From assembly GCA_038206915.1 (NCBI GenBank), contig JBBRAI010000002.1, positions 5,510 through 69,509 on the forward strand: a stretch of 64,000 nucleotides of DNA. The letters are read 5' to 3'. How positions within the stretch are numbered: position 1 is the stretch's first letter; the number at the start of each line of letters is the position of its first letter. The notes beneath the pieces were generated by a model. It made no database searches. It had not been told where the DNA came from and saw only the letters and a list, made by a program, of their open reading frames with translations. A program made the translations under genes and the position numbers. Below are positions 1-64,000 of the stretch, piece by piece. The stretch comes from Burkholderiales bacterium (GTDB lineage Bacteria; Pseudomonadota; Gammaproteobacteria; Burkholderiales; SG8-39).

Positions 1-837
1 GAAGGCCTTGCGCTGCAGCACGTAATCGAGCGTCAGGCGCAGCGCCCGGCTGGCGTGGCCGACCGCCATCGCCGATAGCGCGATGCGCTCGGTCTGGAAA
101 TTCTGCATGAGCGCGTAGAAGCCGCGGTTCTCCTCGCCCAGCAGGTTTTGCGCCGGGATGCGGCAGTCCTCGAACACGAGCTCCGCGGTATCCGAGCAAA
201 GCCAGCCGGTTTTTTTGAGCGCGCGGCCGACGCGAAAGCCCGGCGTGCCCTTCTCGACGATGAACATCGATAGCCCGTGCGAGCGCGCAGTGTCGGCGCC
301 GGCTTGCGCCGCGGTGCGCGCGGCGATGAAATACAGGTCGGCATGCACGCCGTTGGTGATGAACATTTTCGTGCCGTCGAGCACCCAGGCGTCGCCGTCG
401 CGGCGCGCGCGCGTGCGCAGGCCGGCCACGTCGGAGCCCGCGTCGGGTTCGGTGATGCCCACGGCGGTGATCAGCTCGCCGCGGATGATTCCGGGCAGAT
501 AGCGCTCGAGTTGCGCCTTCGTGCCCGCGTGCACGAGATGTGGCGAAGCCATGTCGGTGTGCACCAGCACGGTCACGATGAAGCCGCCGAAAGTCGACTC
601 GGACAGCGCCTCGGCGAACACCAGGTTGGTGAGCGCGTCGGCGCCGGCGCCGCCGCAGGCTTCGGGATAGCTGATGCCGAAAAAGCCGAGTGCCCCCATC
701 CTGCGCAGCACTTCGCGCGGCACGCAGCCGTCCTCCTCCCACTGCGTACCAAACGGCTCGACTTCGTTCGCGACGAAGCGGCGCACCTGCTCGCGCAGCG
801 CCTCGTGCTCCGGGGTGATGTAGACCGACTCCGCCAT
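1..837 (-). CDS. acyl-CoA dehydrogenase (N-terminal 279 codons; C-terminus runs off the left edge)
   Basis: Not in the ORF track because there is no stop in the window. Manual reverse translation from ATG (835-837) gives [21 protein letters not shown]...ITEPDAGSDVAGL...FEDCRIPAQNLLGEENRGFY...GHASRALRLTLDYVLQRKAF, typical ACAD domains. Its start overlaps the stop of the upstream gene by 1 nt (TGATG). Confidence 0.8.
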   Translation of the reverse strand, partial: MAESVYITPEHEALREQVRRFVANEVEPFGTQWEEDGCVPREVLRRMGALGFFGISYPEACGGAGADALTNLVFAEALSESTFGGFIVTVLVHTDMASPHLVHAGTKAQLERYLPGIIRGELITAVGITEPDAGSDVAGLRTRARRDGDAWVLDGTKMFITNGVHADLYFIAARTAAQAGADTARSHGLSMFIVEKGTPGFRVGRALKKTGWLCSDTAELVFEDCRIPAQNLLGEENRGFYALMQNFQTERIALSAMAVGHASRALRLTLDYVLQRKAF

Positions 838-2444
838 CACATGCGGAACACGCCGAATTTCGTCGGCTCGATCGGCGCATTGAGCGCGGCCGAAAGCGCG
901 AGGCCGAGCACCCGGCGCGTGTCCTCGGGCGCGATCACGCCGTCGTCCCACAGCCGCGCGCTGGCGTAATACGGGTGGCCGTGCAGGTCGTACTGTTCCA
1001 GGATCGGCTGCTTGAACGCCTCTTCCTCTTCCTTGCTCCAGCTGCCGCCCTTGGCTTCGATGCCGTCGCGCTTGACCGTGGCCAGCACCGCAGCCGCCTG
1101 CGCGCCGCCCATGACCGACACGCGCGCGTTGGGCCACATCCACAGGAATCGGGGCGAATAGGCGCGGCCGCACATGCCGTAGTTGCCCGCGCCGTAGCTG
1201 CCGCCGATGATGAGGGTGAACTTGGGCACGCGCGCGCAGGATACCGCCGTGACCATCTTGGCGCCGTCGCGGGCGATGCCGCTGGTTTCGTATTTCTTGC
1301 CCACCATGAAGCCGGTGATGTTCTGCAAGAACAATAGCGGGATTCCGCGCTGCGAACACAGCTCGATGAAATGCGCCGCCTTCAGCGCCGATTCCGAATA
1401 CAGGATGCCGTTGTTGGCGACGATGCCGATCGGGTAGCCGTGGATATGCGCGAAGCCGGTCACCAGCGTGGTACCGTAGTTCTGCTTGAATTCGTCGAGC
1501 TCGCTCGCGTCGACGAAACGCGCGATGACCTCGCGCACGTCGTAGGGCTTGCGCGTGTCCGCCGGGATCACGCCGCGCAGTTCTTCCGCCGGATACAGCG
1601 GCTCGCGCGGCTCGCGCAGCACCGTGCCCACGCGCTTTACGCGGTTGAAGTTGGAAACGATGGTGCGCGCGATCGACAACGCATGCGCGTCGTTCACCGC
1701 GTAATGGTCGGCCACGCCGGACTGGCGCGTGTGCACGTCGGCGCCGCCAAGCTCCTCGGGCGTAACCACTTCGCCGGTCGCCGCCTTCACCAGCGGCGGG
1801 CCGCCGAGGAATATCGTGCCCTGGCCCTTGACGATGACGGTCTCGTCGGACATCGCCGGCACGTAGGCGCCGCCGGCGGTGCACGAGCCCATCACCACCG
1901 CGATCTGCGGGATGCCGGCCGCCGACATGTTCGCCTGGTTGTAGAAAATGCGGCCGAAGTGCTCGCGGTCGGGAAACACCTCTTCCCAGGTGGGCAGGTT
2001 GGCGCCGCCCGAGTCGACGAGATAGATGCACGGCAGATTGTTCTGCGCCGCGATCTCCTGCGCGCGCAGGTGCTTTTTCACCGTCATCGGGAAATAGGTG
2101 CCGCCCTTCACCGTGGCGTCGTTCACCACCAGCATGCATTCTTGGCCCAGCACGCGGCCGATGCCGGTGATGACGCCGGCGCAGGGCGCCTCGTTGTCGT
2201 ACATGTCGAGCGCCGCGAGCTGCGACAACTCCAGAAACGGCGAGCCCGCGTCAAGCAGGCTGCGCACGCGTTCGCGCGGCAACAGCTTCCCCCGGGCGAC
2301 ATGCTTGGCGCGCGCCGCCTCGCCGCCGCCCGCCGCGACCTGGTCGATCCTGGCTTGCAGGTCTTCGACCAGCGCGGACATCGCCGCGGCGTTGGCGCGG
2401 AACTCGGCCGAACGCGCGTTGAGGTTGGTTTTCAGTATGCTCAT
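837..2444 (-). CDS. liuB: methylcrotonyl-CoA carboxylase, carboxyltransferase (beta) subunit
   Basis: ORF 837..2600 trimmed to the internal [22 protein letters not shown] start (ATG at 2442-2444). The protein is 535 aa with full-length acyl-CoA carboxylase beta features ([36 protein letters not shown]). Confidence 0.85.
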
Positions 2445-2662
2445 GGCAGGCGCCGGGAAAAATGGGATCGGCGCGCCGGGGACGCGCGCGCGAAAAGGGG
2501 CATTATAGCAACCGCCTGCCCAGGCATTCGCCCGCGCTGACGACGCTGTACGCGCCCCGCGCGCGGCGTGATTGACTTCACCGCTACGCTCCCGCATCAT
2601 TTCGCCGGCGCCGCGCAGCCAGCGGCGTTAACGTCAATCAACGCCACGAGCCGAATCCACCA

Positions 2663-3205
2663 ATGTCCCGCATCCTGCTGCTCCATGCCAGCGCCGAAGG
2701 CCAGACCACGCAGATCGCCGAGCGCATCGCAAAAGTGCTCAGGGAAAAGGCGCACAGCGTGGAAATGCTGCCGGCCGACGCCGACCCGTCGCGCCTGGAC
2801 CCGGCGGCATACGACGGGGTCCTGATAGGCGCGTCGATCCACTACGGAAACCATCCGGCTTACCTGCGCAAGCTGGTAGCCCGGCATCGCGCGGCGCTCG
2901 ATGCGCGGCCGAACGCATTTTTTTCGGTGAGCCTGAGCGCCGGCGGGCCGCGCCCCAAGCCTGCGGCGGCGCAGCGCTATATCGACAAATTCCAGCGCAA
3001 GACCGGCTGGCAGCCGCAGCTGATCGCGAGTTTTGCAGGGGCGGTCAAGTACAGCGTGTACGGGCCGATCAAGCGCCGCGTGATGATCGTGTTCGTCGGC
3101 CTGGGCGGGGGCGAGACCGTCACCTCGCGCGACTACGAGTACACCGACTGGGGCGCGGTGGAGCGCTTTGCGCAGGACTACGCACAGCGCCTGGCGCGGG
3201 CCTGA
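2663..3205 (+). CDS. hemG: menaquinone-dependent protoporphyrinogen IX oxidase (flavodoxin-like)
   Basis: The 180-aa ORF MSRILLLHASAEGQTTQIAERIA...IHYGNHPAYLRKLV has HemG-type length and motifs. Confidence 0.8.
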   Translation: MSRILLLHASAEGQTTQIAERIAKVLREKAHSVEMLPADADPSRLDPAAYDGVLIGASIHYGNHPAYLRKLVARHRAALDARPNAFFSVSLSAGGPRPKPAAAQRYIDKFQRKTGWQPQLIASFAGAVKYSVYGPIKRRVMIVFVGLGGGETVTSRDYEYTDWGAVERFAQDYAQRLARA

Positions 3206-3381
3206 GCTTCGATTCCGGCGCGGCGGCGCTTCAGCCGGCTACGCGCACGCACACCTGCACTTCATCGCGCGCGGGATGCGGCGCGCCTACCGGCGCGTCA
3301 GGGCTGGCGGAAATCGCCTCCCCGCCAGATCGGCGGACGGGCGCACAACGGAGAACCGCTCAAAAGGCGGTGGTTGAAACG

Positions 3382-4677
3382 ATGAGCACGAAATCGGGCA
3401 TACAAGCGAACACGCCGGCGGCGACCGCCGGCTGGCGCACCGGGCTGTGGGGCAACCGCGACTTTCTCAAGTTGTGGGGCTCCCTGACCATCACCCATTT
3501 CGGCGGGCAGATCACGACGCTTGCGCTGCCGCTGACGGCGGCGCTGTTCCTGCGCGCCGCGCCGTTCGAAATGGGTGTGCTGGTCGCGCTGGAGGCGCTG
3601 CCATTTACGCTGTTCGGGCTGTTCGCCGGGGTAATCGTGGACCGCTTTCCGAAACTTCCCATCATCATCTGGGCCGACGCCGGGCGCGGGCTTGCGCTGC
3701 TCACGGTGCCGCTATGCGCCTGGGCCGGCTGGCTCAGCATGCCGGTTCTGTACATCGCCGGGTTTGCGGTGGGCTTGGGCGGCGTGTTCGGCTGGCCTGC
3801 TTATCAGGTATTCATGACCGAGCGTGTCGGCCGCGGCAACCTGGTCGAGGCGAACTCGAAGATGGCGATGTCGGATTCGGCCGCGCAGTTGGTGGGGCCG
3901 GGCATCGCCGGCGCGTTGATGCATTGGCTCACCGCGCCGTTCGCCATCCTCGCCGATGCCATCGCCTTCTTCTGCTCGGCGTTGTTGCTGCGCGGCATCG
4001 AAACTGCAGTCAGCGACGCGCCCAAGCACAGCGGCGAGCATATATGGTCGGATATACGCGAAGGCTTGCATGCGATCTGGCACAACCGGATTCTGCGCGC
4101 ACTCGCCTGGGCCTTGGCCGTGTGGCAGATATTCCGTTTCGCGTTTTTGGCCGTGGTCGTATTGTTCGCGACGCGCGATCTGGGGTTCTCGTCCGGGCGC
4201 GTCGGCGCGGTGTTCACGATGGCCGGCGTCGGATCGCTTGCCGCTGCATGGGCGGTAGCGCCGCTCAACCGCCGTTTTGGCGTCGGCCCGACCATGTTGG
4301 GCGGCCTGCTCGGGACCGGCATCGGCTGGACGGTCATCGGCCTGGCTGCGGGGCCCTTGCTTGCAGCGTCGCTGGTGTTCGGCTTGGGGCTGTTCCTGCT
4401 CGACCTCGGCGCCATGATGTTCTTCATCAACTATCTCGTGCTTAGGCAGGCGGTAACGCACGACCGGCTGCTCGGCCGCGTGACGGCGACCATGATCTGC
4501 CTCACAGTGGCGACGGCGCCGCTCGGCGGGCTTGCCGGCGGCTGGATTGCGGAGCACGCCGGACTGCGCGCGACCATATTGCTTGCGGGGCTTGGCGCCA
4601 TGCTGCTCACACCGCTGGTGGCGTGGCTGTCGCCGCTGGCGCGCCTGCGTTCGCTATCCGAGGTCGGGCAAAGCTAG
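3382..4677 (+). CDS. MFS transporter
   Basis: The ORF is about 430 aa, highly hydrophobic and multi-span (ORF 3370..4677). I chose the ATG at 3382 over the GTG at 3370, so the start is uncertain. Confidence 0.75.
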   Translation: MSTKSGIQANTPAATAGWRTGLWGNRDFLKLWGSLTITHFGGQITTLALPLTAALFLRAAPFEMGVLVALEALPFTLFGLFAGVIVDRFPKLPIIIWADAGRGLALLTVPLCAWAGWLSMPVLYIAGFAVGLGGVFGWPAYQVFMTERVGRGNLVEANSKMAMSDSAAQLVGPGIAGALMHWLTAPFAILADAIAFFCSALLLRGIETAVSDAPKHSGEHIWSDIREGLHAIWHNRILRALAWALAVWQIFRFAFLAVVVLFATRDLGFSSGRVGAVFTMAGVGSLAAAWAVAPLNRRFGVGPTMLGGLLGTGIGWTVIGLAAGPLLAASLVFGLGLFLLDLGAMMFFINYLVLRQAVTHDRLLGRVTATMICLTVATAPLGGLAGGWIAEHAGLRATILLAGLGAMLLTPLVAWLSPLARLRSLSEVGQS

Positions 4678-4727
4678 GCCGACATTTCCGCCAATTTCAT
4701 TGATGAACCTGGATGGAGGAAAACACA

Positions 4728-6719
4728 GTGAGCTATGACGTCGAACAGCATATCGCGCTCAGGCGCGTATCCGAGGTCGCGGCCTCGCCCTGCGGCACCT
4801 GGCTTGCCGTGGCGGTGCAACGGCTGGACCGCGACGGCGCGAAATACGCGAGCGACCTGTGGAAGATCCCCACGGACGGGGGCGCGGCGGTGCAACTCAC
4901 GCGCGGCGACTGCAAGGATTTCGCGCCCGGTTTCCGCCACGACGGTGCGCTCGCGTTCCTGTCGAACCGTCAGCCGAACGAAATCAAGCCCGACGAGGAT
5001 GCCGAGAAGCGCATGCAGGTGTGGATTCTGCCCGGCGATGGCGGCGAACCAAAGCAACTCACCGACGAGCCGCTGGGCGTGGACGCATTTCGGTTCGCGA
5101 AACAGGCTCCTCGACTGGTTTTGTTTGCCCCGGTGATCCACGGCGTCGCGCCGGAGAAACAGCGCGAAACCGCCGCGACGCGCGCCAAGAACGGGCCCAG
5201 CGCGCGACGCCTCAATGCGCAGCCGGTGCGCCACTGGGACCAGTGGCTGCACGACAACGACGACCTGGAGACGACGCACTTGATCGCGTGCGACGCCGCC
5301 GGCGCCGCACGCGTCGATCTCACCCCGGATGCGCGGCGCGAATTCGCCATCGAGCCCGCGCTGGACGTTTCCGCTGACGGCAAACGGGTCGTCGCGACGC
5401 GACAAAGCCCGGGCAAGGACCGCGAAACCGACACGACGTTACTGGTCATCGACATCGAATCGAACACGCGCCGCGTCCACGGCGCGGCCGACAATGTGAA
5501 CTTCGAAGCACCGGCGTTCTCGCCGGATGGCCGCAGTATCGCCGCCGTGCGCATGACGCGCAGCCCGGACGTGGTCATGCGGCCGCTGTTGACGATTGTC
5601 GATGCCGCCAGCGGCGAAATGCGGCAACTCGCGGCAAAGTGGGATCGCTGGCCGAACCTCGCGTGTTGGAGTTTGGACGGCAGTCAATTGCTGGTCACCG
5701 CGGACGACGCAGGCGACACGCCGGTGTTCGCCATCGAAGCCGCAAGCGGCGCGGTGGAGCGCATCAGCGCACGCGCATCCGGCGGAGCACACTCGAATCT
5801 AGCGGCGCTCGCCGACGGCCGCGTCGCCGGCGTCCGCTCGACCCTGCTCGATGCGCCGGAGTGCTTCGTGATCGAAGCGCGAGCCGATGCGCAGCCTGCG
5901 GCGATTGCGTGCCTGTCGGGTTTCGCCGGCGCGCACGACTGGGCCGAGGTGGAGCGCTTCAGCGTGCCCTCGACCGACGGCACCCCGATCCAGAGCTTCC
6001 TCGTCAAGCCCAAAGGCGCGGCGGGGCGCCTGCCGCTTGCGCTCTGGATCCACGGCGGGCCGATCGGCATGGACCAGGACGGCTGGCACTGGCGCTGGAA
6101 TCCGCTGCTCATGGTGGCGCAGGGTTATGCAGTGGCGCTGCCCAACCCACGCGGCTCCACCGGCTTCGGGCAGGAATTCATCCAGGGCATCTGGGGCAAC
6201 GTGTGGGGGGACCAGTGCTACAAGGATCTCATGGCGGTAACTGACGCGCTGGTGGCGCGCCCCGACATCGACGCGGCGCGCACCATGGCCATGGGCGGCT
6301 CGTTCGGCGGCTACATGACCAATTGGATCGGCACCCAGACCGGGCGCTTCAAGTGCCTGATCACCCACGCGAGTGTCGCCACCATGGCGCAATTTACCGG
6401 CACAACCGACCATCCGGCCTGGTGGTACCTGGAAATGGGCGGAGAGAATCCGTACGCCGACATGGAACATTTCGACCGCTATGCGCCGATACGCTACGTG
6501 AAAGACTGGAAGTCCCCGGTGCTGATCATCCACGGCGAATGTGATTACCGCTGCCCGATCAACGAAGGGCTCAACCTGTTCGAGGCGCTGCAGTATCACG
6601 GCGTGGACAGCGAGATGCTGGTGTTTCCGGACGAGAATCACTGGATACTCAAGCCGCGCAACGTGGTGGCGTGGTACCAGGCGGTGCTCGAATTCACCGG
6701 CCGGCACCTGCGCGGATAA
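4728..6719 (+). CDS. S9 family serine peptidase (prolyl oligopeptidase / acylaminoacyl-peptidase type)
   Basis: ORF 4713..6719 has an N-terminal beta-propeller-like region and a C-terminal alpha/beta hydrolase with the GGSFGGYM nucleophile elbow. The in-frame GTG at 4728 follows GGAGGA with 7-nt spacing. The ATG at 4713 is the alternative start. Confidence 0.8.
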   Translation: MSYDVEQHIALRRVSEVAASPCGTWLAVAVQRLDRDGAKYASDLWKIPTDGGAAVQLTRGDCKDFAPGFRHDGALAFLSNRQPNEIKPDEDAEKRMQVWILPGDGGEPKQLTDEPLGVDAFRFAKQAPRLVLFAPVIHGVAPEKQRETAATRAKNGPSARRLNAQPVRHWDQWLHDNDDLETTHLIACDAAGAARVDLTPDARREFAIEPALDVSADGKRVVATRQSPGKDRETDTTLLVIDIESNTRRVHGAADNVNFEAPAFSPDGRSIAAVRMTRSPDVVMRPLLTIVDAASGEMRQLAAKWDRWPNLACWSLDGSQLLVTADDAGDTPVFAIEAASGAVERISARASGGAHSNLAALADGRVAGVRSTLLDAPECFVIEARADAQPAAIACLSGFAGAHDWAEVERFSVPSTDGTPIQSFLVKPKGAAGRLPLALWIHGGPIGMDQDGWHWRWNPLLMVAQGYAVALPNPRGSTGFGQEFIQGIWGNVWGDQCYKDLMAVTDALVARPDIDAARTMAMGGSFGGYMTNWIGTQTGRFKCLITHASVATMAQFTGTTDHPAWWYLEMGGENPYADMEHFDRYAPIRYVKDWKSPVLIIHGECDYRCPINEGLNLFEALQYHGVDSEMLVFPDENHWILKPRNVVAWYQAVLEFTGRHLRG

Positions 6720-6760
6720 TGGGATTCCCCTCACGCTAACGACACAGGAGGAGCACATCC

Positions 6761-7882
6761 ATGGCGATCAAGCGCCCCAAAGGCAACTCCGGCACGCTGT
6801 TCGTGCTCGAGCACACATCGAAAATCCTCGAGGGCAATCCGCTCGGCGACCCGCATGTGCGCAAGCTCGGCGTGTGGCTGCCGCCGCAATACGACCAGGG
6901 CATCACCAAGCACGGCAGCACCCGCAGGCGCTTTCCGGTGCTGTGGGACCTGGTCGGGTTCACCGGATCGGGGCTCGCGCACACTGGCTGGAAGCCCTTC
7001 GGCGACAACGTCCCCGAGCGCGCCGCGCGCCTCATTCACGAGCAGAAGATGGGGCCGGCGATCATCGTATTTCCGGACTGCTTCACCGCGTTGGGCGGCA
7101 ACCAGTACGTCAATTCGCCGGCGATCGGCAACTACGCCGACTACCTCATCCGCGAACTCATTCCCTTAGTCGACCGCGAGTTCCGTACGCTGGCGCGGCG
7201 CGAACACCGCGGCTGCTTCGGCAAGTCCTCCGGCGGCTACGGCTCAATCATCCACGGCATGAAATACGCCAAGCACTGGGGCGCGATCGCCGAACATTCG
7301 GGCGATGCGTACTTCGATTTCGTCTATTGGCACGACTGGCCGAATACCCTGAACACGCTCTCCAGGTACCGCGCGACGAAGCGCAAGGCCGGCCCCGTGG
7401 ACGTGCGCCGCGAGGCGCGCTACCGCGGCGCCGAGGCCGGATTCGACGACGGGCGCATCAAGCGCTTTCTCGACCATGTGTGGAAACAGGAAAAGCTGTC
7501 CGCGGCCGAAGGCCACTGCATCATGAACATCTGCATGGCTGCCACCTACGACCCCGACGCGAAAGCGCCGCTCGGCTTCCGCGTACCGTTCAACCTGGAG
7601 ACGGGCGAGGCGCTGCCCGGGCGCTGGAACAACTGGCGCCGCAACGACCCGGTCAACCTGGTCGAGAAATACCGCGCCAACCTCAAATCGCTGCGCGGCA
7701 TTTACATCGATTGCGGCTGGCGCGACCAGTACCACATACACTACGGCAGCCGGATTCTGTCCAAACGCCTGGCCGAAGCGGGCATCCGCCACACTTACGA
7801 GGAGTTCGACGACGACCACTCCGACGTCGACTATCGCATGGACGTCAGCCTGCCGTTCTTGTACCACGCGTTGAAGCCTTAG
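6761..7882 (+). CDS. putative esterase family protein (enterochelin-esterase-like alpha/beta hydrolase)
   Basis: The 373-aa ORF is preceded by an AGGAGG RBS. It contains a GKSSGGYG serine-hydrolase elbow and FPVLWDLVGFTGSG, typical of the 'putative esterase' family. Confidence 0.7.
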   Translation: MAIKRPKGNSGTLFVLEHTSKILEGNPLGDPHVRKLGVWLPPQYDQGITKHGSTRRRFPVLWDLVGFTGSGLAHTGWKPFGDNVPERAARLIHEQKMGPAIIVFPDCFTALGGNQYVNSPAIGNYADYLIRELIPLVDREFRTLARREHRGCFGKSSGGYGSIIHGMKYAKHWGAIAEHSGDAYFDFVYWHDWPNTLNTLSRYRATKRKAGPVDVRREARYRGAEAGFDDGRIKRFLDHVWKQEKLSAAEGHCIMNICMAATYDPDAKAPLGFRVPFNLETGEALPGRWNNWRRNDPVNLVEKYRANLKSLRGIYIDCGWRDQYHIHYGSRILSKRLAEAGIRHTYEEFDDDHSDVDYRMDVSLPFLYHALKP

Positions 7883-7910
7883 GCGGTCGGGGCGACCGCC
7901 GCGTTTATTT
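7882..7910 (+). terminator. rho-independent terminator between the convergent esterase and FKBP genes
   Basis: There is an 8-bp GC stem, ggcggtcg/cgaccgcc, with loop ggg, followed by gcgtttattt. Confidence 0.55.
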
Positions 7911-8318
7911 CACGTCGAGCAGTTCCACGTCGAATATCAAGGTTTCACCCGGCGGGATCACGCCGCCCGCGCCGCGCTGGCCGTAGCCGAGCTCGCTCGG
8001 GATGATGAGCGTGCGCTTGCCGCCGACCTTCATCCCGGCCACACCCTGGTCCCAGCCCTTGATTACGCGTCCCGCGCCCAGCGGAAAGCTGAATGGGCCG
8101 CGGCCGATCGAACTGTCGAACTTAGCGCCGTACTTGTCCGCGGCCTTGGCGTCGTAGAGCCAGCCGGTGTAATTGACCTGCACCGTCGCGCCCGCGACCG
8201 CTTCTCTGCCCTTGCCGATCACCGTGTCGGTCTTGATCAGGCCGTCGGCGGCGACGGCCGCGCCGAAACTGAGTGTGAGCGCCAGCATTGACGCAGCGAG
8301 AAACAATCGATGCCTCAT
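7905..8318 (-). CDS. FKBP-type peptidyl-prolyl cis-trans isomerase (secreted)
   Basis: ORF 7905..8336 trimmed to MRHRLFLAASMLALTL (signal peptide, GGAGGAAGG RBS upstream). The FKBP core reads VNYTGWLYD...FDSS...PFSFPLGAGRVIKGWDQG...IPPGETLIFDVELLDVK. Confidence 0.9.
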   Translation of the reverse strand: MRHRLFLAASMLALTLSFGAAVAADGLIKTDTVIGKGREAVAGATVQVNYTGWLYDAKAADKYGAKFDSSIGRGPFSFPLGAGRVIKGWDQGVAGMKVGGKRTLIIPSELGYGQRGAGGVIPPGETLIFDVELLDVK

Positions 8319-8827
8319 GAGCTTTCCTTCCTCCAAGGTAAATGACCGGACCGGATTGCCGGCTTTCGCGTTGCGGCCTGACGGTCGCGATTATCGCTCT
8401 GTTCAGCCTGTGCGCCAAACCGGCTGCGCGCGCTTAAACGCTTCCTTGGGTTCTCAGCGCTTGCCTTCGTGCTCCTCGCCCCCCTAGCGGCCACAGCTGA
8501 TGCGTATCTGGCAGCTGGCGATAGCGCACCTCCACTGATGCCAGGCAGCGTTGTAGACAAAATCCGAGGAATCCGCTCCCGTTACTTTCCGCTTTTCGTA
8601 CTTGCGAGACCGATTGAACCCGGGACCGGCCGGGTCGCGTCAAACGCATGACCAGCTCTGTTCTAAAGCAACTGTGCTGCAGCGCATCAATTGATTGGAC
8701 TGAGTATAGACAGAGGCGATCAAGGCCATCCGAACTGGCGATTGGATTATTTCGGGCAGCGGACGTATATTTACTCAACACAGTGCATTTTGCGCTACTG
8801 AGTCATATAGATAAGAGAGAAAAGAAA

Positions 8828-9103
8828 ATGAAATTTTACCCGCCTATTTACCCTGGTGAAAGCCTTTTCCACCCAGGTAAGTTTCCCGGAGGCGATGCAG
8901 ACGGGGCCTGGACTGCAGCCGCGTTTCTGTCATTTTTTGTGCGTAGCAATACGCGCCCGGAGGCCATACCCGAAGTCAGCGTCAACGTACTTGCCGTCGA
9001 GCAGCAAGCCCGCGCCGCACGCAATGCCTGGATTGCCGGCGAGCTCAAGTCCTACTACGCCTCGATCATGCACCGGCTCGGTCGCGCGGCAAAGGCCGCG
9101 TAG
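8828..9103 (+). CDS. hypothetical small protein (91 aa)
   Basis: This is the MKFYPPIYPGESLF... portion of ORF 8648..9103, preceded by a purine-rich stretch. I recognise no family, and the local GC looks lower than the surroundings. Confidence 0.3.
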   Translation: MKFYPPIYPGESLFHPGKFPGGDADGAWTAAAFLSFFVRSNTRPEAIPEVSVNVLAVEQQARAARNAWIAGELKSYYASIMHRLGRAAKAA

Positions 9104-9137
9104 TCCGGCAGCGAAGCAGAATCGCGCGTTCGTCGCA

Positions 9138-10004
9138 TCAGCGCTTGCGCGCTATCACGTCCATGCCGCAGCGGTAGCGCGCGCTTACATCGTAATGCAG
9201 CGGCTCGAAGCCGCATTCCTCCAGCAGCGCGTACAGCCGGGTGCGGCTGAAGCAATGGAAATGTTCCAGTTCGCCCCAGTAGGGGTTGGCCTGCTGCACA
9301 TCGAGCGCGCGCCAGACCGCTGTGTCGATGTTGGGCGTGGACACGAACAGCAGGCCGCGCGGCGCAAGCAGGCCTGCGGCGCGCTCCAGCGCAGGACGCG
9401 GGAACGCGAGATGCTCGAGCACATCGGCGAGCGAAATCACCTGGAACGCGGACACCTCATCGAGCTCCAGGATGCCGCAGCAGCGCGCATCAAAACCCAG
9501 CGCCTGCAGCCGGGCTACGCTTGATGCTCGCAGGTCCAGACCCAGCGGCCGGTAGCCCCACTCGGCCGCGGTGAATACCAGGGAGCCGTTGCCGAAGCCG
9601 ACGTCGAGCCAGCGCATCGGTGCGGCGCCTGCACGTCCAGGCGCGGCGTCGAGGTGCGCGGTGACGCGCTCTACCACGCCGGCCCACAGCGCACGTTGGC
9701 GCTCCACGTCCTCGCCGGGGGCCTGCCCCGCGGGTGTGGCGGCGAACACCAGCGCTTCCGCCGCCTGGTTGAAATAGCCCTCGGTGAACACGTGGCCGCA
9801 GCCGTGGCAGCGGCACCATGCGATGCTCGCGGGCAGCGCCGGTTGATACAGCGGATGGCGCGTGCAGTCGGCCTCGATCAGGTCGAGGATGGCCGCATCG
9901 CCGCACAGCGGGCAGGACGCGTAGGCGATGCGCGCCGGCTCGATTTCAACCTCCGGCGAGCGCGCGTCCGATGACCATGCGCTGGATGTCGCTCGCGCCT
10001 TCAT
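9138..10004 (-). CDS. class I SAM-dependent methyltransferase with an N-terminal Cys4 zinc-ribbon
   Basis: A WLDVGFGNGSL SAM-binding motif I is followed by an acidic motif ISLADVLEH. The N-terminus has CPLCG...CRCHGCG. The start is uncertain because the annotated start overlaps the upstream ACAD gene by 59 nt. Confidence 0.7.
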   Translation of the reverse strand: MKARATSSAWSSDARSPEVEIEPARIAYASCPLCGDAAILDLIEADCTRHPLYQPALPASIAWCRCHGCGHVFTEGYFNQAAEALVFAATPAGQAPGEDVERQRALWAGVVERVTAHLDAAPGRAGAAPMRWLDVGFGNGSLVFTAAEWGYRPLGLDLRASSVARLQALGFDARCCGILELDEVSAFQVISLADVLEHLAFPRPALERAAGLLAPRGLLFVSTPNIDTAVWRALDVQQANPYWGELEHFHCFSRTRLYALLEECGFEPLHYDVSARYRCGMDVIARKR

Positions 10005-11079
10005 ATATCTGCGCCACGCGCACGTCGCGGTAGATGCGCTCCACCGGAAAATCGTTGACGTAGCCGTAGCCGCCGTGGATCTGTATCGCGTCGGAGCAGA
10101 CTTTCTCCGCCATTTCGGAAGCGAACAGCTTGGCCATCGACGCCTCCTTCAGGCAGGGCAGGCCGGCGTCGCGCAGCACCGCCGCGTGCAGCACCATTTG
10201 CCGCGCCACCTCGATCTGCGTTGCCATGTCGGCAAGGCGGAAATTCACCGCCTGGTGCTCGATGATCGGCTTGCCGAAACTCACGCGCTCGTGCGCGTAT
10301 TTCAGCGCCGCCTCGAACGCGGCGCGCGCCATGCCCACCGACTGGGCGGCGATGCCGATGCGCCCGCCCTCCAGGTTGGACAGCGCGATGCGATAGCCCA
10401 TGCCCTCCGGCCCGAGCAGGTTTTCCGCGGGCACGCGGCAGTTCTCGAATGTGATCTGCGCGGTGTCGGAGGCGTGCTGGCCGAGTTTTTCCTCGATGCG
10501 CGTGACCACGTACCCGGCGCTGTCGGTGGGCACGATGAACGCGCTGATGCCTTTCTTGCCCGCGGTCTTGTCCGTTACCGCAAACACCACGGCCAGCTGC
10601 GCGTTCTTGCCGCTGGTGATGAATTGCTTGACGCCGTTGAGCGCATATTCGTCGCCGACGCGCTCGGCGCGCGTCTTGATCGCAGCGGCGTCCGAGCCGA
10701 CGTGCGGCTCGGTCAGGCAGAAGCAGCCCAGCGTCTCGCCGCGCGCGAGCGGCTTGAGAAAGCGCTCCTTCTGCGCGTCGCTCGCATAGCCGTTGAGAAT
10801 GTTGCATACCAGGGCCTGCACGCTGGCGATGGTGGAGGTCGCGCCGTCGCCCGCCCCAATTTCCTCCAGCGCCACGGCGAGGGACACGTAGTCCATCCCC
10901 GCACCGCCCCATTGCTCGGGCACGGTCACGCCGAGCAGGCCCATCGCGGCCATTTCCTTCAGCTGCTCGCGCGGAAAAGTGCTGTCGCGGTCCCATTGCG
11001 GCGCGTTCGGCGCGAGGCGTTCGGCGGCGAAACTGCGCACCGAGTCGCGAATCATCTGTTGTTCCTGGTTGAGGATCAT
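9946..11079 (-). CDS. acyl-CoA dehydrogenase (short/branched-chain type)
   Basis: This is the C-terminal 377 aa of the artefactual 890-aa ORF 9946..12618, starting MILNQEQQMIRDSVRSFAAERL (ATG at 11077-11079). It has all ACAD domains through QIYEGASDIQRMVIGRAL. Confidence 0.9.
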   Translation of the reverse strand: MILNQEQQMIRDSVRSFAAERLAPNAPQWDRDSTFPREQLKEMAAMGLLGVTVPEQWGGAGMDYVSLAVALEEIGAGDGATSTIASVQALVCNILNGYASDAQKERFLKPLARGETLGCFCLTEPHVGSDAAAIKTRAERVGDEYALNGVKQFITSGKNAQLAVVFAVTDKTAGKKGISAFIVPTDSAGYVVTRIEEKLGQHASDTAQITFENCRVPAENLLGPEGMGYRIALSNLEGGRIGIAAQSVGMARAAFEAALKYAHERVSFGKPIIEHQAVNFRLADMATQIEVARQMVLHAAVLRDAGLPCLKEASMAKLFASEMAEKVCSDAIQIHGGYGYVNDFPVERIYRDVRVAQIYEGASDIQRMVIGRALAGG

Positions 11080-11105
11080 GTCAGTTCGCCGCCGCGCGAT
11101 GCTGC

Positions 11106-12287
11106 TCAGCAGAGCTCGAGCGCCATCGCGGTGGCTTCGCCGCCGCCTATGCACAGGCTGGCGACGCCGCGCTTGCCGCCGGACTTGCGCAGCGCGCCGA
11201 TCAGCGTCACCAGGATGCGCGCGCCGGAGGCGCCGATCGGGTGGCCCAGCGCGCAGGCGCCGCCGTGGATGTTGACCTTCTCGTGCGGCAGGCCGTGCTC
11301 CTTCATCGCCGCCATGGTCACGACTGCGAATGCCTCGTTGATTTCGAACAAATCCACTTTGCCTGTGTTCCAGCCGGTCTTGTCGTAGAGTTTCTGGATC
11401 GCGCCTACTGGTGCGGTGGTGAACCATCCGGGTTCCTGCGCATGGGTGCTGTGGCCGACCACGATCGCCAGCGGCGCGAGACCGAGCTTCTCCGCGGTCG
11501 AGCGGCGCATCATCACCAGCGCCGCGCCGCCGTCCGAAATCGAGCTCGAATTGGCCGCCGTGATGGTGCCGTCCTTTTTGAACGCGGGCTTGAGCGTAGG
11601 GATCTTGTCGAAATTGGCCTTGAACGGCGATTCGTCCATCTCCATGAAGCGCTCGTCCTTCCCGCCCTTGACCGCCATGGGCGTGATTTCCCAGGCAAAG
11701 GCGCCGCTCTTGTTGGCCGCCTGCGCGCGCTCGAGCGAGGTCACGGCGTATTTGTCCTGTTCGGCGCGGGTAAAGCTGTACTTGGCGGCGCAGTCCTCGG
11801 CGAAGCTGCCCATCAGCCGGCCTTTGTCGTAGGCGTCCTCGAGGCCGTCGTAGAACATGTGGTCGATAAGCTGGCCGTGGCCGAGGCGGTAGCCGCCGCG
11901 CGCTTTGGCGAGCAGATAGGGTGCGTTGGTCATGGATTCCATGCCGCCGGCGACCATGATGTCGTTGCTGCCCGCTGCGAGCAGGTCGCGCGCCAGCATC
12001 GCCGCCTTCATCCCGGAGCCGCACATCTTGTTGATGGTGGTGCAGCCCGTGGCGAGCGGCAGTCCGGCGCCGAGCGACGCCTGGCGCGCAGGCGCCTGGC
12101 CCTGGCCCGCCGGCAGCACGCAGCCCATGATGACTTCGTCGACCTGCTCGGGTTTGATCTTGGCGCGCTCCACCGCGGCGCGGATCGCGGCCGCGCCGAG
12201 TTCGGCGGCGGCGAATTGCTTCAGTTCCCCTTGAAACGCACCCATCGGAGTACGGGCTGCGGAGACAATTACGATCGGATCGTTCAT
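11106..12287 (-). CDS. acetyl-CoA C-acetyltransferase (thiolase II)
   Basis: The start MNDPIVIVSAARTPMGAFQG follows an AAGGAG RBS 6 nt upstream. Thiolase signatures are present: NKMCGSGMKA, NIHGGACALGHPIGASGARIL and CIGGGEATA. Confidence 0.9.
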   Translation of the reverse strand: MNDPIVIVSAARTPMGAFQGELKQFAAAELGAAAIRAAVERAKIKPEQVDEVIMGCVLPAGQGQAPARQASLGAGLPLATGCTTINKMCGSGMKAAMLARDLLAAGSNDIMVAGGMESMTNAPYLLAKARGGYRLGHGQLIDHMFYDGLEDAYDKGRLMGSFAEDCAAKYSFTRAEQDKYAVTSLERAQAANKSGAFAWEITPMAVKGGKDERFMEMDESPFKANFDKIPTLKPAFKKDGTITAANSSSISDGGAALVMMRRSTAEKLGLAPLAIVVGHSTHAQEPGWFTTAPVGAIQKLYDKTGWNTGKVDLFEINEAFAVVTMAAMKEHGLPHEKVNIHGGACALGHPIGASGARILVTLIGALRKSGGKRGVASLCIGGGEATAMALELC

Positions 12288-12349
12288 GGCAACTCCTTTC
12301 AAATTTCAGACATCGAATACGACTGGCGCAAATGCAGCCGGCTGCCGCC

Positions 12350-13528
12350 TTATTTGGTCTCGCCGAACAGTTCGCGTCCGATGAGCATCCTGCGGATTTC
12401 CGAGGTGCCGGCGCCGATTTCGTACAACTTCGCGTCGCGCCACAGGCGTCCGGTGGGTGTTTCGTTGATATAGCCCATCCCGCCCAGGGCCTGGATCGCC
12501 TCGCCCGCCATCCAGGTGGCCTTTTCCGCGGCGTAGAGAATCGCGCCGGCGGCGTCCTTGCGCGCGCCGGCGCCCGCGAGCTTGCCGCGGTCCAGCGCCT
12601 TGCCCACGGCGTATACATAGGCGCGGCAGGCGTTCATGGTGGTGTACATGTCGGCGAGCTTGCCCTGCATCAGCTGGAACTCGCCGATCGGCTGGCCGAA
12701 CTGCTTGCGCTCGTGCACATAGGGAATGACCACGTCCATGCAGGCGGCCATGATCCCGAGCGGCCCGCCGGAAAGTACGGCGCGCTCGTAATCGAGGCCG
12801 CTCATGAGCACATTCACGCCGCGGCCCATGCCGCCGAGAATATTGTCTTCCGGTACCTCGCAGTCGCGGAACACCAGTTCGCAGGTGTTGGAGCCGCGCA
12901 TGCCGAGTTTGTCCAGTTTTTGCGCGGTGGAAAAACCCGGGAAATCCTTTTCGATGAGGAAGGCGGTAATACCGCGCGGCCCGGCCGCGCCGTCGGTCTT
13001 GGCATAGACCACCAGAACATCGGCATCCGGGCCGTTGGTGATCCACATCTTGTTGCCGTTGAGGATGAACTTGCCGTTGTTGAATTCGGCCTTCAGGCGC
13101 ATGCTCACGACATCCGAGCCGGCGCCCGGCTCGGACATCGCCAGCGCGCCTACGTGCTCGCCGGAAATGAGTTTGGGCAGGTACTTGCGGCGCTGCGCTT
13201 CAGTGCCGTTGCGGCGGATCTGGTTCACGCACAGATTGGAGTGGGCGCCATAGGACAGACCGACCGAAGCCGAGGCGCGGCTGATCTCCTCCATCGCGAC
13301 GATGTGGGCCAGATAGCCCATGTTGGTGCCGCCGTTTTCTTCGTCCACGGTGATGCCGAGCAGGCCGAGTGCGCCGAATTTGCGCCACAGGTCGGCGGGG
13401 AATTCGTTGGCACGGTCGATGTCCGCCGCGCGCGGCGCGATCTCGCTGGCGGCGAAGGCGCGCACCGTGTCGCGCAGCATGTCGGTGTCTTCGCCGAGGT
13501 CGAAGGGCAGGGAGGGAAAGTCGATCAT
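12350..13528 (-). CDS. liuA: isovaleryl-CoA dehydrogenase
   Basis: The 392-aa ORF reads ...[47 protein letters not shown]...[20 protein letters not shown]. It sits directly downstream of a MerR/LiuR-type regulator. Confidence 0.9.
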
Positions 13529-13583
13529 GAGTGCTGGTCCAGTGTCGAAAACTGCGCGCCTTCCGCAGCCGAGTTGAAAACTG

Positions 13584-13600
13584 TACGTGCCGTCTACGTA
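13584..13600. promoter_or_regulatory. candidate LiuR (MerR-type) operator inside a 19-bp-spacer promoter for liuA
   Basis: On the minus strand the sequence is TTGATG-tttACGTAgacggcACGTa-CAGTTT. The inverted repeat TACGT-N7-ACGTA sits in a 19-nt -35/-10 spacer, the hallmark geometry of MerR-family promoters. Confidence 0.4.
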
Positions 13601-13619
13601 AACATCAACTCCGCCTGCT

Positions 13620-14051
13620 TCAGGCGGCGGCTTTGCCCGTCTTGGCGCGGGCTTTGCCTCTGCTGGCGAGGAGCTTGCGGCTCTGCGCCTCGAATACCGC
13701 GATTTCGCCTAGCATCTCGTCGATGTCGGCGCGCTGGCGCTCCAGCTGCTCGCGCCGCTCGGACAGCGCGGCAAGAAATTGTTCGAGCTGCGGCTTTTCG
13801 TCCCGCGCCGAATCGTAAAGATCGAACATCGCCGCCACTTCCGACAGGGACAAGCCCAGGCGCTTGCCGCGCAGGATCAGCTTCAGCCGCACATAGTCGC
13901 GTTTGGCGTAGATGCGTCGGCTGCCCGAGCGTTGCGGCGAGAGCAGTCCCTGGTCTTCGTAGAAGCGGATCGCGCGCGGCGTGACGTCGAATTCGCGCGC
14001 GAGTTCGCTGATGCTGTAGGTTTCCTCGCGGGGGTTGGGGGCAGTGCTCAT
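13620..14051 (-). CDS. liuR: MerR family transcriptional regulator (LiuR-like)
   Basis: ORF 13620..14084 trimmed to [37 protein letters not shown] (MerR HTH). It lies upstream of liuA. Confidence 0.8.
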
Positions 14052-14078
14052 ATTGCGCAGCAACATAAATGGCAGGGA

Positions 14079-14094
14079 TCGCAAATATTTGCGA
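14079..14094. promoter_or_regulatory. perfect 16-bp palindrome TCGCAAATATTTGCGA in the liuR/phaC divergent intergenic region
   Basis: Read directly from the sequence. It lies about 28 nt upstream of the liuR ATG and about 300 nt upstream of phaC. Confidence 0.4.
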
Positions 14095-14393
14095 AAATTG
14101 GTCCTTTCGGCACCCGGTCAGACAGGCCCTGCGTGCATTCTAGCCCAAGCCCGAGTTCGACACGCACCAGCTGTTTTTTGCCATGGGCGAGGCGATGGCG
14201 CATCTGCATTGCCTGTATTATCGGGGTACGCTGACGCGCCAGACCGGCGCCGATGGCGTGATCCGCTACTTGCGCCAAACTGCAAATCCGGGCGCGCCCG
14301 TGGCAAAATGAATCGTGCTGCGCAGATGCTCCACGGCTTCAAGTGCGCGCGGGCACGGTCCGGTTAAATCCAGAGGTCCATGGGAGTCGAAAC

Positions 14394-16229
14394 ATGAGTA
14401 AAGAGCAAGCCAAGCCTGCCGCCGAAGTCGATTCGGCCCAAGTATTTGCCCAAGTGGCCGAACGCTCCAGCCGCGTCATGGCGGATTTCTTCAAGCGCCA
14501 GACCGAAACCAAGCAGTCGCCCGTCTCCGACGAGTTCGGCATCGCCAAGGCATTCATGGACCTTTCGGCGCTGATGTTCGCGCAGCCGAAGCAGATGGCC
14601 GAGGCGCAGATGAACATGTTCTGGGACTACACGCGCCTGTTGCAAAACAGCTGGATGCAGATGCTGGGGCAGAAGGTCGAACCCGTCGCAAGCCCGCGCA
14701 AGGGCGACAACCGCTTCCGCCACGGGGACTGGGAAAATCATTTTCTGTTCGATTACCTCAAGCAGTCCTACCTGATCGCGGCGCGGCACATCCACGACGC
14801 GGTGTCGAACGTCGAGAATCTGCCCGACGACGAACGCAAGAAGGTGGATTTTTTCACGCGCCAGTATATCGACGCCCTGTCGCCGTCGAATTTCGCGCTG
14901 ACCAACCCGGAAGTCGTGCGCGAAACGCTGGCTTCGGGCGGGGACAACCTGCTGCGCGGCCTGAACAATCTGCTTGGCGACATCGAGCGCGGCGATGGCC
15001 AGCTGCAGATCAGCATGACCGACCCCAAGGCGTTCAAGATGGGGCAGAACATCGCCACCACGCCGGGCAAGGTGGTTTTCCAGAACGATTTGATGCAGCT
15101 GATCCAGTACCAGCCGAGCACCAAAAACGTCTACAAGCGGCCGCTGCTGATCATCCCGCCCTGGATCAACAAATACTACATCCTCGACTTGCGCGAATCG
15201 AACTCCTTCATCAAGTGGGCGGTCGACCAGGGTCACACGGTGTTCGTGATCTCCTGGGTCAACCCGGGAAAGGAATACGCGGGCAAGAGCTTCGAGGACT
15301 ATCTGCACCAGGGGCCGTACGATGCGCTCGATGCGATCGCGAAGGCGACCGGCGAGAAGCAGGCGAACGTGATCGGCTACTGCCTCGGCGGCACCCTGCT
15401 CGGCGCGGCGCTGGGCGCAATGGCGGCAAAAAAGGACAAGCGCGTCGCCAGCGCGACCTTTTTCGTATCACTGCTGGACTTTTCTATTCCGGGCGAACTC
15501 GGCGTGTTCATCGACGAGAAGCAGGTGGAAAACCTGGAACGGCGCATGAACGAGCGCGGTTACCTTGAAGGCTCGGAGATGGCCGGCACCTTCAACATGC
15601 TGCGCTCGAACGACCTCATCTGGTCGTTCGTGGTGAACAATTACCTGATGGGCAAGGATCCGTTCCCGTTCGATCTGCTCTACTGGAATTCGGATTCGAC
15701 GCGCATGCCGGCCAAAATGCACAGCTTCTACCTGCGCAACATGTACCTCGGCAACAAGCTCAAGGACCCGGGCGGGATCAGCATGGACGGGATTCCCATC
15801 GATATCAGCAAGATCAAGATTCCGGCCTATTTCATTTCCACCGCCGAAGACCACATCGCGCCGTGGAAATCGGTGTACAAGGGCGCGCGTGTGCTGTCGG
15901 GGCCGGTGCGCTTCGTGCTCGGAGGTTCAGGCCACATCGCCGGCATAGTCAATCCGCCTGCGGCGAAAAAATATTGTTACTGGACCAACAAGGCTACTCC
16001 CGCCGAAGCTGAGGATTGGCTGGGATCGGCGACGCGCCACGAAGGCTCGTGGTGGGGCGACTGGCAGGCCTGGATCGACGCGAACAACGACGGCGCCAAG
16101 GTCAGGGCGCGCGTGCCCGGGGACGGCGCACTGCCGGTAATCGAAGCCGCTCCCGGCAGCTACGTCAGCCTGCGCCTGGGTGAAGCGAAAGCCGGTCCAA
16201 AACCGCGGGTGCGCAAAACGCAGCAATAG
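14394..16229 (+). CDS. phaC: class I poly(R)-hydroxyalkanoate synthase
   Basis: ORF 14343..16229 trimmed to MSKEQAKPAAE (GGGAG RBS). It has the PhaC N-terminal domain, the lipase box GYCLGG and the conserved WNSDSTRMP motif. Confidence 0.9.
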   Translation: MSKEQAKPAAEVDSAQVFAQVAERSSRVMADFFKRQTETKQSPVSDEFGIAKAFMDLSALMFAQPKQMAEAQMNMFWDYTRLLQNSWMQMLGQKVEPVASPRKGDNRFRHGDWENHFLFDYLKQSYLIAARHIHDAVSNVENLPDDERKKVDFFTRQYIDALSPSNFALTNPEVVRETLASGGDNLLRGLNNLLGDIERGDGQLQISMTDPKAFKMGQNIATTPGKVVFQNDLMQLIQYQPSTKNVYKRPLLIIPPWINKYYILDLRESNSFIKWAVDQGHTVFVISWVNPGKEYAGKSFEDYLHQGPYDALDAIAKATGEKQANVIGYCLGGTLLGAALGAMAAKKDKRVASATFFVSLLDFSIPGELGVFIDEKQVENLERRMNERGYLEGSEMAGTFNMLRSNDLIWSFVVNNYLMGKDPFPFDLLYWNSDSTRMPAKMHSFYLRNMYLGNKLKDPGGISMDGIPIDISKIKIPAYFISTAEDHIAPWKSVYKGARVLSGPVRFVLGGSGHIAGIVNPPAAKKYCYWTNKATPAEAEDWLGSATRHEGSWWGDWQAWIDANNDGAKVRARVPGDGALPVIEAAPGSYVSLRLGEAKAGPKPRVRKTQQ

Positions 16230-16623
16230 CCGGACCGGCCAGGTGCGGCTGAACGAGTCGGGAGGGACGGATGCTTCGCCGCCGCCGCCGCGCCCCGGCG
16301 CGAAAACCGCAATAGTTGCGCCGATCCCGATATCGCCATATACTATTGCGCAATACCAAAGAAACATAATAAAAAACATAAGCTTGAGTTCCGCGCGGGA
16401 ACCTTTTCCCGGAAAGACAAACCTAAGCTTCAGTATTCGCGTCATGCGGCGGCGCCGGGCTGAAGGATTTACAGTGGTATTCTGCGGCAAGCGGTAACGC
16501 GGTTTTCGGCGCTGCGTCGATGCAGCATGGCGCGTAAAGAGCGTGGGATCAGGAACGGCAGCGGGCAGGTATCCGTGGCCTTCGTGAATTGAAGCGCCAA
16601 TTCAAACTAAAAGGAGGAATATC

Positions 16624-17877
16624 ATGCGACAGCATTTCCAACGTAGTGCTTTGGCTCGCGCGCTGATGCTGGGCGCGGTAATTGGCGTCGGCGCGCTTGC
16701 GGGTGCACCTTCCATCGCTAATGCGGAGGATACGATCACGCTGGGTTCCGCGATTTCGATTACCGGCAAATACTCGCAGGAGGGCAAGAACGCGAGCGAC
16801 GGTTACAACTTCGCGGTCAAGCGCATCAACGAGAAAGGCGGGGTGAAGATCGGCGGCAAGACTTACAAGCTCGCGGTCAAATATTACGACGACGAGTCGA
16901 CCCCGGCGCGTACAGCGCAGTTGCTGGAGCGCATCATCAGCCAGGACGGGATCAAGTACATTCTTGGCCCCTACGGCTCCGGCCCCACCAAGGCCGCCGC
17001 GCCGGTAACCGAGAAATACAAGATTCCGATGGTCGAATCCGAGGGCGCGTCGCGTTCGCTGTTCACACAGGGCTATCGCTACATGTTCGCCGCGCTGTCG
17101 ACTTCGGAACAATACCTTTCGCCGGTGATCGATCTCGCGGCCGAACTTGCGCAGAAAGCCGGCAAGAACCCGGCGGACCTGAAAATCGGGATGGCGTTCG
17201 AGAACGACCCGTTCTCGCTTGACGTACGCCAGGGCGTAGTCGACGAGGCGAAGAAGCACGGCATGAAGATCGTCGTCGACGACAAGATGCCGCGCGACCT
17301 TAGCGATATCTCCGCGACGCTGACCAAGATCAAGGCGCTCAGGCCCGACATCCTGCTGTTCTCAGGCCACACCAAGGGCGCGACGACCGCCACCCGGCAG
17401 ATGAAGGAATTGGGCGTCAATGCGTCGATCGTAGCCATGACGCACTGTGAGTCGGCCAAATTGAGCACCGCGTTTCCTGCCGCCTCCGAGGGCATTCTGT
17501 GCCCGACGCAATGGGCTGAAACCCTCAAGTACAAGGACGACGTATTCGGCACGGCCATGGATTACAACAAGGCTTTCCTGGCAGCGCACCCCGATTACAA
17601 GAACGTTCCCTACCAGGTTGCGCAGGGCTCGGCGGCGGTCGAGATCTGGGCCAACGCGTTCGAACGCGCGCAGAGCCTGGACCCCGAGAAGCTGCGCGAC
17701 GCACTCGCCGCGACGGACTTCCAGACCTTCTACGGCAACATCAAGTTCAGCGCGGAGGGCAACAACATCGCCAAGCCGATGGTGCTGCGCCAGATTCAGG
17801 GTGACAAGTACATCGTGGTAGCTCCGACCAAGTATGCCTCCGAACCGGTGGTGTACCCGCGCAAAGAACCGCAGTAA
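16624..17877 (+). CDS. ABC transporter substrate-binding protein (Leu/Ile/Val-binding family)
   Basis: The 417-aa ORF follows an AAAGGAGG RBS and has a signal peptide ending ANA. It is followed by LivHMGF-type genes. Confidence 0.85.
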   Translation: MRQHFQRSALARALMLGAVIGVGALAGAPSIANAEDTITLGSAISITGKYSQEGKNASDGYNFAVKRINEKGGVKIGGKTYKLAVKYYDDESTPARTAQLLERIISQDGIKYILGPYGSGPTKAAAPVTEKYKIPMVESEGASRSLFTQGYRYMFAALSTSEQYLSPVIDLAAELAQKAGKNPADLKIGMAFENDPFSLDVRQGVVDEAKKHGMKIVVDDKMPRDLSDISATLTKIKALRPDILLFSGHTKGATTATRQMKELGVNASIVAMTHCESAKLSTAFPAASEGILCPTQWAETLKYKDDVFGTAMDYNKAFLAAHPDYKNVPYQVAQGSAAVEIWANAFERAQSLDPEKLRDALAATDFQTFYGNIKFSAEGNNIAKPMVLRQIQGDKYIVVAPTKYASEPVVYPRKEPQ

Positions 17878-17939
17878 AATCCCTTAGTTGATACGTCGCA
17901 TAGGCGCGCCGGCCTTTACGGGCCGGCGCGGTCGCGTAC

Positions 17940-18842
17940 ATGTGGGACAATTTTCTGATCCTGGTCAACGCGCCGGTATTCAACATTCAGCTGTTGCTGA
18001 ACGGATTGAGCATAGGCGCGGTGTTCGCACTCGCCGCCTACGGCCTCGCGCTGGTATGGGGCGTGACCAGCGTGAAGAATCTGGCCCAGGGCGATTTCGT
18101 CATGATGGGCGGCTATCTCGGCTATGAACTGTCGCGCCACGGCATCCACCCGATGGTTGCGCTCGTGCCGGTCGCCGTCCTGATGTTCGGTTACGGCTGG
18201 ATCATCTACAAGCTGATCATCCGCCGCGTGATCCAGCTCGACTTGTTCACCTCGCTGCTCGCCACCTTCGGTCTGGCGATTACGATGCAGCAGGTGCTCA
18301 ACCTCGTGTTCGGACCCGACGTGCGTACGCTCAAGTCCGGATACGGGCGCTTCGAGATGTTCGACGGGATGGTCGATATCACGCAAATCCGCGTCATCGC
18401 GTTCGGTATGTGCCTCGCGCTCGCGGTGGCGATGGTGCTGTTCCTGAAGAAAAGCCGCATCGGGCAGGCGATTCGCGCGACTGCGCAGGATCCGCGTGCC
18501 GCGCGCGTGCTTGGCGTGAATACCGACATGGTCTACGCGCTCACCTTTTCGATTAACTCGGCGATTTGCGGGGTTGCCGGCGTCATCATCGCGATGATCT
18601 GGGTGATCCAGCCGTTCTACGGTATCGCCTATTCCGTGCGCGCCTTCGTCATCGTGACTGCCGCCGGCCTCGGGAATTTTCCGGCGGTGATCCTGACCTC
18701 GCTGGGCCTCGGCGTGATCGAACAGTACAGCGGGTTCATCCTCGGCGCCCAGTTCCAGCAGGCGACCGTCGTCGGCCTGCTGCTTGCCATCCTGATCTGG
18801 CGCCAGATGCGCTTGCACCGCCAGCGCATGGTGTTGCAATGA
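17940..18842 (+). CDS. branched-chain amino acid ABC transporter permease (LivH-like)
   Basis: The 300-aa protein is multi-span. It shares an ATGA overlap with the next gene. Confidence 0.85.
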   Translation: MWDNFLILVNAPVFNIQLLLNGLSIGAVFALAAYGLALVWGVTSVKNLAQGDFVMMGGYLGYELSRHGIHPMVALVPVAVLMFGYGWIIYKLIIRRVIQLDLFTSLLATFGLAITMQQVLNLVFGPDVRTLKSGYGRFEMFDGMVDITQIRVIAFGMCLALAVAMVLFLKKSRIGQAIRATAQDPRAARVLGVNTDMVYALTFSINSAICGVAGVIIAMIWVIQPFYGIAYSVRAFVIVTAAGLGNFPAVILTSLGLGVIEQYSGFILGAQFQQATVVGLLLAILIWRQMRLHRQRMVLQ

Positions 18843-19891
18843 CCCGGCGCTCGCTTGCGCTGCATCTCGTGTTGCTTGCAGCGGGTATTGCCGCACCGTT
18901 CTTGTTCCCGGGGCATACGGTGCAATTTGCGGTGTTCTGGATCTTCGTGCTGTTCGCGCAAACCTGGGACATCATGGGCGGCCAGATGGGCTACAACTCG
19001 CTCGGCAACATCGTGTTTTTCGGACTGGGCATGTACATCTGCGCCGTGGTGCAGATCGCTTTGGTGTACAACGTGGGTGAGTACACGGCGTCGTTCGGTG
19101 CGATCAAGATCGACTTCACCGACCGGCAATACTACACCGGCCTTGCGCTGGGGGTCGCGCTCGCGGCGATCGGGCCGGTCATCGTGGCCGCGATTCTGAG
19201 CTGGATACTTTTCGGCCTGCGCGGACCCTATTTCGCGATCGGCACGCTCGGCGTCGCGATCGCGGCGGCCGAGCTTACCAGCGCATGGACATGGGTAGGC
19301 GGTGGCGGCGGTATCGCGATGCCGGTATTTCCCGGCGGTCCCGGGATGCGCGAGCGCTTCTTCTATGGCGCATGCATGCTGGCCACAGTCCTTTGTTACC
19401 TCTTCCTGCGCTGGCTTTACAGCACCCGCTTCTGCCTGGCGATCAACGCGATCCGCGACGACGAGGAGAAGGCCGAAGCGCTCGGACTGCACACTGGCCG
19501 CTACAAGATGGTCGCATGGTCGGTGTCGGCGTTCTTCCTCGGAATAGCCGGTGCGCTGTTCGGCAACATGACTGGATTCGTCGAACCGCTGGAAACCGCC
19601 TACCCGACGCTTACTTTCGGCATTTTCATGATTGCAATGGCCTTGCTCGGGGGCAAAGGGACGCTGTGGGGACCGATAGTCGGCGCGACGCTGTTCTATG
19701 TCCTGCGCGAGTTGACCTGGACCTATCTGCTGGGCTGGCAGTACATCGCGCTGGGCGTGCTGATCATCGTCAACGTGGTCTACTTCCAGCAAGGAATCCT
19801 GGGATGGCTGCGGGACCGCAAGCCCGAGTGGTTCGGCGTGCACGTCGATACGTCCGCCAGGGCGCCAACCAAGGCCGGGCGCAGCCCATGA
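18839..19891 (+). CDS. branched-chain amino acid ABC transporter permease (LivM-like)
   Basis: This is the MTRRSLALHLVLLAAG... portion of ORF 18566..19891. There are ATGA overlaps at both ends. Confidence 0.85.
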   Translation: MTRRSLALHLVLLAAGIAAPFLFPGHTVQFAVFWIFVLFAQTWDIMGGQMGYNSLGNIVFFGLGMYICAVVQIALVYNVGEYTASFGAIKIDFTDRQYYTGLALGVALAAIGPVIVAAILSWILFGLRGPYFAIGTLGVAIAAAELTSAWTWVGGGGGIAMPVFPGGPGMRERFFYGACMLATVLCYLFLRWLYSTRFCLAINAIRDDEEKAEALGLHTGRYKMVAWSVSAFFLGIAGALFGNMTGFVEPLETAYPTLTFGIFMIAMALLGGKGTLWGPIVGATLFYVLRELTWTYLLGWQYIALGVLIIVNVVYFQQGILGWLRDRKPEWFGVHVDTSARAPTKAGRSP

Positions 19892-20634
19892 GCGACGCGG
19901 TCATCGACGTGCGCGGCGTCACCAAGGCCTTCGGCGGGGTGGTGGCCAACGATGACGTGTCGCTCAAGGTCATGCCTGGCGAAATCACCGGGCTGATCGG
20001 TCCGAACGGTTCGGGCAAGACCACGCTGTTCAATTCGATCGTCGGGCAGTATCCGATCGACGGCGGATCGATCCTGTTCGAAGGCCGGGAGATTTCGCAC
20101 CTGCCGGTGCAGCAGATCGCGCGGCTGGGACTGCTGCGCACGTTCCAGCAGACGCGCATATTCTCGAAAATGGACTGCATTCAGAACCTGCTGATATCGC
20201 TGTCGCACCGGGAGCATGCGTGGCAGAACATGTTCGGACGCTATGCACCCGAGCTGATCGAAAAGGCCGAGCACCTGCTCGAGTTCGTGGGTCTGTATTC
20301 CAAGCGCATGTTGGTTGCCGGAACCCTGTCCTTCGGGCAGCAGAAGCTGCTCGAATTTGCGATGGCGCTGATGAACGAGCCCAAAGTGCTGCTGCTCGAT
20401 GAGCCTACCGCCGGCATCAATCCCACCTTGATCAACGGGCTGATCGATCGCCTCAAGCGCGCCAACCAGGAGTTCGGCATCACGCTGTTCGTGATCGAGC
20501 ACAATATGCGCGTGATCATGAATCTCGCGAACCACATCTACTGCATGTCGCACGGCGAAATGCTCGCCAGCGGTCCGCCCGACGAGATCCGCGACGACCA
20601 GCGCGTGGTTGACGCTTACCTCGGAGCGCATTGA
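19888..20634 (+). CDS. ABC transporter ATP-binding protein (LivG-like)
   Basis: The start is MSDAVIDVRGVTKAFGG. Walker A is GPNGSGKTT, the signature is LSFGQQK and Walker B is LLLDEP. Confidence 0.9.
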   Translation: MSDAVIDVRGVTKAFGGVVANDDVSLKVMPGEITGLIGPNGSGKTTLFNSIVGQYPIDGGSILFEGREISHLPVQQIARLGLLRTFQQTRIFSKMDCIQNLLISLSHREHAWQNMFGRYAPELIEKAEHLLEFVGLYSKRMLVAGTLSFGQQKLLEFAMALMNEPKVLLLDEPTAGINPTLINGLIDRLKRANQEFGITLFVIEHNMRVIMNLANHIYCMSHGEMLASGPPDEIRDDQRVVDAYLGAH

Positions 20635-20635
20635 C

Positions 20636-21505
20636 GTGGCCGGCGCAGAGACGCGTGCCGGCGGCTACCACGAGGGTGCGGTCGATGTGGTCCTGTCAGT
20701 CGACGATGTGGCGCGCCAGGCGGAAGAGCTACGCTCCGAAATTCCCGAGTCGGATCTGAAGGCGCTTGCCGGCAACGAGCCGTTCCTTTCGATCAGGAAC
20801 CTGCGCGCCGGATACGGCAACATGGAGATCCTGCACGATTTCACTTTGCATGTCGGCCGCGGCCAGTCCCTGTGCCTGATCGGCCCTAATGGGGCTGGAA
20901 AATCGACCGTGTTGCATTCGGTCTACGGGTTTACGCAGATTTACGGCGGTGAAATAACGGTCGGATCCGGCAGCGACAAGCGCGACATCACGCACCTGAC
21001 TTCCGAGCGCAAGCTGAAGGACGCGCGTGTCGCCTATATCCTGCAGGACAAATCGGTGTTCCCGAACATGACGGTCGAGGAGAACCTGCTGATGGGAGGC
21101 TACCTGCTGAACTCCCATGCGAAGGCGAAAGCCGCCGCGGAGCGCGTGTTCGACAAGTACAGCCGCCTCGCCGCGCGTCGCAACCACGCTGCCAAGGTGC
21201 TTTCGGGCGGCGAACGGCGCCTGCTGGAGATCTCGCGCGCCCTGGTGATGGAGCCCGAGGTGCTGCTGGTCGACGAACCTTCGATCGGCCTGGAGCCGCG
21301 CTTCATCGACATGGTGTTCGAAATCCTGCACGACCTGCAGCACCGCGACGGCAAAACCATCCTCATGGTCGAGCAGAACGCCAAGAAGGGACTGGAATTC
21401 GCCGATATCGGCTATGTGCTGGTATCGGGCGAGACAGCGATGGCTGCAACTGGGGACGAGCTGCTGGAAAATCCCGACGTCGGCCGGCTGTTCCTCGGCG
21501 GCTGA
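20636..21505 (+). CDS. ABC transporter ATP-binding protein (LivF-like) with an N-terminal extension
   Basis: Walker A is GPNGAGKST, the signature is LSGGERR and Walker B is LLVDEP. The start is uncertain: either TTG at 20609 or the in-frame GTG at 20636 just after the LivG stop. Confidence 0.8.
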   Translation: MAGAETRAGGYHEGAVDVVLSVDDVARQAEELRSEIPESDLKALAGNEPFLSIRNLRAGYGNMEILHDFTLHVGRGQSLCLIGPNGAGKSTVLHSVYGFTQIYGGEITVGSGSDKRDITHLTSERKLKDARVAYILQDKSVFPNMTVEENLLMGGYLLNSHAKAKAAAERVFDKYSRLAARRNHAAKVLSGGERRLLEISRALVMEPEVLLVDEPSIGLEPRFIDMVFEILHDLQHRDGKTILMVEQNAKKGLEFADIGYVLVSGETAMAATGDELLENPDVGRLFLGG

Positions 21506-21521
21506 CGCCGCCGCGCCTTGC

Positions 21522-22313
21522 CTAGCTCCTGAACCGGCGCAGGTAGTCCATGGCCGCGATCGCGCGGCTGCCGTACCAGGAAGTCATTTCGCCGTCGATC
21601 CGCGCCACCGTCTTGCCGTACAGCGCGGGCAGGGCCTGCAGTTCGGCGGCGTCGCGCTCGCGAAACCGATACGGCTCGCTCGGCAGCAGCACCAACTCCG
21701 CATCGCGCAAGTTCGCGTCGTCCAGCTTTAGCTCCGGATAGCGCGCCGTCGCGGTCTCCGGCAGGGTGTCCAAACCGGCCAGCGCGAGCGTACGCGAGAT
21801 GTAGGTGTCGCGCGTAACCGTCATCCACGGGTCTTTCCAGATCAGGTACAGCACGCGCTGCCGCGGCCAGGCGCGCGACGCGCGGACCAGTGCGGCCAGC
21901 GCCGGCTCAAACTGCGCGCACAGCGCCTCGGCCTCGCGTTCGCGGCCGAAGATTCCGCCGATCAGGCGGTAAAGTGCGGGATTGTCCTGCGGGCCGAGCG
22001 GATGGGTGACGATCAGATGCGGCACGAACTGCGCCAGCGCCGCCGCCGTCGGCTTTTCGTTCTCGTCGATGTTCAGTAGCACGTGCGAGGGCGCCAGCGC
22101 GCGCACTTTCGCCAGGTTCACGTCCTTCGTGCCGCCAAGCTTGGGTATGCGCCTCAGGATCTCGCGCGGATGCACGCAAAAGCCGCTGCGGCCCACCAGC
22201 TGCGCGGCAAGCCCCAGGTCGCAGACCAGTTCGGTGAGCGAGGGCACCAGTGAAACGATGCGCGCCGAAGCGTGCGCACGCTGGTGCTGCGTGCCGGCGG
22301 CATCGCGCCACAT
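21522..22313 (-). CDS. helical-backbone metal receptor / BtuF-like periplasmic-binding-fold protein (no obvious signal peptide)
   Basis: ORF 21522..22373 trimmed to MWRDAAG. The sequence IVSLVPSLTELVCDLGL...LLNIDENEKP...LIWKDPWMTV matches the class III PBP (cobalamin/iron-siderophore binding) pattern. Confidence 0.6.
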   Translation of the reverse strand: MWRDAAGTQHQRAHASARIVSLVPSLTELVCDLGLAAQLVGRSGFCVHPREILRRIPKLGGTKDVNLAKVRALAPSHVLLNIDENEKPTAAALAQFVPHLIVTHPLGPQDNPALYRLIGGIFGREREAEALCAQFEPALAALVRASRAWPRQRVLYLIWKDPWMTVTRDTYISRTLALAGLDTLPETATARYPELKLDDANLRDAELVLLPSEPYRFRERDAAELQALPALYGKTVARIDGEMTSWYGSRAIAAMDYLRRFRS

Positions 22314-22320
22314 CGCCGCA

Positions 22321-23088
22321 TCAACCTGCCGGATCGCGCGGCTTGCGCGGCGCGCGCGCAAACAGCTGGTCATACAGCCAGTTCGGCATGCGCCGCAGAA
22401 GGAAAAACACCAGGCGCAACTGCCAGGGAATGATCGCGAGACGCTTTTTCGCAGTAATGGCGCGGGCGATGCGCCGTGCCGCCTCGGGCGCCTGCAGCAG
22501 GAACGGCATCGGATTGCGGTTGCGCGCGGTCAGCGGCGTGGCGACGAAGCCGGGGCAGATGGTGAGCACGTCGACGCCGCTGCCGTACAGCTCCAGGCGC
22601 AGCGACTCGAGCCAGGTGATCGCCGCAGACTTGGACGCGCAGTAGGCGCCGGCGCCGGCCAGGCCGCGAAAGCCGGCGACGCTGGCGATGCCGACCAGCG
22701 TGCCGCTGCCGCGCTCGCGCATGGGCGCGATGAACGGCTGCAGCGTCGCCGCGAGGCCGGTCACATTGGTCTGCAGGATGCGCGCGAGCACCGCGATGTC
22801 GTCGGCGAGTTCGGAACGGGTGCCGGCGCTGATGCCGGCATTGGCGATGACGATATCGGGCAGGCCGTGGCGCGCGATGAACGCGTCCGCTGCCGCAGTG
22901 AGCGCGGCGGTGTCGGTGACGTCGAGCGCGTAGACGCTGGCCTGACTCGGCAGGGAATCGGCCAGCGCCCGCAGCTGCTTCATGCGCCGCGCGACCAGCC
23001 CGAGCATCGCGCCATGCGCCGCATAATGCCGCGCCAGCGCTTCGCCGATGCCGCTGGAAGCGCCGGTAATGAATACCGTGAGCGGCAC
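22321..23088 (-). CDS. SDR family oxidoreductase
   Basis: It has the TGASSGIG cofactor motif and the YCASK catalytic motif. Confidence 0.85.
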   Translation of the reverse strand: MPLTVFITGASSGIGEALARHYAAHGAMLGLVARRMKQLRALADSLPSQASVYALDVTDTAALTAAADAFIARHGLPDIVIANAGISAGTRSELADDIAVLARILQTNVTGLAATLQPFIAPMRERGSGTLVGIASVAGFRGLAGAGAYCASKSAAITWLESLRLELYGSGVDVLTICPGFVATPLTARNRNPMPFLLQAPEAARRIARAITAKKRLAIIPWQLRLVFFLLRRMPNWLYDQLFARAPRKPRDPAG

Positions 23089-23098
23089 ACCGGCGCCG

Positions 23099-23740
23099 CT
23101 ATTTCCCGTGTTCCTTGCGCGCCAGTTCGACCAGTTGCTGCAGCACCTGTATCAGCTCGCTGGTGCCGCCGGTCATGCGCGCCGAAGTGAGGAACTTGCC
23201 GTCGACGACGATGCTCGGGACGCCCTTGATATCGAGTGCCTTCATAAGCACGCGCGCCGTGGCGAGTTTCTCCTGCACCTGCGGCGAGTCGTAGATGGAA
23301 AGAAATTTCTGTTTGTCGAGGCCGTTGTGCGCGACCCAGGTTGCCGCGACCTGCTCGTCGTTGAGCTTCAGGCCGTTGAAGTGGAAATTGTCATAGACCG
23401 GCCAGTGCAGGCGCCCGAGCTGGCCCATGGCGTCCAGCGTGTAGAACAACTTGGCGAAATTGTCCCAATTGTCCGAGGACAGCGCAGGCACGCGGCGCAG
23501 CAGGACCGTGCCCGGCCCGTTGAAATACCAGCGCGAAAGCTTCGGCTCGAGTTCGTAGCATACCGGACAGCCGTAGTAGAAAAACTCGATGACCTCTATC
23601 TTGTCGCCGCTCACCACCGGATACGGCTTGTCGAGCCGGATGTAGTCGCGGCCGAGCTCGAGCGCGGCCGGCGCCTGGGCCTGGGCGCCCGCCGCAAAGG
23701 CAAGCAACAGCACCGCCAGCGCGCTTCTGAAGAATTTCAT
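23099..23740 (-). CDS. dsbA: thiol:disulfide interchange protein DsbA family (CPVC active site)
   Basis: ORF 23099..23818 trimmed to MKFFRSALAVLLLAFAAGAQA (signal peptide). The active-site region reads FFYYGCPVCY, with GVPSIVVDGKF further on. Confidence 0.85.
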   Translation of the reverse strand: MKFFRSALAVLLLAFAAGAQAQAPAALELGRDYIRLDKPYPVVSGDKIEVIEFFYYGCPVCYELEPKLSRWYFNGPGTVLLRRVPALSSDNWDNFAKLFYTLDAMGQLGRLHWPVYDNFHFNGLKLNDEQVAATWVAHNGLDKQKFLSIYDSPQVQEKLATARVLMKALDIKGVPSIVVDGKFLTSARMTGGTSELIQVLQQLVELARKEHGK

Positions 23741-23836
23741 GGTTGTTTTCCCCGGGCTCAAGCTTGAAGTGGGAATGATATGCTTATCCAGCCGGGTTTG
23801 CCCAGACGCGCGCCACAATGCGTCAGGCGACCCGGC

Positions 23837-24481
23837 CTATTTCTTCTGCGCCGCCTTGCCGCCGGTCTTGCGCTCCTGCTCGACCAGGAAATCGGCGACG
23901 GAGAGCAGTTGCTCGAACGATCGGATGTTATCCGTGTTGACGACGTACTTGCCGTTCACCGCCAGCGAGGGCACGCCGTCGATCTTGTAGGATTGCGTGA
24001 GCTGCGCGGCGCGCTTCAACTGGCTCTCCACGCTGAACGAGTGGTAGGCGGCGGTGAATTTCTTCGCGTCCACGCCGTGCTTTCCCGCCCATTCTGTAAT
24101 CGCCGCTTCGTTTCCAACCCTGAGCCTGGCGCCGGTGTGCACCGCGTCGAACAGTTCCTTGTGCAGGCGCTCCTCCGCGCCGATCGCATCGAGCGCGTAG
24201 TAGGCGCGTGCGCCCTGCGCATATTCCTCGTTGAACATGGCCGGGACGCGGCGGAAATGCACGTCCTTGGGCAGCTTCTTCACCCAGGGCTCGAGCACCG
24301 GCTCGAAATTGTAGCAATGCGGGCAGCCGTACCAGAAGAACTCGATGACTTCAATCCTCCCCGGAACATCGGTGGCCATGGCAGGGGAAAGCAGACGATA
24401 TTCGACGCCCGCGGTGGGCTCGGCCTGCGCCAGGCCCGCGGCGAAAAACACAAACAAAGACATTGCCAGCCGTTTCAACAT
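23837..24481 (-). CDS. dsbA: thiol:disulfide interchange protein DsbA (CPHC active site)
   Basis: ORF 23837..24994 trimmed to MLKRLAMSLFVFFAAGLAQA. The active-site region reads FFWYGCPHCY, with GVPSLAVNGKY further on. Confidence 0.9.
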   Translation of the reverse strand: MLKRLAMSLFVFFAAGLAQAEPTAGVEYRLLSPAMATDVPGRIEVIEFFWYGCPHCYNFEPVLEPWVKKLPKDVHFRRVPAMFNEEYAQGARAYYALDAIGAEERLHKELFDAVHTGARLRVGNEAAITEWAGKHGVDAKKFTAAYHSFSVESQLKRAAQLTQSYKIDGVPSLAVNGKYVVNTDNIRSFEQLLSVADFLVEQERKTGGKAAQKK

Positions 24482-24507
24482 TTGATTCTCCCAGTAAAAT
24501 CCGGCGC

Positions 24508-25086
24508 TCAGCGCGCGTCGGTATCCTTGATTTTGACCAGCGAGGCCTCGATTCCGTTCTGCGCAAGCGTCTGGCGTAGGCGGTTTATTTCGTCCACCTT
24601 GGAATAAGGCCCCACGCGCACCCGGTACCAGGTGCCCTTTCCGGACAGGTCGATCGGCTCGACGCTCGCCTCCACCCCGATCAACGCGAGTCGGGCCTTC
24701 AGGTTGTCTGCGTCTGCCGGATTCTGGAACGCTCCAACCTGCAACAGATAGTTTCCCGTGGGCGCGCCCGCTTTGGCGGCCTGCTTGATCTGCTGCTCGG
24801 TAACCGGTTCCTCGGCGCCAGGCAGGATCTTGTAGAACTCGAAGCGCGGTTTCTCCACCTGCTGCGTGGTCTTTTCGTCCGGTTTGACGCCGGCCTTGCC
24901 CGGTTCCACTACAGTCTTCTCCGGTGGTTTCGCTTTGGTGAGGAAGGGAATCGGGGTCTTGTTCATGTACCAGGCAACCCCGACCGCAATGCACAGGCCG
25001 AGAATCAGGCCGATGAATATCCCGATCAGCGTGCTGCCGCCGCTTTTCCTGTTCGCCGCTGCTCTAGGTTTCTTGTCTTTGGCCAT
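24508..25086 (-). CDS. SPOR domain-containing cell-division protein
   Basis: It has an N-terminal basic segment, one TM helix, a low-complexity linker and a C-terminal SPOR domain (YLLQVGAFQNPADADNLKARLALIG...WYRVRVGPY). Confidence 0.8.
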   Translation of the reverse strand: MAKDKKPRAAANRKSGGSTLIGIFIGLILGLCIAVGVAWYMNKTPIPFLTKAKPPEKTVVEPGKAGVKPDEKTTQQVEKPRFEFYKILPGAEEPVTEQQIKQAAKAGAPTGNYLLQVGAFQNPADADNLKARLALIGVEASVEPIDLSGKGTWYRVRVGPYSKVDEINRLRQTLAQNGIEASLVKIKDTDAR

Positions 25087-25196
25087 CTGGAACTCGTTGC
25101 AAAATAAGGGAGTCAGGACGGGAACAGAAGCGTCTCATTCCTGTCCACTCAAACTCGTCGTAGCGGGTGCCGTCCCGGTCGGGCATGAAACGGCAT

Positions 25197-26843
25197 TCAC
25201 ATCTTTTCCGGCGCGCTCACGCCCAGCAGCGCAAGTCCGTTCTGCAGCACCTGGCGCACGGCAAGGATCAGCGCCAGGCGCGCCAGCCGGAGCTTTTCGT
25301 CGGCGACGAGCACGCGCTCGGCATTATAGTAGCTGTGGAACTCCCCTGCCAGTTCGCGCAGGTAGAACGCCACCACATGCGGCGCATAGTCGGTCGCGGC
25401 CTCGGCCAGCAGTTCGGGAAATTCCGCCAGGCGCTGCGCCAGCGCGAGTTCGCGCTCGAGCGCCAGCGGCGCGAGATCGGCGCCGCTCAGCGCATCCAGT
25501 TGCGCGCCGGCCTGCGCCAGCACCGAACAGATGCGCGCATGCGCATACTGCACGTAATACACCGGATTGTCCTCGGTCTTCGACTTGGCGAGGTCGATGT
25601 CGAACACGAACTCGGTGTCGGCCTTGCGCGAAACCAGGAAAAAACGCACCGCGTCGCGTCCCACCTCGTCGATCAGGTCGCGCACCGTGACATAGCTGCC
25701 GGCGCGCTTGGACAGCTTCACCTCCTCGCCGCCTTTCATCACCGTCACCATTTTGTGCAGCACGTAGTCGGGGTAGCTGGGCGGGATGGCAGCCCCGGCC
25801 ACCGCCCCCAGCGCCTGCAGACCGGCGCGCACGCGCGCCACCGTGCCGTGATGGTCCGATCCCTGAATGTTGACTGCATGATTGAAGCCGCGCTGCCACT
25901 TGTTCACGTGATAGGCGACGTCGGGCACGAAATAGGTGTGGCTGCCGTCGGACTTGCGCATCACGCGGTCCTTGTCGTCGCCGTAGTCGGTGGTCTTGAG
26001 CCACAGCGCGCCGTCCTGTTCGTAGGTCTTGCCCGAGGCGATCAGCGCGCTTACCGTCGCCTCGACCTTGCCGTCGGAATAGAGCGAGGACTCCAGGTAG
26101 TAGTTGTCGAATTTCACGCCGAAAGCCCTGAGGTCTTCGTCCTGCTCGCGCCGCAGCGCGCCGACCGCGAATTTGCGCACCGCTGCGAGATCGCCGGGAT
26201 CGGCACCCGCGGCGAGATAATCCGCGGCAATCTCGCGTATGTACGTGCCGTGATAACCGGATTCGGGGAAGTTCGCCGGCTCGCCGCGCTGTTCGCGCGC
26301 GCGCGCCTGCACCGACAGCGCGAGATTGTCGATCTGCGCGCCGGCGTCGTTGTAATAGAACTCGCGCGTTACCTTCCAGTCTTGCGCTTCGAGCAGTGCC
26401 GATATCGCGTCGCCGAGCGCCGCCTGGCGCCCGTGGCCGACGTGCAGCGGCCCGGTGGGGTTGGCCGAAACGAACTCGACCAGGATCGCGCGGCCGCTCC
26501 CGGCGCGCGCGCGACCGTAGCTCGCGCCCGCCGCAAGTACCTGGCGCACCGCTTCCAGCTTTGCCTGCGGCTTGAGGCGCAGGTTGATGAAACCCGGCCC
26601 GGCAATTTCGGCGCGCTCCAGCCAGGGCGATGCGGGCAGGCCGCCGATCAGCGCCTGCGCCAGTTCGCGCGGATTGCGCTTGAGCTGCTTCGCCAGCTGC
26701 ATCGCGACGTTGCACGCCCAGTCGCCGTGCGCGGCCTGCTTCGGACGCTCGAGCGCAATGGCCGACGCAGGCGATTGCGGCGCCACGCGCGCAAGCGACT
26801 GCGTCAACAGCTCGATTAGATGCGATTTAATCTCAGCGGACAA
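25197..26843 (-). CDS. argS: arginine--tRNA ligase
   Basis: The 548-aa ORF has the class I HIGH motif region [14 protein letters not shown], the MSKR-equivalent KLSKRAG, and a C-terminal anticodon-binding domain. Confidence 0.95.
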
Positions 26844-26940
26844 GGAGAGAGGTTTGCGGCGGGAAAAAGTTGCGTATTATACCTTGAAGGTCGCGGCCGA
26901 CCCCGCGGCGACCGGCACGCGCCGCCGGCTTAGCGGTTGT

Positions 26941-26968
26941 AACAAAACGAGGGGGGACCTCCCCTCGT
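26941..26968 (-). terminator. rho-independent terminator downstream of priA
   Basis: On the minus strand the stem acgagggg/cccctcgt (8+ bp) is followed by TTTTGTT. It lies 54 nt after the priA stop. Confidence 0.65.
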
Positions 26969-27021
26969 GCTCCGCTAAATCTGCCGCAACAAAATGACTT
27001 TTGTTACGGGTTCTTAAGAGG

Positions 27022-29202
27022 TCAAAACTCGATCGGATCCACGTCCAGATGCCAGCGCACCGCGCGCTGCGGCAGCGCATACAGCTTCGCGCTCCAGTCG
27101 GCCAGATACGTCTGCAGCCGCTTGCGCGAGGTCGATTGCAGCAGCAGCTGCGCACGTTCGCGCTCGGCCAGGCGCGTCACGCTCATCGCCACCGGATCGT
27201 AATGCGTGACGCCGTCCGGCGGCGTGCCTGCCAGCGCGGCCGCCTCACGCAGGAAGCGCAGCGCGGTGCCGAGTTCCGCCGCTTCGGCGCGCAGCACCGC
27301 TTCGAACACGTAGGGCGGAAAGCCCGCCTGCTCGCGTTCGGCGAGCAGTGTGCGCGCGAAGCCCGCATAGTCGTGCTGCGCCAGCGCCTGATACAGCGGA
27401 TGCCGCGGATATTGAGTCTGGATCAGGACTTCGCCGGGCAGGCCGGCGCGTCCGGCGCGCCCCGCGACCTGCATCAGCTGCGCGAACAGCCGCTCCGGCG
27501 CACGATAGTCGGCCGAATACAGCGCACTGTCCGCGTTGAGTACCGCGACCAGCGTCAGCTTGGGGAAGTCGTGGCCTTTCGCCAGGATCTGAGTGCCGAC
27601 GAGGATGTCGGCGCGTCCGCCATGGATATCGCCCAGCATGCGCGAGAAACTGCCCTTGTTGCGGGTGCTGTCCCGGTCCACGCGCAGTACGCGCGCCTGC
27701 GGGAAGCGCGCCGCGAGCGTCGCCTCCAGCCGCTGGGTGCCGCGGCCGAACGGATGGATGTCGGCGTTGCCGCAGTTCGGGCAGTGGCGCGGGACCGGCG
27801 CGCTGGCGCCGCAGTGGTGGCAGCGCAGCTGCCGGTCAGCGAGGTGCAGCACCATGCGGGTGGAGCAGCGCGTGCAGCCGCTCACCCAGTCGCAGGCCGG
27901 ACACATCAACACCGGCGCGTAACCGCGCCGGTTCAGGAACACCAGGCTCTGCTCGCCGCGCGCGAGGCGCTCGGCGAGCGCCTCCAGCACCGGCGGCGCG
28001 AGCCCGTCTTCCAGCTTGTGTTTGCGCATGTCCACGGCATGCACCTGCGGTAACTGAGCCTGCGCCACGGCGCGCTGCGACAGCTGCAGCAGGCGATAGC
28101 GGCCGGAGAGGGCGTGCGCATAGGTCTCCAGCGCCGGCGTGGCCGAACCGAGCACGACCGGGATGCCCGCCTGGCGCGCGCGGAATATCGCCACGTCGCG
28201 CGCCGAGTAGCGCAGCCCATCCTGCTGCTTGAAAGACGCATCCTGTTCCTCGTCGACCACGATCAGACCCAGCCGTGGCAGCGGCACGAACACCGCGAGC
28301 CGGGTGCCCAGAACGATCGCGGCGGCGCCGCTCTGCGCCTGCAGCCAGTGTTGCGTGCGCTCGCCGTCGGCGAGGCCGCTGTGCAGGCTTACCAGCGGCG
28401 TGTCCGGAAAGCGCTCGGCAAACTCCTGCGTCAGTCGCGGCGTGAGGTTGATTTCGGGCACCAGCACCAGCGCCTGTTTGCCCTCAGCGAGCGCGCGCGC
28501 GATCAGGCGCAGGTAGATTTCGGTCTTACCGCTGCCGGTGACGCCGTGCAGCAGAAACACGGCGTAGCCCGGTGCGCCATCATGAATCTGCTGCAGCGCC
28601 TGCTGCTGCTCGGTATTGAGCGCGAGCTTTTCGACGAAGCGGCCGGCGGCAAACTGCGCGGGCGGCACATGGCGCTCGATCCATCCGTCGCCAGCCATTT
28701 CGGCCAGGGCTTTCTTTGCGCCCGGACTTTGCGCCTGCAGCTGCGTTTCGCTGCAGTCCGACTGCAGCAGCGCCTGCAGCAGCGCTCGCTTGAGCCGCGT
28801 GCGCGCCGGCAATAGCGTAAGCGCCGAACGCCCGGCGCTGTTGATGCGGTACGCAGCCGCCTGCTTGAGCGATGGCGCGGCATCGGCCTTGCGCAGTTGC
28901 CGCGGCAGGCCGTTGAAGATGACCTCGCCCAGGGGCCGGTGATAGTAGCCGCTGCAGAATTGCGCCAGCTCCAGCCAGTCGCGCCCCAGCGCCGGGACCT
29001 CGCGCAGGACGCGCAGGGCGGGCTTCAGCTTCGCGGCGTCCACAGTGGAGGTTTCGGCAATGCCGATGATCAGGCCGACGGCATGTTTGTTGCCGAAGGG
29101 AACCAGCACGCGCATGCCGATGTCGGATGGGCCCGCCGCGTCGCAGCGGTAATCGAATACGCGCGGCAGGGGCAGATCGAGGGCGACGCGCAAAATGCTC
29201 AT
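27022..29202 (-). CDS. priA: primosomal replication protein N' (PriA helicase)
   Basis: The 726-aa ORF has Walker A GVTGSGKTE, DEEQD, and the Cys-rich zinc-binding insert CPACDWVSGCTRCSTRMVLH...CHHCG...CPNCG. Confidence 0.95.
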   Translation of the reverse strand: MSILRVALDLPLPRVFDYRCDAAGPSDIGMRVLVPFGNKHAVGLIIGIAETSTVDAAKLKPALRVLREVPALGRDWLELAQFCSGYYHRPLGEVIFNGLPRQLRKADAAPSLKQAAAYRINSAGRSALTLLPARTRLKRALLQALLQSDCSETQLQAQSPGAKKALAEMAGDGWIERHVPPAQFAAGRFVEKLALNTEQQQALQQIHDGAPGYAVFLLHGVTGSGKTEIYLRLIARALAEGKQALVLVPEINLTPRLTQEFAERFPDTPLVSLHSGLADGERTQHWLQAQSGAAAIVLGTRLAVFVPLPRLGLIVVDEEQDASFKQQDGLRYSARDVAIFRARQAGIPVVLGSATPALETYAHALSGRYRLLQLSQRAVAQAQLPQVHAVDMRKHKLEDGLAPPVLEALAERLARGEQSLVFLNRRGYAPVLMCPACDWVSGCTRCSTRMVLHLADRQLRCHHCGASAPVPRHCPNCGNADIHPFGRGTQRLEATLAARFPQARVLRVDRDSTRNKGSFSRMLGDIHGGRADILVGTQILAKGHDFPKLTLVAVLNADSALYSADYRAPERLFAQLMQVAGRAGRAGLPGEVLIQTQYPRHPLYQALAQHDYAGFARTLLAEREQAGFPPYVFEAVLRAEAAELGTALRFLREAAALAGTPPDGVTHYDPVAMSVTRLAERERAQLLLQSTSRKRLQTYLADWSAKLYALPQRAVRWHLDVDPIEF

Positions 29203-29306
29203 GCGCCGCCGCGGGAGAGAATTTCGCTGAAGGGAATTACGCGAGCTTTCTGAACCGAATTATCGAGAAACCGCTGCATCACCCTATCGCCAAAGGAGAA
29301 CTCGGG

Positions 29307-29351
29307 TTGTGCACAAATTTTGTGGGTAACTTTGTGAGTAAGTTTGTAATC
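29307..29351. repeat. cluster of DnaA-box-like repeats (ttgtgcacaa / TTTGTGGGTAAC / TTTGTGAGTAAG / TTTGTAATC)
   Basis: Read directly in the AT-richer priA-hemE intergenic region. TGTGGGTAA and TGTGAGTAA are each 1 mismatch from TGTGGATAA. Confidence 0.35.
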
Positions 29352-29535
29352 TGACTGTAACCGATTTTGCCATAAGGAATTTTTGCCGCTGCCCAATTTC
29401 GCGGCAATGAATAAATCGTTATAAATACATAGTATTACGATAGTTTCCCTGGGAGAACCCAGGCATCGCCAGCAAATTCGCGGGGGAGCACGATGTTGTG
29501 CATAAGTCAATGACGGCGCAGCCCCGCGGAAATCC

Positions 29536-30624
29536 TTAACCGGCGCGGGGTTTCCTGCCTTCGCTGTGATAGCGCACGCTCGATTGATGCACGCAGTCGA
29601 CCAGGACTTTGACGCTTTCGGGCGGCGTGAACTGGGAAATGCCGTGGCCGAGATTGAAAACGTGGCCGCTGCCCTGGCCAAAACCCGCGAGGACTTTTTC
29701 GGTTTCGCGCTGCACCACGTCCGCGGGTGCAAACAGCACCGACGGATCGAGGTTGCCTTGCAGCGCAACACGATCACCTATGCGCGCGCGTGCCTGCGCA
29801 ATGTCCACGCTCCAATCCAGGCCGACGGCGTCGCAGCCGATGGCGGCGATGTCCTCCAGCCAGTTGCCGCAGCCTTTGGTGAACACGATGGCCGGAATGC
29901 GCGCGCCCGCGTGCTCACGTTTCAGGCCCGCGACGATGCGCTGCATGTAGGCAAGCGAGAACTCGCGGTATGCCGCATGCGAAAGATTGCCGCCCCAGGT
30001 ATCGAAAATCATCACCGCCTGGGCGCCGGCTTCGATCTGCGCGTTGAGGTAGGCGGTTACGGCCTGCGCGTTGATGTCGAGGATATGGTGCAGTAGGTCG
30101 GGCCGCGCATACAGCATGGTCTTGATGGTGCGAAAATCGTCGCTCGCGCCGCCTTCGACCATATAGCAGGCGAGCGTGTACGGGCTCCCGGAAAATCCGA
30201 TCAGGGGCACGCTCCCGCTGAGCGCGCGCCGGATTTCGCTCACTGCGTCGAGCACGTAGCGCAGTTCCGCGCCCGGGTCGGGAACGGCAAGGTCGCGAAT
30301 GGCCCACTCGTCGCGCAGCGGCCGCTCGAACTTCGGCCCTTCGCCTTCGGCGAAATACAGGCCCAGGCCCATGGCGTCGGGCACGGTGAGTATGTCCGAG
30401 AACAGAATCGCTGCGTCGAGTTCGAACCGCGCCAGCGGCTGCAGCGTTACTTCGGTGGCGTAGCCCGGATTCTTGCACAAACCGAGAAAGCTCCCGGCGC
30501 GGCTGCGCGTCTGGTTGTATTCAGGCAGGTAGCGCCCGGCCTGGCGCATCAGCCATACCGGGGTGTATTCGGTGGGCTGGCGCAGCAGCGCGCGTATGAA
30601 CGTGTCGTTCTTCAGCTTGGACAT
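29536..30624 (-). CDS. hemE: uroporphyrinogen decarboxylase
   Basis: The sequence begins [36 protein letters not shown] and ends near ...[15 protein letters not shown], canonical for HemE. Confidence 0.95.
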
Positions 30625-30625
30625 T

Positions 30626-31087
30626 TTATTTTAGCAGTTTCGTGGTAATGAATTTCCATTCGCGCGGGTCCACGGGCGTGACGGACAGGCGGTTGCCGCG
30701 CGCGAGCAGGCGCATGCCGGCGAGCGCGCCGTGCTGGCGCAGTTCGGGCAGGCCGAGCAACCGGGTTTTCCTGACGAAGCGCACGTCGACATTCACCCAG
30801 CGCGGTTCGTCGCGCGTTGCCTTGGCGTCGTAATACTTGCTCTTCGGGTCGAACTGGCTTGCGTCGGGATAGGCCTTGGCGCAGACCTCGGCCAGCCCGG
30901 CGATCCCCGGCTCGGCGCAACTCGAATGGTAGAACAGCACCTGGTCGCCGACGTGCATCTGGTCGCGCATGAAATTGCGCGCCTGGTAATTGCGCACGCC
31001 GAACCAGGGACTGCCGCGCCGCGGCGCGCGGGCGAGATCGTCGATGCTGAACTCGTCGGGCTCGGATTTCATCAGCCAGTAGCGCAT
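30626..31087 (-). CDS. EVE domain-containing protein
   Basis: The sequence [18 protein letters not shown]...[26 protein letters not shown] is a typical EVE/PUA-like pattern. Confidence 0.85.
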
Positions 31088-31117
31088 GGTCAGGATTTAC
31101 TCGCGGGGCACTCTACA

Positions 31118-31147
31118 AACAAAAATCGCAGACCGTGTGTCTGCGAT
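31118..31147 (-). terminator. rho-independent terminator following the putative 6S RNA
   Basis: There is a perfect 9-bp stem, atcgcagac/gtctgcgat, with loop cgtgt. On the minus strand it is followed by TTTTTGTTTG. Confidence 0.7.
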
Positions 31148-31189
31148 TCGGTCTGCGATTCCGGCTGCCATCAATGGCGAATTGGATTC

Positions 31190-31388
31190 CCCGCAAATGC
31201 CGTCAGACCCGCATCCTCTGAACCTGCAGTCCAGAGTGGTCGCATTCCGGCCGCCGTAGGTACATCCACGATGGGACGCGCACAAAAGCGGCGCTTTGGT
31301 CCGCGACCTCAGCACATATATTGGTTCAAGGAATATATGGCCTTAACGAGCATCGCAGGGAAACTGTTTGCGGTCTGGCCCGCTAAGG
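31190..31388 (-). ncRNA. ssrS: probable 6S RNA
   Basis: It lies immediately downstream of zapA, the conserved proteobacterial synteny. It is about 190 nt with no ORF. It has E. coli 6S-like segments (GCGGGCCAG near the 5' end, CCTTGAACCAA, CTACGGCGGC near the 3' end). The 5' gccagaccgc can pair with the 3' gcgggtctgacggc as a closing stem. The ends are approximate. Confidence 0.55.
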
Positions 31389-31394
31389 CATGGT

Positions 31395-31706
31395 CTAAAA
31401 CAGAGAATCCTGCTGCGACAAGGCCTGATCAAGCTTCGACTGCACTGAATTCATTCTACGCTTTAAATCTGCGATGTCAAAGCCGCTGCCGAGCTTGACC
31501 GAGAGCAATTCGTTGGCGATATTGAGCGCAGCCATGACGGCGATGCGCTCGGTGCCGGCGACCTTGCTCGACGCCTTGATCTCGGTCATTTTCATGTCGA
31601 CATACGCTACCGCCGCAAGCAGCGCCTCGCGCTCGTCATCGGCGCAGGTCACTTTATAGCTGCGCCCCAGGATGCTTACGTCCAGGGTCTTGGGTTTTGC
31701 GCTCAT
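31395..31706 (-). CDS. zapA: cell division protein ZapA
   Basis: The 103-aa ORF reads ...LDVSILGRSYKVTCADDEREALLAAVAYVDMKMTEIK...ERIAVMAALNIANELL. Confidence 0.9.
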   Translation of the reverse strand: MSAKPKTLDVSILGRSYKVTCADDEREALLAAVAYVDMKMTEIKASSKVAGTERIAVMAALNIANELLSVKLGSGFDIADLKRRMNSVQSKLDQALSQQDSLF

Positions 31707-31894
31707 TCCGGGATCTGGCGCAGCAGCGCCTCGAGGCGGGACTTGGCGCCGTCGACCTTGCCTTCCAGAAGCTTGACGTCATTCTGCGCGGACAGCAGCT
31801 GCAGCCTCAATTCCTTGTTCTCGCTGTTCAGACGCTGACATAACTGCAAGAACTGGTCGATCTTTCCGTCAAGTAGGTCGAATTCCTCTTCCAT
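31703..31894 (-). CDS. ZapB-like / TIGR02449-type coiled-coil protein
   Basis: The 63-aa protein is all coiled-coil (MEEEFDLLDGKIDQFLQLCQRLNSENKELRLQLL...). It overlaps the zapA start by 4 nt. Confidence 0.7.
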   Translation of the reverse strand: MEEEFDLLDGKIDQFLQLCQRLNSENKELRLQLLSAQNDVKLLEGKVDGAKSRLEALLRQIPE

Positions 31895-31900
31895 CGCTAC

Positions 31901-31930
31901 ACTATAATTTCAAAAATTGTTCCGAGTCAA
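31901..31930 (-). promoter_or_regulatory. candidate sigma70 promoter for the zapB-like/zapA/6S unit
   Basis: On the minus strand TTGACT is followed by 18 nt and then TATAGT. The -10 ends only 6 nt before the ATG at 31894, which implies a leaderless or near-leaderless mRNA. Confidence 0.4.
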
Positions 31931-32206
31931 GTAATAACAGGCAACACTCAAAGCTCTTTCCATGATGAATATACTGCCCTATTCATTTGATCCGGCGCCG
32001 GATTTCGCGGATAAACCCGCAGAAGCTGCCTGACAAGCTATTGCCGGGGAAAAACGGTAATGCGGGAGGATCAGATCCGGCGTGGATGCAAGGCGAACCG
32101 CCTGCTTTTGAGCAGAAAATCAAAAGGCCGGCAAGCCTGCAGACTGGAGCTGGCGCCAATGCGTGTGACAGGTGCAGCGGCGGGTGCGCATAGTCCTCTG
32201 GACCGA

Positions 32207-33523
32207 TCACTGCGACATCGTTCCTGGCAGCCATAGCGCAATCTGCGGAAAAGAAATGACCAAGCCCAGTGCCGCTAATTGCAATATCAGATAGGGCCAG
32301 ATCGAGGCGAAGATGTCGTTGAGCGTGACGCCCTTCGGTACTACGCCTTTGAGATAGAACGCGGCCGGGCCGAACGGCGGCGAGATATAGGAGATCTGCA
32401 TGTTCATGCAGAACAGCACTCCCAGCCAGACGAGATCGAAACCCAGCGCCGAGGCGACCGGCACGAAAATCGGTGCGGTGAGGAGCAGAATACCGATCCA
32501 GTCGATGAAGCAGCCGAGCACGATCCAGATGAGCTGAATGATGATGATTACCCCGATCGGCCCGACGGGCAGCCCCGTCATGGTGTCCTGAATCAGGCGC
32601 GTGCCGCCTGCGAGGGTGTAGACGCCGATCAGCGCGGAAGAGCCGAAGAACAACCAGTAGAGCATCGCCGTGACCTTGGTGGTGTCGACGATGGCGATCT
32701 TCATGTTCGCCCAGGTGAGCCGCCGGTTGACTGCGGCCGCCACTATCGCGCCGATCACTCCCACGCCGGCCGCTTCCGTGGGTGTGGCCCAGCCCAGATA
32801 GAGCGACCCGAGCACACCGAATGCGACAGCCGAGGGGAGTAGCAGGCCGCGCAGCAGCGCAATTTTCTCAGATAGCGGGATCGCCAGTTCTTCTGCGGTT
32901 GCCGGCGGTGCGAGCTCGGGCTGCAGCCGGCAGCGGATGATGATATAGGCGATGTACATTGCGGCAAGCATCAGTCCCGGCACCACCCCCGCAATGTACA
33001 GCTGCCCGATCGAAACGCCGGCGGTCAGCCCCCACATGATCAGCACCACGCTGGGCGGGATCAGGGTGGCGAGGCCGCCGCCGGCGCAGATGCAGCCGAG
33101 CGCGAGATCCTTCTTGTATCCGCGGTTGAGCATGGCCGGCAGCGCTACCACGCCCATGGTGACAATCTCGGCTCCGATCACGCCGACCATCGCCGCCATC
33201 AGCGCGCAGGAGATGATCACCGCCACCGCCAATCCGCCGCGAATGCGCCCGGCCCAGACGTGAACGGTGTGGAATATGGCCTCGGCGATGCCGGCGCGCT
33301 CAAGGATGCAGGCCATGAAAATGAACAGCGGCACCGACACCAGCACGTAATTCCCCATCAGGGTGAAAACGCGGCTGACGACGAGGGTCAATCCGGGTTC
33401 GCCGAACAGGAAATAAGTAAATACTACGGCTATCGCGCCGGTGGCGAAGGCTAGGGGCAGCCCGGCCAAGAGCAGCACCATGAACGCCGCCACGAACAGG
33501 AACGACAGCAGCGTGATGCTCAA
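32207..33523 (-). CDS. TRAP transporter large permease subunit (DctM family)
   Basis: The 438-aa polytopic protein shares a 4-nt overlap with the DctQ-like gene. Confidence 0.9.
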   Translation of the reverse strand: MSITLLSFLFVAAFMVLLLAGLPLAFATGAIAVVFTYFLFGEPGLTLVVSRVFTLMGNYVLVSVPLFIFMACILERAGIAEAIFHTVHVWAGRIRGGLAVAVIISCALMAAMVGVIGAEIVTMGVVALPAMLNRGYKKDLALGCICAGGGLATLIPPSVVLIMWGLTAGVSIGQLYIAGVVPGLMLAAMYIAYIIIRCRLQPELAPPATAEELAIPLSEKIALLRGLLLPSAVAFGVLGSLYLGWATPTEAAGVGVIGAIVAAAVNRRLTWANMKIAIVDTTKVTAMLYWLFFGSSALIGVYTLAGGTRLIQDTMTGLPVGPIGVIIIIQLIWIVLGCFIDWIGILLLTAPIFVPVASALGFDLVWLGVLFCMNMQISYISPPFGPAAFYLKGVVPKGVTLNDIFASIWPYLILQLAALGLVISFPQIALWLPGTMSQ

Positions 33524-34074
33524 GGCTTCTTCTCCACCATCCCGATTTCGCGCAGCAGATTGGCTATCCCCTGCAGTAGCAGCAGCAGCCCGGCGCCAGG
33601 GATGGCGAGTTTTACCGGCCAGATCAGCGGATTCCAGGGCGTGCCGGTAGTCTCACTCTGACCGAAAGATTGCCACGCCATCTGGCCGCCCACCCAGACC
33701 AGAGTGCCGACGTAGAGCACGAAGAAGACGAACGTGAGTAAATCGAGCCGCGCGCGTACCTTGGGGCTGAGGCGCTCGTGGATCAGGTCGATGCGCACAT
33801 GGCGGTGACTCAGATGAGCGTAAGCACCGGCAAGCAGATAGGCCACCGCGGAAACATAGATGACGGATTCGTTGGCCCAGATCGTCGGACGGTTGAACAG
33901 GGTGCGCGCCACCACTTCGTACAGCACCGCCAGTGTTACCAGCAGGATGGTATAGCCACAGACTAGGCCCATCCATTCGTTGACGCCGTCGATGGCGCGG
34001 CAGAAGCCCTCCGCTGCGTGGCGGCGCGGTCGCGTCCGCGCCGGTTCTGCGGAGGGCTCCGGTGCCGGTGTCAC
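33520..34074 (-). CDS. TRAP transporter small permease subunit (DctQ family)
   Basis: The 184-aa protein has 4 predicted TM segments. It lies between the DctP and DctM genes with 4-nt overlaps on both sides. Confidence 0.85.
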   Translation of the reverse strand: MTPAPEPSAEPARTRPRRHAAEGFCRAIDGVNEWMGLVCGYTILLVTLAVLYEVVARTLFNRPTIWANESVIYVSAVAYLLAGAYAHLSHRHVRIDLIHERLSPKVRARLDLLTFVFFVLYVGTLVWVGGQMAWQSFGQSETTGTPWNPLIWPVKLAIPGAGLLLLLQGIANLLREIGMVEKKP

Positions 34075-35102
34075 GCGATCAGGCCGAGGTCGCGCAGCCA
34101 GGCCATCTGCGAGTCATAGGCCTTCTTTGCCAGTGCCGATTTCTTCGACCATTCGGTCCATGTGACATGAGCGAGATCGCGCACCTTGCGCAGTTCTTCC
34201 GGAGTCCAGGTGATTTGCACGATGCCCTTGGGCTTGAGTTCGGCGATAACGCGCACATCGTCCACCGCCACGCGTTCGATCTGGTCCCAGCTCCATTCGC
34301 GCGTCGCGCTCGACAGAATCTGCCGGATGTCCTCGGGCAGCGCCTTCCATGCGGCCATGTTGACGGTGAAGTCCTGGTTTGGCATGGAGTGGGTAAACAT
34401 GGTGGGATATTTGGCGACTTCGTGAAAACCCATGCGCTGGTTCATCGACATCGTGGCCCAGTCGGCCGCGTCGACCACGCCCTTGTCCAGCGCGGAATAC
34501 ACTTCTCCGCCTGGAATTACCACTACCGATCCGCCCATCTTGGTCAGAATCTCGGCGTTGAGACCCTGCGGCGAGCGGATCTTGATGCCCTTGAAGTCGG
34601 CCATATTGTGTATCGGCTTTTTCGATACGATCGACTCCAGGCCCCACCAGGAGACGCCGACGCAGTAGGCGTTGTAACGCGCATAGGCTTCGCGCAGCAG
34701 GTCCAGTCCGCCCTTGTAATGGAACCAGGCATCCGCCTGCCAAGGGTGCTGATAGGCAAAAGCAAGGTCACCGATGACTGCGAACCCGGGGTCTTTGCCG
34801 GTGAAATAGACGGGTGCCGTTGACTGCGCCTGGAGCACGCCGGCCTGCACCGCGTCCAGCGTTTCGAATGCCCCCACGACGGCACCTGAGGCGAAGGGTT
34901 GAATTTCAAGCCGTCCATTGGTCAGTTTACCGACACGGGTACAGAAGTCCTGAAACACCTTGTATGTAAGCTCGGCCGAACTCCACATCGATTGCGCTTT
35001 CCATTTGATCGTCTGCTGCGACTTGACGATCGCGGGAAATCCCAGGCTGGCGGCACCTGCGGCGGCCGCGCCGGTGATAAATCTGCGACGCTGGATACTC
35101 AT
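34071..35102 (-). CDS. TRAP transporter substrate-binding protein (DctP family, Tat-type signal)
   Basis: The N-terminus MSIQRRRFITGAAAAGAASLGFPA is a twin-arginine signal. The remainder is a DctP-like body. Confidence 0.85.
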   Translation of the reverse strand: MSIQRRRFITGAAAAGAASLGFPAIVKSQQTIKWKAQSMWSSAELTYKVFQDFCTRVGKLTNGRLEIQPFASGAVVGAFETLDAVQAGVLQAQSTAPVYFTGKDPGFAVIGDLAFAYQHPWQADAWFHYKGGLDLLREAYARYNAYCVGVSWWGLESIVSKKPIHNMADFKGIKIRSPQGLNAEILTKMGGSVVVIPGGEVYSALDKGVVDAADWATMSMNQRMGFHEVAKYPTMFTHSMPNQDFTVNMAAWKALPEDIRQILSSATREWSWDQIERVAVDDVRVIAELKPKGIVQITWTPEELRKVRDLAHVTWTEWSKKSALAKKAYDSQMAWLRDLGLIA

Positions 35103-35197
35103 GATTTTTTCTCCTCCTTTGTGGTTGCTGCGCTATGGTGTAATTGCTGCATGCGGAACCAGCGGAACCAGCGAGGTTGACAGCATCCCGCTACGCA

Positions 35198-35222
35198 ACT
35201 ACGATGATATATCAGTCGTAGT
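35198..35222. promoter_or_regulatory. operator-like palindrome ACTACGA-TGATATATCA-G-TCGTAGT in the TRAP/PhyH divergent region
   Basis: Read directly. The core TGATATATCA is at 35205-35214. A second half-site, caacATATCAc, is at 35228-35238. Confidence 0.55.
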
Positions 35223-35292
35223 CACGCAACATATCACCCGCGATTCTTTCATGCAAGCCGGTGGTGCTGGTCCCGTATAAGAGGAGCAAACA

Positions 35293-36126
35293 ATGTCGAA
35301 GTCGCTGTCCGTCGAAGCCGTGCGGCATTACCAGAGTAATGGCTATCATTTCCCGGTGCCGGTGCTCAGCCGGGAGGAGGCGGCGCATTATCGCCGCTGC
35401 CTGGAGCAGCACGAGGCCAAAACCGGCAAACCGCTGCAGGGCAATTGGCGGCACAAGACGCACCTTATCTTTACCTGGGCGGACGAGCTCGCGCACCATC
35501 CGAAGATTCTCGACGCCGTGGAGGATGTGATCGGCCCGGATATTCTCTGCTGGACCACAAATTTCTTCATTAAGGAAGCGAACAACCCCGGCTTTGTCTC
35601 TTGGCATCAGGACTCGACCTACTGGGGCCTCGATCCGGACGAAGTAATCACTGCATGGGTTGCCTTTACAGACGTGACGCCCGAAAACGGCTACATGCAG
35701 TTCATCCCCGGCAGCCACAAGATCGACCAGTTGCCGCACGTCGATACGTTTCACAAGGACAACCTGCTGTCTCGCGGGCAGGAGATTGCCGTTGAAGTGG
35801 ATAGGTCTAAAGCTGTCGGAATCCCGTTGCGCGCTGGGGAAATGTCGCTGCACCACATCAAGTTGGTGCACGGCTCCGAGGCAAACCGCAGCAACGACAG
35901 GCGCATCGGCCTCGCGATCCGCTACATTCCGACATATGTGCGCCAGACCAAGATTCGCGACTCGGCGATGCTGGTGCGCGGCACCGATAAGTATCGCCAT
36001 TTCGACTACGAACCGCGGCCCCGCGCCGACTTGGACGATGCGGCGCAGGCTGCACATGCCGATGCAGTGGCGCGCCAGGTAAAGGCGCTGTACCAAGGCA
36101 CCAACAAGCAGGAATTTCGCGCCTGA
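35293..36126 (+). CDS. phytanoyl-CoA dioxygenase (PhyH) family Fe(II)/2-oxoglutarate dioxygenase, copy 1
   Basis: The 277-aa ORF follows a GAGGAG RBS. It has the WHQDSTYW (H-x-D) motif, the distal His in LVHGSEAN, and RIGLAIRY. Confidence 0.8.
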   Translation: MSKSLSVEAVRHYQSNGYHFPVPVLSREEAAHYRRCLEQHEAKTGKPLQGNWRHKTHLIFTWADELAHHPKILDAVEDVIGPDILCWTTNFFIKEANNPGFVSWHQDSTYWGLDPDEVITAWVAFTDVTPENGYMQFIPGSHKIDQLPHVDTFHKDNLLSRGQEIAVEVDRSKAVGIPLRAGEMSLHHIKLVHGSEANRSNDRRIGLAIRYIPTYVRQTKIRDSAMLVRGTDKYRHFDYEPRPRADLDDAAQAAHADAVARQVKALYQGTNKQEFRA

Positions 36127-36199
36127 GTGTGCGCTCCGCACTGGCGCCTGCGGCGTCCGGGCGGCCGGCTACCCCGCTAATTTATCCGAAGGAGTCACC

Positions 36200-37063
36200 G
36201 TGGCTGAAGAACGCAAGAAACTGACGGTGCCCGATCTGAAGGAAGCGAAGAAATCCGGCCGTAAGCTTGCGATGGCCTCGATTCCGGACTACCCATCGGC
36301 AGTCTGGGCCGAGCGCGCCGGGCTGGATATCCTCGGCATCGGCGATAGTCTGGGCATGGTGAGCTATGGCTTCTCCAATACGCTGCCGGTGACGGTGGAC
36401 ATGATGATCCAGCATTGCCAGGCGGTGCGCCGTGGCGCGCCCAACACGTTCAATCTGGTGGCGATGCCGTACGGCAGCTATCCCAACCCGGACGTCGCCG
36501 TGACCAACGCGCTGCGTTTCATGAAGGAGGGCGACGTGGACTGCGTCAAGATCCAGGGCGGGCGCGACAAATTTCCCATCCTGAAGGCGATCGCCGACGC
36601 CGGCGTGCCGTTGATGAGTCACGTCGGCATGTGCCCGCATTTCGTGCACCAGTACGGCGGCTTCAAGCTGCAGGGCAAGACAGCGGATGAGGCGTTGAAA
36701 ATCATTGATGACGCCGTCGCGATCCAGGAAGCCGGCTGCATCGGTTTCGAAATCGAGGCGGTGCCGGCGCCGGTCGCGTGCGCGGTGGACGCAGCGGTAG
36801 ATATCTTCACCTTCGGCATCGGCGCCGGCAGCGCCAGCTGCGGTCAGCTGCTGCTCGCGTTCGATCTTCTGGGCGTGTTCGATCAGTTCAAGCCGAAATT
36901 CACCAAGCGCTATGCCAACATTTCGCAAATCGCCGTGGATGCCCTCAAGCAATACGCCGCCGAAGTGCGCAGCGGGCAGTTTCCGGACGCGGAACACAGC
37001 TACACAATGAAGCCGGAGGAGATCGCACGGTTGGAACAGGTCACCGGCCGGAAGCTGCAATAG
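36200..37063 (+). CDS. 3-methyl-2-oxobutanoate hydroxymethyltransferase (PanB) family protein, copy 1
   Basis: It has a GTG start after a GAAGGAG RBS. PanB motifs are present: IGDSLGMV, RRGAPN, VKIQGG, GHVGMCPH and FEIEAVP. The usual GIGAG..DGQIL reads GIGAGSASCGQLL here. Confidence 0.8.
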   Translation: MAEERKKLTVPDLKEAKKSGRKLAMASIPDYPSAVWAERAGLDILGIGDSLGMVSYGFSNTLPVTVDMMIQHCQAVRRGAPNTFNLVAMPYGSYPNPDVAVTNALRFMKEGDVDCVKIQGGRDKFPILKAIADAGVPLMSHVGMCPHFVHQYGGFKLQGKTADEALKIIDDAVAIQEAGCIGFEIEAVPAPVACAVDAAVDIFTFGIGAGSASCGQLLLAFDLLGVFDQFKPKFTKRYANISQIAVDALKQYAAEVRSGQFPDAEHSYTMKPEEIARLEQVTGRKLQ

Positions 37064-37090
37064 AAAACGGCGCGGGATCCGCGCCGTTTG
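37064..37090. terminator. bidirectional rho-independent terminator between the convergent PanB-like and SBP genes
   Basis: There is a perfect 11-bp stem, aaacggcgcgg/ccgcgccgttt, with loop gat. A/T tracts lie on both sides. Confidence 0.7.
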
Positions 37091-37109
37091 AGTCACCAGG
37101 CCAGGGAGA

Positions 37110-38420
37110 TCAGCCGTAGTAGCGTTTGGCGCGCTTTTCAGCTTCGGCCGCCGCTTCTTTCGCGGTCTTTTGCCCAATGCAGGCCGACGCAAACATGTCG
37201 ACCACGATCCAGTCGGCCATGCATGCCGCGGACGCATAACCCAGGCTGCCGGCATAGCTGTGCGGCTGCATGCGGGCGACAACATGCTTGAACGGCAGGT
37301 ATTTCGGGTCGTCGTTCCAGAATTTGTTGTCGTCGTAGGCCTTGAGCGGGTGGCTGACGTAGCCGAGCGACGCAGCCTGCCAGGGCTCGTACTGCTCGCG
37401 TTCCCACATGAAGCGCAGATACTCCTTCGCCGCATTCGGATACTTGCTGTACTTGAACAAGAACGCCTGCGACAGCAGATGAAGCTCGGTCGGCCTGCCG
37501 ATCGGCCCGACGATCATGGGCGCGTGGTTCATGTCGGCCGCCACCGCCTGCTTCGCCGGGTCGGTCGAAGTCTTCCCTGCGTAATAGATCGAGATGCCGT
37601 TCGAGGTGAGGCTGATCTTGCCTTCAAGGAAGGCGTTGTTGTTGGATACGCCGCTCCACCCGCCGGTGCCCTCGATGAAGGTCTTGGAAAGCTGCTGCAG
37701 ATACTCGATCGCTTTGATGGTTTCCGGGCTGTTGATCGCGACCTGATTCTTTTCGTCCACCATTTTGCCGCCGAAGCCCCAGAGGATGTTGTGCATCCAG
37801 GTTTCGGAATCACCGGTTGCATGTGACAAGGCGAAACCGGGCGGGTGACCGTTCTTTTGCAGCGCCTGACACAGCTTGAGATAGTCTTCAAAGTTAGTCG
37901 GAAATTTGTCGAATCCCGCCTCTTTCACCCAGGACACGCGGTAATTAAGCAAGGCTCCCGAGGCACCCAGCGGCAAGCCGATCCAGCGCCCGTTTTTGGT
38001 CGTGCCATAGACGCGCGCCGTCGGAAACCAGCCGCCGTATTTCTTGCCCAGGTACTCGGCGAGGTCGGTCAGATCGACCAGCTTATCCGGATAGAGATGC
38101 GGATCGTCGAGCCAGCCGACGATAATGTCGGGTCCCGCGCCGACGTTTGCGGCAACCGCCGCCTTGGGTCGCACATCTTCCCAGTTCTCGTTGTCCGTGC
38201 GCACCGGAATGCCGTATTTTTCGCTGAACTTCTTCGTGTTGGCCAACCACATATCCTCGTCAGGCTGCACGAATCGCTTCCAGCGCAGCACGCGTAGCTT
38301 GGCGTCTTTCTCCGGCTTGAAGCTGGTTTGCGCCTGCGCTTTCTTGACCCAGAACATCGGGCCCATCGCGGCCATGGCACCCATGCCGCCGACGATTCTC
38401 CGTCTAGTTTGGTTTGTCAT
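37110..38420 (-). CDS. ABC transporter substrate-binding protein (extracellular solute-binding family 1, CUT1 sugar-type; Tat-like signal)
   Basis: The 436-aa ORF follows an AAAGGAGG RBS. The N-terminus is MTNQTRRRIVGGMGAMAAMGPMFWVKKAQA. Confidence 0.8.
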   Translation of the reverse strand: MTNQTRRRIVGGMGAMAAMGPMFWVKKAQAQTSFKPEKDAKLRVLRWKRFVQPDEDMWLANTKKFSEKYGIPVRTDNENWEDVRPKAAVAANVGAGPDIIVGWLDDPHLYPDKLVDLTDLAEYLGKKYGGWFPTARVYGTTKNGRWIGLPLGASGALLNYRVSWVKEAGFDKFPTNFEDYLKLCQALQKNGHPPGFALSHATGDSETWMHNILWGFGGKMVDEKNQVAINSPETIKAIEYLQQLSKTFIEGTGGWSGVSNNNAFLEGKISLTSNGISIYYAGKTSTDPAKQAVAADMNHAPMIVGPIGRPTELHLLSQAFLFKYSKYPNAAKEYLRFMWEREQYEPWQAASLGYVSHPLKAYDDNKFWNDDPKYLPFKHVVARMQPHSYAGSLGYASAACMADWIVVDMFASACIGQKTAKEAAAEAEKRAKRYYG

Positions 38421-38447
38421 AACTACCTCCTTTGGTTGAACAGCGGG

Positions 38448-39326
38448 CTACCTGGCGACTTTGCTCATCTCAAAAAACCGCTTTTGCGAAGCGGTCTGGT
38501 TTTCGTAGATCGATCCCTGATTGAGTGCCGGTGGCAACGGCATGCGCGCCGGACAATCGACAAGGCGCGGAACGATGGTTTCTTCGCCGCAAAGCAGGCG
38601 CTCTTTGAAATCATCGTAGTCGGGGATTCCAAGCAATGGAAACGCGTCTGCCGCGCTAACCTCATACAGCAGAAGTCCGCGCGACCGGAGCGAAGTATTC
38701 TGCGCCGATCCATGCACTGTGCGCACGTGATGGAATGAGCACGATCCGGCCGCCCCGATGCAGGGAACGGCATCGGCGAAACGCAGGCCTGCGGCCTCGA
38801 AGTCCATGGCGCCGCAGAAGCGGCCATCGGTGCCGTGGTGGTCATAAGTTGGCCCTTTATGCGTGCCTGGAACGATATAGAGCGCGCCGTTCTCGACGGT
38901 GGTGTCGTCCAGCATTACGCCTACCGCAAGCAGATCGTCGTTGGTATGCGGATAAAACGCCCAGTCCTGGTGCCATTCGACCGGCGAACCGAAACCGGGC
39001 GCCTTAAGATTCAGCTTGGATCCGTGCAGGCGCACGCTCGCGCCGAGCAGATCGCGCAGGATTCCAAGCAGCTTGGGCGAGCGGGCGAATTCCGCAAATA
39101 TCGGATTCACCAGGTGCGGCGACTTGATGCGGCGTACGCGGGGTTCCGTGCTGCTATGGCCCGGTTCAAGGTCATACACCTTGTCGTGGGTCTTGACGGC
39201 GCGTGAACGTTCGACAAGCTCCGCGAGCACGCTCCTCATCTGCGTCCGGATGGCATCGTCAAGCACGCCTTCGACGACGATCGCCCCGACGTCGTTGTAT
39301 TCCTCGATTTGAGCCCTGGTCAGCAT
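38448..39326 (-). CDS. PhyH family Fe(II)/2-oxoglutarate dioxygenase, copy 2
   Basis: The 292-aa ORF follows a GGAGGA RBS. It has WHQDWAFYPH (H-x-D) and the distal His in RTVHGSAQN. Confidence 0.8.
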   Translation of the reverse strand: MLTRAQIEEYNDVGAIVVEGVLDDAIRTQMRSVLAELVERSRAVKTHDKVYDLEPGHSSTEPRVRRIKSPHLVNPIFAEFARSPKLLGILRDLLGASVRLHGSKLNLKAPGFGSPVEWHQDWAFYPHTNDDLLAVGVMLDDTTVENGALYIVPGTHKGPTYDHHGTDGRFCGAMDFEAAGLRFADAVPCIGAAGSCSFHHVRTVHGSAQNTSLRSRGLLLYEVSAADAFPLLGIPDYDDFKERLLCGEETIVPRLVDCPARMPLPPALNQGSIYENQTASQKRFFEMSKVAR

Positions 39327-39381
39327 ATTCTCAATTCCTCCGATGACGTTTGTCCAAAAGCGTACAGTGGCGCGTTCCGGC

Positions 39382-40284
39382 CTACTCCTTCACCGCGCCG
39401 GTCATGCCGGCAACGTAGTGTTCGACAAAAAACGAGTAAAGCAGGGCTACCGGCAGCGAGCCGAACAGGGCGCCCGCCATGAGCGAGCCCCAGTGGTAGA
39501 CGTCGCCGTCGACCAGCTCGGTGAGAACGCCCACCGGAATCGTCTTGTTCTCCGACGAGGAGATGAAGGTCAGCGCATAGATGAATTCGTTCCATGACAG
39601 GGTGAATGCGAATATCCCTGCCGAGATCAGTCCGGGGACCGCCAGCGGCAGCACGATTTTCGTCAGGATCTGCATGCGGGTCGCGCCGTCGACCAGCGCG
39701 CACTCCTCGAGTTCGAACGGAATCGACTTGAAATACCCCATCAACAGCCAGGTGCAGAACGGAATCAGAAAGGTCGGATAGGTCAGGATCAGCGCCCAGC
39801 GCGAATCAAACAGACCCAGTTTGTACACCATGGTCGCCAACGGAATGAAAAGAATCGAGGGCGGTACGAGGTAGGCGCCATAGATGCTCAGTCCAACCCA
39901 GCGGCTGCCTTTGAAGCGCAAACGCTCGATTGCGTAGGCGGCGAGCACGCTGGCAAAAAGGGAAATCACGGTGGCGGTTCCGGACACCAAAAAGGTGTTC
40001 CATAGCCAGTCCGGGTACGAGGTCTCGAACAGCAGCTTCTTGATATTGTGCAGCGTGGGATTGAATACCCAGAACGGGTTGTTCTTTGCGTAGTCGTAGA
40101 TATCGTCGTTGCTCTTGAAAGTAGTGATCACCATCCAGTAGAAAGGAAAAAGCAGGACGAACGTGAAAACCATCAGCGGCAGGTAGACAGTCACGAATTT
40201 GCGTTGCCGCGTCAACAGGAAATCCATTCCACCTTCGGAATGCAGCTTTTCCTCGGACCCCGGGGTAGTGAGCGCTTGTGTCAT
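39382..40284 (-). CDS. carbohydrate-type ABC transporter permease (MalG-like)
   Basis: The 300-aa polytopic protein has the EAA loop ECALVDGATRMQILTKIVLPLAVPG. Confidence 0.85.
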   Translation of the reverse strand: MTQALTTPGSEEKLHSEGGMDFLLTRQRKFVTVYLPLMVFTFVLLFPFYWMVITTFKSNDDIYDYAKNNPFWVFNPTLHNIKKLLFETSYPDWLWNTFLVSGTATVISLFASVLAAYAIERLRFKGSRWVGLSIYGAYLVPPSILFIPLATMVYKLGLFDSRWALILTYPTFLIPFCTWLLMGYFKSIPFELEECALVDGATRMQILTKIVLPLAVPGLISAGIFAFTLSWNEFIYALTFISSSENKTIPVGVLTELVDGDVYHWGSLMAGALFGSLPVALLYSFFVEHYVAGMTGAVKE

Positions 40285-40288
40285 CGGT

Positions 40289-41224
40289 TCAATCCTTGCT
40301 TCCCTGCTGCCAGGCGCGACGTTGCAGCCCGAAAAAGCTGATCAGAATAGCGGCGACCAGGAACGGGACCATCGCTATCGCGATTGCCGCGCCCTCCGCC
40401 ATCTGTCCGCCCGGAATGGCGCGCTGAAACGACAATGTCGCCATCAGGTGCGTGGCGTTCACCGGGCCGCCGCGCGTGATTGCGTAGACGAGTTGAAAAT
40501 CGGTGAAAGTGAACAGCACCGAGAACGTCATCACGATCGCGATGATCGGTGTAAGCAAGGGGTAGGTAATGTGCCGGAATCGCTGCCATTGCGTCGCGCC
40601 GTCTATGGTCGCCGCTTCGTAGAGCGACGGAGAAATCGTCTGCAAGCCGGCAAGAAGGGAAATCGCAACGAACGGGATGCCGCGCCAAATATTGGCGACG
40701 ACGACGGAAATGCGCGCATTCCAGGGGGTGCCGAGAAAATCGATGTAGTGATCGATCAGCCCGGCCTTAATCAGCACCCAGGAGATGATCGAGAACTGGC
40801 TGTCGTACATCCACCAGAACGCGATCGCGGAAAGTGTCGTGGGCACGATCCAGGGCAGCAGCAGCACGGCGCGCATGAATGACTTGAACGCAATGTTTTG
40901 GTTGAGCAGCAACGCGAGTACCAGGCCAAGAAAAAACTTGAACACGCTCGCGACGGCAGTGTAGCCGACGGTGTTGTACACTGACAGCCAGAATACGCTG
41001 TCCTGAAACAGCGACTCGTAGTTTGCCAGTCCGATAAAAACACCCGGCCGCCCGATCTTGGTGTCGGTCAGCCCGAGCCAAAAGCCGAGGCCGAGGGGAT
41101 AGGTCAGGAACACCAGCAGAATCGCCGCTGCCGGCAGCATAAATATGAACCCCAGCGCGTCGGCGCTGTTATTGATGCGGTCCAGCAGGCTCTTGCGCGA
41201 TGACCTTGCCAAGGGCTTCTCCAA
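40289..41224 (-). CDS. carbohydrate-type ABC transporter permease (MalF-like)
   Basis: The 311-aa polytopic protein has the EAA loop EAATIDGATQWQRFRHITYPLLTP. Confidence 0.85.
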   Translation of the reverse strand: MEKPLARSSRKSLLDRINNSADALGFIFMLPAAAILLVFLTYPLGLGFWLGLTDTKIGRPGVFIGLANYESLFQDSVFWLSVYNTVGYTAVASVFKFFLGLVLALLLNQNIAFKSFMRAVLLLPWIVPTTLSAIAFWWMYDSQFSIISWVLIKAGLIDHYIDFLGTPWNARISVVVANIWRGIPFVAISLLAGLQTISPSLYEAATIDGATQWQRFRHITYPLLTPIIAIVMTFSVLFTFTDFQLVYAITRGGPVNATHLMATLSFQRAIPGGQMAEGAAIAIAMVPFLVAAILISFFGLQRRAWQQGSKD

Positions 41225-41330
41225 ATTTGGATCGAGCTAAGTCGGACAAAGTGCGGGCGTCAACCATTACAGAGCGCGCGCTGGATATCGACCGATGCGA
41301 GGTGGCCAGTTTAGACCTTATTCACCCATA

Positions 41331-43262
41331 TCATGCATGACTGGTCGCCGACGCGGCAAGCAGCCGCTTCACCAGCGCAACCGTTTCCGGCGCGCTGGGG
41401 GCAAAGCCGTCGGCGCCTATCTGGCGCGCGTATTCCGCGGTAATCGCGGCGCCGCCGACAATGACTTTGCAGTGTGCACGCAGATTGCGTTGGTCCAGAG
41501 CCTTGATGACTTCGCGCATTTCGACCATGGTCGTGGTTACCAGCGCGGACAGGCCGAGGACGTCGGGTTTGAATTCGACGATCTGGTCGCAAAACTTTTC
41601 GCGCGCTACATTGATGCCCAGGTCGCGCACCTCGAAGCCCACGCCTCGGAGCAGCGTCACCACCAGATTCTTGCCGATGTCGTGCATGTCGCCTTTGACC
41701 GTCCCGATCAGCACCCTGCCGCTTTGGGACTCGCCGCCCGCGGCCAGCAGCGGTTCCAGCACCTCCACCGCCGCGGTCATGGCGCGGGCCGCAAGCAGCA
41801 CTTCGGGGATGAATGCCTCGCCCGTCTCCATGCGCCTGCCGACGGCGCTTATCGCGTCGATAAGCCCCTGCTCGAGGATTGCCTTGGCCTTGATGCCCCG
41901 GTCGAGCAGGGCCTGCACATGGGCCTTGATGTCCTTGTGCTTGCCTTTGGTCACGTCCAGGCGCACTTGCGCGAAGATGTCGTCTGCATGGTTTTGCGCC
42001 GCCGCCGGACCGGACTGTGCCGCCGCGGCAGGCGCCGGCGCGGGACGATGCGCGCTAGCGGCGAGTGGCAGGCGGCCTTCGCGTTCGACGCGCTCGCCGA
42101 TACGCTGCAGGCGGGAGAATACGGCGTCGGGCGGAACCTGGTCGGCAATGCCCACCAGCATGCGCCTGCCCGGCGCCACGGCTTTGAACAGCTGATCCAT
42201 GTAGGCTTCGAAGTCGGCGTCGCTGGTCTGTGGCAGCACGATGGTCGAGGGAATGCCGCCGCACAGGGTCAGATGGCCGCTCCAGCGCCGGTAGTATTCT
42301 GCGAGGGAGATCTTGGTCATCGGCGCCGGACAGATGGACTCCGCGATATGCATGCCTGAGTCGCGGATCAGGTCCATCAATCCTTCGTTCTCGCCGTCCG
42401 TATGGCCCATGACCAGTTTGCCCGCCGCGCCCAGCTCGCGCGAGGCCTTGCGGATCCACGGCGTAATCTCCTGTTCGAAGTACGGCGCATAGGTCAGCAT
42501 GTCATCGTAATTGGCACCCCACCACACCACTTCCGCCGGGGATTTGCACAGGATCTGCAGCATCTTGTCGAACAGGTGCTCCATCTTGCCTGCCAGTTCG
42601 CGCATCTTCGCGTTGTGATCCTTGTAGTGGAAGTAGAACTGCGTCGGATCGAGCAGGTCGCGCTGGATCTGGTGAATCGGCGAGGCTCCCATGAAGCCCT
42701 GCGCCACGGCGACACCATCGTCGCGCATCTCCTCGCGCACCCAGCGCTCGAAGCGCTCGAAGTTGGGCACGATGCCCATATGTTCATAAATGTAGCCCGC
42801 CGGAGCATAGTCTTCCGGCGACTTGATCAGATGGTCGACGATCATCGGGCTGGTGATGCCCAGGCGCTGCGAGGATTCGTCATAGAACATGGTCGAATTG
42901 ACCATGCCGAGCGGTGTGTGATACTCGACGCGGATGTGGCCGCTGTCGTGCCGCACCTTTATTTCCACGTCACGCGGCATCACGAAGTCGTACAGCGTAT
43001 CGCGCGTGCTGAACAGGCCGATGCCGCGATGCAGGTAATCCTTCTGCGACTCCGGATCGAGTATGTTGTCGGCAAATCGAAAATACACGGTCCAGCCTTC
43101 GGCGCGCGCAATCTCGTTCTGCGTGCGGCCGGCGTGCTGCTTGGGCAGGGTGCCGGATGTCGAGTTGGCGAGATACCAAAGGTCAAGCCGCGGTACGTAG
43201 GGCAGGCGATCGACTTCCTCTCCGCGGAATGCGGCAAGCATGCGGCTCTTGTGCGTATACAT
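41331..43262 (-). CDS. fusion protein: URO-D/MtaA-like methyltransferase domain + B12-binding (corrinoid) domain (CmuA-like architecture), copy 1
   Basis: The 643-aa ORF follows an AGGAG RBS. The N-terminal ~400 aa resembles the uroporphyrinogen-decarboxylase family (LPYVPRLDLWY..., ...GGIPSTIVL..., ...VGIADQVPPDAVF). An Ala/Pro linker follows, then a helical cap and a Rossmann B12 domain with GDMHDIGKN (D-x-H-x-x-G), SALVTTT and VGGAA. Confidence 0.8.
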   Translation of the reverse strand: MYTHKSRMLAAFRGEEVDRLPYVPRLDLWYLANSTSGTLPKQHAGRTQNEIARAEGWTVYFRFADNILDPESQKDYLHRGIGLFSTRDTLYDFVMPRDVEIKVRHDSGHIRVEYHTPLGMVNSTMFYDESSQRLGITSPMIVDHLIKSPEDYAPAGYIYEHMGIVPNFERFERWVREEMRDDGVAVAQGFMGASPIHQIQRDLLDPTQFYFHYKDHNAKMRELAGKMEHLFDKMLQILCKSPAEVVWWGANYDDMLTYAPYFEQEITPWIRKASRELGAAGKLVMGHTDGENEGLMDLIRDSGMHIAESICPAPMTKISLAEYYRRWSGHLTLCGGIPSTIVLPQTSDADFEAYMDQLFKAVAPGRRMLVGIADQVPPDAVFSRLQRIGERVEREGRLPLAASAHRPAPAPAAAAQSGPAAAQNHADDIFAQVRLDVTKGKHKDIKAHVQALLDRGIKAKAILEQGLIDAISAVGRRMETGEAFIPEVLLAARAMTAAVEVLEPLLAAGGESQSGRVLIGTVKGDMHDIGKNLVVTLLRGVGFEVRDLGINVAREKFCDQIVEFKPDVLGLSALVTTTMVEMREVIKALDQRNLRAHCKVIVGGAAITAEYARQIGADGFAPSAPETVALVKRLLAASATSHA

Positions 43263-43331
43263 GGGTTCTTGCTCCTGGACTAACGCCGATTTGGCGGTGT
43301 GGCTCTTCTACGTGCGGTTCGTAATGTGGCG

Positions 43332-44252
43332 CTACATCATCGCGCCAGCGCCACGGGCCGCCGCCACGTCTTCCTTCTGCTGCAGCGAAAATATTGAGGT
43401 ATAACCACCCGACCAGTCCGGCGGGATCAGACACGGGCGCGGGTCGTGGTGGGCGAACGCGGCGCGCTTGCCGCGGATGATCATCTGGTCGTGCTTGGGC
43501 TTGATCGGGTTCACGGTGTAGGGGAAGGCATCGGCCGAGGTCAGCGTATACAGAAGCAGCGGCCGGCCGAGGTCCGAGTCGTTCCTGGGGGAGCCGTGGA
43601 TAGTGCGGCAATTGTGCAGCGTAAGCGACCCGGCTGGGCCGGTGAGGTACACGGCCTTGGATAGCTCGATTCTGGCCAGATCAGTCGCGCTGAGGCAGCC
43701 GACCCAGTTGCCCTGGTCGTCATATTGGGTAAGCAGTGGTTCTATCAGGTGGCTCTTTGGGATCACGCCCAGCGGACCCTGATCCATGCCGCAGTCGTAG
43801 ATATAGGTGCCGACAGTCAGGGGCGAATAGTTGGTGTGCGGCCAGAACGAAATATCGTAGTGCCATTTCACCTCTTCACCGCCCTTTCCCCACTTGAAAT
43901 TCAGTTTGGAGTGGTGGAACTTCACGTCGGGCCCGACCAAGTCGGTCACCGCGTCTGGCATGACGGACTTGGTGCAGTATTCCCAGAATACCGGATGGTG
44001 CTCCGCCGGGTTCGACACGCGCCGCAGGCGCGGCGCATCGGGCCGGTGGTCGGGCTCCAGGTCGAAAATGGCGTCCGACGTAGTGACCTTGCGGCTGCGC
44101 TCAATCATCTCGTCGGTTGCGGCGCGCAGCTTATGGATCCATTCGTCGCCGATGATTTTTTCCAGAAGAATGTAGCCCTCGGAAAAATAGGCCTCGCGCT
44201 GCGCCTGGGTCAGCACGCGCGGGGGAATGGCAAGGATCTGTTCTGGGGTCAT
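43332..44252 (-). CDS. PhyH family Fe(II)/2-oxoglutarate dioxygenase, copy 3
   Basis: The 306-aa ORF follows an AAGGAG RBS. It has WHYDISFWPH (H-x-D) and the distal His in RTIHGSPRN. It is clearly paralogous to copy 2. Confidence 0.8.
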   Translation of the reverse strand: MTPEQILAIPPRVLTQAQREAYFSEGYILLEKIIGDEWIHKLRAATDEMIERSRKVTTSDAIFDLEPDHRPDAPRLRRVSNPAEHHPVFWEYCTKSVMPDAVTDLVGPDVKFHHSKLNFKWGKGGEEVKWHYDISFWPHTNYSPLTVGTYIYDCGMDQGPLGVIPKSHLIEPLLTQYDDQGNWVGCLSATDLARIELSKAVYLTGPAGSLTLHNCRTIHGSPRNDSDLGRPLLLYTLTSADAFPYTVNPIKPKHDQMIIRGKRAAFAHHDPRPCLIPPDWSGGYTSIFSLQQKEDVAAARGAGAMM

Positions 44253-44280
44253 GGTGCGCTCCTTTGTTACAGCTAAAACG

Positions 44281-44985
44281 CTAATGACCGAGGTAGAGCC
44301 TTTTGATAGCGTCGGTCTTCTGCAGATCTTCCGATCGCCCCTCGATCGATATGTTGCCGGATTCGAGCAGGTAGGCCCGCGTGGCGCACTCGAGCGCCAT
44401 GGCTGCGTTCTGCTCAGCCAGCAGGATTGTCATGCCGCCGTCCGCCAGCTTGCGCACGGTCTCGGCGATTTCGTCGACTACGATCGGCGCCAGACCCAAG
44501 GTCGGCTCGTCGAGCAACAGGCACTTGGGTTTCGCCATCAAGCCACGCCCAATCGCGAGCATCTGCTGCTCCCCGCCGGACATGGACCCGGCCTTCTGCG
44601 CGTGGCGCTCGCGCAGCCGTGGAAACAGACTGAATACGTATTCGAGATCTTCATCGGCATTGTCGCGATCTGTTCGATGGTAAGCGCCCATCACCAGATT
44701 CTCCGCCACTGTGAATTTGACGAAAATCTGGCGCCCTTCGGGCACTAGCACCAGGCCGCGGTTAACGCGCTCGTGGGTGGCCAGCGCGGAAATATCCGCG
44801 CCGTCGAGATGCAATGCGCCTGAAGTTGCCTTCTTTAAGCCTAGCGCCGTTCGCAAGGTCGTGGTCTTGCCGGCTGCATTGGCGCCGATCAGGGAAACGA
44901 CCTCGCCCGCGCCGACCGTCAGGCTGAGGTCCTTCAGCACATGGTTCTTACCGTAGTGAACGTTAATGCGCTCAAACTCGATCAT
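44281..44985 (-). CDS. ABC transporter ATP-binding protein (LivF-like)
   Basis: ORF 44281..45144 trimmed to MIEFERINVHYGKNHVLKDLS. Walker A is GANAAGKTT, the signature is MSGGEQQ and Walker B is LLLDEP. Confidence 0.85.
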   Translation of the reverse strand: MIEFERINVHYGKNHVLKDLSLTVGAGEVVSLIGANAAGKTTTLRTALGLKKATSGALHLDGADISALATHERVNRGLVLVPEGRQIFVKFTVAENLVMGAYHRTDRDNADEDLEYVFSLFPRLRERHAQKAGSMSGGEQQMLAIGRGLMAKPKCLLLDEPTLGLAPIVVDEIAETVRKLADGGMTILLAEQNAAMALECATRAYLLESGNISIEGRSEDLQKTDAIKRLYLGH

Positions 44986-45748
44986 GGCGATGGCCCAGAT
45001 AGGCTGCGACCACGTTGGGGTCGCGCAGTACTGCTTCAGGGGTGCCTTCGGCGATCTTGGCGCCATGGTGCAGGCTGATCGCGCGATCAGCAAGTTTGCC
45101 AAGAAAGCCGACCTTGTGGTCGATGACACACAGGGTCGTGCCATGCGTACGCAAGTCGCGCAAGACCGCTTCCAGATTTTCGATCTCGGTTTGGCCCAGA
45201 CCCGACGTCGGCTCGTCCAGCAGCAACAACTCGGGTTCGCACATCAGCGCCATCGCCACACCCAGCATCTTTTCTTCGCCGTAGGACAGTTCCGCCGCAG
45301 TCTGGTCGCGAGCCGTTTCGAGACGGCACAGACCGATCACCTCTGCGGCGCGCCGCCCGAGATCGCCTCCCGCGTGACCTGCTTCCGGGTTGAACAGCGT
45401 CGCGATGCGGCGCCAGCCCAGACGTCGTTTCAGCATCAGGTGCCCCGCGATCATCAGGTGCTCGAGCACGCTGAGTTCGGTGAATAGCTGGGGGTTCTGG
45501 AAAGTTTTCACCACGCCGGCCGCCGCGATGTCGTGCGGCCGGTTGCCGTGTATCTCGCGCGCCTTCCAGCGGATTGTCCCGCTTGACGGCACGAGCACGC
45601 CTGCGATGAGGCTGAGCAGCGTGGTTTTTCCAGAGCCGTTCGGCCCGAATACGCCGACGATTTCGCGCTGATCGATCGAAAAGGATATATCCGAAACGGC
45701 GGTGAGCCCGCCGAAACGCTTGGTCAGACCGGAGATTTCAAGCAGCAT
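44972..45748 (-). CDS. ABC transporter ATP-binding protein (LivG-like)
   Basis: ORF 44972..45790 trimmed to MLLEISGLTKRFGG. Walker A is GPNGSGKTT, the signature is LSYGEEK and Walker B is LLLDEP. Confidence 0.85.
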   Translation of the reverse strand: MLLEISGLTKRFGGLTAVSDISFSIDQREIVGVFGPNGSGKTTLLSLIAGVLVPSSGTIRWKAREIHGNRPHDIAAAGVVKTFQNPQLFTELSVLEHLMIAGHLMLKRRLGWRRIATLFNPEAGHAGGDLGRRAAEVIGLCRLETARDQTAAELSYGEEKMLGVAMALMCEPELLLLDEPTSGLGQTEIENLEAVLRDLRTHGTTLCVIDHKVGFLGKLADRAISLHHGAKIAEGTPEAVLRDPNVVAAYLGHRHDRV

Positions 45749-46694
45749 GCCGGCGCCGTCCGAGTGCGGACATCGCTCCATATATGCCATTTGGCATGAG
45801 GAGAATGGTGAAAATCAAGATAGCTCCGTAGACAATGGAGCGGATTTCGGCACTGAAGTGGATCAGGTGCGGTAGTGCGGTGAGTACCAGCGCTCCGATC
45901 ACTGGGGCTGCGACTGCGTTACGCCCACCCAACAGCACCATTGCAACAATTGCGAGCGACTGGTCGATCGACAGAAAGCCGGGTTCTATCGAACCGAGGT
46001 AAAAGGAATACAGGCTGCCGGTGATCGCCGCGATGATATTGCCGGCCACGAACGCCGCAATCTTGTAGCGGAATACATTGATGCCGAGCGTATCGCCCAG
46101 CTCGTCGTTCAGCCGAATGGCGGCGAAACAGCGCCCCATCCATGAATTCACCAGCCGCCAGCACACCAGCACCGTCAGCGCGAGCGAAACCAGGCTGACG
46201 TAATACCACATCGGCGTTCCGGCCAGTTTGACGATGCCTTGCCCGGGTATCCACAGGGTCGGCTTGTCTTGCAGGATGATGCCGAGCGAACCGTTGGTGA
46301 CGTCGTTCCAGTTCAGCACTACCAGCCGCGCCATTTCGGAGAAGGCGAGCGTCACCACGGCGAAGTAGAACTCCTTCAGCCTGAAGCGAAAGCAAATAGT
46401 TCCAACGATGATTGAAAGCACCATCACCAGGAAGGCGGCGAAGAGTGTGCCGATCCAGAACGAGACGCCCAGCCGGGCCATGGCGATATAGGTTGCGTAG
46501 GCCGAGATGCCGAAGGCGGCGGCGTGAAACATGGAGAGCTGTCCGGTGAAGCCGAAGATCAGGTTGAAGCTCACCGCCAGCATTCCGAGCAGGAAGGAAA
46601 ACACAAGGATGGTCAGGACAAAGTCGCTTTTCACCATTGTAGGCAGCAGGGCGAGAACCGCGACTACGGCGAGCAGGCGCGCGCCCGCGCTCAT
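45738..46694 (-). CDS. branched-chain-amino-acid-type ABC permease (LivM-like)
   Basis: The 318-aa polytopic protein shares an ATGA overlap with the upstream permease gene. Confidence 0.85.
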   Translation of the reverse strand: MSAGARLLAVVAVLALLPTMVKSDFVLTILVFSFLLGMLAVSFNLIFGFTGQLSMFHAAAFGISAYATYIAMARLGVSFWIGTLFAAFLVMVLSIIVGTICFRFRLKEFYFAVVTLAFSEMARLVVLNWNDVTNGSLGIILQDKPTLWIPGQGIVKLAGTPMWYYVSLVSLALTVLVCWRLVNSWMGRCFAAIRLNDELGDTLGINVFRYKIAAFVAGNIIAAITGSLYSFYLGSIEPGFLSIDQSLAIVAMVLLGGRNAVAAPVIGALVLTALPHLIHFSAEIRSIVYGAILIFTILLMPNGIYGAMSALGRRRHAA

Positions 46695-47551
46695 TTGCGC
46701 CCTGCGAACAATCCGGCGGGTTTGAACAGCAGGATCGCGACCAGAAAGACAAGGCCGTAGGCATCGCGGAAGGCGATGGGCAGGTAGATCGAGCCGACGC
46801 CCTCGGTCACGCCAAGTATGACGCCGCCGAACAGCGAGCCCATCACGCTGCCGATGCCGGCAAGGATGGCCGACTCGACGGCCTTGAGAATGTACATACT
46901 GCCCATGGTCGGCTCGATTGTATAAAGGCTTGCGTACAGCGCGCCGCCCAGTCCGGCGAGGCCGGTCGAGTAGACGACGACGGCGGACTGAAGCAGCTTG
47001 GTGCGCACGCCCATTAGCTCCGCCGCCTCCGGGTTCTGCGCGTATGCGTAGGCGGCACGGCCGATCCAGGTGCGCGTGAGCGCAGCGTAGGTGGCGAAGA
47101 TGACTGCGAGCAGCACCAGAAACACCACCAGCTTCATCTTCGGCACTATTAGACCGAAGATATGGAATACGCCGGGAAGGACGTAATCCATATCCTTCGG
47201 GGTGGACGTCCAGATGAGCAATGCCGCACCTTCCATGACGGCAATCAGGCCGATTGAAACGAGGAGGCCGTTGACCAGGTTGTTGCGCGTGAAGCGGAAC
47301 AGCGTCTGGTCCGCGATCAGTCCGGCGAGCGCGGTAATCGCCACCGCGCTGGGCACTGCCAGCGCGTAAGGAAGATGCGCGCCGTCGGTCAGGTACCAGG
47401 CCATGTAGGCGCCCAGCATCATGAACACGCCGAGGGCGAAGTTCACGATGCCGGTGATGCCGAACGTGAGGGTGACGCCGAGGGCGACTATCCCGTACAG
47501 CGTTCCGACTATTGCGCCATTGAGGAGCTGGCCGACTATCAGTTGCCCCAC
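46691..47551 (-). CDS. branched-chain-amino-acid-type ABC permease (LivH-like)
   Basis: The 286-aa polytopic protein has a GTG start 4 nt after the SBP stop. Confidence 0.8.
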   Translation of the reverse strand: MGQLIVGQLLNGAIVGTLYGIVALGVTLTFGITGIVNFALGVFMMLGAYMAWYLTDGAHLPYALAVPSAVAITALAGLIADQTLFRFTRNNLVNGLLVSIGLIAVMEGAALLIWTSTPKDMDYVLPGVFHIFGLIVPKMKLVVFLVLLAVIFATYAALTRTWIGRAAYAYAQNPEAAELMGVRTKLLQSAVVVYSTGLAGLGGALYASLYTIEPTMGSMYILKAVESAILAGIGSVMGSLFGGVILGVTEGVGSIYLPIAFRDAYGLVFLVAILLFKPAGLFAGRK

Positions 47552-47555
47552 GGAA

Positions 47556-48734
47556 TTAATTTGGTTCGATGTGGGTCACGGTGATCGCGCCACCTTTCTT
47601 CATATGCAGGATGTCGAAGTCGAATACCGCCTCGCCGGTCTTGTCATAGCGGATATTCCAGACGCCATGATACGTAAACGACATCAGCGCCTGCTTGACC
47701 TTGGCTACGTCCTCGACCGTGCCCGCCTTCTTCATTGCGTCGACCAGCATATACACGTGGTCATAGCAGGACGAAGAGCAAAGCGGTGCCTGATCGTACG
47801 GGAAATCACGTTTATAAAACGCCTTGTATGCTTCGATAAATGCCTTGGTCTTCGGTTCGGTCTTCTCGGCCTGCTCGAAATACTTCGGCAGGTAGGCGAT
47901 ATAGTCGTCGATCAGGTCTTTGTTCTTCAGGGCAGGCCCCATCGACCCGCGTACCGTGAAGAATTTCTTGAACAAGCCCGTCTCCGTCGCTTGACGCACG
48001 ATATCGTAGAGCACGGCGTCGACATAACCTGGAAACAGATACTCGGGCTTGTTGGCCGCGAGCTTGGCGAGCGGGGCGGAGAAGTCCTTGGTGCCGGGCT
48101 CGAACATCTCCACCTGCAGGTCGATGCCTGCGGCCTTGAAGATAGGCGCATAAATGTCCACCGCTACCTTGCCGAAGGCGTCGTTCTGGAACAGCATCGC
48201 CGCCTTCTTTACGCCCTGCTTCTTGAGGTAATTGACCATCAACTGACCGAAGCCATCGGATCCCGCGTCCCAGTTCCAGGTGCGCAGGAGGTACTCGTGA
48301 TCGGGTGTGCCAAGCTTCGCATGGATGGCGGTGGCGCCGCCCATCAGCAGGAACTTGCCGTTGTTCTGCGTCAGATAGGGCTCGATGCCGTTGAATACGT
48401 TGGTGAGAAACGGACCGAATATGTACTTGACCTTGTCCTGCTCCAGCAGCTGCTTGGCTATGATCTGCGCTTCCTGCGGATTTGCGCGCGTGTCAGGCGA
48501 GATCAGTTCGAGCTTGTAGGTTTTGGCACCTACCTTGAAGCCGCCGGACTTGTTGATTTCTTCAACCGCCAGCTTCGCCCCCTGGCTGCCCATCCAGCCG
48601 TAGGTGGCGAGCGTGCCGGTCTGCGCTTCGATCTGCCCCAGTTTAACGATGTCCTGCGCTGCGGCTGGCGCCGCAGTGCACGCGGCCAGCAAAGTTGCGG
48701 CCGCGCACATTTTCAACAGATTGCCTGCATTCAT
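47556..48734 (-). CDS. ABC transporter substrate-binding protein (Leu/Ile/Val-binding / amide-urea family fold)
   Basis: The 392-aa ORF follows a GGAGGAG RBS and has a signal peptide ending AAAQ. It is the first gene of a Liv-type operon. Confidence 0.8.
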   Translation of the reverse strand: MNAGNLLKMCAAATLLAACTAAPAAAQDIVKLGQIEAQTGTLATYGWMGSQGAKLAVEEINKSGGFKVGAKTYKLELISPDTRANPQEAQIIAKQLLEQDKVKYIFGPFLTNVFNGIEPYLTQNNGKFLLMGGATAIHAKLGTPDHEYLLRTWNWDAGSDGFGQLMVNYLKKQGVKKAAMLFQNDAFGKVAVDIYAPIFKAAGIDLQVEMFEPGTKDFSAPLAKLAANKPEYLFPGYVDAVLYDIVRQATETGLFKKFFTVRGSMGPALKNKDLIDDYIAYLPKYFEQAEKTEPKTKAFIEAYKAFYKRDFPYDQAPLCSSSCYDHVYMLVDAMKKAGTVEDVAKVKQALMSFTYHGVWNIRYDKTGEAVFDFDILHMKKGGAITVTHIEPN

Positions 48735-48825
48735 GATCTCTCTCCTCCTGTGGATTGAACCAACTTCGTGCTAGTCCGGCGCCGTGCAACGCGTGAAATT
48801 TGACCGTCGGACTGGTGATATATCA

Positions 48826-48883
48826 TTAGTATGTTTGTAACATGCTACTTGAGCGCCAGCGGCGAATCAAGCTGCGCGTTCCG
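48826..48883 (-). promoter_or_regulatory. sigma70-like promoter plus downstream TGATATATCA operator for the Liv-type importer operon
   Basis: On the minus strand TTGATT (48865-48870) is followed by 17 nt, then TAGCAT (48842-48847), then the palindrome TGATATATCA (48826-48835). The upstream block ATCAAGCTGCGCGTTCCG (48866-48883) is duplicated at 51850-51867. Confidence 0.55.
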
Positions 48884-48914
48884 TCAGCGGTATTGGCTGT
48901 TTTCGGGACGGTCG

Positions 48915-50825
48915 TCAGCTAGCCATCAGCCGCTTGGCCAACTCAACCGCTTCGCCTGCATCGCCGGCATAACCGTCGGCCCCTATGTCATGCGCGAATT
49001 TTTCGTTCACCGCGGCGCCGCCGACGATGATTTTTACCCCGTCACGCAGCCCCGCATTCGTCAGCGCCTTGATCACCTTGCCCATTTCCGTCATGGTCGT
49101 TGTCAGCAGCGCGGACAGTCCGACGATGTCGGGTTTGTACTCGGCTACTGCTTTGACGAACGCCTCGGCCGACAGGTTGATCCCCAGATCCTTCACCTCG
49201 AAGCCGACTCCGCGCAGCATGGTGACCACCATGTTCTTGCCAATATCGTGAAAATCGCCTCTCACGGTGCCTACGAGCGCCCTTCCCGTGACCTCGCGCT
49301 TGGCCGCGGCCAGATGCGGTTCGAGCACCTTCAACCCCTCGCTCATGGCCCGGGCGGACAGCAGCACCTGCGGAATGAACAGCTCGCCGGCGCCGAACTT
49401 CACGCCTATCGCCTGCATGGTCTCGAGCATGCCGTGATCGAGAATCTGCTTGGCGCTCAAGCCCCGATCCAGCAGCGCCTGTACATGCGCGCCGATTTCC
49501 TTGTGCCGGCCCTTGCGCACGTCTTCGCGTACGCTTTCGTAGTCCTGCGCCTCTGCGGGCGGGAGCGTCAGCCGAATCTTGACTTCCTCAAGGTGCGCCG
49601 CGGAGAGCGGCCGGGCTGAGCCGGCTTGAAGCGGCAGCCGCGCCTCCTTTTCCGCGCGCTCGCCGATGCGGATCAAACGCTCGAAGACTGCGTTGGGCGG
49701 CGTGGTGTCGGCGATGCCGAGGATGAAGCGCCTGCCCGGGGCTATGACTTTGAACAGATGATCCAGATAGGCTTCGAACTCCTCCCCGGTCGCGGATTCG
49801 GCCAGCACCATGTTCGAGGGAATGCCGCCGAAGATCGTCAGTTTTTCACCCCATCGCTGGTAGTACTCCTCGATCTTCACCTTGGTCATGGGATAGGGGC
49901 ATATCGCCTCGGCGACATGCATGCCGGAATCTCGAATCAGGTCCATCAGCCCGAAATTCTCGCCGTCGCAATGCACCAGCGACACCTTGCCTTTCTCCCC
50001 CAAGGTGTCGGAGGCCTTGCGGATCCAGGGCGTGATCTCCTTTTCGAAGTACTCCGGGTAGGTAATCATGTCGTCGACGTTGGCGCCCCACAGCACCAGC
50101 TCGGCCGGGGAATCGGCGATGATCTTCAAGCCCTGTTCGAAAAAGTGCGACACGCTGTCGGCCAGTGTGCGCATCTCCTTTTGGTAGTCGTTGTAGTGGT
50201 AGTAAAAGTCGGTCGCGTCCACGAACTCCTTCTGGATGTGATGCATGGGGGAGCACGCCAGGCCGATCATGGTGCCGGGGACACCGTCCTCGCCGACGTA
50301 TTGCTGCCAGGCGCGAAAGCGCTCGAAGCTGGGAACGAGCGTGAGATTCTCGAACAGGTAGCCGACGACCTTGTAGTCTTCCGGCCGTTTGATCACGTGC
50401 TCTTCGATCCAGGTGATCGAAGCGCCGGCGCGGCGCATTTCGTCCGAATACATGGTTTTGGTGCTCACGCTGCCTACCGGCGTGTGGTACAGCACCGTGG
50501 TGTAATCGCCCTGTCTTTTCACCTCGATATCGATTGTGGGTGAAAATTTTAAGTCGAATACCATTTCCTTCAGGCAGTACAGACCCAGTGCGCGATGCAG
50601 CATGTCATCGGGTTTGTCCACCTTGAGGAATTCCGGCACGATTTTGTGCAGCGCCCATCCTTGGGCGCGCGAAATCTCGTCCTGGGTGCGGCCCTTGTGC
50701 TGCTTCGGCAAGGTATCGAAGGCGACATTGGCGTTGTACCAAAGATCGATTCTGGGAACATAGGGAAGCGTGTCCGGCATCTCTCCCTTCAGCGCCGCCA
50801 GGATTCTTTGTTTGTGGGTTGGCAC
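48915..50825 (-). CDS. fusion protein: URO-D/MtaA-like methyltransferase domain + B12-binding domain (CmuA-like architecture), copy 2
   Basis: ORF 48915..50960 trimmed to the in-frame GTG at 50825, preceded by GGAGGAG 5 nt upstream. This aligns VPTHKQRILAALKGEMPDTLPYVPRIDLWY with the N-terminus of copy 1. The B12 motifs are GDFHDIGKN, SALLTTT and VGGAA. Confidence 0.8.
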   Translation of the reverse strand: MPTHKQRILAALKGEMPDTLPYVPRIDLWYNANVAFDTLPKQHKGRTQDEISRAQGWALHKIVPEFLKVDKPDDMLHRALGLYCLKEMVFDLKFSPTIDIEVKRQGDYTTVLYHTPVGSVSTKTMYSDEMRRAGASITWIEEHVIKRPEDYKVVGYLFENLTLVPSFERFRAWQQYVGEDGVPGTMIGLACSPMHHIQKEFVDATDFYYHYNDYQKEMRTLADSVSHFFEQGLKIIADSPAELVLWGANVDDMITYPEYFEKEITPWIRKASDTLGEKGKVSLVHCDGENFGLMDLIRDSGMHVAEAICPYPMTKVKIEEYYQRWGEKLTIFGGIPSNMVLAESATGEEFEAYLDHLFKVIAPGRRFILGIADTTPPNAVFERLIRIGERAEKEARLPLQAGSARPLSAAHLEEVKIRLTLPPAEAQDYESVREDVRKGRHKEIGAHVQALLDRGLSAKQILDHGMLETMQAIGVKFGAGELFIPQVLLSARAMSEGLKVLEPHLAAAKREVTGRALVGTVRGDFHDIGKNMVVTMLRGVGFEVKDLGINLSAEAFVKAVAEYKPDIVGLSALLTTTMTEMGKVIKALTNAGLRDGVKIIVGGAAVNEKFAHDIGADGYAGDAGEAVELAKRLMAS

Positions 50826-50900
50826 GCGTTCTCCTCCGTGGCGGCCGAAGTTAGCTGTCCGGGAATCGGTCCGGCCCCTCGGCATCGCCTCCATGCCGCC

Positions 50901-50947
50901 TAACATATCAGTAATATATGAGCTGGCGGTTTGATCCAGATCAAAGC
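50901..50947 (-). promoter_or_regulatory. 47-nt conserved regulatory block upstream of fusion copy 2 (paralogous to 54481-54527)
   Basis: On the minus strand it reads gcTTTGATCTGGATCAAAccgccagCTCATATATTACTGATATgtta. By my hand alignment 39 of 47 positions are identical to the block upstream of the corrinoid-protein operon. Confidence 0.6.
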
Positions 50948-50994
50948 GATCACAGATCATCGGCCGCAGCGCGGCCGGCTATTGCCGGCTGGAT

Positions 50995-51759
50995 TCAGGC
51001 AGGCTGCCGGGTGAATGGCTTCAGCGCGTGTTTCGCGATCGTCTGCTTGAGTTCGGGCTTGATATGCTTCTCGCTGTAGCCGTTGAATACGTGTCCGAGC
51101 AGGCCGCGGTCCAGATCGCTGGTGCCCATGATCCAGTCGGCGATGGGAAACGTCAGGTTCATGTTGATGTCCATCATGATGCCCTGATTGTGATGCGCCG
51201 TATGGTGGCGGCGGATGGTGTTGACGAACGGCATATTTTGCACGAACCAGTTCTCATGCACGTGGCAGCAGTAGTGGAAGGTTTCGTAAATCAGATACTG
51301 GCCAACCATCGTAACCAGCAGGATGTAGCCCGCATTAGGGTTGATCAGCCAGCCGAGCAGCAGCGCGAATGGCATGCCCAGGCCGATAAACGTGAATAAC
51401 GCGCGCCACGGGAAGAAAATAATGCGGAACTCCCGGGTCGAATCCACGGTCATCTCGCCGTCGGTGAAGTACTGGTGGTGTTGGCGGGTGTGGCGGTCGT
51501 AGATGGCGCGCAGCGCCCACACGTCGCGCAGCCGGTGCATGACGTATTTGTGTATCCACCATTCGAAAATATTCGAGAAACAGAATACCGGCACCACCAG
51601 CAGCCATTCCCATCCTGAATCGTGCAGGCGCGATATGCACCAGGCGATCGTCGCGATGCCGGTGGAGTACATCACGCCGATGTGAACCAAACCGTTGTAA
51701 AGAGGATGGATCTGTGCAGTGTATTCTTCGCGGAACTTGCGCTGTCGCTCTGTCATCAT
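50995..51759 (-). CDS. fatty acid hydroxylase / sterol desaturase superfamily membrane di-iron oxygenase
   Basis: The 254-aa protein has TM segments and three His boxes: HKYVMH, HTRQHH and HHTAHH. A GGAGGA RBS precedes it. Confidence 0.8.
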   Translation of the reverse strand: MMTERQRKFREEYTAQIHPLYNGLVHIGVMYSTGIATIAWCISRLHDSGWEWLLVVPVFCFSNIFEWWIHKYVMHRLRDVWALRAIYDRHTRQHHQYFTDGEMTVDSTREFRIIFFPWRALFTFIGLGMPFALLLGWLINPNAGYILLVTMVGQYLIYETFHYCCHVHENWFVQNMPFVNTIRRHHTAHHNQGIMMDINMNLTFPIADWIMGTSDLDRGLLGHVFNGYSEKHIKPELKQTIAKHALKPFTRQPA

Positions 51760-51801
51760 GGGCAGTCCTCCACGTAATGAAGCCTGCGGCGGCTTCGGAC
51801 A

Positions 51802-51867
51802 CGTGATATATCACGCGTATATCTTATGCTACGCGCGCCGCCGGCTTTTATCAAGCTGCGCGTTCCG
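51802..51867 (-). promoter_or_regulatory. sigma70-like promoter plus downstream CGTGATATATCACG operator for the hydroxylase gene
   Basis: On the minus strand TTGATA (51849-51854) is followed by 17 nt, then TAGCAT (51826-51831), then a perfect 14-bp palindrome (51802-51815). The geometry matches that at 48826-48883. Confidence 0.55.
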
Positions 51868-52053
51868 GTAGCCGCCGCGCCGGAGCGGCGCCCAGGCCGG
51901 CGCCGTCGAGGTGTTCTGGCACGCGTTTGTCGATGATCACGGATTCCGGCTTCATATGCTCCCCGTTAAAATTCGCCAAACTACCGCCATATGCCGTTCC
52001 GACCAGTGCGGAACGTATCCGGGGCCGGAGAGGGTCCGGGGCGGCATTCTTGG

Positions 52054-52749
52054 TCAGAAGTCGATGGTCACCGTCCCCCGCGTAAACTTGGCCACGGCGT
52101 CCAGCAGTTTGTCCATCGCTTTGGCCGCGGCGGACTCGTTGCCCGAGCCGATACTACGCGAGAGGTTGGCATGCAGCTTGGCGGTGAGTGGCAAGTCCGC
52201 CGCCTGCTTGTAATGAATGTACCAGAAGCGCCGCGACAGAGAGTGCATCAGGCCCATAGCGCCGGAGGCAAATTCGTTGCGCGCCGCGATCACCGAAAGT
52301 TCATTGAATTCGCGATCCACCCGCATGAACGTAACATCGTTGTTGGTCTTGGCGCTCGCTTCGAATTGGCGCGCGAGCGCGAGGAAGCGTTCGCGCTCCT
52401 CGGGCGTCGCGCGCCGTGCCGCGCTCCTCGCCACCAGGCGCTCTACTTCGCGCCGCACCTCAAGCAGCCTCAACTGGCTCTTCACATTGATCTCGGAAAC
52501 GATGATTCCCCGCCGCGGCAGTATATTGACCAGGCGCTCGCGTGCGAGACGTTGCAGTGCCTCGCGTATGGGCGTGCGCCCGATCCCGAGACGTTGCGAC
52601 AGGGCGGTCTCGGACACGGTGCTGCCCGGTGGCAACTTCAGCGTGACGATCATTTCCTCAAGAATGCCGTAGGCGCGTTCGGTCAGCGAAATATCCGCTT
52701 CGGATGCGACTTTTTCCGGCTTTCTGACGGTGGTTTTTTGTGGTTTCAC
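52054..52749 (-). CDS. GntR family transcriptional regulator (FadR/FCD subfamily)
   Basis: The N-terminal winged HTH reads ETALSQRLGIGRTPIREALQRLARERLV, and the C-terminal domain is all-helical. The GTG start overlaps the PanB-like stop (GTGA). Confidence 0.85.
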   Translation of the reverse strand: MKPQKTTVRKPEKVASEADISLTERAYGILEEMIVTLKLPPGSTVSETALSQRLGIGRTPIREALQRLARERLVNILPRRGIIVSEINVKSQLRLLEVRREVERLVARSAARRATPEERERFLALARQFEASAKTNNDVTFMRVDREFNELSVIAARNEFASGAMGLMHSLSRRFWYIHYKQAADLPLTAKLHANLSRSIGSGNESAAAKAMDKLLDAVAKFTRGTVTIDF

Positions 52750-53627
52750 TGGTGCTTGCGTTTTTCGACGAGGTTGAGAAATTTTTCGTACTCCTTCTCG
52801 TCCACGCCATAGCTGTGATCGTCGTCCGGGAAGGTGCCGGCTTTTACGTCGGCGATGTAGGCCTTGATGCCGTTCACCGCGACCTCGGTCAGATTGGCAT
52901 AGCGCTTGGTGAACTTCGGCTTGAAGTCGGTGAATACGCCGAGCAGATCATGGCAAAGCAGGATCTGGCCATCGGTACCGGCGCCAGCGCCTATGCCTAT
53001 GGTCGGGATTTCGAGCTGCTTCGATATCACCGCGGCGATCTTCGCCGGCACCGCTTCAAATTCGAGCATGAAGCAGCCCGCATCCTGAATCGCGAGCGCG
53101 TCGCCGAGTATCTTCATCGCCGCTTCCGCGCTGCGTCCCTGGATGCGGAAGCCGCCGAACATAGCGATGGTGTGCGGCGTGAGGCCGATGTGCGAGGCGG
53201 TCGGAATACCGGCATCTACCAGCGCTTTGAGTATGTGCGCCTGAGATTTTCCGCCCTGCGGCTTTACCGCGTCGCTGCCGGCATCCTGCATGAAGCGCGT
53301 TGCGTTGAGCAGGGCGCGATCGATCGTGTTATAGCTCTGGTAGGGCATGCAGCCCAGTACGAAGGTGGCGGGCGCGCCACGGCGGATGGCCGCCGCGTGC
53401 ATCACCATCATGTCCATGGTGGCGGGAATCGTGCTCGAATGTCCATGCGCGATCATCGCCAGGCTGTCCCCGACCACGGCAACGTCGACGCCCGCGGTTT
53501 CGGCCCATTTGGCCGCCGTATAATCGGGCACCGACATGTAGACCATCTTCTCACCGCTGTTCTTGGATTCGCGTATTTCCTGGATGGTCCGCTTTTTGCG
53601 TTCCGTGCCTGGGCTTGCCTGGGCCAA
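52746..53627 (-). CDS. 3-methyl-2-oxobutanoate hydroxymethyltransferase (PanB) family protein, copy 2
   Basis: ORF 52746..53717 trimmed to the TTG at 53627, which has an AAGGAG RBS 6 nt upstream. PanB motifs are present: VGDSLAM, RRGAP, VKPQGG, SHIGLTPH, LEFEAVP and GIGAGAGTDGQILL. Confidence 0.8.
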   Translation of the reverse strand: MAQASPGTERKKRTIQEIRESKNSGEKMVYMSVPDYTAAKWAETAGVDVAVVGDSLAMIAHGHSSTIPATMDMMVMHAAAIRRGAPATFVLGCMPYQSYNTIDRALLNATRFMQDAGSDAVKPQGGKSQAHILKALVDAGIPTASHIGLTPHTIAMFGGFRIQGRSAEAAMKILGDALAIQDAGCFMLEFEAVPAKIAAVISKQLEIPTIGIGAGAGTDGQILLCHDLLGVFTDFKPKFTKRYANLTEVAVNGIKAYIADVKAGTFPDDDHSYGVDEKEYEKFLNLVEKRKHQ

Positions 53628-53647
53628 ATTGGACTCCTTGTCGTGTG

Positions 53648-53672
53648 ACTGATATGCGTGCAGTATATCAGT
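53648..53672. promoter_or_regulatory. inverted repeat ACTGATAT-N9-ATATCAGT in the PanB2/Fe-S-protein divergent region
   Basis: Read directly. The arms are 8 bp and perfect. The repeat lies 21 nt upstream of the PanB2 start. Confidence 0.55.
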
Positions 53673-53762
53673 TGTGTTTTCAGCAGTGTAATGCGCACCG
53701 GGCGACAAGTGTGCCACCTTACAGGTGTCCTGGCGCGTGCCGCTGCAGGCGCGGAGCAGGCA

Positions 53763-54476
53763 ATGAACTTAAGCGATGTAGAGGCGAGTCTGGCGCAGGC
53801 CGGACTCAGTTCGCGCGGTGCATTTCATCCGGTCGCGCGCGATGGCGTACCGCTTTTCGCTCCGGGCGTCGCGGCGCGCACAGTGGTGCTTGCCGGCAAT
53901 GCGGGGCCGCGCATGTGGCGCCGCTTCGCCGGCGTCCGTGCCGCGCGCGGGATCTCCCTGGACGCATGGTCGGAAACCGTCCTGAACGGTCTCGCTGAGC
54001 AACTCGGTGCGGCGGCCGCGTACCCGTTCAAGCGTCCCTACCTCCCGTTCCAGCGCTGGGCCAGGCGCGCGCAAGCCTGCCATGGGTCGCCCTTGGGGCT
54101 GCTGATCCACCCGGACTACGGCGTGTGGCACGGCTATCGCGGGGCGCTGTTGTTCGCGCAGGAACTGAAGTTGCCCGAACCCGATCGCCGCCCGAGTCCC
54201 TGCGCAAGCTGCGCGGAGCGACCCTGCATGTCGGCATGTCCGGTCGGCGCATTTTCCGACATGCGCTACGACGTTCCCGCCTGCGCGCGCTACCTGGCGG
54301 CTACGCCGGAACCTGCGTGCATGGAGATCGGCTGCCTCGCGCGCCATGCCTGTCCGGTCGGGCGCGACTACCGCTATGCGCCGGAGCAGGCGCGGTTCCA
54401 CATGCTGTCGTTCCGGCGCAACCATCAGCCCGGCGCAGCTGCGGCACAAAACCAGGGGGCGAAGCGCCCTGTGTAA
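53763..54476 (+). CDS. 4Fe-4S cluster protein resembling the C-terminal part of epoxyqueuosine reductase (QueG) / reductive-dehalogenase-type enzymes
   Basis: ORF 53658..54476 trimmed to MNLSDVE. The segment GLLIHPDYGVWHGYRGALLF...PCASCAERPCMSACPVGAF matches the QueG-like pattern and has a C-x2-C-x..-C-x3-C-P ferredoxin motif. A further Cys cluster follows (CARYL...CMEIGCLARHACPVG). Confidence 0.5.
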   Translation: MNLSDVEASLAQAGLSSRGAFHPVARDGVPLFAPGVAARTVVLAGNAGPRMWRRFAGVRAARGISLDAWSETVLNGLAEQLGAAAAYPFKRPYLPFQRWARRAQACHGSPLGLLIHPDYGVWHGYRGALLFAQELKLPEPDRRPSPCASCAERPCMSACPVGAFSDMRYDVPACARYLAATPEPACMEIGCLARHACPVGRDYRYAPEQARFHMLSFRRNHQPGAAAAQNQGAKRPV

Positions 54477-54480
54477 CGCC

Positions 54481-54527
54481 GGTTTGATTCAGATCAAATC
54501 GGCCGCTCATATATTACTGATATATTA
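54481..54527 (+). promoter_or_regulatory. 47-nt conserved regulatory block upstream of the corrinoid-protein operon
   Basis: It reads ggTTTGATTCAGATCAAAtcggccgCTCATATATTACTGATATatta. The palindrome is TTTGAT-N4-ATCAAA, followed by an ACTGATAT half-site. It ends 50 nt before the ATG at 54577. Confidence 0.6.
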
Positions 54528-54576
54528 CATGCAATCCGACTTGAACCGCGGGCTCAACCGAGAGGGAGACAGGCAG

Positions 54577-55212
54577 ATGGCCGACATACTCGAGACAATC
54601 AAGGAGATGTGCATCAAGGGCAAGCGCGTGGAAACGCTGGCGGAGGTGAAGCGCGCGCTTGCCGACGGCATCGACGCCAAGACGGTGATGACGCAGAGTC
54701 TGATACCGGCGATGGCGGTGGTGGGCGAAAAGTATTCCTCGGGCGAGTTCTTTTTGCCGCAGATGATGCTCGGTGCGCGCGCGATGAGCGAAACGATGGC
54801 ATTCCTCAAGCCCCACTTGGTGCAGGGAAGTTACGAGAAGAAGGGCAAGGCGGTGGTCGGGACGGCGCAGGGCGACTTTCACGATATCGGCAAGAACATC
54901 GTCAAGATCATGCTCGAGGGCGGCGGCTATGAAGTTGTCGACCTCGGCGTGGATGTGAGTCCGCAGGCGTTTGTCGACGCGGTGCGGAAAGAGGCACCGC
55001 GCTTTGTCCTGGTCAGCGCGCTGATCACGCTCACCATGGACAGCATGCGCAAAACCGTCAAGGCGCTGGAAGGCGCCGGGGTGCGCGGCCAGGTCGTGGT
55101 GGGGATCGGCGGCGCGCCGGTGACGCAGAAGTTCGCCGACGAAATCGGCGCCGACTTCTACAGTCAGGACGCGTACCAGTGCGTCGAGAAGTGCAACCAG
55201 TTGCTGCATTGA
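54577..55212 (+). CDS. corrinoid (cobalamin-binding) protein, MtaC/MtbC/MtvC-like
   Basis: The 211-aa protein starts MADILETIKEMCIKG, with a GGGAG RBS. It has a helical cap and a B12 Rossmann domain with GDFHDIGKN, SALITLT and IGGAP. Confidence 0.9.
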   Translation: MADILETIKEMCIKGKRVETLAEVKRALADGIDAKTVMTQSLIPAMAVVGEKYSSGEFFLPQMMLGARAMSETMAFLKPHLVQGSYEKKGKAVVGTAQGDFHDIGKNIVKIMLEGGGYEVVDLGVDVSPQAFVDAVRKEAPRFVLVSALITLTMDSMRKTVKALEGAGVRGQVVVGIGGAPVTQKFADEIGADFYSQDAYQCVEKCNQLLH

Positions 55213-55235
55213 GCGGCGCCCTAGGAGCGAGCGAA

Positions 55236-56312
55236 ATGACACCCAAAGAAAGAGTGATGACGGCATTGCGCCGCGGCCAGCCCGACCAGGTGCCGTGGGT
55301 CGAAAACGAAGTCGAGGAGATGTTGCAGATCCAGATCATGGGCGGGCGCACCGACTACACGCCGGGCGAACTGTGCCGCGCCCTGGGCATGGACGGCTTC
55401 GGCTATCACTTTCCTACTGGCGGCGCGGGTTCGGCCAGCCAGGCGCTGCAGACCTCCAAGTCGATCAAGGAGGCCTTCTACTTCCCGAAAAAGATCACTT
55501 TCGACTTCGTGCCACCGTGGATCGCCGATATGGGCGTGGAGCCGAATGGGCGCACCTTCGTCAAAAAGGGTCTGCTGGTCGATCGCGATTCGCTCAAGCT
55601 GTTCGACGAGTTCCTGCCCGATCCGAACCATCCGGCGCGCTACGAGCAGATCGCGAAGTGGATCGAGCAGTACCGCGAGGACTACGCCGTGTACGCGCGA
55701 ATCCGCCTGGGTACCGCGAGCACCATCGAAAGCATGGGGCTGGACGTGTTCTCGCTCATGCTCTACGACGATCCGGATCTGGTGAAGGAGATCCATCGGC
55801 GCTTTTCGGAATGGACAGTGAAGGTGCTCGAGAACCTGAACAAGCTCGACCTCGATTTCTACTGGGCCAACGACGACCACGCCGACACCAAGATGCCCTG
55901 GGTCAACATGGAGATGTACGAGGAGTTTTTCTTCCCTTACCAGAAGATGGTCGCCGACGCGATGAAGAAGCCCTGGGCGTTCCATAGCGACGGCAACCTG
56001 TTTCCGATACTCCCCGGGCTGGTGAAGCTCGGCATGAACGCGATCCACCCGATTCAGCCGGCGGCGATGGATATCGCCAAGATGAAGGCGGACTACGGCT
56101 CCAAGGTCTGCCTGATCGGCAACATCGATCTGGATTACACCCTGACGCTGGGTACGCCCGAAGAGGTCGACAAGGAGGTCAAGGAGCGCATCGCGGTCGC
56201 CGGCAAGGGCGGCGGCTATATCATCAGCAGCGCCAACAGCCTTACCGACTATTGCAAGATCGACAACGTCTGGGCCATGTCCAAGGCGCTGAAGAAATAC
56301 GGCAAGTACTGA
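55236..56312 (+). CDS. uroporphyrinogen decarboxylase (URO-D) family methyltransferase (MtaA/MtvB-like)
   Basis: The 358-aa protein starts MTPKERVMTALRRGQPDQVPWVE. A URO-D-type TIM barrel pattern runs through ...GGGYIISSANSL. It lies immediately after the corrinoid protein. Confidence 0.75.
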   Translation: MTPKERVMTALRRGQPDQVPWVENEVEEMLQIQIMGGRTDYTPGELCRALGMDGFGYHFPTGGAGSASQALQTSKSIKEAFYFPKKITFDFVPPWIADMGVEPNGRTFVKKGLLVDRDSLKLFDEFLPDPNHPARYEQIAKWIEQYREDYAVYARIRLGTASTIESMGLDVFSLMLYDDPDLVKEIHRRFSEWTVKVLENLNKLDLDFYWANDDHADTKMPWVNMEMYEEFFFPYQKMVADAMKKPWAFHSDGNLFPILPGLVKLGMNAIHPIQPAAMDIAKMKADYGSKVCLIGNIDLDYTLTLGTPEEVDKEVKERIAVAGKGGGYIISSANSLTDYCKIDNVWAMSKALKKYGKY

Positions 56313-57109
56313 TGCTGATCGTCGCCGAACGTATTAATGCCTCGCGCAAAGCGATCCGCGCCGCGCTGGAAAAGCTCGACGCCGACGCGATAGTGAATGA
56401 GGTGCGCATACAGGACGCTGCCGGGGCGAATTACATCGACCTGAACGGCGGCACCTTCCCCGGACGCGAAACCGAATTGCTTTGCTGGCTGGTGGACATC
56501 GCGCAGCAGGCGACGCAGCTGCCGCTGTGTCTGGACAGCCCGGACCCGGCGGCGCTGGAAGCGGCGCTGAAGCGGCTGAAAGGGCCGCGGCCGATGATCA
56601 ATTCGATCAACCTCGAACCGGAGCGCTTCGAGCGCACGCTGCCGCTGGCGCGTGAGCATGGCGCCAAGCTGATCGCGCTGGCGCAGGGCGAGGACGTGCC
56701 CGCGGCGAGCGCGGCGGAGAAGGCCGAGCTTGCCGGCCGCCTGATCGAGCAGCTGGTGCGCGCCGGAATGCCGCTCGATGACATCTACGTCGATCCGCTG
56801 GTATTTCCGGTGGGGACCGATTCGGCATCGGGGCTGGCCACGGTAACCGCAATGCGCGAGATCATGGCGCGCTATCCCGGGGTGCACACCATCTGCGGCC
56901 TGACAAACGTATCGCACGGCCTGCCGGCACGCAAACTGATCAATCGCACGTTCCTCGCCGGTGCGATTGCCAACGGTATGGACGCGGCCATCATCGATCC
57001 GACCGATACCCAGCTCATGGCGACGATGTTCGCAGCAGAAGCGGTTTTCGGGCGCGACGAATACTGCGTCAACCTGATCGAAGCGTTCCAGGCGGGCAAA
57101 CTGGGCTGA
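56312..57109 (+). CDS. pterin-binding methyltransferase (methyl-corrinoid:tetrahydrofolate methyltransferase; MeTr/CmuB/MtvA-like)
   Basis: The 265-aa protein starts MLIVAERINASRK with a TGATG overlap. It has YIDLNGG and the conserved ICGLTNVSHGLPARKLINRTFLAGAIANGMDAAIIDP, a dihydropteroate-synthase-like fold signature. Confidence 0.8.
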   Translation: MLIVAERINASRKAIRAALEKLDADAIVNEVRIQDAAGANYIDLNGGTFPGRETELLCWLVDIAQQATQLPLCLDSPDPAALEAALKRLKGPRPMINSINLEPERFERTLPLAREHGAKLIALAQGEDVPAASAAEKAELAGRLIEQLVRAGMPLDDIYVDPLVFPVGTDSASGLATVTAMREIMARYPGVHTICGLTNVSHGLPARKLINRTFLAGAIANGMDAAIIDPTDTQLMATMFAAEAVFGRDEYCVNLIEAFQAGKLG

Positions 57110-57155
57110 GCCGATCCGGCAGTCGCGTCGTTTCCCAAGTACCGCACGATGAACC

Positions 57156-59051
57156 ATGCGCAATCCTGACTCCCATTCGTCGAAGGTTGGCGTCACCTTC
57201 CTGCCGGATTCGCGTCGCGTCGAGGTCGCCGCGGGTGAGCGCCTGCTGTTTGGTGCATGGAAAGTGGGCGTCGGCATCAAGTCCGTTTGCGGCGGTCGCG
57301 GCAAGTGCGCCAGCTGCCTCGTGATTGTGGAAAGCGCCGCCGCCGATGCGCTTTCGCCGGTCAGCGCGGAAGAGCAGGCGCTGCTGCCGCGCGTCGAAGC
57401 CGGGCCAACCTACCGTCTCGCCTGCATGACCGAAGTGCGCGGCGAAGTATGCGTCTCGGTCCCGCCGGAGAGCCAGGCGCTGAAAAGTCCACCGCGAAAA
57501 CCCTACACCGTGACCAGCGTTGCGCTGGCTCCCGCAGTCAAGCGCGTCGCATTCGACGTGGAAGATGCCTACGCGGAGCCCCTGCGGCCGCTGTCCGAGC
57601 GCATCGAGACAGCGCTGTGGGGCTCGCGCGGCGGCAAACTGCCCGTTGCCGTTCTGGCAGAGTTGTCGCGCGAACCTGATTTCGACTCCAGCGCGCGACT
57701 CAGCGCGACGCTCGAGGGCAAGCGTTTGGTCCAGCTGTGCTGCGGCGAACCCGGCCCGATCTACGGCCTGGCCGTGGACATCGGCACCACCTCAATAGTC
57801 GTGTTTCTATGTGACTTGACGCGCGGCGATATCGTCGGCGTGCGCACCTCGGGCAACCCCCAGGCGGCCTTCGGCGAGGACGTCATTTCGCGCATGGCGC
57901 ATGTCCAGGAGGACGTGTCGAATCTTGGCGTGCTGCACAAGCTGCTGATCGACGACATCAACCGCATGGTCGATGACGCGGCGCGCGAAGCGGGCGTGGC
58001 GCTCAAGGACATCGTCGATGCGGTGGTGGTGGGCAACCCGACCATGCAGCACGTGCTGCTCGGCATCAATCCGGTGCCGCTCGGGCGCGGGCCGTACGTT
58101 CCGGTGATGTCCGCGGGCGTGGAAGTCGAGGCGCGCAGCCTCGGACTGACCATCGTGCCGGGGGCGCCGGTGTTCGTGCTGCCCATGCCCGCCGGCTATA
58201 TCGGCGGCGACACGCTATCGGCCGTGCTCACGCGCGGACCGGAGTTCTACCGCGGCAATAATCTGCTGGTGGATATCGGCACCAACGGCGAAGTGGTGCT
58301 CGCCAAGGACGGCGTACTCACTGCCACGTCCTGCGCTACGGGACCGGTATACGAGGGCGCGCACATCGCCTGCGGCGTGCGCGCGGCGCCCGGGGCGATC
58401 GAGCGCGTCTGGATTGAAGCCGGTGGCGCGATCCGCTGGGCTGCGATACCGCCGGATGGCGAGCGCGACCGGCGTCCGGTCGGGCTGTGCGGCTCGGGCG
58501 TGATCTCGACTGTGACCGCGCTGGTCGGCGCCGGGCTGGTGGGAATCGACGGTGCGTTCGCGCAGCTCGGCACGCATCCGCGGTTGCGCCGCAGCGCGAT
58601 CAACGGACAGATGGAGGTGGTACTGGTCCCGGCGATGGGCAGCAGGACCGGACGCGATATCGTGTTCACGCAACAGGACGTGCGCAGCGTGCAGTTGGGC
58701 AAGGCTGCGCTGCGCGCCGGCATCGAAATCCTGCTGCGCGAGCAGGATGTGAAGGAGCTCGACCACATTTTCCTGGCCGGAACTTTCGGCAACCATCTTG
58801 AACCGCGCGACATCGTCGCGATCGGCCTGGTCCCGCCGGTGCCGGTGGAGCGCATCGAATCGATTGGCAACGCGGCCGGCGACGGCGCGCGCATGGCCTT
58901 GTTTAACCGGCGCGACCGGCGCCGCGCGCAGCGGCTCGCGCAGACCATGCGCGTGGTCGAACTGTCGAACCGCGCCGATTTTCAGGACATGTTCGTCGCC
59001 TGCACCGAACTCTCGGACGCGCCCGCGCCGACGCTGGAACAGGAGGACTAG
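57156..59051 (+). CDS. RACo-type reductive activator of corrinoid enzymes (2Fe-2S ferredoxin domain + ASKHA ATPase, DUF4445-like)
   Basis: The 631-aa protein has an N-terminal plant-type ferredoxin domain (CGGRGKCASC...LAC). The ASKHA phosphate motifs are GLAVDIGTTSIV and LLVDIGTNGEVVL. The C-terminal part contains LCGSG and QQDVRSVQLGKAALRAG. Confidence 0.85.
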   Translation: MRNPDSHSSKVGVTFLPDSRRVEVAAGERLLFGAWKVGVGIKSVCGGRGKCASCLVIVESAAADALSPVSAEEQALLPRVEAGPTYRLACMTEVRGEVCVSVPPESQALKSPPRKPYTVTSVALAPAVKRVAFDVEDAYAEPLRPLSERIETALWGSRGGKLPVAVLAELSREPDFDSSARLSATLEGKRLVQLCCGEPGPIYGLAVDIGTTSIVVFLCDLTRGDIVGVRTSGNPQAAFGEDVISRMAHVQEDVSNLGVLHKLLIDDINRMVDDAAREAGVALKDIVDAVVVGNPTMQHVLLGINPVPLGRGPYVPVMSAGVEVEARSLGLTIVPGAPVFVLPMPAGYIGGDTLSAVLTRGPEFYRGNNLLVDIGTNGEVVLAKDGVLTATSCATGPVYEGAHIACGVRAAPGAIERVWIEAGGAIRWAAIPPDGERDRRPVGLCGSGVISTVTALVGAGLVGIDGAFAQLGTHPRLRRSAINGQMEVVLVPAMGSRTGRDIVFTQQDVRSVQLGKAALRAGIEILLREQDVKELDHIFLAGTFGNHLEPRDIVAIGLVPPVPVERIESIGNAAGDGARMALFNRRDRRRAQRLAQTMRVVELSNRADFQDMFVACTELSDAPAPTLEQED

Positions 59052-59054
59052 CCC

Positions 59055-60521
59055 ATGCTCGCTCTCAGACGCTGGTCGGTGCGGCACGCGGGACTGGTCG
59101 AGCGCACGTATGGTTGGCTCAGGTCGCTGTTGCGCGCCTGTGATCCGTTGATTCGGCGACTGGGCTACGCGCGCGTCGAAAAAGCAGTGCTGCCGATCGA
59201 GCGCCGGCTGAAGGGGCTCATGTTCGACTGTCGCATGTGCGGCGTGTGCCTGCTCTCGCTCAATGGCATGTCCTGCCCGATGAACTGCCCCAAGTCGGTG
59301 CGCAACGGGCCCTGCGGCGGCGTGCGTCCGGACGGCGGCTGCGAAGTCGATCCGCAGATGCAGTGCGTCTGGGTGGAAGGATGGCGCGGCACGCAGAAAA
59401 TGTCGGTCGGCTCGATTTCCGAATTGCCCAACGCGCCGGCAAATGCGCGTTTTGCCGGAAGTTCGAGTTGGTTACGTCTGGCGCGCGGCGAGCACGAGCC
59501 GTCTCCCATTAGCGGCGCGCCGACGACGTCCTCCGGCAGTCACCTGGAGAGTCTGCTCGCAAGCGGCAGCTTCGCGGTTACCGCGGAATTTTCGCCGCCG
59601 GATTCGGCCGATCCCGGCGAGGTCTTCGCGCAGCTGGAGTATTTCCGCGGCCACGTCGACGCCATCAATGTTACCGACGGCAGCGGGGCGAATTGCCACA
59701 TGTCCAGTCTCGGCGTCTCGGCGCTTTTGCTGCAGGCCGGCTGCGAACCGGTGATGCAAATCACCTGCCGCGACCGCAACCGCATCGCCATCCAGGGCGA
59801 CATCCTCGGCGCCGCCGCGCTGGGCATACGCAACCTGCTCTGTCTCACCGGCGACAGCACGCTGGTGGGAGACCATCCGGACGCCAAGCCCGTGTGCGAC
59901 TTGGATAGCATGTCGCTGCTGCAGACCGCTCGCATCATGCGCGACGAGAAGCGCTTTCTTTCCGGGCGCAAGCTGAGCGCCGTTCCCTTCATGTTCCTCG
60001 GCGGCGCCGACAATCCGTTCGCGCCGCCGTTCGACATGCGTCCGATGCGGCTCACGCGCAAGATAGCGGCCGGCGCGCAGTTCGTGCAGACGCAGTATTG
60101 CTTCGATCTGGATCTGCTCGGAGCCTATATGGACCGGGTGCGCGATGAAGGGCTGCATGAGCGCTGCCATATCATTATCGGCGTCGGACCGATCGCCTCG
60201 GCGAAGACGGCGCGCTGGCTGCGCAGCAAGGTGCCCGGCGTGCATATTCCAGACGCAGTGGTGGCGCGCCTGGAGGGCGCGGCCGACGCGCGTGCCGAGG
60301 GCAGGAAGATCTGCGTCGAAATGATCCAGGCGATAAGGCAAATTCCAGGCATCGCCGGGGTGCACATCATGGCGCCGCGTCAGGATCAATTCATTCCGGA
60401 ACTGGTGCGCGCTTCGGGCGTGCTGGCGGGGCGGCCGCCGCCTTACGCCGGCGCTGCGCAGCCGCGTCCCTTGCCGGCCATGGCGGGTGGATCTGGCGGC
60501 GATGGGCGCCCGGCTTCTTAA
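59055..60521 (+). CDS. MetV-MetF fusion: Cys-rich MTHFR-associated (MetV-like) domain + methylenetetrahydrofolate reductase domain
   Basis: The 488-aa protein has an N-terminal CRMCGVCLLSLNGMSCPMNCPKSVRNGPCGG motif. The MetF barrel follows (FAVTAEFSPPD, INVTDGSGA, QITCRDRN, LCLTGD). Confidence 0.8.
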   Translation: MLALRRWSVRHAGLVERTYGWLRSLLRACDPLIRRLGYARVEKAVLPIERRLKGLMFDCRMCGVCLLSLNGMSCPMNCPKSVRNGPCGGVRPDGGCEVDPQMQCVWVEGWRGTQKMSVGSISELPNAPANARFAGSSSWLRLARGEHEPSPISGAPTTSSGSHLESLLASGSFAVTAEFSPPDSADPGEVFAQLEYFRGHVDAINVTDGSGANCHMSSLGVSALLLQAGCEPVMQITCRDRNRIAIQGDILGAAALGIRNLLCLTGDSTLVGDHPDAKPVCDLDSMSLLQTARIMRDEKRFLSGRKLSAVPFMFLGGADNPFAPPFDMRPMRLTRKIAAGAQFVQTQYCFDLDLLGAYMDRVRDEGLHERCHIIIGVGPIASAKTARWLRSKVPGVHIPDAVVARLEGAADARAEGRKICVEMIQAIRQIPGIAGVHIMAPRQDQFIPELVRASGVLAGRPPPYAGAAQPRPLPAMAGGSGGDGRPAS

Positions 60522-60533
60522 GGAGGAGTTCTC

Positions 60534-61301
60534 ATGAATATTTCAACATGGCGCGCCGACCCGGTAGCGACGAACGCCCGGCCGACCGTCATCATCGCCT
60601 GCCGCGTAATGCAAGAGCATCTGCAGCAGCTCCTGCCCGCTACCACGGCCGTGACCTATCTTGAAATCACGCTGCACAACACGCCGAAGAAACTTGCCGC
60701 CGCGCTGCAGCACGAAATCGATCTGGTCGAGCAGCCGAGCAATATTCTGGTCGGCTACGGACTGTGCGGCAACGGCCTGCTCGGCGTGAAGTCCGGGCCG
60801 CATACCCTGATCATTCCGCGCACGCACGACTGCGTCGCCATCTTCCTGGGTTCGCAACAGCGCTACGTACAGCGCTTCTTCGCGAATCCGAACACCTACT
60901 ACCTGACCCGCGGCTGGCTGGAGGCGAAGGACGAACCGCTGCAGGACTACCTCGACTACGTGCGCGACTATGACGAGGAGACCGCCGACTATCTGGTCGA
61001 AATGAAATACCGCCACTATCGCAAGCTGTGCATGGTCGGATTTTCGCAGGAGGAACTGGAGGAATGCCGGCCGATGGCCATGCGCGTGGCGGAGTTCTGC
61101 GGCAAGCGCTGGAACATGGAATACGAGGAGATCGTGGGCTCGACCTCCATGCTCCAAAATCTGCTCAAGCTGCCAGCGCAGCTCGAATCGGGCAACAACG
61201 ACGAATTCGTCGTGGTCCGGCCGGGCGGGGAGATCGAGGTCGATATGTTCCTGCGCGACGGGGAGTCGGCGCCGGCACAAACTGCGGCCCGGGATGGCTA
61301 G
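60534..61301 (+). CDS. DUF1638 domain-containing protein
   Basis: The 255-aa protein has ILVGYGLCGNGLLG...LIIPRTHDCVAIFLGSQQRY...YYLTRGWLE, the pattern I associate with DUF1638. That family is usually found next to corrinoid methyltransferase genes. Confidence 0.7.
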   Translation: MNISTWRADPVATNARPTVIIACRVMQEHLQQLLPATTAVTYLEITLHNTPKKLAAALQHEIDLVEQPSNILVGYGLCGNGLLGVKSGPHTLIIPRTHDCVAIFLGSQQRYVQRFFANPNTYYLTRGWLEAKDEPLQDYLDYVRDYDEETADYLVEMKYRHYRKLCMVGFSQEELEECRPMAMRVAEFCGKRWNMEYEEIVGSTSMLQNLLKLPAQLESGNNDEFVVVRPGGEIEVDMFLRDGESAPAQTAARDG

Positions 61302-61321
61302 CGCAACCAGTCTACGACGTG

Positions 61322-61648
61322 CTAGACGATAGCGTCTACCCCGCGTGCGGCGCGGATGACGCGCATGATTTCGACGCAGTTGCCGCGGGTGCGGTAGAAG
61401 ATCACGTAGCGCTGGAACAGCAGGCTGCGGATGCCCTCCTGCAGCTCCTGGCGCGGCGGCCCCATCTCCGGATGCAGCGTCAGCAGCTGGCAAACCTGTT
61501 CGAATTGGTTGACGAAGCTCAGTGCCGCCGCAAGATGCTCCGCATTGGTCGTGCCGAAGCGGACGCTGGGCATTGCGATCGTCTCCCAAATGCCGTTGAG
61601 GTCGGCGCAAGCCTGAAACGTAAACTGCATCCGGCTGGAAACTGTCAT
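61322..61648 (-). CDS. type II toxin-antitoxin system RelE/ParE family toxin (no intact cognate antitoxin seen)
   Basis: The 108-aa protein reads ...FTFQACADLNGIWETI...HPEMGPPRQELQEGIRSLLFQRYVIFYRTRGNCVEIMRVIRAARGVD, a ParE-like pattern. MQFTF is an alternative start. Confidence 0.7.
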   Translation of the reverse strand: MTVSSRMQFTFQACADLNGIWETIAMPSVRFGTTNAEHLAAALSFVNQFEQVCQLLTLHPEMGPPRQELQEGIRSLLFQRYVIFYRTRGNCVEIMRVIRAARGVDAIV

Positions 61649-61744
61649 TCGGCGCGCTCGGATGCTTTGCCGCGAAGGTTACGAAATACCTCGAGACTGA
61701 GGCTACCCGTTTGCTTCGCAACGGTGTAAGATCGCGCTACTCGT

Positions 61745-61950
61745 TCAAGGTGTCCGCCGGTGCTTCCCGCCGGCGGGTGAAACGGGAAACAGGTACCGCG
61801 CGAAGTCTGCGCCCAAGCCTGTGCTGCCCCCGCAACGGTATGTGAGCGCGGGTCTGTCTCGATGCCACTGCAGGCACGCGCCTGCGGGAAGGCGACAGAT
61901 CCAATCCCACGAGCCCGGAGACCGGCCTTTCGCGACAGGTGGAAACACTG
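61745..61950 (+). promoter_or_regulatory. cobalamin (B12) riboswitch
   Basis: Conserved elements were read directly: AACGGGAA, GCTGCCCCCGCAACGGTA, GCCACTG...GGGAAGGC, and the B12 box GAGCCCGGAGACCGGCC (61911-61927). A GC hairpin plus T-rich tract and an RBS-proximal hairpin follow, before the ATG at 62050. The ends are approximate. Confidence 0.85.
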
Positions 61951-62049
61951 CGGGGACGCGGTGCGCCGGTAGTGGTTCCGTACTCCCCCGCGTTTCCTTT
62001 GTGGTCTTGTTTGTGCAGCCTGCGGGGACGCCGGCTGCGGGGGAATTTC

Positions 62050-64000
62050 ATGAAATCCAAGCTAGTCATTGCCGCCATCGGCTTCGCCCTGGCGGCGCAG
62101 GCGTTTGCCCAGGAGGATGCCGTGGTGGTCACGGGCACGCGCTTTCCGGAGAAGCGGCTCGAGCATCCGATCGGCGTAACTGTGATCACGCGCCAACAGA
62201 TTGCGGACAGCGCCGCGGCGAGCCTGCCGGAACTGCTGTCGCGCTATGCCGGCGTCAATACGCGCAACAATACGGGCAGTCCCGACGTTGCCGTGGATCT
62301 ACGCGGTTTCGGCGCGAGCGGCGACCAGAACACGCTGGTGCTGCTTGACGGCCAGCGCCTGAACGACATCGAGCTTGTGCCGGTGCGCTGGTCGGCGATT
62401 CCGCTCGATGCGATCGAGCGCGTAGAAATTCAGCGCGGCGGCGGCGCCGTGCTGTATGGAGGCGGCGCCAGCGGCGGCACCATCAACATCATCACGCGCT
62501 CGCCGATTGCAGGCGCGAAAAGTGCGACTGTCGCCGCCAGCCGCGGCTCGTATGGCACCGACGAGCTGCAAGCAGCGTTCAATCTCGCTGGAACCAATAC
62601 CGGTTTTTCGCTTTCGGCGAACCAGCACAACTCGGATGGTTACCGGGCCAACAACCGGCTGGAGCAGGGCAGCGTACTTGGCGATCTGCGCTGGACCGGA
62701 GACCGTGCCGGGCTGGTGTTCAAATTCGGACTGGACAACCAGAACTTGCGCCTGCCCGGCGCGCGCACTGCGGCCCAGTTCCAGAGCGATCCGCGCGGCA
62801 CCGCGACGCCCAACGACTACAGCGGGCGCGATGGCCAGCAGGCAACGCTCTCCGGACGCTATGCATTCGACGCGGCCGAGTTCGCCGTCGATCTTTCCTA
62901 CCGCGACACCAAGCGCACGGGATTCTTCGATGATTACAGTGGCTTCGGTTTCAGCACCTATACCGATACCCACGCCAAAGTCTGGTCGCTTACGCCGCGC
63001 GTGAAGCTGCCGTATCACATGCTAGGGCGCGACAATGTGCTCATATTCGGCATGGACGCGGACAGCTGGGACTACCGCGGCCTGCGCGCGGCGCGCTTCG
63101 AACTGCTCGGCACGCCGCAGGTCGATCTGGCCGCCACGCAGAAGGACCGCGCTTACTATGCGCAGAACGACACCGCGCTCGGCGCGGCCACCAAGCTCAC
63201 GCTCGGTGCGCGGCTGCAGCAAGTGGATATATCCGCCGATGACCGCGCCAATCCGGCGGGCTACGCCAGCGCTTCCCAGAACCGCAGCCCGCGCGCCTGG
63301 GAAATCGCTTTGCGGCACAACTTCACATCCGCGCTCGCGCTCTACGGCAAACTCGGCGCGAGCTATCGCGTCGCCACCGTGGACGAGATCTATAACCAGT
63401 TCGGCGGTCCGGTGTTCGATTCCGTGGTCACGCCGCTGGAACCGCAGACCTCGCGCGACCATGAAATCGGCGCGGAATACAAATCGGCCGCCGGAAAACT
63501 CCGCGCCAGCTGGTACCGCATGGATCTGCGTAATGAAATCCATTTCAACGCGCTTACCTTCACCAACATGAACCTGTCGCCGACGCAGCGCGAGGGATTC
63601 GAACTGGAGGGCAGCCGCAAACTGAGCGAGCGCGTCGACCTGTTCGCCAGCTACACCCATGCGCGCGCGGTGTTCCGCGAAGGTGTGTACGTGGACGCGC
63701 TGACCGGCGCCAGCATCGACTTGGGCGGAAAGAATGTGCCGCTGGTGCCGCACAACTCCGCCAGACTCGGCCTGAACTGGCAGCCGGCGGAGAAGACCCA
63801 ACTCAGCACCGTGCTGGCTTACGTCGGCAAACAGTACTACGACAACGACCAGGCCAATACCTTTCCCGGGCAGATGCCCTCGTTCGTGACTGCCGACGCC
63901 AAACTGAGCCGCATCATCGGATCCTGGACCCTGAGTGCCGCGGCGAACAATCTCACCGACAAGAAGTATTACACCTACGCGATACGCAACGGGGCCGGCA
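62050..64000 (+). CDS. TonB-dependent receptor (BtuB-like; 3' end runs off the right edge)
   Basis: Not in the ORF track because there is no stop in the window. Manual translation gives MKSKLVIAAIGFALAAQAFAQEDAVVVTGTRFPE... (signal peptide plus TonB box), a plug domain (IERVEIQRGGGAVLYGGGASGGTINIITR) and beta-barrel repeats. It is preceded by the B12 riboswitch. Confidence 0.85.
   Translation, partial: MKSKLVIAAIGFALAAQAFAQEDAVVVTGTRFPEKRLEHPIGVTVITRQQIADSAAASLPELLSRYAGVNTRNNTGSPDVAVDLRGFGASGDQNTLVLLDGQRLNDIELVPVRWSAIPLDAIERVEIQRGGGAVLYGGGASGGTINIITRSPIAGAKSATVAASRGSYGTDELQAAFNLAGTNTGFSLSANQHNSDGYRANNRLEQGSVLGDLRWTGDRAGLVFKFGLDNQNLRLPGARTAAQFQSDPRGTATPNDYSGRDGQQATLSGRYAFDAAEFAVDLSYRDTKRTGFFDDYSGFGFSTYTDTHAKVWSLTPRVKLPYHMLGRDNVLIFGMDADSWDYRGLRAARFELLGTPQVDLAATQKDRAYYAQNDTALGAATKLTLGARLQQVDISADDRANPAGYASASQNRSPRAWEIALRHNFTSALALYGKLGASYRVATVDEIYNQFGGPVFDSVVTPLEPQTSRDHEIGAEYKSAAGKLRASWYRMDLRNEIHFNALTFTNMNLSPTQREGFELEGSRKLSERVDLFASYTHARAVFREGVYVDALTGASIDLGGKNVPLVPHNSARLGLNWQPAEKTQLSTVLAYVGKQYYDNDQANTFPGQMPSFVTADAKLSRIIGSWTLSAAANNLTDKKYYTYAIRNGAG

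Follow-up and report, generated by a model that had tools for sequence, protein, structure and literature searches.

We describe here the architecture, fold, His-on cobalamin motif, family membership and conserved gene linkage of FUS1, a 643-aa polypeptide encoded in a 64,000-nt stretch of DNA (the window), in which a URO-D-fold methyltransferase barrel is joined to a corrinoid module. By sequence comparison, FUS1 is a member of a large unnamed family with a CmuA-like layout, not an orthologue of CmuA. We think it probable that FUS1 joins a substrate:corrinoid methyltransferase (MT I) and its carrier in one chain, with the methyl group passing on to tetrahydrofolate.

Architecture and fold of FUS1

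The gene begins with an ATG codon in the ORF list of the window, and the ORF, its translation, the Pfam coordinates and an identical sequence in a public collection (P0001) agree on the single polypeptide that the first-pass annotation had placed here. Two long plus-strand ORFs antisense to FUS1 (Table 1) look like the shadow ORFs that are common in GC-rich DNA. The protein is laid out in three parts, namely a barrel (residues 1-400), a linker (402-426) and a corrinoid module made up of a cap (431-508) and a Rossmann domain (516-621); the full-length AlphaFold2 model has a pLDDT of 81.6 and a pTM of 0.73.

The barrel was initially described as URO-D/MtaA-like. This label is valid at the level of the fold, because Foldseek searches with an AlphaFold2 model of the N-terminal half (pLDDT 88, pTM 0.89) recovered a URO-D-type TIM barrel: the matches were uroporphyrinogen decarboxylases and M. 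mazei MtaA (4ay7/4ay8), with TM scores of 0.50-0.66 at 11-15% identity, and the 25 best PDB matches were all UROD/HemE or MtaA (E = 1e-10 to 4e-8). At the level of sequence the match is sub-threshold only, as the Pfam URO-D model (PF01208) gives 21.5 bits, below its cut-off of 23.9, and covers residues 216-387, the C-terminal half of the barrel. None of the curated methyltransferase models in Pfam and NCBIfam passed on the barrel, which is too divergent for them, a point against an MT I reading, and the TIGR01463, MtaA and MtbA models matched neither FUS1 nor its paralogue FUS2 at E <= 0.01. A beta-sheet-rich stretch lies within the barrel at about residues 91-143.

Among 101 diverse family representatives, H287 is kept in 99 and D289 in 97, both within the family signature where a barrel strand ends, and C311 in only 43. 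In the model, the conserved polar residues N251, D253, H287, D289, E308 and D374 are found where barrel strands reach their C-terminal ends, and it is there that TIM barrels usually have their active sites. Conserved aromatic (W29, Y30, F262, Y354), acidic (D151, D253, D289, E308, D374) and basic (R25, K282, R384) residues were also found. The family lacks a conserved Cys-based zinc site of the MtaA and CmuA kind, which bears on how a methyl donor would be activated and speaks against an MT I reading.

An Ala/Pro-rich linker, RPAPAPAAAAQSGPAAAQ, had been pointed out by eye and is borne out by the model, in which residues 402-426 are the only segment of FUS1 with pLDDT < 50; its length and sequence differ among homologues. 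The cap helix bundle and the Rossmann domain with a D-x-H-x-x-G motif are likewise confirmed, since Pfam, PDB matches and conserved residues agree on them. The cap helices span residues 431-508 in the AlphaFold2 model. The module scores 208 bits on NF047996 (MtgC-type) and 167 bits on TIGR02370, has E-values of 1e-62 to 1e-48 with the MtgC, MtbC and pyl_corrinoid models, and finds the corrinoid proteins of methyltransferases in the PDB (1y80, E = 6e-45; 7xcn; 3ezx). Its motif reads D525-M-H527-D-I-G530, and G524, D525, H527, D528, G530, S572, L574, G603 and G604 are invariant among relatives. The corrinoid module is, as judged from these matches, of the methyltransferase-cognate type and is predicted to hold cobalamin His-on.

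Table 1. Features of the window, in order of position (numbering of the 64,000-nt stretch)
Feature	Position	Strand	Basis
HemE		29536-30624		
TRAP transporter DctMQP	32207-35102	-	Pfam
Third PhyH gene	35293-36126	+	Pfam
Second PanB-like gene	36200-37063	+	Pfam
SBP_bac_8 solute-binding protein, CUT1-type importer	37110-38420	-	PF13416, 99 bits
Second PhyH oxygenase, between permeases and binding protein	38448-39326	-	PF05721, 114 bits
Two ABC permeases (40289-41224 and 39382-40284), CUT1-type importer	39382-41224	-	BPD_transp_1
FUS1, 643-aa fusion of URO-D-fold methyltransferase and corrinoid protein	41331-43262	-	ORF, translation, Pfam, NCBIfam, AlphaFold2
B12-binding Rossmann domain, residues 515-627	41382-41720	-	PF02310, 96 bits
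D525-x-H527-x-x-G530, His-on cobalamin ligand motif	41673-41690	-	Invariant in two homologue alignments
B12-binding cap, four-helix bundle, residues 435-503	41754-41960	-	PF02607 (B12-binding_2), 59 bits
Ala/Pro-rich flexible linker, residues 402-426	41985-42059	-	Sequence, AlphaFold2 pLDDT
N-terminal barrel, residues 1-400, divergent URO-D-superfamily TIM barrel	42063-43262	-	AlphaFold2, Foldseek, weak Pfam URO-D
H287-T-D289-G-E-N family signature, end of barrel strand	42387-42404	-	Alignment of representatives
Long ORFs antisense to FUS1	41295-42359 and 42402-43283	+	
PhyH-family Fe(II)/2-oxoglutarate oxygenase, 69 bp upstream of FUS1	43332-44252	-	PF05721, 83 bits
LIV-type ABC importer: ATPases 44281-45144 and 44972-45790, permeases 45738-46694 and 46691-47551, binding protein 47556-48734	44281-48734	-	Pfam
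FUS2, paralogous fusion	48915-50825	-	ORF to 50960; same Pfam architecture
FA_hydroxylase-family membrane di-iron oxygenase, next to FUS2	50995-51759	-	PF04116, 35 bits
GntR/FCD regulator	52054-52749	-	Pfam
PanB-like hydroxymethyltransferase	52746-53717	-	Pfam
Possible Fe-S protein, C1 module	53658-54476	+	
Corrinoid protein, C1 module	54346-55212	+	Pfam/NCBIfam
Stand-alone URO-D/MtaA-like methyltransferase, C1 module	55179-56312	+	Pfam/NCBIfam
Pterin-binding methyltransferase, C1 module	56252-57109	+	Pfam/NCBIfam
RACo reductive activase, C1 module	57156-59051	+	Pfam/NCBIfam
MTHFR, C1 module	59055-60521	+	Pfam/NCBIfam
DUF1638, C1 module	60534-61301	+	Pfam/NCBIfam
Cobalamin riboswitch	61731-61944	+	Rfam RF00174, 93.8 bits
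TonB-dependent (BtuB-like) receptor gene	~62050 to past 64000	+	Named by eye

Distinction from HemE and CmuA

The barrel does not group with true uroporphyrinogen decarboxylases, as its 21.5 bits on Pfam URO-D compare with 447 bits for the window's own HemE, and FUS1 gives no full-length, above-cut-off match to PF01208 of the kind that marks a HemE. A family HMM built from 100 diverse members scored 58 bits on the neighbouring MtaA-like protein of the C1 module, 19.8 bits on the CmuA N-domain and 4.3 bits on HemE. By hhalign, the barrel aligns with the same MtaA-like protein, which itself matches TIGR01463 and PRK06252, at 97.8% probability (E = 7e-13), and with HemE at 6%. By all three measures the barrel stands apart from the true decarboxylases; grouping with them is what, according to the first-pass annotation, would have refuted its interpretation.

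Orthology to a bona fide CmuA, the other check that it had named, is also ruled out, and its interpretation is supported. Using CmuA of M. extorquens CM4 (617 aa) as the reference, BLASTP aligned only residues 446-632 of FUS1, within the corrinoid domain (35% identity); the barrels share no detectable pairwise similarity (hhalign probability 3%), and TIGR01463 does not match. Where CmuA has H-x-C...C, the FUS1 family has H287-T-D289 and a variable C311, in a register taken from a low-confidence hhalign alignment and about one residue off. In the corrinoid domain, FUS1 reads GDMHDIGKN and keeps the lower-ligand His, whereas CmuA reads GNTQDIGKN and has Gln.

Family distribution and gene neighbourhood

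The barrel matches 1281 clusters at the 50% identity level, and a genome scan recovered 386 relatives. The 78 best loci all come from MAGs, of Burkholderiales, some Alphaproteobacteria and Thermodesulfobacteriota; the Burkholderiales hosts are presumably aerobic or facultative. Of the 80 loci scored, 76 have a corrinoid domain immediately after the barrel, which makes the fusion a conserved one. Existing annotation names these proteins only 'corrinoid protein' or 'methylmalonyl-CoA mutase B12-binding chain', and a literature search found no paper on the family. The second copy that had been noted in this DNA is real: FUS2 (an ORF at 48915-50960, minus strand) is 52% identical to FUS1 over the full length and 62-80% identical to homologues from Thermodesulfobacteriota. 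Its probable start is the GTG codon at 50825, which would make it 636 aa long, the length of its orthologue in the syntenic relative L085.

FUS1 lies in an island of about 29 kb that holds its paralogue, three importers, three PhyH genes, one FA-hydroxylase gene, two PanB-like genes, a C1 module, and a riboswitch with its receptor. The report that FUS1 is flanked by PhyH genes holds, with one upstream and a second past the permeases; the former is distant from EctD and leucine hydroxylase, and the latter has EvdO2, leucine hydroxylase and EctD as PDB relatives. The report of a co-directional CUT1 importer holds in part. The binding protein and two permeases are on the same strand as FUS1, and the permease genes begin 106 bp downstream of it; however, a PhyH gene splits the permeases from the binding protein, and no ABC ATPase gene for this importer was found within the 64-kb window, which is an observation against an MT I reading. 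In L085, a gene for a MalK-type ATPase (OB_MalK, TOBE_2) separates the fusion gene from those of the permeases, which supports the CUT1 assignment. As to 'sugar-type', the weak similarity of the SBP_bac_8 protein to MalE3, its best PDB match (E = 4.5e-13), and the MalK-type ATPase of the relative favour the term, and it found no other support.

The suggestion that this layout points to a different, imported substrate fits the conserved importer linkage, with TRAP importer genes in about 37 of the 80 loci and CUT1 or LIV ABC systems in some. An FA_hydroxylase gene is found next to the fusion in 27 of 80 loci, the order PanB-GntR-fusion recurs in about 26 of 80, and every locus of the FUS1 clade (identity at least 84%) has a PhyH gene. 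Relatives carry GntR or LacI regulators (LacI in L084). In the window, the nearest matches of the DctP protein are TRAP proteins that bind lactate and alpha-keto acids (2zzv, E = 2e-73; 7ug8; 2hzk), and the LIV-type binding protein is a distant relative of LivJ/K.

The window also contains both a pterin-binding methyltransferase (the MT II type) and an ATP-dependent reductive activase, which together with MTHFR lie 13-17 kb from FUS1 on the opposite strand. Within 10 kb of the fusion gene, 26 of 80 loci have a corrinoid protein and URO-D methyltransferase, 20 a pterin-binding methyltransferase, 12 MTHFR, 10 RACo and 9 DUF1638. That MT II and activase accompany the fusion at this distance in only a minority of loci counts against an MT I reading. 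Downstream of the riboswitch, the receptor frame is open for 718 codons, with a signal peptide and a TonB-box/plug-like sequence, and runs off the window.

Proposed function and alternatives

If FUS1 is an MT I, its barrel would bind a small methylated compound taken up by the importer encoded next to it and hand the methyl to Co(I)-cobalamin; the C-terminal module would carry this cofactor His-on and swing on the flexible linker. CH3-Co(III) would then pass the methyl to tetrahydrofolate through the pterin-binding methyltransferase of the C1 module, in a CmuB/MtgA-type MT II step, and MTHFR would oxidise methyl-THF to methylene-THF, which would serve energy supply and C1 assimilation. Adventitious Co(II) would be re-reduced by RACo, probably in concert with the DUF1638 protein, and B12 would be taken up by the riboswitch-controlled receptor next door. 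FUS2 may play the same role for a second substrate, and the PhyH, FA-hydroxylase and PanB-like enzymes may process the substrates or the demethylated products. We infer that methyl transfer runs from substrate to corrinoid, that FUS1 draws on a shared MT II and activase, and that the process is catabolic. A simple demethylation scheme gives no role to the oxygenases and PanB-like enzymes, and corrinoid Co(I) chemistry beside O2-dependent oxygenases is unusual; both observations count against the scheme.

Our weak guess at the substrate is a small polar carboxylate or sugar-like compound with an O-methyl or onium methyl group. One sub-case of the MT I explanation, which we regard as possible but doubtful, is a methyl-ether-cleaving O-demethylase (like MtvB, OdmB, VdmB or MtoB) fused to its carrier, whose imported methoxylated substrates would be small methoxy-carboxylates, methoxy-aromatic acids, or O-methyl sugars or uronic acids. 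Among the bacterial MT I enzymes of the UroD superfamily that have been characterised, O-demethylases are the majority (PMC13222342, PMC10418091). A sugar-like substrate is suggested by the CUT1/MalK-type importer and the LacI regulator of relatives, some relatives belong to the anaerobic Thermodesulfobacteriota, and the conserved His, Asp and Glu could protonate or coordinate an ether oxygen. The LIV-type binding protein linked to FUS2 belongs to a family that includes aromatic-acid binders; however, no ring-cleavage or sugar-catabolic genes were found among the island ORFs scanned, and the window's TRAP binding protein is of the lactate/alpha-keto-acid class. Demethylation of an onium compound (a quaternary ammonium or sulfonium, such as a betaine, a DMSP-like compound or S-methylmethionine), which would make FUS1 a URO-D-fold counterpart of the MttB-family MtgB system, seems to us unlikely. 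Activated onium methyls should need no metal, which suits a family without a conserved Cys-based zinc site; the conserved aromatics and acidics could form a cation site and R25, K282 and R384 a carboxylate site, roles that conservation suggests. The RamA-like and DUF1638 context is that of aerobic glycine betaine demethylation (PMC12478193). The corrinoid domain scores best on MtgC models, and the PhyH oxygenases resemble amino-acid/ectoine hydroxylases and could remove further N-methyl groups oxidatively. CUT1 and TakP-like TRAP transporters are not usual betaine importers, and no URO-D-family onium methyltransferase is known.

A biosynthetic role, comparable to that of a split methionine synthase or of some other methylase of thiols or hydroxyls, in which methyl-THF would methylate the corrinoid and the barrel would hand the methyl to an acceptor, is very unlikely. 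The split MetH of Phaeobacter and Ruegeria is built from just such a set, namely a corrinoid protein, a pterin-binding methyltransferase, a RamA-like protein and DUF1638 (PMC5764234, PMC12478193). In one relative (L003), an S-methyl_trans gene is close to the homologue; no PF02574 (homocysteine-binding) domain was found among the island ORFs scanned. Each paralogue is tied to an importer and an oxygenase, and the GntR/FCD gene upstream of FUS2 and the GntR or LacI genes of relatives give a catabolic layout. The Cys-zinc site that MtaA/CmuA-type enzymes use for thiol activation is, moreover, missing. Least probable of all, and hardly credible to us, is that FUS1 would be a true CmuA-type dehalogenase of halomethanes (chloromethane or bromomethane) in a cmu-like island. 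The domain order of FUS1 is that of CmuA, the island has analogues of cmuB and metF, and a zinc-free halomethane MT I (CdmB, PMC13222342) fits the missing Cys ligands; however, the sequence comparisons above and the retained His set FUS1 apart, the gene is consistently linked to solute importers, which a gas that diffuses freely would not need, and in L084 to a LacI regulator, and folD and purU were not found among the island ORFs scanned. Chloromethane is very unlikely to be the substrate of FUS1.

Returning to the MT I explanation, a wider form of it, in our view rather doubtful, would make FUS1 and FUS2 the founding members of a so far unrecognised, zinc-independent UroD-fold clade, with which oxygen-respiring Burkholderiales of freshwater, soil and groundwater would use B12 chemistry to take methyl groups from imported O-methyl or onium small carboxylates or sugars. 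The two would operate alongside Fe(II)/2-oxoglutarate and di-iron hydroxylases and PanB-like enzymes, the last of these releasing additional C1 units as methylene-THF, and all together would form a composite route into the folate pool that has no characterised counterpart.

Implications

For a long time, corrinoid-dependent demethylation was seen as the preserve of anaerobes. The locus points to a second set of B12 methyltransferases, with a URO-D fold fused to its carrier, that is structurally unrelated to the MttB type and occurs widely among uncultured Burkholderiales, some Alphaproteobacteria and Thermodesulfobacteriota. The conserved association of the fusion genes with oxygenases of the PhyH or FA-hydroxylase kind and with PanB-like enzymes may represent a new catabolic logic. 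Identifying the substrates would give a function to more than 1000 orphan protein clusters and show which methylated metabolites lie behind the demand for B12 in communities of freshwater, soil and groundwater; FUS-type enzymes could possibly supply oxygen-tolerant demethylases for biocatalysis.

Comparison with known systems

CmuA, which combines MT I and carrier protein and works with CmuB as MT II (PMC13222342), has the same order from N to C terminus, a URO-D barrel followed by a cap and Rossmann B12 module, in a chain of similar length (617 versus 643 aa). The first-pass annotation had held CmuA to be the only well-known protein with this order; the match in order stands, but URO-D and B12 fusions are not rare, as L082 (another subtype) and MtsD, MtsF and MtsH illustrate. 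The pathway logic is Cmu-like even though the enzyme is not CmuA, because a pterin-binding MT II and MTHFR, the analogues of cmuB and metF, and RACo are in the island. The neighbours differ otherwise: FUS1 is linked to importers, oxygenases and PanB-like genes, and CmuA to cmuC, folD, purU and cob genes.

MtsD, MtsF and MtsH, whose domain order is probably the reverse of that of FUS1, are by description also a URO-D-superfamily methyltransferase and a corrinoid domain in one chain. They are archaeal, from Methanosarcina acetivorans, join the corrinoid domain to an MtaA-type MT2 (zinc/thiol) domain and serve coenzyme M or methylsulfide chemistry (bioRxiv 10.1101/548461).

The MtvABC, OdmABCD, VdmB, MtoABCD and CdmBCA systems of anaerobes, which are three-component O-demethylase and haloalkane systems, resemble FUS1 and its island in that a UroD-fold MT I is combined with a methyltransferase-type corrinoid protein and a RACo-type activase and that THF probably accepts the methyl group (PMC13222342). 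Some of their MT I lack zinc, as the FUS1 family appears to; CdmB and the Moorella thermoacetica O-demethylase are examples (PMC13222342). Set side by side by fold and description, they differ in that FUS1 has MT I and carrier in one polypeptide, its hosts are mostly Burkholderiales and its genes lie beside those of O2-dependent oxygenases.

In 2025, B12-dependent demethylation was shown to be a major glycine betaine route in aerobic marine bacteria (PMC12478193), and in aerobic bacteria B12 methyltransferases operate together with RamA and DUF1638 proteins, whose roles have been described (PMC12478193, PMC5764234). The MtgBCD(E) system of Ruegeria pomeroyi and Phaeobacter likely works, as FUS1 would, in oxygen-respiring Proteobacteria (PMC12478193, PMC5764234), and it shares with the FUS1 island a pterin-binding methyltransferase, a RamA/RACo-type activase and DUF1638. 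The His-on module of FUS1 is MtgC-like, with NF047996 as its best NCBIfam match, but its 208 bits are far under the cut-off of 370. The methyltransferases themselves are different: FUS1 has a URO-D-fold MT I fused to its carrier, no PF06253 (MttB superfamily) match was found among the island ORFs scanned, and MtgB has the MttB fold (PF06253).

Domain architecture of FUS1

The gene for FUS1, a fusion of a URO-D-fold barrel to a corrinoid module, begins with an ATG and encodes 643 residues; an identical protein (P0001) is held in the public collection. In Pfam, residues 435-503 score 59 bits as a B12-binding cap, and residues 515-627 score 96 bits as a Rossmann domain of the B12-binding type. 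By sequence, the C-terminal 210 residues group with methyltransferase-cognate corrinoid proteins, as their NCBIfam matches are to MtgC (208 bits), pyl_corrinoid (167 bits) and MtbC (164 bits). FUS1 has the His-on motif D525-x-H527-x-x-G530, and among its homologues G524, D525, H527, D528, G530, S572, L574, G603 and G604 do not vary. We considered whether FUS1 might be a CarH-like photoreceptor or a B12 mutase, and rejected both because corrinoid proteins cognate to methyltransferases match best and the surrounding genes point to C1 transfer.

The N-terminal half is less readily recognised. The Pfam URO-D match (residues 216-387) scores 21.5 bits and so misses the cut-off of 23.9, and the N-terminal 400 residues yield no NCBIfam match. 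As sequence matches to the PDB were confined to the corrinoid half (1y80, E = 6e-45), the fold of the barrel was established from an AlphaFold2 model and Foldseek. The model of residues 1-402 has a pLDDT of 88 and a pTM of 0.89, and all 25 of its best Foldseek matches in the PDB are uroporphyrinogen decarboxylases or Methanosarcina mazei MtaA (4ay7/4ay8), with E = 1e-10 to 4e-8, TM 0.50-0.66 and about 10-15% identity. A full-length model (pLDDT 81.6) comprises the barrel, a linker, a four-helix cap (431-508) and a Rossmann domain (516-621); the linker (402-426) is disordered and is the sole stretch with pLDDT below 50. The first-pass annotation had proposed this order of barrel, linker, cap and Rossmann domain, which Pfam, NCBIfam and the models bear out; its description of the barrel as URO-D/MtaA-like holds for the fold (Foldseek) but not for the sequence, given the sub-threshold Pfam score and the lack of NCBIfam matches.

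Relationship of the barrel to CmuA, HemE and MtaA-like proteins

We compared the barrel with CmuA of M. extorquens CM4 (taken from plasmid pCMU01), with the stand-alone MtaA-like protein of the window, which matches PRK06252 and TIGR01463, and with HemE, a true uroporphyrinogen decarboxylase from the window itself against which the weak URO-D score of FUS1 could be judged. In BLASTP, only the corrinoid domains of FUS1 and CmuA align (35% identity), and their motifs differ (GDMHDIGKN in FUS1, GNTQDIGKN in CmuA). A profile of the barrel family gave hhalign probabilities of 3% with the CmuA N-domain and 6% with HemE, compared with 97.8% (E = 7e-13, 343 columns) with the MtaA-like protein; likewise, with an HMM of 100 diverse family representatives, the scores were 58 bits for the MtaA-like protein, 19.8 for the CmuA N-domain and 4.3 for HemE. 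The first-pass annotation would have been refuted by a barrel that groups with true decarboxylases or by orthology of FUS1 to CmuA, and neither was found. Thus, on these scores, the barrel probably forms its own deep branch within the UroD superfamily, linked to corrinoid methyltransferases and not to decarboxylases.

Family size and active-site signature

A full-length FUS1 search returned 1080 matches, of which the best 120 are all about 640 aa long and 64-87% identical; where named, these are 'corrinoid protein', 'cobalamin B12-binding domain-containing protein' or 'methylmalonyl-CoA mutase B12-binding chain'. A cluster look-up for the FUS1 family gave no informative names. A search with the barrel alone hit 1281 clusters defined at 50% identity, of which 613 reach E ≤ 1e-10 and 145 reach E ≤ 1e-30; many are unfused proteins about 395 aa in length, and several are fusions.

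Among 101 representatives of the barrel family, the most conserved positions are H287 (kept in 99), D289 (97), D151 and E308 (95 each, the latter as E or D), W29 and K282 (92 each), D374 (91), R384 (90) and R25 (86); C311 is kept in only 43. Where CmuA has an H-x-C...C zinc site, which also occurs in MtaA-type enzymes, the FUS1 family has an H-x-D-G-E-N signature and no conserved Cys; these counts therefore indicate that the CmuA-type zinc site has been replaced. The conserved polar residues lie at the C-terminal ends of predicted strands in the AlphaFold2 model, the usual place of the active site in TIM barrels, and their conservation suggests putative roles for individual residues. UroD-superfamily substrate:corrinoid methyltransferases (MT I) without zinc are on record, namely CdmB and the Moorella thermoacetica O-demethylase (PMC13222342).

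Gene content of the island

After Pfam checks, the island containing FUS1 and its paralogue FUS2 spans about 32.2 to 61.3 kb. The DNA is GC-rich, and a number of its long ORFs are shadows on the opposite strand; those at 35212-36141, 36182-37435, 51991-52812 and 52740-53648 are shadows of PhyH, PanB-like and GntR genes. G+C is 0.58-0.62 in the island (window about 30000-56000) against 0.64-0.68 in most flanking DNA, which is consistent with horizontal acquisition. HemE, 6S RNA, PriA and ArgS lie to the left. The cobalamin riboswitch and putative BtuB-like receptor that follow the island indicate that B12 uptake is encoded beside a B12-dependent island.

Features of the island and adjoining DNA (window positions)
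Feature	Position	Strand	Remark
Peripla_BP_2 (BtuF/siderophore-type) binding protein	21522-22373	-	about 10 kb left of island
HemE	29536-30624	-	PF01208, 447 bits; just outside island
6S (SsrS) RNA	31184-31364	-	61.8 bits
TRAP DctM, DctQ, DctP	32207-35102	-	
PhyH	35293-36126	+	
PanB-like	36200-37063	+	
SBP_bac_8 binding protein	37110-38420	-	
PhyH	38448-39326	-	flanks FUS1
Two BPD_transp_1 permeases	39382-41224	-	
FUS1	41331-43262	-	
PhyH	43332-44252	-	flanks FUS1
LIV-type ABC importer	44281-48734	-	
FUS2	48915-50825	-	ORF extends to 50960
FA_hydroxylase	50995-51759	-	
GntR/FCD regulator	52054-52749	-	
PanB-like	52746-53717	-	
Possible Fe-S protein	53658-54476	+	272 aa
Corrinoid protein	54346-55212	+	
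Stand-alone URO-D/MtaA-like methyltransferase	55179-56312	+	
Pterin-binding methyltransferase	56252-57109	+	
RACo reductive activase	57156-59051	+	
MTHFR	59055-60521	+	
DUF1638	60534-61301	+	
ParE-family toxin	61322-61648	-	between DUF1638 and riboswitch
Cobalamin riboswitch	61731-61944	+	RF00174, 93.8 bits; directly after island
TonB-dependent, putative BtuB-like receptor	about 62050-64000	+	downstream of riboswitch; runs off window end

Three minor features also deserve mention. The ORF upstream of the corrinoid protein gene, which is kept in a few related loci (L010, L012 and L024), has faint matches to Fer4, MMACHC, QueG and NapG (E = 5e-4 to 5e-2) and may encode an Fe-S or B12-handling accessory protein. 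The Peripla_BP_2 protein may have a part in the uptake of corrinoids or iron. The ParE-family toxin gene has a counterpart near the homologue in locus L003.

The genes around FUS1 largely match the earlier description of a CUT1 importer flanked by PhyH genes. PhyH genes do lie on both sides, and the binding protein and two permeases are present, but a PhyH gene parts the permeases from the binding protein and the window contains no ATPase gene for this importer. A MalK-type ATPase (OB_MalK, TOBE_2) encoded between the fusion gene and the permeases in the syntenic metagenomic locus L085 (11965-13041) confirms that the system is of CUT1 type. The corresponding gap (41225-41330) is only 106 bp where close relatives carry the ATPase gene; judged from this comparison, the importer beside FUS1 has lost, or never had, that gene. 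The transporter modules around FUS1 and FUS2 appear to have been shuffled between loci: in the syntenic relatives compared (L006, L007 and L085), TRAP DctPQM lies between FUS2 and the PhyH-FUS1 pair, a place taken in the window by the LIV-type system, which in L085 is upstream of the FUS2 orthologue.

Distribution and conserved gene context

A scan of GTDB species representatives yielded 386 relatives, and the best 78 loci are all from MAGs. Their hosts include Burkholderiales and other Betaproteobacteria (up to 90% identity), Acetobacteraceae, Hyphomicrobiaceae and Geminicoccaceae, as well as many Thermodesulfobacteriota/'Deltaproteobacteria' at about 50% identity to FUS1. The corrinoid domain directly follows the barrel in 76 of 80 scored loci. 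Within 10 kb on either side of these 80 loci, tblastn with the window proteins most often found a TRAP transporter (36-37 loci), followed by PanB-like (29), FA_hydroxylase (27), GntR and a stand-alone URO-D methyltransferase (26 each), PhyH (21), a pterin-binding methyltransferase (20), MTHFR (12), RACo (10) and DUF1638 (9). PanB-like genes recur also in loci of anaerobes, where they adjoin DUF1638.

Three sub-clades are visible in the family. Orthologues of FUS1 (at least 84% identity) always have a PhyH gene nearby, together with a CUT1 ABC or TRAP transporter and, in one locus, a LacI regulator. Members of the second (65-75% identity) have the fixed order PanB-GntR-fusion-FA_hydroxylase-DctPQM. 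FUS2 belongs to the third, being nearest to versions from Thermodesulfobacteriota/'Deltaproteobacteria' MAGs (62-80% identity, L048-L082) but only 52% identical to FUS1. This suggests, from sequence relationships, that FUS1 and FUS2 have separate origins or that horizontal transfer has occurred between anaerobes and Burkholderiales. The deltaproteobacterial locus L082 carries a FUS2-like gene, a pterin-binding methyltransferase, a second URO-D/B12 fusion, a TRAP system, an MtaA-like protein, a corrinoid protein, DUF1638 and a PanB-like gene; this content suggests that the core system arose in anaerobes and that oxygenases joined later in aerobes. The second fusion of this cluster (4882-6660, plus strand, 592 aa) is a more canonical one of URO-D (62.8 bits), cap and B12 domains, and hence the CmuA-like domain order occurs in more than one URO-D subfamily.

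Searched by tblastn, PLSDB plasmids gave no N-domain homologue from a cultured organism other than a partial match in Vescimonas fastidiosa, a cultured human gut Oscillospiraceae. The match is a 579-aa uncharacterised 'cobalamin-dependent protein' (pMM35_01, 8359-10098), 32% identical to FUS1 residues 281-622, and its neighbours encode a homocysteine S-methyltransferase family protein, a DUF2284 protein, an amidohydrolase and a sodium-dependent transporter. This protein could offer a culturable entry point to related fusions.

Proposed methyl relay and candidate substrates

The most economical reading of the island is a Cmu-like or O-demethylase-like methyl relay. The FUS1 barrel would act as MT I, taking the methyl group off an imported substrate and placing it on the Co(I) of the corrinoid module tethered to it; the pterin-binding methyltransferase, as MT II, would pass it to THF, and MTHFR would oxidise the methyl-THF, while RACo, probably with DUF1638, would repair Co(II). 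Architecture, fold, motifs and gene linkage are observed directly; which way the methyl group moves, that MT II and the activase are shared, and that the process is catabolic are inferred. Ketopantoate hydroxymethyltransferase uses methylene-THF, and the recurrent PanB-like genes may supply or use up a further C1 unit. For RamA-like and DUF1638 proteins, there is genetic evidence from aerobically grown Phaeobacter and Ruegeria (PMC5764234, PMC12478193).

Substrate hints from PDB matches are at class level only: the binding protein of the CUT1/MalK-type importer is distantly MalE-like, that of the LIV-type system (47556-48734) distantly LivJ/K-like and that of the TRAP system (34071-35102) closest to lactate/alpha-keto-acid binders, and the PhyH enzymes distantly resemble EctD (ectoine) and leucine hydroxylases. 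Chloromethane, the CmuA substrate, is unlikely because solute importers consistently accompany the fusion gene. The leading candidates are small polar carboxylates or sugars that bear the methyl group as an O-methyl ether or on an onium centre.

Comparison with known systems

Full-text searches of the literature found no description of the FUS1 family. Published systems that come closest are CmuA/CmuB, the O-demethylase and Cdm systems of anaerobes (PMC13222342), the mlp clusters (PMC10418091) and MtgBCD (PMC12478193). The MT I of the aerobic MtgBCD system has a fold other than that of the FUS1 barrel (PMC12478193). The mlp clusters described by Kountz and Balskus represent a different, SCMT-like clade; they occur in obligate anaerobes only and the cluster has no H4folate methyltransferase gene (PMC10418091). 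The type of machine is probably a familiar one, in which a fused MT I and carrier take part in a corrinoid methyl relay. Its catalytic domain comes from an uncharacterised family with a differing predicted active-site signature, and it is unusual to find such a system paired with oxygenases and PanB-like enzymes.

Follow-up and report, generated by a model that had tools for sequence, protein, structure and literature searches.

What does the fusion protein encoded at positions 48915-50825 do, and can the importer genes beside it tell us what it acts on? The question arises from a first-pass annotation of the window, by which we mean the whole 64,000-nucleotide stretch of Burkholderiales DNA analysed here. 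That annotation described the gene, called copy 2, as the second of two methyltransferase-corrinoid fusions, having its own promoter block and heading a Liv-type importer array. Corrinoid methyltransferase systems, methionine synthase apart, are regarded as mainly an anaerobic trait, and the aerobic exceptions are few: CmuA and the recently described MtgBCD (PMC12478193). The gene and its ribosome-binding site are located as follows.

48915-50825, minus strand: copy 2 fusion gene, 636 aa plus stop codon (open reading frame, Pfam domains, AlphaFold model)
50832-50837, minus strand: ribosome-binding site GGAGGA, with a 6-nt spacer to the GTG at 50825 (read from sequence)

The open reading frame as listed (48915-50960, minus strand) reaches farther upstream, to an ATG. 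The 636-aa protein starting at the GTG, as first annotated, was borne out by the GGAGGA sequence, whose GAGGA core is kept at this position in orthologs, by a public NCBI protein of 636 aa with 100% identity, by the length of nearly all close homologs (635-648 aa), and by the ortholog starts, which are ATG at the same aligned position as the GTG. Copy 2 is a real gene and encodes an uncharacterised vitamin-B12-dependent enzyme. Its layout is a UroD-fold methyltransferase domain, then a linker, then a corrinoid-binding domain.

49632-50825, minus strand: N-terminal domain, residues 1-398, divergent UroD-superfamily barrel (Pfam, Foldseek, hhalign)
49956-49973, minus strand: motif H285-C-D287-G-E289-N290 (column counts in 87 family sequences)
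49551-49631, minus strand: inter-domain linker, residues 399-425, predicted disordered (pLDDT < 50 for these residues)
48918-49550, minus strand: corrinoid-binding domain, residues 426-636, helical cap and Rossmann fold (Pfam, PDB, Foldseek)
49239-49256, minus strand: D524-F-H526-D-I-G529, the DxHxxG motif with the histidine lower ligand to cobalt (read from sequence)

The C-terminal domain matched Pfam B12-binding_2 (E = 3e-15) and B12-binding (E = 1.5e-27), both above cut-off, which is the cap and Rossmann arrangement of MtaC/MttC/MetH-type cobalamin modules. Its sequence matches in the PDB included 1y80 (E = 4e-52) and MttC (7xcn, E = 6e-40), Foldseek returned MttC, MtmC and 4jgi, and MetH was also among the sequence and fold matches. 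The stretch GDFHDIGKN at residues 523-531 contains the DxHxxG motif, and D524, H526 and G529 are invariant in an alignment of 34 sequences.

The whole AlphaFold model of copy 2 had a mean pLDDT of 79.9. Because the corrinoid domain swamped the whole-protein fold search, the N-terminal domain was modelled and searched separately (pLDDT 83.5), and fold comparison was relied on since a PDB search with the profile of this domain gave only chance-level matches (E about 0.6). The best 17 Foldseek matches in the PDB were all uroporphyrinogen decarboxylases (E = 3e-10 to 1e-6), with moderate agreement (TM 0.46-0.63, rmsd about 10 Å), so that the predicted model has a UroD-type (beta/alpha)8 barrel, with a beta-rich extension at about residues 90-142. 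The Pfam URO-D model (PF01208) matched copy 2 weakly, over the C-terminal half of the model only (25.3 bits, cut-off 23.9, E = 9e-6), and scored 21.5 bits with copy 1, under the cut-off. No NCBIfam model, TIGR01463 mtaA_cmuA included, matched the N-terminal domain of either copy at E <= 0.001, which together with the borderline or lower Pfam scores makes membership of the curated MtaA/CmuA family weak by sequence. By hhalign the domain was related to the stand-alone, MtaA/CmuA-like UroD methyltransferase of the window (probability 76%, E = 2e-5), and H285-C-D287-G-E289-N290 was aligned with its HSDGN. The H, D, E and N of this motif are invariant in 87 of 87 family sequences.

MtaA/MtbA-type enzymes bind zinc through the motif HxCxnC. 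In the 87 sequences this motif is not conserved: position 286 has C 60 times and T 27 times, position 287 has D throughout, and position 309 has C 64 times and T 23 times. Since CdmB and MtvB lack zinc, and zinc is thus not universal in the UroD superfamily (PMC13222342), the missing motif is compatible with methyltransferase function. The superfamily includes first methyltransferases for aryl methyl ethers and halomethanes, CmuA among them (PMC13222342), as well as the thioether enzymes MtsA and MtpA (bioRxiv 10.1101/548461).

The second fusion of the window lies downstream.

41331-43262, minus strand: copy 1 fusion paralog, 643 aa, starting 69 nt after the stop codon of a PhyH gene

BLASTP aligned the two copies over their full length, with 331 identities in 638 positions (52%), 69% positives and 3 gaps (E = 0). 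The earlier estimate of roughly half identity is therefore accurate and far beyond chance, and the four shared sequence blocks quoted with it are all present in the alignment. In both fusions a divergent barrel of the UroD fold is joined through a disordered linker to a His-on corrinoid domain; the linker sequence is poorly kept between them. The two copies occur together in the window and in the loci of three other species (L006, L008 and L010), so the description of two diverged fusions also stands, each having its own orthologs: 85-88% identical for copy 2 and 83% for copy 1. The ratio dN/dS, proposed along with identity as a check on the copies, was 0.4 between them and is not meaningful at that distance, dS being saturated at about 1.0; the ortholog ratios of 0.06-0.11 are informative. 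Copies 1 and 2 are paralogs of ancient origin, and both are under purifying selection. Their two clades are separated by 36 fixed differences, densest at residues 61-100 and 121-140, in the barrel extension; the equivalent extension in CdmB forms the substrate channel (PMC13222342).

The genes around copy 2 are as follows.

47556-48734, minus strand: Liv-type (HAAT family) periplasmic binding protein (Pfam Peripla_BP_6, E = 1.5e-48)
46691-47551 and 45738-46694, minus strand: two Liv permeases (Pfam BPD_transp_2 twice)
44972-45790 and 44281-44985, minus strand: two Liv ATPases (Pfam ABC_tran twice and BCA_ABC_TP_C)
43332-44252, minus strand: PhyH-family Fe(II)/2-oxoglutarate dioxygenase, "PhyH copy 3" (Pfam PhyH, E = 5e-23)
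50995-51759, minus strand: membrane fatty-acid-hydroxylase-family (di-iron) protein, directly upstream of copy 2 (Pfam FA_hydroxylase, E = 2e-8)

Pfam thus confirms the complete Liv system and PhyH copy 3 that had been annotated downstream of copy 2: the five parts of a Liv/HAAT importer are contiguous at 44281-48734, and one ATPase has the BCA_ABC_TP_C tail. The nearest solved structures of the binding protein are Leu/Ile/Val-binding proteins, a weak match (E = 2e-18), and those of PhyH copy 3 are ectoine and leucine hydroxylases; no ligand-defined close relative of the binding proteins or PhyH was found among solved structures. In nearly every Burkholderiales locus a hydroxylase gene of the FA_hydroxylase type adjoins a fusion, and two different gene orders occur.

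Two such fusions, each beside a different importer class, had been taken to suggest two self-contained substrate modules, copy 2 with the Liv system and PhyH copy 3 and copy 1 with a sugar-type ABC system, in which importer class marks the substrate and both feed one shared downstream pathway. This is possible, if rather unlikely. Consistent with it, both paralogs are kept under purifying selection in the four species, their fixed differences concentrate in the putative substrate channel, and one set of downstream enzymes is encoded. However, on the ortholog check proposed with that annotation, the pairing of fusion with importer class breaks down. The Liv system follows copy 2 only in the window and L003/L004, where the permeases and ATPases of L003 are 87-92% identical to those of the window; in L006/L007, L008 and L010 a TRAP transporter fills the same slot between fusion and PhyH, and the copy 2 orthologs of these three species are 88-90% identical to ours. 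A copy-1-like clade also adjoins a TRAP system, not a sugar-type ABC system. In addition, L003 lacks copy 1 but has copy 2 and the Liv-PhyH unit, and 7 kb separate copy 2 from its importer-PhyH unit in L057, so module boundaries are not fixed. PhyH copy 3 is 86-92% identical in L003, L006, L008, L010 and L057, whichever importer is present, and would be the constant partner of the importer slot.

The non-coding sequences also bear on the two-module proposal.

50901-50945, minus strand: regulatory block upstream of copy 2, with palindrome TTTGATCTGGATCAAA (50945-50930) and CATATATTACTGATATGTTA (50920-50901)
48815-48870, minus strand: promoter/operator block between the copy 2 stop and the Liv binding-protein gene (motif search, conservation)
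51803-51854, minus strand: promoter-like TTGATA-17-TAGCAT and perfect palindrome GTGATATATCAC, upstream of the hydroxylase gene
52054-52749, minus strand: GntR/FCD-family regulator (Pfam GntR and FCD)

The block of roughly 45 nt at 50945-50901 is kept upstream of orthologs in L003, L006, L008, L010 and L021 and is repeated upstream of the gene for the stand-alone corrinoid protein of the window. In L010 it stays with the fusion although another cassette separates the hydroxylase gene from the fusion. Conservation in five loci thus speaks for a promoter block of copy 2's own, as annotated, although a sigma-70 consensus scan found no promoter there. The second block consists of TTGATT (48870-48865), 17 nt, TAGCAT (48847-48842) and then the palindrome TGATATATCA within 48815-48826. 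It is kept before LivSBP or DctP in five other loci, with sigma-70-like matches at the homologous position in L003, L008 and L021. That this block and PhyH are kept whichever importer is present argues that the importer array has its own promoter, and the array is closely packed with the genes after it (28 nt to PhyH, then 69 nt to copy 1) and not with copy 2. The importer slot thus appears to be an exchangeable cassette with a promoter of its own, filled by Liv ABC here and by TRAP in sister lineages. Copy 2 heads the Liv array in position, as the first-pass annotation had it, but a conserved promoter/operator block separates its stop codon from the importer. In the window no terminator was found behind copy 2, and transcription may therefore read through into the importer genes. 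Because Liv and TRAP fill the same promoter-bearing slot in close relatives, the class of the adjacent importer is a poor guide to enzyme specificity, and annotation by neighbouring importer should be made here with caution.

The TGATATATCA operator has four sites, at 35204, 48815, 51803 and 54517, and one motif is common to all units in the window; through it copy 2 and the importer are likely co-regulated. The GntR/FCD regulator, which is kept after panB in related loci, is probably the protein that binds this TGATAT/ATATCA operator.

The genes for the rest of the proposed pathway are on the other strand.

54577-61301, plus strand: divergent core operon (Pfam, NCBIfam)

It encodes a corrinoid protein, a UroD methyltransferase, a pterin-binding methyl-corrinoid:folate methyltransferase, a RACo/RamA-type activase, an MTHFR and a DUF1638 protein, and all partner proteins are encoded within 10 kb. 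A RamA-like protein with DUF1638 is a reactivation pair that has been proposed for aerobic bacteria (PMC5764234, PMC12478193). The pterin-binding methyltransferase (56252-57109) matched NF005719 with 284 bits against a cut-off of 259. Since the window has a single pterin-binding methyltransferase, activase, DUF1638 protein and MTHFR, the shared downstream route proposed earlier is reasonable.

Taken as a whole, we would put at about 70% the probability that copy 2, which has its own corrinoid carrier, catalyses the first, substrate-specific methyl transfer of a demethylase dependent on corrinoid and tetrahydrofolate, within a regulon of separately promoted units with an exchangeable importer. 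Copy 2 would probably demethylate a small organic acid brought into the cell: the UroD-fold domain would take the methyl from the imported compound to the Co(I) of the corrinoid in the C-terminal domain, the single pterin-binding methyltransferase would hand it to tetrahydrofolate, and the MTHFR-like enzyme would oxidise methyl-folate to methylene-folate. Oxidised cobalt would be re-reduced by the RACo/RamA-like activase and DUF1638, and copy 1 would carry out this chemistry too, with a methyl donor that is related to that of copy 2 but distinct from it. The units under the shared operator would be the hydroxylase gene, copy 2, and a third running from the importer through PhyH, copy 1 and a second importer to a further PhyH.

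Methyl flow in the opposite direction, from folate to an acceptor in biosynthesis or detoxification, or a role in a split methionine synthase like those of Phaeobacter and Ruegeria, is very improbable. [quoted passage not shown] Among NCBIfam models the corrinoid domain is best matched by MtgC of the Ruegeria type, though its 216 bits are short of the 370-bit cut-off. However, the locus genes that were scanned contained no S-methyl_trans domain for homocysteine binding, the gene for the MTHFR-like enzyme is part of the core operon, and the combination of three solute importers with oxygenases and a GntR-type regulator is typical of catabolism. The MtgBCD glycine betaine demethylase/split methionine synthase of Ruegeria pomeroyi resembles our system as a corrinoid methyltransferase of an aerobe with RamA-like and DUF1638 reactivation (PMC12478193), and in the corrinoid protein model just mentioned, within the limit of that score; it differs in that MtgB belongs to the MttB family, not UroD, and in its unfused components.

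The demethylase reading finds its nearest counterpart in the chloromethane dehalogenase CmuA/CmuB of Methylobacterium extorquens CM4. CmuA, the chloromethane methyltransferase, combines a methyltransferase and a corrinoid domain in one protein and works with a distinct methylcobalamin:folate methyltransferase (PMC3621897). The likeness covers an aerobic proteobacterial host, a protein of about 67 kDa with N-terminal UroD-superfamily and C-terminal corrinoid domains, the separate methylcobalamin:tetrahydrofolate methyltransferase, and folate-linked methyl oxidation via MetF (PMC3621897, PMC13222342); compared by domain order, copy 2 with 56252-57109 has the CmuA-type layout. Unlike that system, the N-terminal domain of copy 2 falls short of the NCBIfam MtaA/CmuA model, and the locus contains binding-protein-dependent importers, PhyH and di-iron oxygenases, PanB and a RACo-type activase. 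Because the regulon has three binding-protein-dependent importers, the substrate would be a solute and not a gas like chloromethane.

The four-component O-demethylases and related systems of anaerobes (MtvABC, OdmABCD, VdmB, MtoABCD, CdmBCA) share with it a first methyltransferase, a corrinoid protein, a second methyltransferase and an activator with folate as acceptor, and a UroD-fold first methyltransferase with extensions in the N-terminal part of the barrel and no constant need for zinc (PMC13222342). In contrast, their methyltransferase and corrinoid proteins are separate polypeptides, their hosts are strict anaerobes and their substrates aryl methyl ethers or haloalkanes; sequence searches of the PDB and NCBIfam linked the N-terminal domain of copy 2 to no solved structure or curated model. 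In MtsD/MtsF/MtsH of Methanosarcina acetivorans, which act on small methylated sulfur compounds, a corrinoid domain is likewise fused to a UroD-family (MT2-type) methyltransferase (bioRxiv 10.1101/548461), but the corrinoid domain comes first, the acceptor is coenzyme M and not folate, and the hosts are archaeal methanogens.

Relatives of the fusion were found in 144 stretches of species-representative genomes, and the N-terminal domain alone gave 170 clusters (50% identity) at E <= 1e-30. There was no cultured isolate among the 80 family loci listed, no functional name among the family proteins whose source names were checked, and no paper on the fusion family in the literature searched on corrinoid methyltransferases in combination with PhyH, with fusions, with TRAP transporters or with aerobic hosts. 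In a plasmid collection no record covered at least 80% of copy 2, and neither pCMU01 nor cmuA was among the 25 plasmid matches listed (there were 118 further records).

In anaerobic relatives the fusion nearly always has another UroD methyltransferase, a corrinoid protein and one TRAP importer as neighbours. That pairing, with interchangeable importer classes and one operator motif across the units of the window, would suit successive action of both fusions and the stand-alone UroD methyltransferase and corrinoid protein on one multiply methylated compound or on stereoisomers, the importers being redundant. We consider this quite unlikely: the window has three distinct importer and PhyH pairs, costly to keep for one substrate, L003 has copy 2 without copy 1, and the data identify no multiply methylated substrate.

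Returning to a methyl donor specific to each fusion, the neighbours give some clues. Crude clustering of neighbours by open reading frames produced antisense artefacts in GC-rich loci, and only neighbour clusters confirmed by Pfam or NCBIfam were used. A TRAP system is the commonest neighbour, at about 38 of the 85 family loci, and the binding protein of the TRAP system in the slot has its closest relatives among proteins that bind lactate and ketoacids. About 17 loci have a nickel-pincer 2-hydroxyacid isomerase, 7 an acyl-CoA ligase and 5 a glycerate kinase, and PanB is frequent as well. These neighbours, mostly in distant anaerobic relatives, suggest that the most likely substrate is a small carboxylic acid with a methyl group, be it a hydroxy-, oxo- or amino-acid. 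One candidate, 3-methylmercaptopropionate, was brought up by a cysteine-dioxygenase-like gene in L006/L007 and was rejected, as this gene is absent from the window and L003.

More speculatively, and on balance doubtfully, the family may represent a corrinoid demethylase that tolerates oxygen and has gone unrecognised, acting on a class of small methylated acids (hydroxy-, oxo- or amino-acids) that lack a known demethylation route, and coupled in aerobic Burkholderiales to Fe/2-oxoglutarate and di-iron hydroxylases and to PanB-type one-carbon transfer onto a 2-oxoacid. If true, it would be a new route of one-carbon harvesting in groundwater and freshwater bacteria. With the methyl donor identified, hundreds of genes would gain an annotation in Burkholderiales and Desulfobacterota of groundwater, lakes, peat and termite guts, and an overlooked pool of methylated metabolites could come to light.

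Upstream of copy 2 no riboswitch or leader was found; the sole riboswitch within 30000-64000 is of the cobalamin type and lies at 61731-61944.

Copy 2 (48915-50825, minus strand) is a real, conserved gene, which encodes a CmuA-like methyltransferase-corrinoid fusion of 636 aa. The mechanical ORF list gave it as 48915-50960 (-), opening at ATG. The GTG at 50825, already chosen in the first-pass annotation, is preferred because GGAGGA (50837-50832) lies ahead of it with a spacer of 6 nt, copy 2 is matched at 100% identity by a public NCBI entry of exactly 636 aa, close homologs are nearly all 635-648 aa, and the orthologs in related loci have ATG at the aligned codon. In BLASTP, the paralogous fusion copy 1 aligned with copy 2 over the full length with 331/638 identities (52%), 69% positives, 3 gaps and E = 0, in agreement with the earlier estimate of about half identity, and all four motif blocks named there were found in the alignment. 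The Liv-type array and PhyH gene reported after copy 2 were also identified.

Features of the copy 2 locus
Minus-strand row, in order:
52746-53717 (-), panB (ketopantoate hydroxymethyltransferase)
52054-52749 (-), GntR/FCD regulator
(-), FA_hydroxylase
48915-50825 (-), copy 2
44281-48734 (-), Liv system: Peripla_BP_6, two BPD_transp_2, two ABC ATPases
43332-44252 (-), PhyH, of the Fe(II)/2-oxoglutarate dioxygenase family
41331-43262 (-), copy 1, 643 aa
(-), two sugar-type permeases, PhyH, SBP_bac_8 binding protein
Beyond the SBP_bac_8 gene:
32207-37063, another PhyH, a second panB and a TRAP system
Core operon, opposite strand (54577-61301):
54577-55212 (+), stand-alone corrinoid protein (Pfam/NCBIfam)
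55179-56312 (+), stand-alone UroD-type methyltransferase, MtaA/CmuA-like
(+), pterin-binding methyltransferase, above its NCBIfam cut-off
(+), RACo/RamA-type activase with 2Fe-2S domain
(+), MTHFR-like protein and DUF1638 protein

CmuA is a 67-kDa chloromethane methyltransferase/corrinoid protein, whose partner CmuB is a separate methylcobalamin:folate methyltransferase (PMC3621897). Copy 2 has the same domain order as CmuA, methyltransferase then corrinoid, and the equivalent partner proteins are encoded on the opposite strand. RamA-like and DUF1638 proteins are paired in corrinoid reactivation, as genetic evidence from Phaeobacter indicates and as is also observed in Ruegeria (PMC5764234, PMC12478193). 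Copy 2 belongs to a complete, predicted folate-linked demethylase regulon of an oxygen-using betaproteobacterium.

Residues 426-636 of copy 2 are a standard corrinoid module of the methyltransferase type. Pfam B12-binding_2 and B12-binding matched strongly, PDB sequence matches included 1y80, a corrinoid protein from Moorella (E = 4e-52), and MttC, and copy 2 retains an intact DxHxxG motif (GDFHDIGKN), which does not vary across 34 homologs.

The N-terminal domain is a divergent, uncharacterised branch of the UroD superfamily. The Pfam URO-D match covered the C-terminal half only, with 25.3 bits in copy 2 and 21.5 bits in copy 1 (cut-off 23.9); no NCBIfam model matched the domain, the MtaA/CmuA model included, and its profile found nothing in PDB by sequence. 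With the AlphaFold model of this domain (mean pLDDT 83.5), the top 17 fold matches were uroporphyrinogen decarboxylases (E = 3e-10 to 1e-6, TM 0.46-0.63), and the search gave no convincing match outside that group. Profile comparison with the stand-alone methyltransferase of the core operon gave a probability of 76% (E = 2e-5) and aligned HCDGEN of copy 2 with HSDGN. Among 87 family sequences D251, D252, H285, D287, E289, N290 and E306 are invariant, and threonine takes the place of two cysteines, which could imitate a zinc site, in roughly one quarter to one third of them. A beta-rich extension near residues 90-142 is modelled with confidence, and the linker at 399-425 is predicted to be disordered. 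According to a 2026 structural study of CdmB, the superfamily includes the first methyltransferases for aryl methyl ethers (MtvB, OdmB, VdmB, MtoB) and halomethanes (CdmB, CmuA, MecC/E), zinc is not universally required, and barrel extensions shape the substrate channel (PMC13222342).

A word-indexed protein search returned 1432 matches at E <= 1e-10; the best 120 were full-length fusions with 64-100% identity, named, where a name was given, "hypothetical", "corrinoid protein" or "cobalamin-binding". When the N-domain alone served as query, an exhaustive search gave 170 clusters (50% identity) at E <= 1e-30, including many stand-alone proteins of about 395 aa, and all the proteins examined from it were unnamed. 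Scanning of species-representative genomes located relatives in 144 stretches. The best 80 loci all came from metagenome-assembled or otherwise uncultured genomes, belonging to Burkholderiales/Betaproteobacteria, many Desulfobacterota, Candidatus Adiutrix and a few others.

Between copy 1 and copy 2 in the window dN was 0.41 and dS about 1.0, a saturated value which makes their dN/dS uninformative. Against orthologs, dN/dS was 0.06-0.10 for copy 2 and 0.11 for copy 1, and in a neighbour-joining tree the copies fell into separate clades, each with orthologs from other Burkholderiales genomes. To judge from these ratios and clades, the two are ancient paralogs under purifying selection rather than a recent duplication. 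Fixed differences between the clades number 36 and crowd most in the barrel extension (residues 61-100 and 121-140). Such a distribution is consistent with different substrate specificities, though it is no proof of them.

Pairing of the fusion with its importer, which the first-pass annotation proposed to check in other genomes, is not strict, and TRAP replaces Liv after some copy 2 orthologs.

Gene order around copy 2 orthologs in numbered relative loci (identity is for the N-domain only, each ortholog against copy 2 of the window)
Window, 100%: FA_hydroxylase - copy 2 - Liv system - PhyH - copy 1
L003/L004, 90%: window order, Liv 86-92% identical; copy 1 absent
L006/L007, 88%: FA_hydroxylase - copy 2 - TRAP (DctPQM) - PhyH - copy 1
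L008, 90%: FA_hydroxylase - copy 2 - TRAP - PhyH - copy 1
L010, 88%: as L006, plus a distant Liv-like cassette between hydroxylase and copy 2
L057, 83%: TRAP - PhyH - core operon - copy 2

The PhyH of this slot kept 86-92% identity to that of the window in L003, L006, L008, L010 and L057. Since PhyH is kept while Liv and TRAP vary, the PhyH dioxygenase and FA_hydroxylase are the stable partners of copy 2, whereas the importer behaves as an exchangeable cassette. In a clade that shares about 70% identity with copy 1, the genes run panB - GntR - fusion - FA_hydroxylase - TRAP. Outside the window, across 85 loci of the family, TRAP was the most frequent neighbour (about 38), with sugar-type systems in five and Liv-type systems in four.

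After PhyH in L003/L004 (17773-20016), an 84-aa truncated panB fragment and transposase fragments were found, which suggests that the copy 1 module was lost there by insertion-sequence activity. Neither in the window (41225-41330 region) nor in L006 does the sugar-type ABC importer that follows copy 1, made up of two permeases and a binding protein, possess an ATPase gene of its own; in L008 and L010 an ABC ATPase-like match lies between copy 1 and the first permease.

The palindrome GTGATATATCAC occurred four times in the window with up to 2 mismatches, against 0.76 expected, and each site was intergenic, ahead of genes belonging to the copy 2 locus.

Sites of GTGATATATCAC in the window
35204, between TRAP and PhyH genes
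48815, after copy 2 and before the Liv binding-protein gene
51803, ahead of FA_hydroxylase
54517, ahead of the gene for the corrinoid protein

The TGATATATCA palindrome at these four sites is confined to promoter-like intergenic regions of the locus, and is conserved at corresponding positions in related loci. The 48815 and 51803 sites come after TTGATT-17-TAGCAT and TTGATA-17-TAGCAT, respectively. In five related loci the 48815-type block lies between the fusion stop codon and the first importer gene, LivSBP or DctP, within diverged flanking sequence (mean column identity 49%), and a consensus promoter scan made calls at exactly this position in L003, L008 and L021.

A different block, TTGAT-N5-ATCAAA followed after about 10 nt by CATATATT-N-CTGATATGTTA, precedes copy 2 at 50945-50901 (-). 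Its conservation in L003, L006, L008, L010 and L021 bears out the promoter block proposed for copy 2 as a conserved regulatory block; a sigma-70 consensus scan of it gave no fit. The block is found again upstream of the corrinoid protein gene of the window, and in L010 it stays with the fusion despite the cassette inserted upstream. Half-sites common to the blocks suggest a single regulator, most simply the adjacent GntR/FCD protein, and the TGATATATCA palindrome is a candidate operator, probably of this protein.

The Liv array has its own conserved regulatory block, at the 48815 site. In the window, the unit starting there runs on past PhyH and into copy 1, its genes separated by 4, -4 (an overlap), 28 and 69 nt. 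Copy 2 had been described as heading the array; it does precede it, but probably does not drive it, since the Liv-PhyH-copy 1 unit opens at its own block. No terminator was detected after copy 2 in the window, so read-through into the importer genes is possible.

Carboxylates are the usual cargo of TRAP systems. In the L006 slot, the closest relatives of the TRAP binding protein are binding proteins of lactate, ketoacid and sorbitol/mannitol type, the Liv binding protein is a distant relative of Leu/Ile/Val-binding proteins, and the nearest relatives of the PhyH protein are ectoine and leucine hydroxylases. In eight loci of anaerobic deltaproteobacterial/Adiutrix relatives, a nickel-pincer isomerase lies directly upstream of the fusion, frequently overlapping it (e.g. 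L001 8712-10004, L055 4765-6069, above the cut-off of NCBIfam NF052515 "group 22"); a literature search not aimed at this link found no connection between such isomerases and corrinoid methyltransferases. Homologs of LarA-like 2-hydroxyacid racemase occur in nine further loci, acyl-CoA ligase in seven and glycerate kinase in five, and PanB, an enzyme acting on a 2-oxoacid, also neighbours the fusion. These relatives and neighbours point, with low confidence, to a small methylated carboxylic acid of hydroxy-, oxo- or amino- type as candidate substrate. It is possible that PanB moves folate-bound one-carbon units onto a 2-oxoacid.

The idea of two substrate-specific modules feeding one downstream pathway survives in a weakened form: two specificities are plausible for copy 1 and copy 2, but importer class is no evidence for them, and the module boundaries were probably drawn wrongly.

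Both panB paralogs of the locus (52746-53717 (-) and 36200-37063 (+)) are full-scoring. In the related loci of Burkholderiales, one panB and the GntR regulator always stand together at the head of the row, and PanB-like genes (45-47% identical) stand beside the fusion in four listed deltaproteobacterial loci, L005 and L016 being on the same contig. A 6S RNA gene without relation to copy 2 is located at 31184-31364 (-) (Rfam RF00013, 61.8 bits). Between the divergent promoters, 53658-54476 (+) encodes a conserved protein, rich in cysteine and about 250-270 aa long, with only faint similarity to QueG/NapG-type iron-sulfur proteins. L003/L004 retain it at 74% identity and L057 weakly, at 30%; it may donate electrons to the activase. 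Directly after the DUF1638 gene a cobalamin riboswitch is present (61731-61944 (+), Rfam RF00174, 93.8 bits), and an open frame of about 650 aa, running from about 62047 past the window end, reads as a TonB-dependent receptor with signal peptide. The demethylase locus appears to carry its own B12-regulated corrinoid uptake gene.

Follow-up and report, generated by a model that had tools for sequence, protein, structure and literature searches.

The operon at positions 54577-61301 of the 64-kb stretch of DNA analysed here (the window), which comes from an uncultured betaproteobacterium, raises the question of which way its corrinoid-dependent enzymes move methyl groups, and from what kind of compound. 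ORF and domain analysis of this region gave six forward-strand ORFs, in the order corrinoid protein (CP), UroD-superfamily methyltransferase (MT I), pterin-binding methyltransferase (MT II), RACo, MetV-MetF and DUF1638 (Table 1). The gaps between them are 23, -1, 46, 3 and 12 nt from 5' to 3'; the MT I/MT II junction, TGATG, is a 1-nt overlap. The predicted start codons of all six genes fit the lengths of their homologues. An earlier note on this DNA had given the same coordinates, gene order and five gaps, and its gene content and tight coupling hold, every assignment having Pfam or NCBIfam support. Its count of seven genes becomes six, because MetV and MetF are fused in one ORF. This fusion is also present in L017, L022 and L026, whereas the two genes are separate in Azoarcus and Paracoccus.

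Table 1. Positions in the window of the operon and of the surrounding features.
Feature	Position	Strand	Remarks
TRAP transporter genes	32207-35102	-	operator at 35205 separates them from PhyH 1/PanB 1
PhyH dioxygenase 1 and PanB paralogue 1	35293-37063	+	divergent from TRAP genes
Gene train: LivKHMGF-type ABC transporter, PhyH3, MT fusion 1, two CUT1-type permeases, PhyH2, solute-binding protein	37110-48734	-	operator at 48816
UroD-like/corrinoid fusion, 643 aa	41331-43262	-	52% identical to 636-aa fusion
UroD-like MT I-corrinoid domain fusion, 636 aa	48915-50825	-	Pfam; exact 636-aa match P0391
Operator and FNR box, own motifs of 636-aa fusion	50903-50919 and 50931-50944		
FA_hydroxylase-family membrane di-iron protein	50995-51759	-	operator TGATATATCA at 51804
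GntR/FCD regulator	52054-52749	-	Pfam GntR and FCD; operon with PanB paralogue 2; candidate regulon repressor
PanB paralogue 2	52746-53627	-	panB equivalog 283.8 bits (cutoff 207.6); likely TTG start at 53627
Operator-like CTGATATGCGTGCAGTATATCAG at PanB paralogue 2	53649-53671		conserved in relatives
Accessory 4Fe-4S protein, 237 aa	53763-54476	+	faint QueG/MMACHC similarity (E 4e-4 and 0.019)
Perfect FNR/FixK/Dnr-type box TTGATTCAGATCAA	54484-54497	+	placed like class II activator site
Palindromic operator ATATATTACTGATATAT	54509-54526	+	overlaps -10-like TATATT (54521-54526); candidate GntR/FCD site
CP, corrinoid protein, 211 aa	54577-55212	+	Pfam B12-binding_2 and B12-binding, E 1e-16 and 2e-24
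MT I, UroD-superfamily methyltransferase, 358 aa	55236-56312	+	Pfam URO-D 79.6 bits (cutoff 23.9)
MT II, pterin-binding methyl-THF:corrinoid methyltransferase, 265 aa	56312-57109	+	Pterin_bind E 8e-20; PRK07535 284.7 bits (cutoff 259)
RACo/RamA-type ATP-dependent reductive activase, 631 aa	57156-59051	+	Fer2, Raco_middle and RACo_C_ter, E 1e-49 and 3e-73
MetV-MetF methylene-THF reductase, 488 aa	59055-60521	+	Pfam DUF5981 (MetV, Cys-rich) and MTHFR (MetF), single ORF
DUF1638 protein, 255 aa	60534-61301	+	Pfam E 4e-36
Cobalamin riboswitch	61731-61944	+	Rfam RF00174, 93.8 bits; precedes TonB-dependent receptor
TonB-dependent receptor	61939-window end	+	plug and beta-barrel domains

An identical six-gene order was found in eight other loci (L001, L002, L004, L006, L008, L017, L022 and L026), which comprise Burkholderiales and Betaproteobacteria MAGs, one Hyphomicrobiaceae MAG and two metagenome contigs. 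Because the order recurs in eight independent loci, the arrangement is not due to chance. The six genes probably form one transcription unit, a judgement made from the sequence and jointly with the functional explanation given below. Division into separate units, with internal promoters in places such as the 46-nt gap before RACo, has little probability. The RACo start shows no obvious Shine-Dalgarno sequence, a 9/12 promoter-like site lies at 56967-56994, and the gene order is different in L011, L012 and L018. However, when the operon was scanned against shuffled sequence, neither promoter-like matches (2 vs 1.8 expected) nor terminator-like ones (4 vs 7.2) rose above chance. In addition, no gap exceeds 46 nt, one junction overlaps, the eight other loci keep the order, and the sole conserved non-coding block is upstream of CP.

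The QueG-like gene upstream, which the earlier note took as a possible first gene, is accessory, lies outside the conserved operon and is lacking in most relatives. It directly precedes the CP operon only in the window, L025 and L026, and in these three the conserved FNR-box/operator promoter intervenes between it and the CP gene. L001, L002, L004 and L008 have no such gene at this position, and in L027 and L028 it lies elsewhere. The protein has 3390 homologues; its QueG match covers only the ferredoxin part of QueG.

The domain identities bear out the general reading of the earlier note, a three-component system for corrinoid-based methyl transfer, which has an ATP-dependent activase and a MetVF-type methylene-THF reductase of its own. 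CP consists of a B12-binding cap and a Rossmann domain, and its DxHxxG motif reads DFHDIG. The top NCBIfam model of CP is corrin_MtgC_2, at 194.7 bits and under the cutoff of 370. RACo has an N-terminal 2Fe-2S domain and matches the AcsV model at E 2e-100.

The AF2 model of MT I (pLDDT 91.4) has MtaA (4ay7) as its top Foldseek match, with an E value of 5e-17 and a TM score of 0.66-0.71. Thiol-methylating MtaA uses a His-Cys-Cys zinc site. This site was not found in MT I in an alignment of 32 orthologues: the H-x-C of MtaA aligns with the invariant H250-S251-D252, the third ligand position is A/N, and a single Cys is invariant, with no conserved Cys pair. The lack of the MtaA zinc site fits a position of MT I on the methyl-donor side. 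MT I has 795 homologues (64-95% identity), and no characterised relative was found among its matches. In the PDB, its sequence is closest to CdmB (E 5e-8), in a match confined to the C-terminal 135 residues. MT I represents a separate UroD-type orthogroup, only weakly similar, via CdmB, to the O-demethylase MT I clade.

The promoter region combines two conserved elements. Exact FNR boxes occur twice in the window, vs 0.01 expected, and 11 of the 12 found in 477 kb of loci precede CP or MT-fusion genes. The exact box is upstream of the CP gene in L001, L002, L004, L006, L008, L017, L025 and L026, and upstream of the orthologue of the 636-aa fusion in L001, L002 and L017; none was found in L011, L012, L014, L018, L021 and L022. 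Its centre is about 30 nt from the -10 element in the window. The operator motif has six matches at 3 or fewer mismatches in the window, vs 0.02 expected; it is kept in relatives and lies at six promoters of a ~27-kb island around the operon. A GntR/FCD gene adjoins the CP operon in eight loci (L001, L002, L004, L006, L012, L018, L022 and L026), and in L013 it adjoins an MT I orthologue without the remaining system. Transcription would start ~45 nt upstream of the CP gene. Judged by consensus and position of the sites, an FNR-family regulator, responding to low O2 or an N-oxide signal, would switch the promoter on, and the neighbouring GntR/FCD protein would hold it off until substrate is present. 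The regulation is not uniform: the gene train that contains MT fusion 1 has no FNR box.

Besides the operon, the island carries two UroD-corrinoid fusions, three PhyH dioxygenases, two PanB paralogues, three transporters and the GntR regulator. PanB paralogue 2 is syntenic and 84-94% identical in relatives, and the FA_hydroxylase gene is syntenic in six loci (L001, L002, L004, L006, L012 and L026). The binding protein of the TRAP system is similar to 2zzv, which binds lactate (E 2e-73). Organic-anion uptake genes also adjoin MT I orthologues elsewhere: TRAP in L005, L009 and L022, TctC in L007 and L020, Liv-type ABC in L013 and L021, and MFS in L016. The PhyH neighbour, regarded as an oddity in the earlier note, is a conserved partner, and PhyH genes are co-operonic with the methyl-transfer system in L011, L012 and L014. 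Predicted B12 uptake functions, the riboswitch and the TonB-dependent receptor, adjoin the B12-dependent operon. Genes that would oxidise C1 units further (FolD, PurU or Fhs) are missing from the window, which has the two PanB paralogues instead.

The operon probably stands at the centre of a methyl-transfer system that depends on cobalamin and serves demethylation. Folate would most likely receive methyl groups removed from an imported compound; the demethylating direction is plausible. The methyl group of this compound, probably a small organic anion, would be transferred by MT I to the Co(I) of CP, and MT II would pass it from CH3-Co(III) to tetrahydrofolate. The fused MetV-MetF would then oxidise CH3-THF to CH2-THF, which would feed the C1 pool. 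Accidentally oxidised Co(II) would be re-reduced by RACo with ATP and its 2Fe-2S centre, probably with the help of DUF1638. The two MT I-corrinoid fusions nearby probably act on other substrates and rely on the same MT II, RACo and MetVF. Since a homocysteine methyltransferase gene lies beside the operon in relatives, the core may also serve methionine synthesis, as in Ruegeria.

A mainly anabolic role, in which the operon would encode a split methionine synthase, dependent on cobalamin, along with a dedicated MTHFR, seems unlikely to us. MetVF would here reduce CH2-THF, MT II would methylate CP, and a separate homocysteine methyltransferase would make methionine; RACo and DUF1638 would reactivate the cofactor, and MT I would merely add an alternative methyl source. 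A stand-alone S-methyl_trans gene (PF02574) does lie just past DUF1638/ParE in L002, L017 and L026, and one lies near TRAP/PhyH/PanB in L028. The split MetH of Phaeobacter and the dual-use MtgCDE of Ruegeria consist of the same parts. However, tblastn found no S-methyl_trans gene in the 64-kb window, that of the relatives has its own promoter without operator or FNR box, and neither a SAM nor a B12 riboswitch precedes the operon in the window or in relatives. The operator is common to the operon, the three transporters and the GntR/FCD regulator, as is typical of substrate-induced catabolism, and MT I, which lies within the operon, keeps at least 64% identity. This co-regulation of importers, not exporters, together with the replaced zinc ligands of MT I, also makes it highly improbable that MT I serves the acceptor side, as MtaA/MtbA do. 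MetVF would in that case make CH3-THF from CH2-THF for methylation of a small molecule, biosynthetic or detoxifying, at low oxygen. In favour of this reading, MtaA is the closest fold, MetVF of acetogens normally works in the reductive direction, and CH2-THF could be supplied or consumed by the PanB paralogues. A further point for it is that methyl transfer by corrinoids is reversible (EmtAB, PMC11912376). The literature searched, however, gave no precedent for this arrangement.

It is very unlikely that the operon encodes a dehalogenating methyltransferase system for halomethane (chloromethane or dichloromethane) of the Cdm/Cmu kind. Both island fusions have the CmuA-like domain order, and the cmu genes of methylotrophs are accompanied by a MetF paralogue. 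The chloromethane methyltransferase CdmB is the top PDB sequence match of MT I, and the Cdm system combines a corrinoid protein, MT I and MT II (PMC13222342). However, the CdmB match is weak and partial, and the fusions give no match to the MtaA/CmuA model TIGR01463 at E <=1e-3. A gas requires no TRAP, TctC or ABC importer, whereas genes for such importers are found beside MT I orthologues in many lineages and carry the same operator in the window; GntR/FCD effectors are mostly carboxylates.

This kind of system is already known in aerobic and denitrifying Proteobacteria. The earlier note had considered an anaerobe-style set unusual in this setting, a claim of novelty that largely falls with the homology and literature survey, because the core is annotated in Azoarcus sp. 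KH32C and Paracoccus methylovorus and genetic studies of it exist for aerobic Ruegeria and Phaeobacter. Many uncultured Burkholderiales share this exact operon. What is new is the MT I orthogroup, its substrate, and the FNR/GntR wiring with apparent low-oxygen control. In aerobic Ruegeria, MtgC/MtgD, RamA, DUF1638 and MetF2 carry out oxidative demethylation (PMC12478193). Split MetH requires the RamA-like and DUF1638 genes (PMC5764234), which ties DUF1638 genetically to B12 reactivation; RamA-like, DUF1638, split MetH/MtgCD and MetF2 proteins have been characterised in aerobic Phaeobacter and Ruegeria (PMC5764234, PMC12478193). The MtgBCD(E) systems of Ruegeria pomeroyi, Phaeobacter inhibens and S. 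meliloti (PMC12478193, PMC5764234) share with the window a stand-alone MtgC-like CP, a pterin-binding CH3-THF methyltransferase, a RamA/RACo-type activase, DUF1638 and a dedicated MetF paralogue. Their hosts are O2-respiring Proteobacteria, and the linked homocysteine methyltransferase gene is found in relatives of the window but not within its 64 kb. Their MT I, however, is an MttB-superfamily protein (PF06253, glycine betaine) and not of the UroD type, whereas the window has one compact operon with fused MetV-MetF and FNR/GntR-type wiring.

The three-component O-demethylases MtvABC, OdmABCD, VdmABCD and MtoABCD of acetogens, Desulfitobacterium and Methermicoccus likewise combine a UroD-superfamily MT I, CP, pterin-binding MT II and ATP-dependent activase, and pass methyl groups to THF. 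They occur in strict anaerobes and feed the Wood-Ljungdahl pathway, whereas the window adds MetVF and DUF1638 and has O2-dependent PhyH and FA-hydroxylase genes as neighbours. CdmBCA of Acetobacterium dehalogenans (PMC13222342) and CmuAB of aerobic methylotrophs resemble the window in the features discussed above, but similarity is very low and organic-anion importers are co-regulated here. EmtAB, the estrogen methyltransferase of denitrifying Denitratisoma (PMC11912376), is also a cobalamin-dependent methyltransferase of a betaproteobacterium living without O2; however, EmtA groups with MtmB, not UroD, and those genomes show no MT II or THF branch. Type 1 mlp gene clusters (PMC10418091) differ in having no THF methyltransferase, in MtaA/MtbA-like Mlps and in being confined to obligate anaerobes. 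Azoarcus sp. KH32C (pAZKH, NC_020548.1) and Paracoccus methylovorus (p1, NZ_CP070369.1) carry CP, DUF1638, MetV, MetF, pterin MT and ASKHA/RACo in one gene string, but in a different order, with separate MetV and MetF, without a UroD-type MT I, and in a glycine betaine or MttB-family context. The former is a cultured denitrifying betaproteobacterium and the latter an aerobic methylotroph. Their corrinoid protein is ~45% identical to the corrinoid domain of MT fusion 2 of the window, which served as the query.

The operon at 54577-61301 (+) consists of six genes, in the order corrinoid protein (CP), UroD-family methyltransferase (MT I), pterin-binding methyl-THF methyltransferase (MT II), RACo/RamA-type activase (RACo), MetV-MetF and DUF1638. 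ORF ends and gaps agree exactly with the figures of the earlier note. Its count of seven genes was lowered by one because MetV and MetF share a single 488-aa ORF: the Cys-rich MetV domain (DUF5981, PF12225) occupies residues 38-117 and the MetF domain (MTHFR, PF02219) residues 164-454. Good Shine-Dalgarno sequences are located upstream of CP, MT I, MetV-MetF and DUF1638. The observation as such was confirmed, and the interpretation attached to it was partly supported.

CP is composed of the B12-binding cap and the Rossmann domain (PF02607 and PF02310), and its DxHxxG motif reads DFHDIG. Among the NCBIfam models, CP scored best with corrin_MtgC_2, but its 194.7 bits are below the model's cutoff of 370. 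MT II contains Pterin_bind and exceeds the PRK07535 cutoff; it is predicted to be a pterin-binding enzyme forming CH3-THF. The RACo protein carries Fer2, Raco_middle and RACo_C_ter, the domain set of an ATP-dependent reductive activase.

Features of the operon, its promoter and the surrounding island (positions in the window)
Feature	Position	Strand	Remarks	Basis
6S RNA gene	31184-31364	-	61.8 bits
TRAP transporter	32207-35102	-
Palindrome TGATATATCA, exact copies	35205; 48816; 51804
PhyH1-PanB1	35293-37063	+
PhyH-family genes	35293-36126; 38448-39326; 43332-44252	+; -; -
PanB genes	36200-37063; 52746-53627	+; -
Gene train	50825-37110	-	MT fusion 2, LivKHMGF, PhyH3, MT fusion 1, two permeases, PhyH2, binding protein
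MT fusion 1	41331-43262	-
MT fusion 2	48915-50825	-
Palindrome TGATATATCA, variants	50903-50919; 53649-53671; 54509-54525
FNR box, second copy	50931-50944		upstream of MT fusion 2
FA_hydroxylase-family gene	50995-51759	-	membrane di-iron protein
PanB2-GntR	53627-52054	-
Fe-S gene	53763-54476	+
FNR-type box, perfect	54484-54497		TTGAT-N4-ATCAA, CP upstream spacer
8+8 palindrome ATATATTACTGATATAT	54509-54525		11 nt past FNR box, CP upstream spacer
TATATT hexamer	54521-54526		-10-like, overlaps ATATATTACTGATATAT
CP	54577-55212	+		Pfam and NCBIfam
MT I	55236-56312	+	23-nt gap after CP	Pfam and NCBIfam
MT II	56312-57109	+	1-nt overlap with MT I (A of TGA stop = A of ATG)	Pfam and NCBIfam
RACo	57156-59051	+	46-nt gap after MT II	Pfam and NCBIfam
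MetV-MetF	59055-60521	+	3-nt gap after RACo	Pfam and NCBIfam
DUF1638	60534-61301	+	12-nt gap after MetV-MetF	Pfam and NCBIfam
ParE toxin gene	61322-61648	-	82 nt to riboswitch
Cobalamin riboswitch	61731-61944	+	93.8 bits
TonB-dependent receptor	61939-64000	+

MT I scored 79.6 bits with the Pfam URO-D model, and its AlphaFold (AF2) model (pLDDT 91.4) has a UroD-type barrel. In a Foldseek search MtaA was the best match (E 5e-17, TM 0.66-0.71); uroporphyrinogen decarboxylases and MetE ranked next. The best solved sequence relative is the chloromethane methyltransferase CdmB, which matches the last 135 residues of MT I at E 5e-8, and the second is MtaA (E 5e-3); MtvB, OdmB, VdmB and MtoB were compared only through their relative CdmB. 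The zinc site of MtaA (His-x-Cys ... Cys) is not kept in MT I. The H-x-C segment was aligned to the invariant H250-S251-D252 and the cysteine of PGCG to S-A-N, and C47 is the only invariant cysteine among 32 MT I orthologues. The loss of the zinc ligands speaks against a thiol-methylating role of MT I and in favour of a donor-side enzyme.

The two fusion proteins of the window share 52% identity; with MT I, the identity is only 24%, over 117 residues. In both, a divergent UroD-like domain is joined to a corrinoid-binding domain, in the order seen in CmuA. The URO-D match is weak (E 1e-4 to 1e-5), and neither fusion matched the MtaA/CmuA model TIGR01463 at E 1e-3 or better, the NCBIfam matches being to corrinoid models only. 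Their family has 1624 unnamed homologues, from Betaproteobacteria and Desulfobacterota-type MAGs.

By family assignment, the operon shares the corrinoid protein, the UroD-type MT I, the pterin-binding MT II and the RACo/RamA-type activase with the three-component O-demethylases of the Mtv/Odm/Vdm/Mto type. With the MtgBCDE/RamA/DUF1638/MetF2 system it shares the RamA-like activase together with DUF1638, both found within the operon by Pfam, and a dedicated MetF paralogue, here an MTHFR domain fused to MetV. An MtgB-like MttB-superfamily domain (PF06253) was found in none of the scanned island genes, and MT I is of the UroD type instead. The type 1 mlp clusters (PMC10418091), which are without a THF methyltransferase and occur in anaerobes only, were ruled out as the matching family.

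Cultured relatives were found via their corrinoid proteins by tblastn of plasmids with MT fusion 2 as the query. In Azoarcus sp. KH32C, genes for CP, DUF1638, MetV, MetF, the pterin methyltransferase and an ASKHA protein adjoin glycine betaine transport genes and purU; in Paracoccus methylovorus, an MttB-family gene is followed by CP, DUF1638, MetV, MetF, MT II and ASKHA. In aerobic Phaeobacter, the split MetH requires RamA-like and DUF1638 genes, which co-occur across Alphaproteobacteria (Price et al., PMC5764234). Ruegeria, also aerobic, uses MtgC and MtgD for glycine betaine demethylation and methionine synthesis, with induction of RamA, DUF1638 and MetF2; in other bacteria these genes are frequently co-located or operonic (Mausz et al., PMC12478193). 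The view that only acetogens and organohalide respirers typically have such complete sets fails against these modules and studies. The architecture and chemistry of the operon were already established; the new elements are the regulation and an MT I orthogroup of which no member has been characterised.

At a threshold of E 0.001, MT I has 795 homologues, and the best 120 of them are 64-95% identical. In the representative library they make up one 50%-identity cluster, with 219 further clusters at E below 1e-30. The orthogroup ranges over Proteobacteria, Desulfobacterota-like lineages, Chloroflexota and Moorella. Every contig with a close relative comes from a MAG (Burkholderiales, Betaproteobacteria, Casimicrobiaceae and Rhodospirillales), and no MT I above 30% identity was found in plasmids of cultured bacteria. 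An exact look-up of the MT I product itself gave no record. Among the 28 fetched related loci (L001-L028), L001, L002, L004, L006, L008, L017, L022 (Hyphomicrobiaceae) and L026 retain the six-gene order, which is rearranged in L011, L012 and L018. A PhyH3 orthologue immediately follows DUF1638 in L011, L012 and L014. PanB2, GntR, FA_hydroxylase and the fusion gene accompany the operon in relatives. MT I orthologues without the remaining system adjoin TRAP, TctC, Liv-type or MFS importers.

A flow of four steps can be proposed by analogy with characterised systems. [quoted passage not shown] The donor-to-THF, catabolic direction of this flow is favoured because importers and the GntR/FCD regulator seem to be co-regulated with the operon, because MT I is without the zinc site, and because of the Ruegeria MetF2 precedent. 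It is also favoured by the lack of a SAM or B12 riboswitch upstream of the operon; none was found here or in six relatives, and riboswitch control was rejected on this ground. The main rival is that the operon encodes an anabolic split methionine synthase. This would agree with the stand-alone homocysteine methyltransferase gene that adjoins the operon in L002, L017 and L026 and is also found in L028. However, the gene is absent from the window, where an MtgE-like enzyme (PF02574) gave no tblastn match within the 64 kb. For relatives having this gene, a dual role is likely by analogy with Ruegeria.

With regard to the substrate, three solute-binding proteins are encoded in the island (34071-35102, 37110-38420 and 47556-48734). 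The TRAP proteins fall in the lactate/2-oxo-acid subclass, and the Liv-type and CUT1-type proteins are uninformative. In a Rhodospirillales MAG (L013, 10062-12061), the MT I orthologue adjoins genes for a DmpF/DmpG-type acetaldehyde dehydrogenase and 4-hydroxy-2-oxovalerate aldolase, which hints at a link to the meta-cleavage pathways of aromatic rings. Substrate inference from the binding proteins was dropped, the clues being split between a small aliphatic and an aromatic acid, and no substrate is claimed because the binding-protein and neighbourhood clues disagree. It should be mentioned that a class-III-like Zn alcohol dehydrogenase and a MetX-like alpha/beta hydrolase form a pair adjoining methyltransferase genes in two unrelated loci (L005, 7786-9926; L017, 407-2588). 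A role of this pair in formaldehyde detoxification is not supported: both proteins are under the cutoffs of the respective models, the dehydrogenase with 283-303 bits against 544 for the glutathione-dependent model, and the hydrolase resembles MetX.

The interval 52.7-62.0 kb was scanned for promoters of the sigma-70 type and for intrinsic terminators, with shuffled sequence as the comparison. The counts did not exceed those of the shuffle (promoters, 2 vs 1.8; terminators, 4 vs 7.2), so that signals of internal promoters and terminators were not above chance, in agreement with the predicted single operon. When the upstream regions of the relatives were aligned, the 100-nt spacer upstream of CP was the sole conserved non-coding block. 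It contains the perfect FNR-type box, the palindrome ATATATTACTGATATAT and the TATATT hexamer, the box centre being approximately 30 nt from the hexamer. Class II FNR promoters have the centre of the box some 41.5 nt ahead of the transcription start, and the spacing in the putative CP promoter would fit this geometry. Two exact FNR boxes are present in the window against 0.01 expected; both have an operator copy 11 nt away and a corrinoid-related gene downstream. Twelve exact boxes were found across the 28 fetched loci (477 kb), eight of them directly upstream of CP (L001, L002, L004, L006, L008, L017, L025 and L026) and three upstream of the fusion-gene orthologue (L001, L002 and L017). In L011, L012, L014 and L022, a TTGAC-type -35 element replaces the box.

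The Fe-S gene had been called QueG-like and proposed as a possible first gene of the operon. This is not sustained: the gene is missing from L001, L002, L004 and L008, and wherever it adjoins CP (the window, L025 and L026, the only loci having it at this position) the FNR box stands between the two. The start of the operon was therefore placed at the CP promoter, and read-through from the Fe-S gene is possible. The gene occupies other positions in L027 and L028. It matches QueG in the ferredoxin segment only (E 4e-4) and the B12-processing protein MMACHC/CblC faintly (E 0.019). It belongs to a widespread 4Fe-4S family of 3390 homologues without a Pfam family, which adjoins B12-dependent methyltransferase genes in some relatives, not in all.

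Gene calling with Pfam and NCBIfam scans placed the operon at the end of an island of roughly 27 kb. The palindrome TGATATATCA occurs in three exact copies against 0.00 expected, with three variants; all six sites fall in promoter regions of the island, and the placement is the same in relatives. Judging from these positions, the six sites look like one GntR/FCD regulon with the palindrome as the candidate operator, to which the regulator would bind. The FA_hydroxylase gene has its own operator copy and is syntenic with the operon in six relatives. Both PanB genes exceed the NCBIfam panB equivalog cutoff and are 84-94% identical in relatives; one is partnered with a PhyH gene and the other with the GntR regulator, in a catabolic-looking regulon. 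Nothing relevant was found in the literature on PanB, PhyH and corrinoid combinations. The three PhyH-family proteins are Fe/2OG dioxygenases. PhyH1 is approximately 45% identical to PDB 6zyk ('monooxygenase'), for which a full-text literature search returned only noise, and PhyH1-like genes flank MT I orthologues in L005, L009 and L014.

In place of the apparent conflict between corrinoid and O2 chemistry, the PhyH and FA_hydroxylase genes are seen as conserved partners of the system. One genome clade has FNR boxes on the CP operon and on one of the fusion genes, and these promoter elements suggest preferential use of the system at low oxygen; in another clade, -35 elements of the ordinary type stand there, and a PhyH gene is co-transcribed. 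It is conceivable, but in our estimation improbable, that the operon serves as the low-oxygen arm in a GntR-controlled regulon of about 27 kb, in which corrinoid and oxidative routes load C1 units onto tetrahydrofolate with FNR switching. The corrinoid route would then consist of transfer by three UroD-type MT I enzymes, possibly from non-aromatic small carboxylates. In the oxidative route, PhyH and FA-hydroxylase enzymes would hydroxylate methyl groups using O2, and the PanB paralogues, acting in reverse, would release the hydroxymethyl group as CH2-THF. This reading turns on the relation between the PhyH and corrinoid steps (sequential or alternative) and on the PanB roles. If true, the PhyH/FA-hydroxylase and PanB route would amount to a form of oxidative C- or O-demethylation that has not been described before.

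Earlier work on corrinoid demethylation with a UroD-type MT I dealt with acetogens, organohalide respirers and one methanogen; the present finding adds uncultured Burkholderiales from groundwater and lakes. Their version has the RamA/DUF1638/MetF core of aerobic marine Alphaproteobacteria, where the function was recently shown. A known scheme is thereby completed at a point where it had a gap, both in taxonomy and in enzymes, and nothing is overturned. Since no member of the widespread MT I family is characterised, one substrate assignment would annotate all of it. The conserved FNR box and operator provide testable handles on the timing of use, namely oxygen level and inducer.

Downstream of the operon, an orphan ParE gene is followed by the cobalamin riboswitch and, directly after it, the TonB-dependent receptor gene. 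This suggests B12 import beside a B12-dependent operon; six related loci do not have the riboswitch in this position. The interval between ParE and the riboswitch has no space for an antitoxin gene. In L017, L026 and L028, a gene of 73-85 aa is paired with ParE and the homocysteine methyltransferase gene adjoins the pair, which suggests a rearrangement at the ParE site in the window. At the other side of the island, the 6S RNA gene is located within a conserved PriA-HemE-EVE-ZapA neighbourhood, which is also present in L028.
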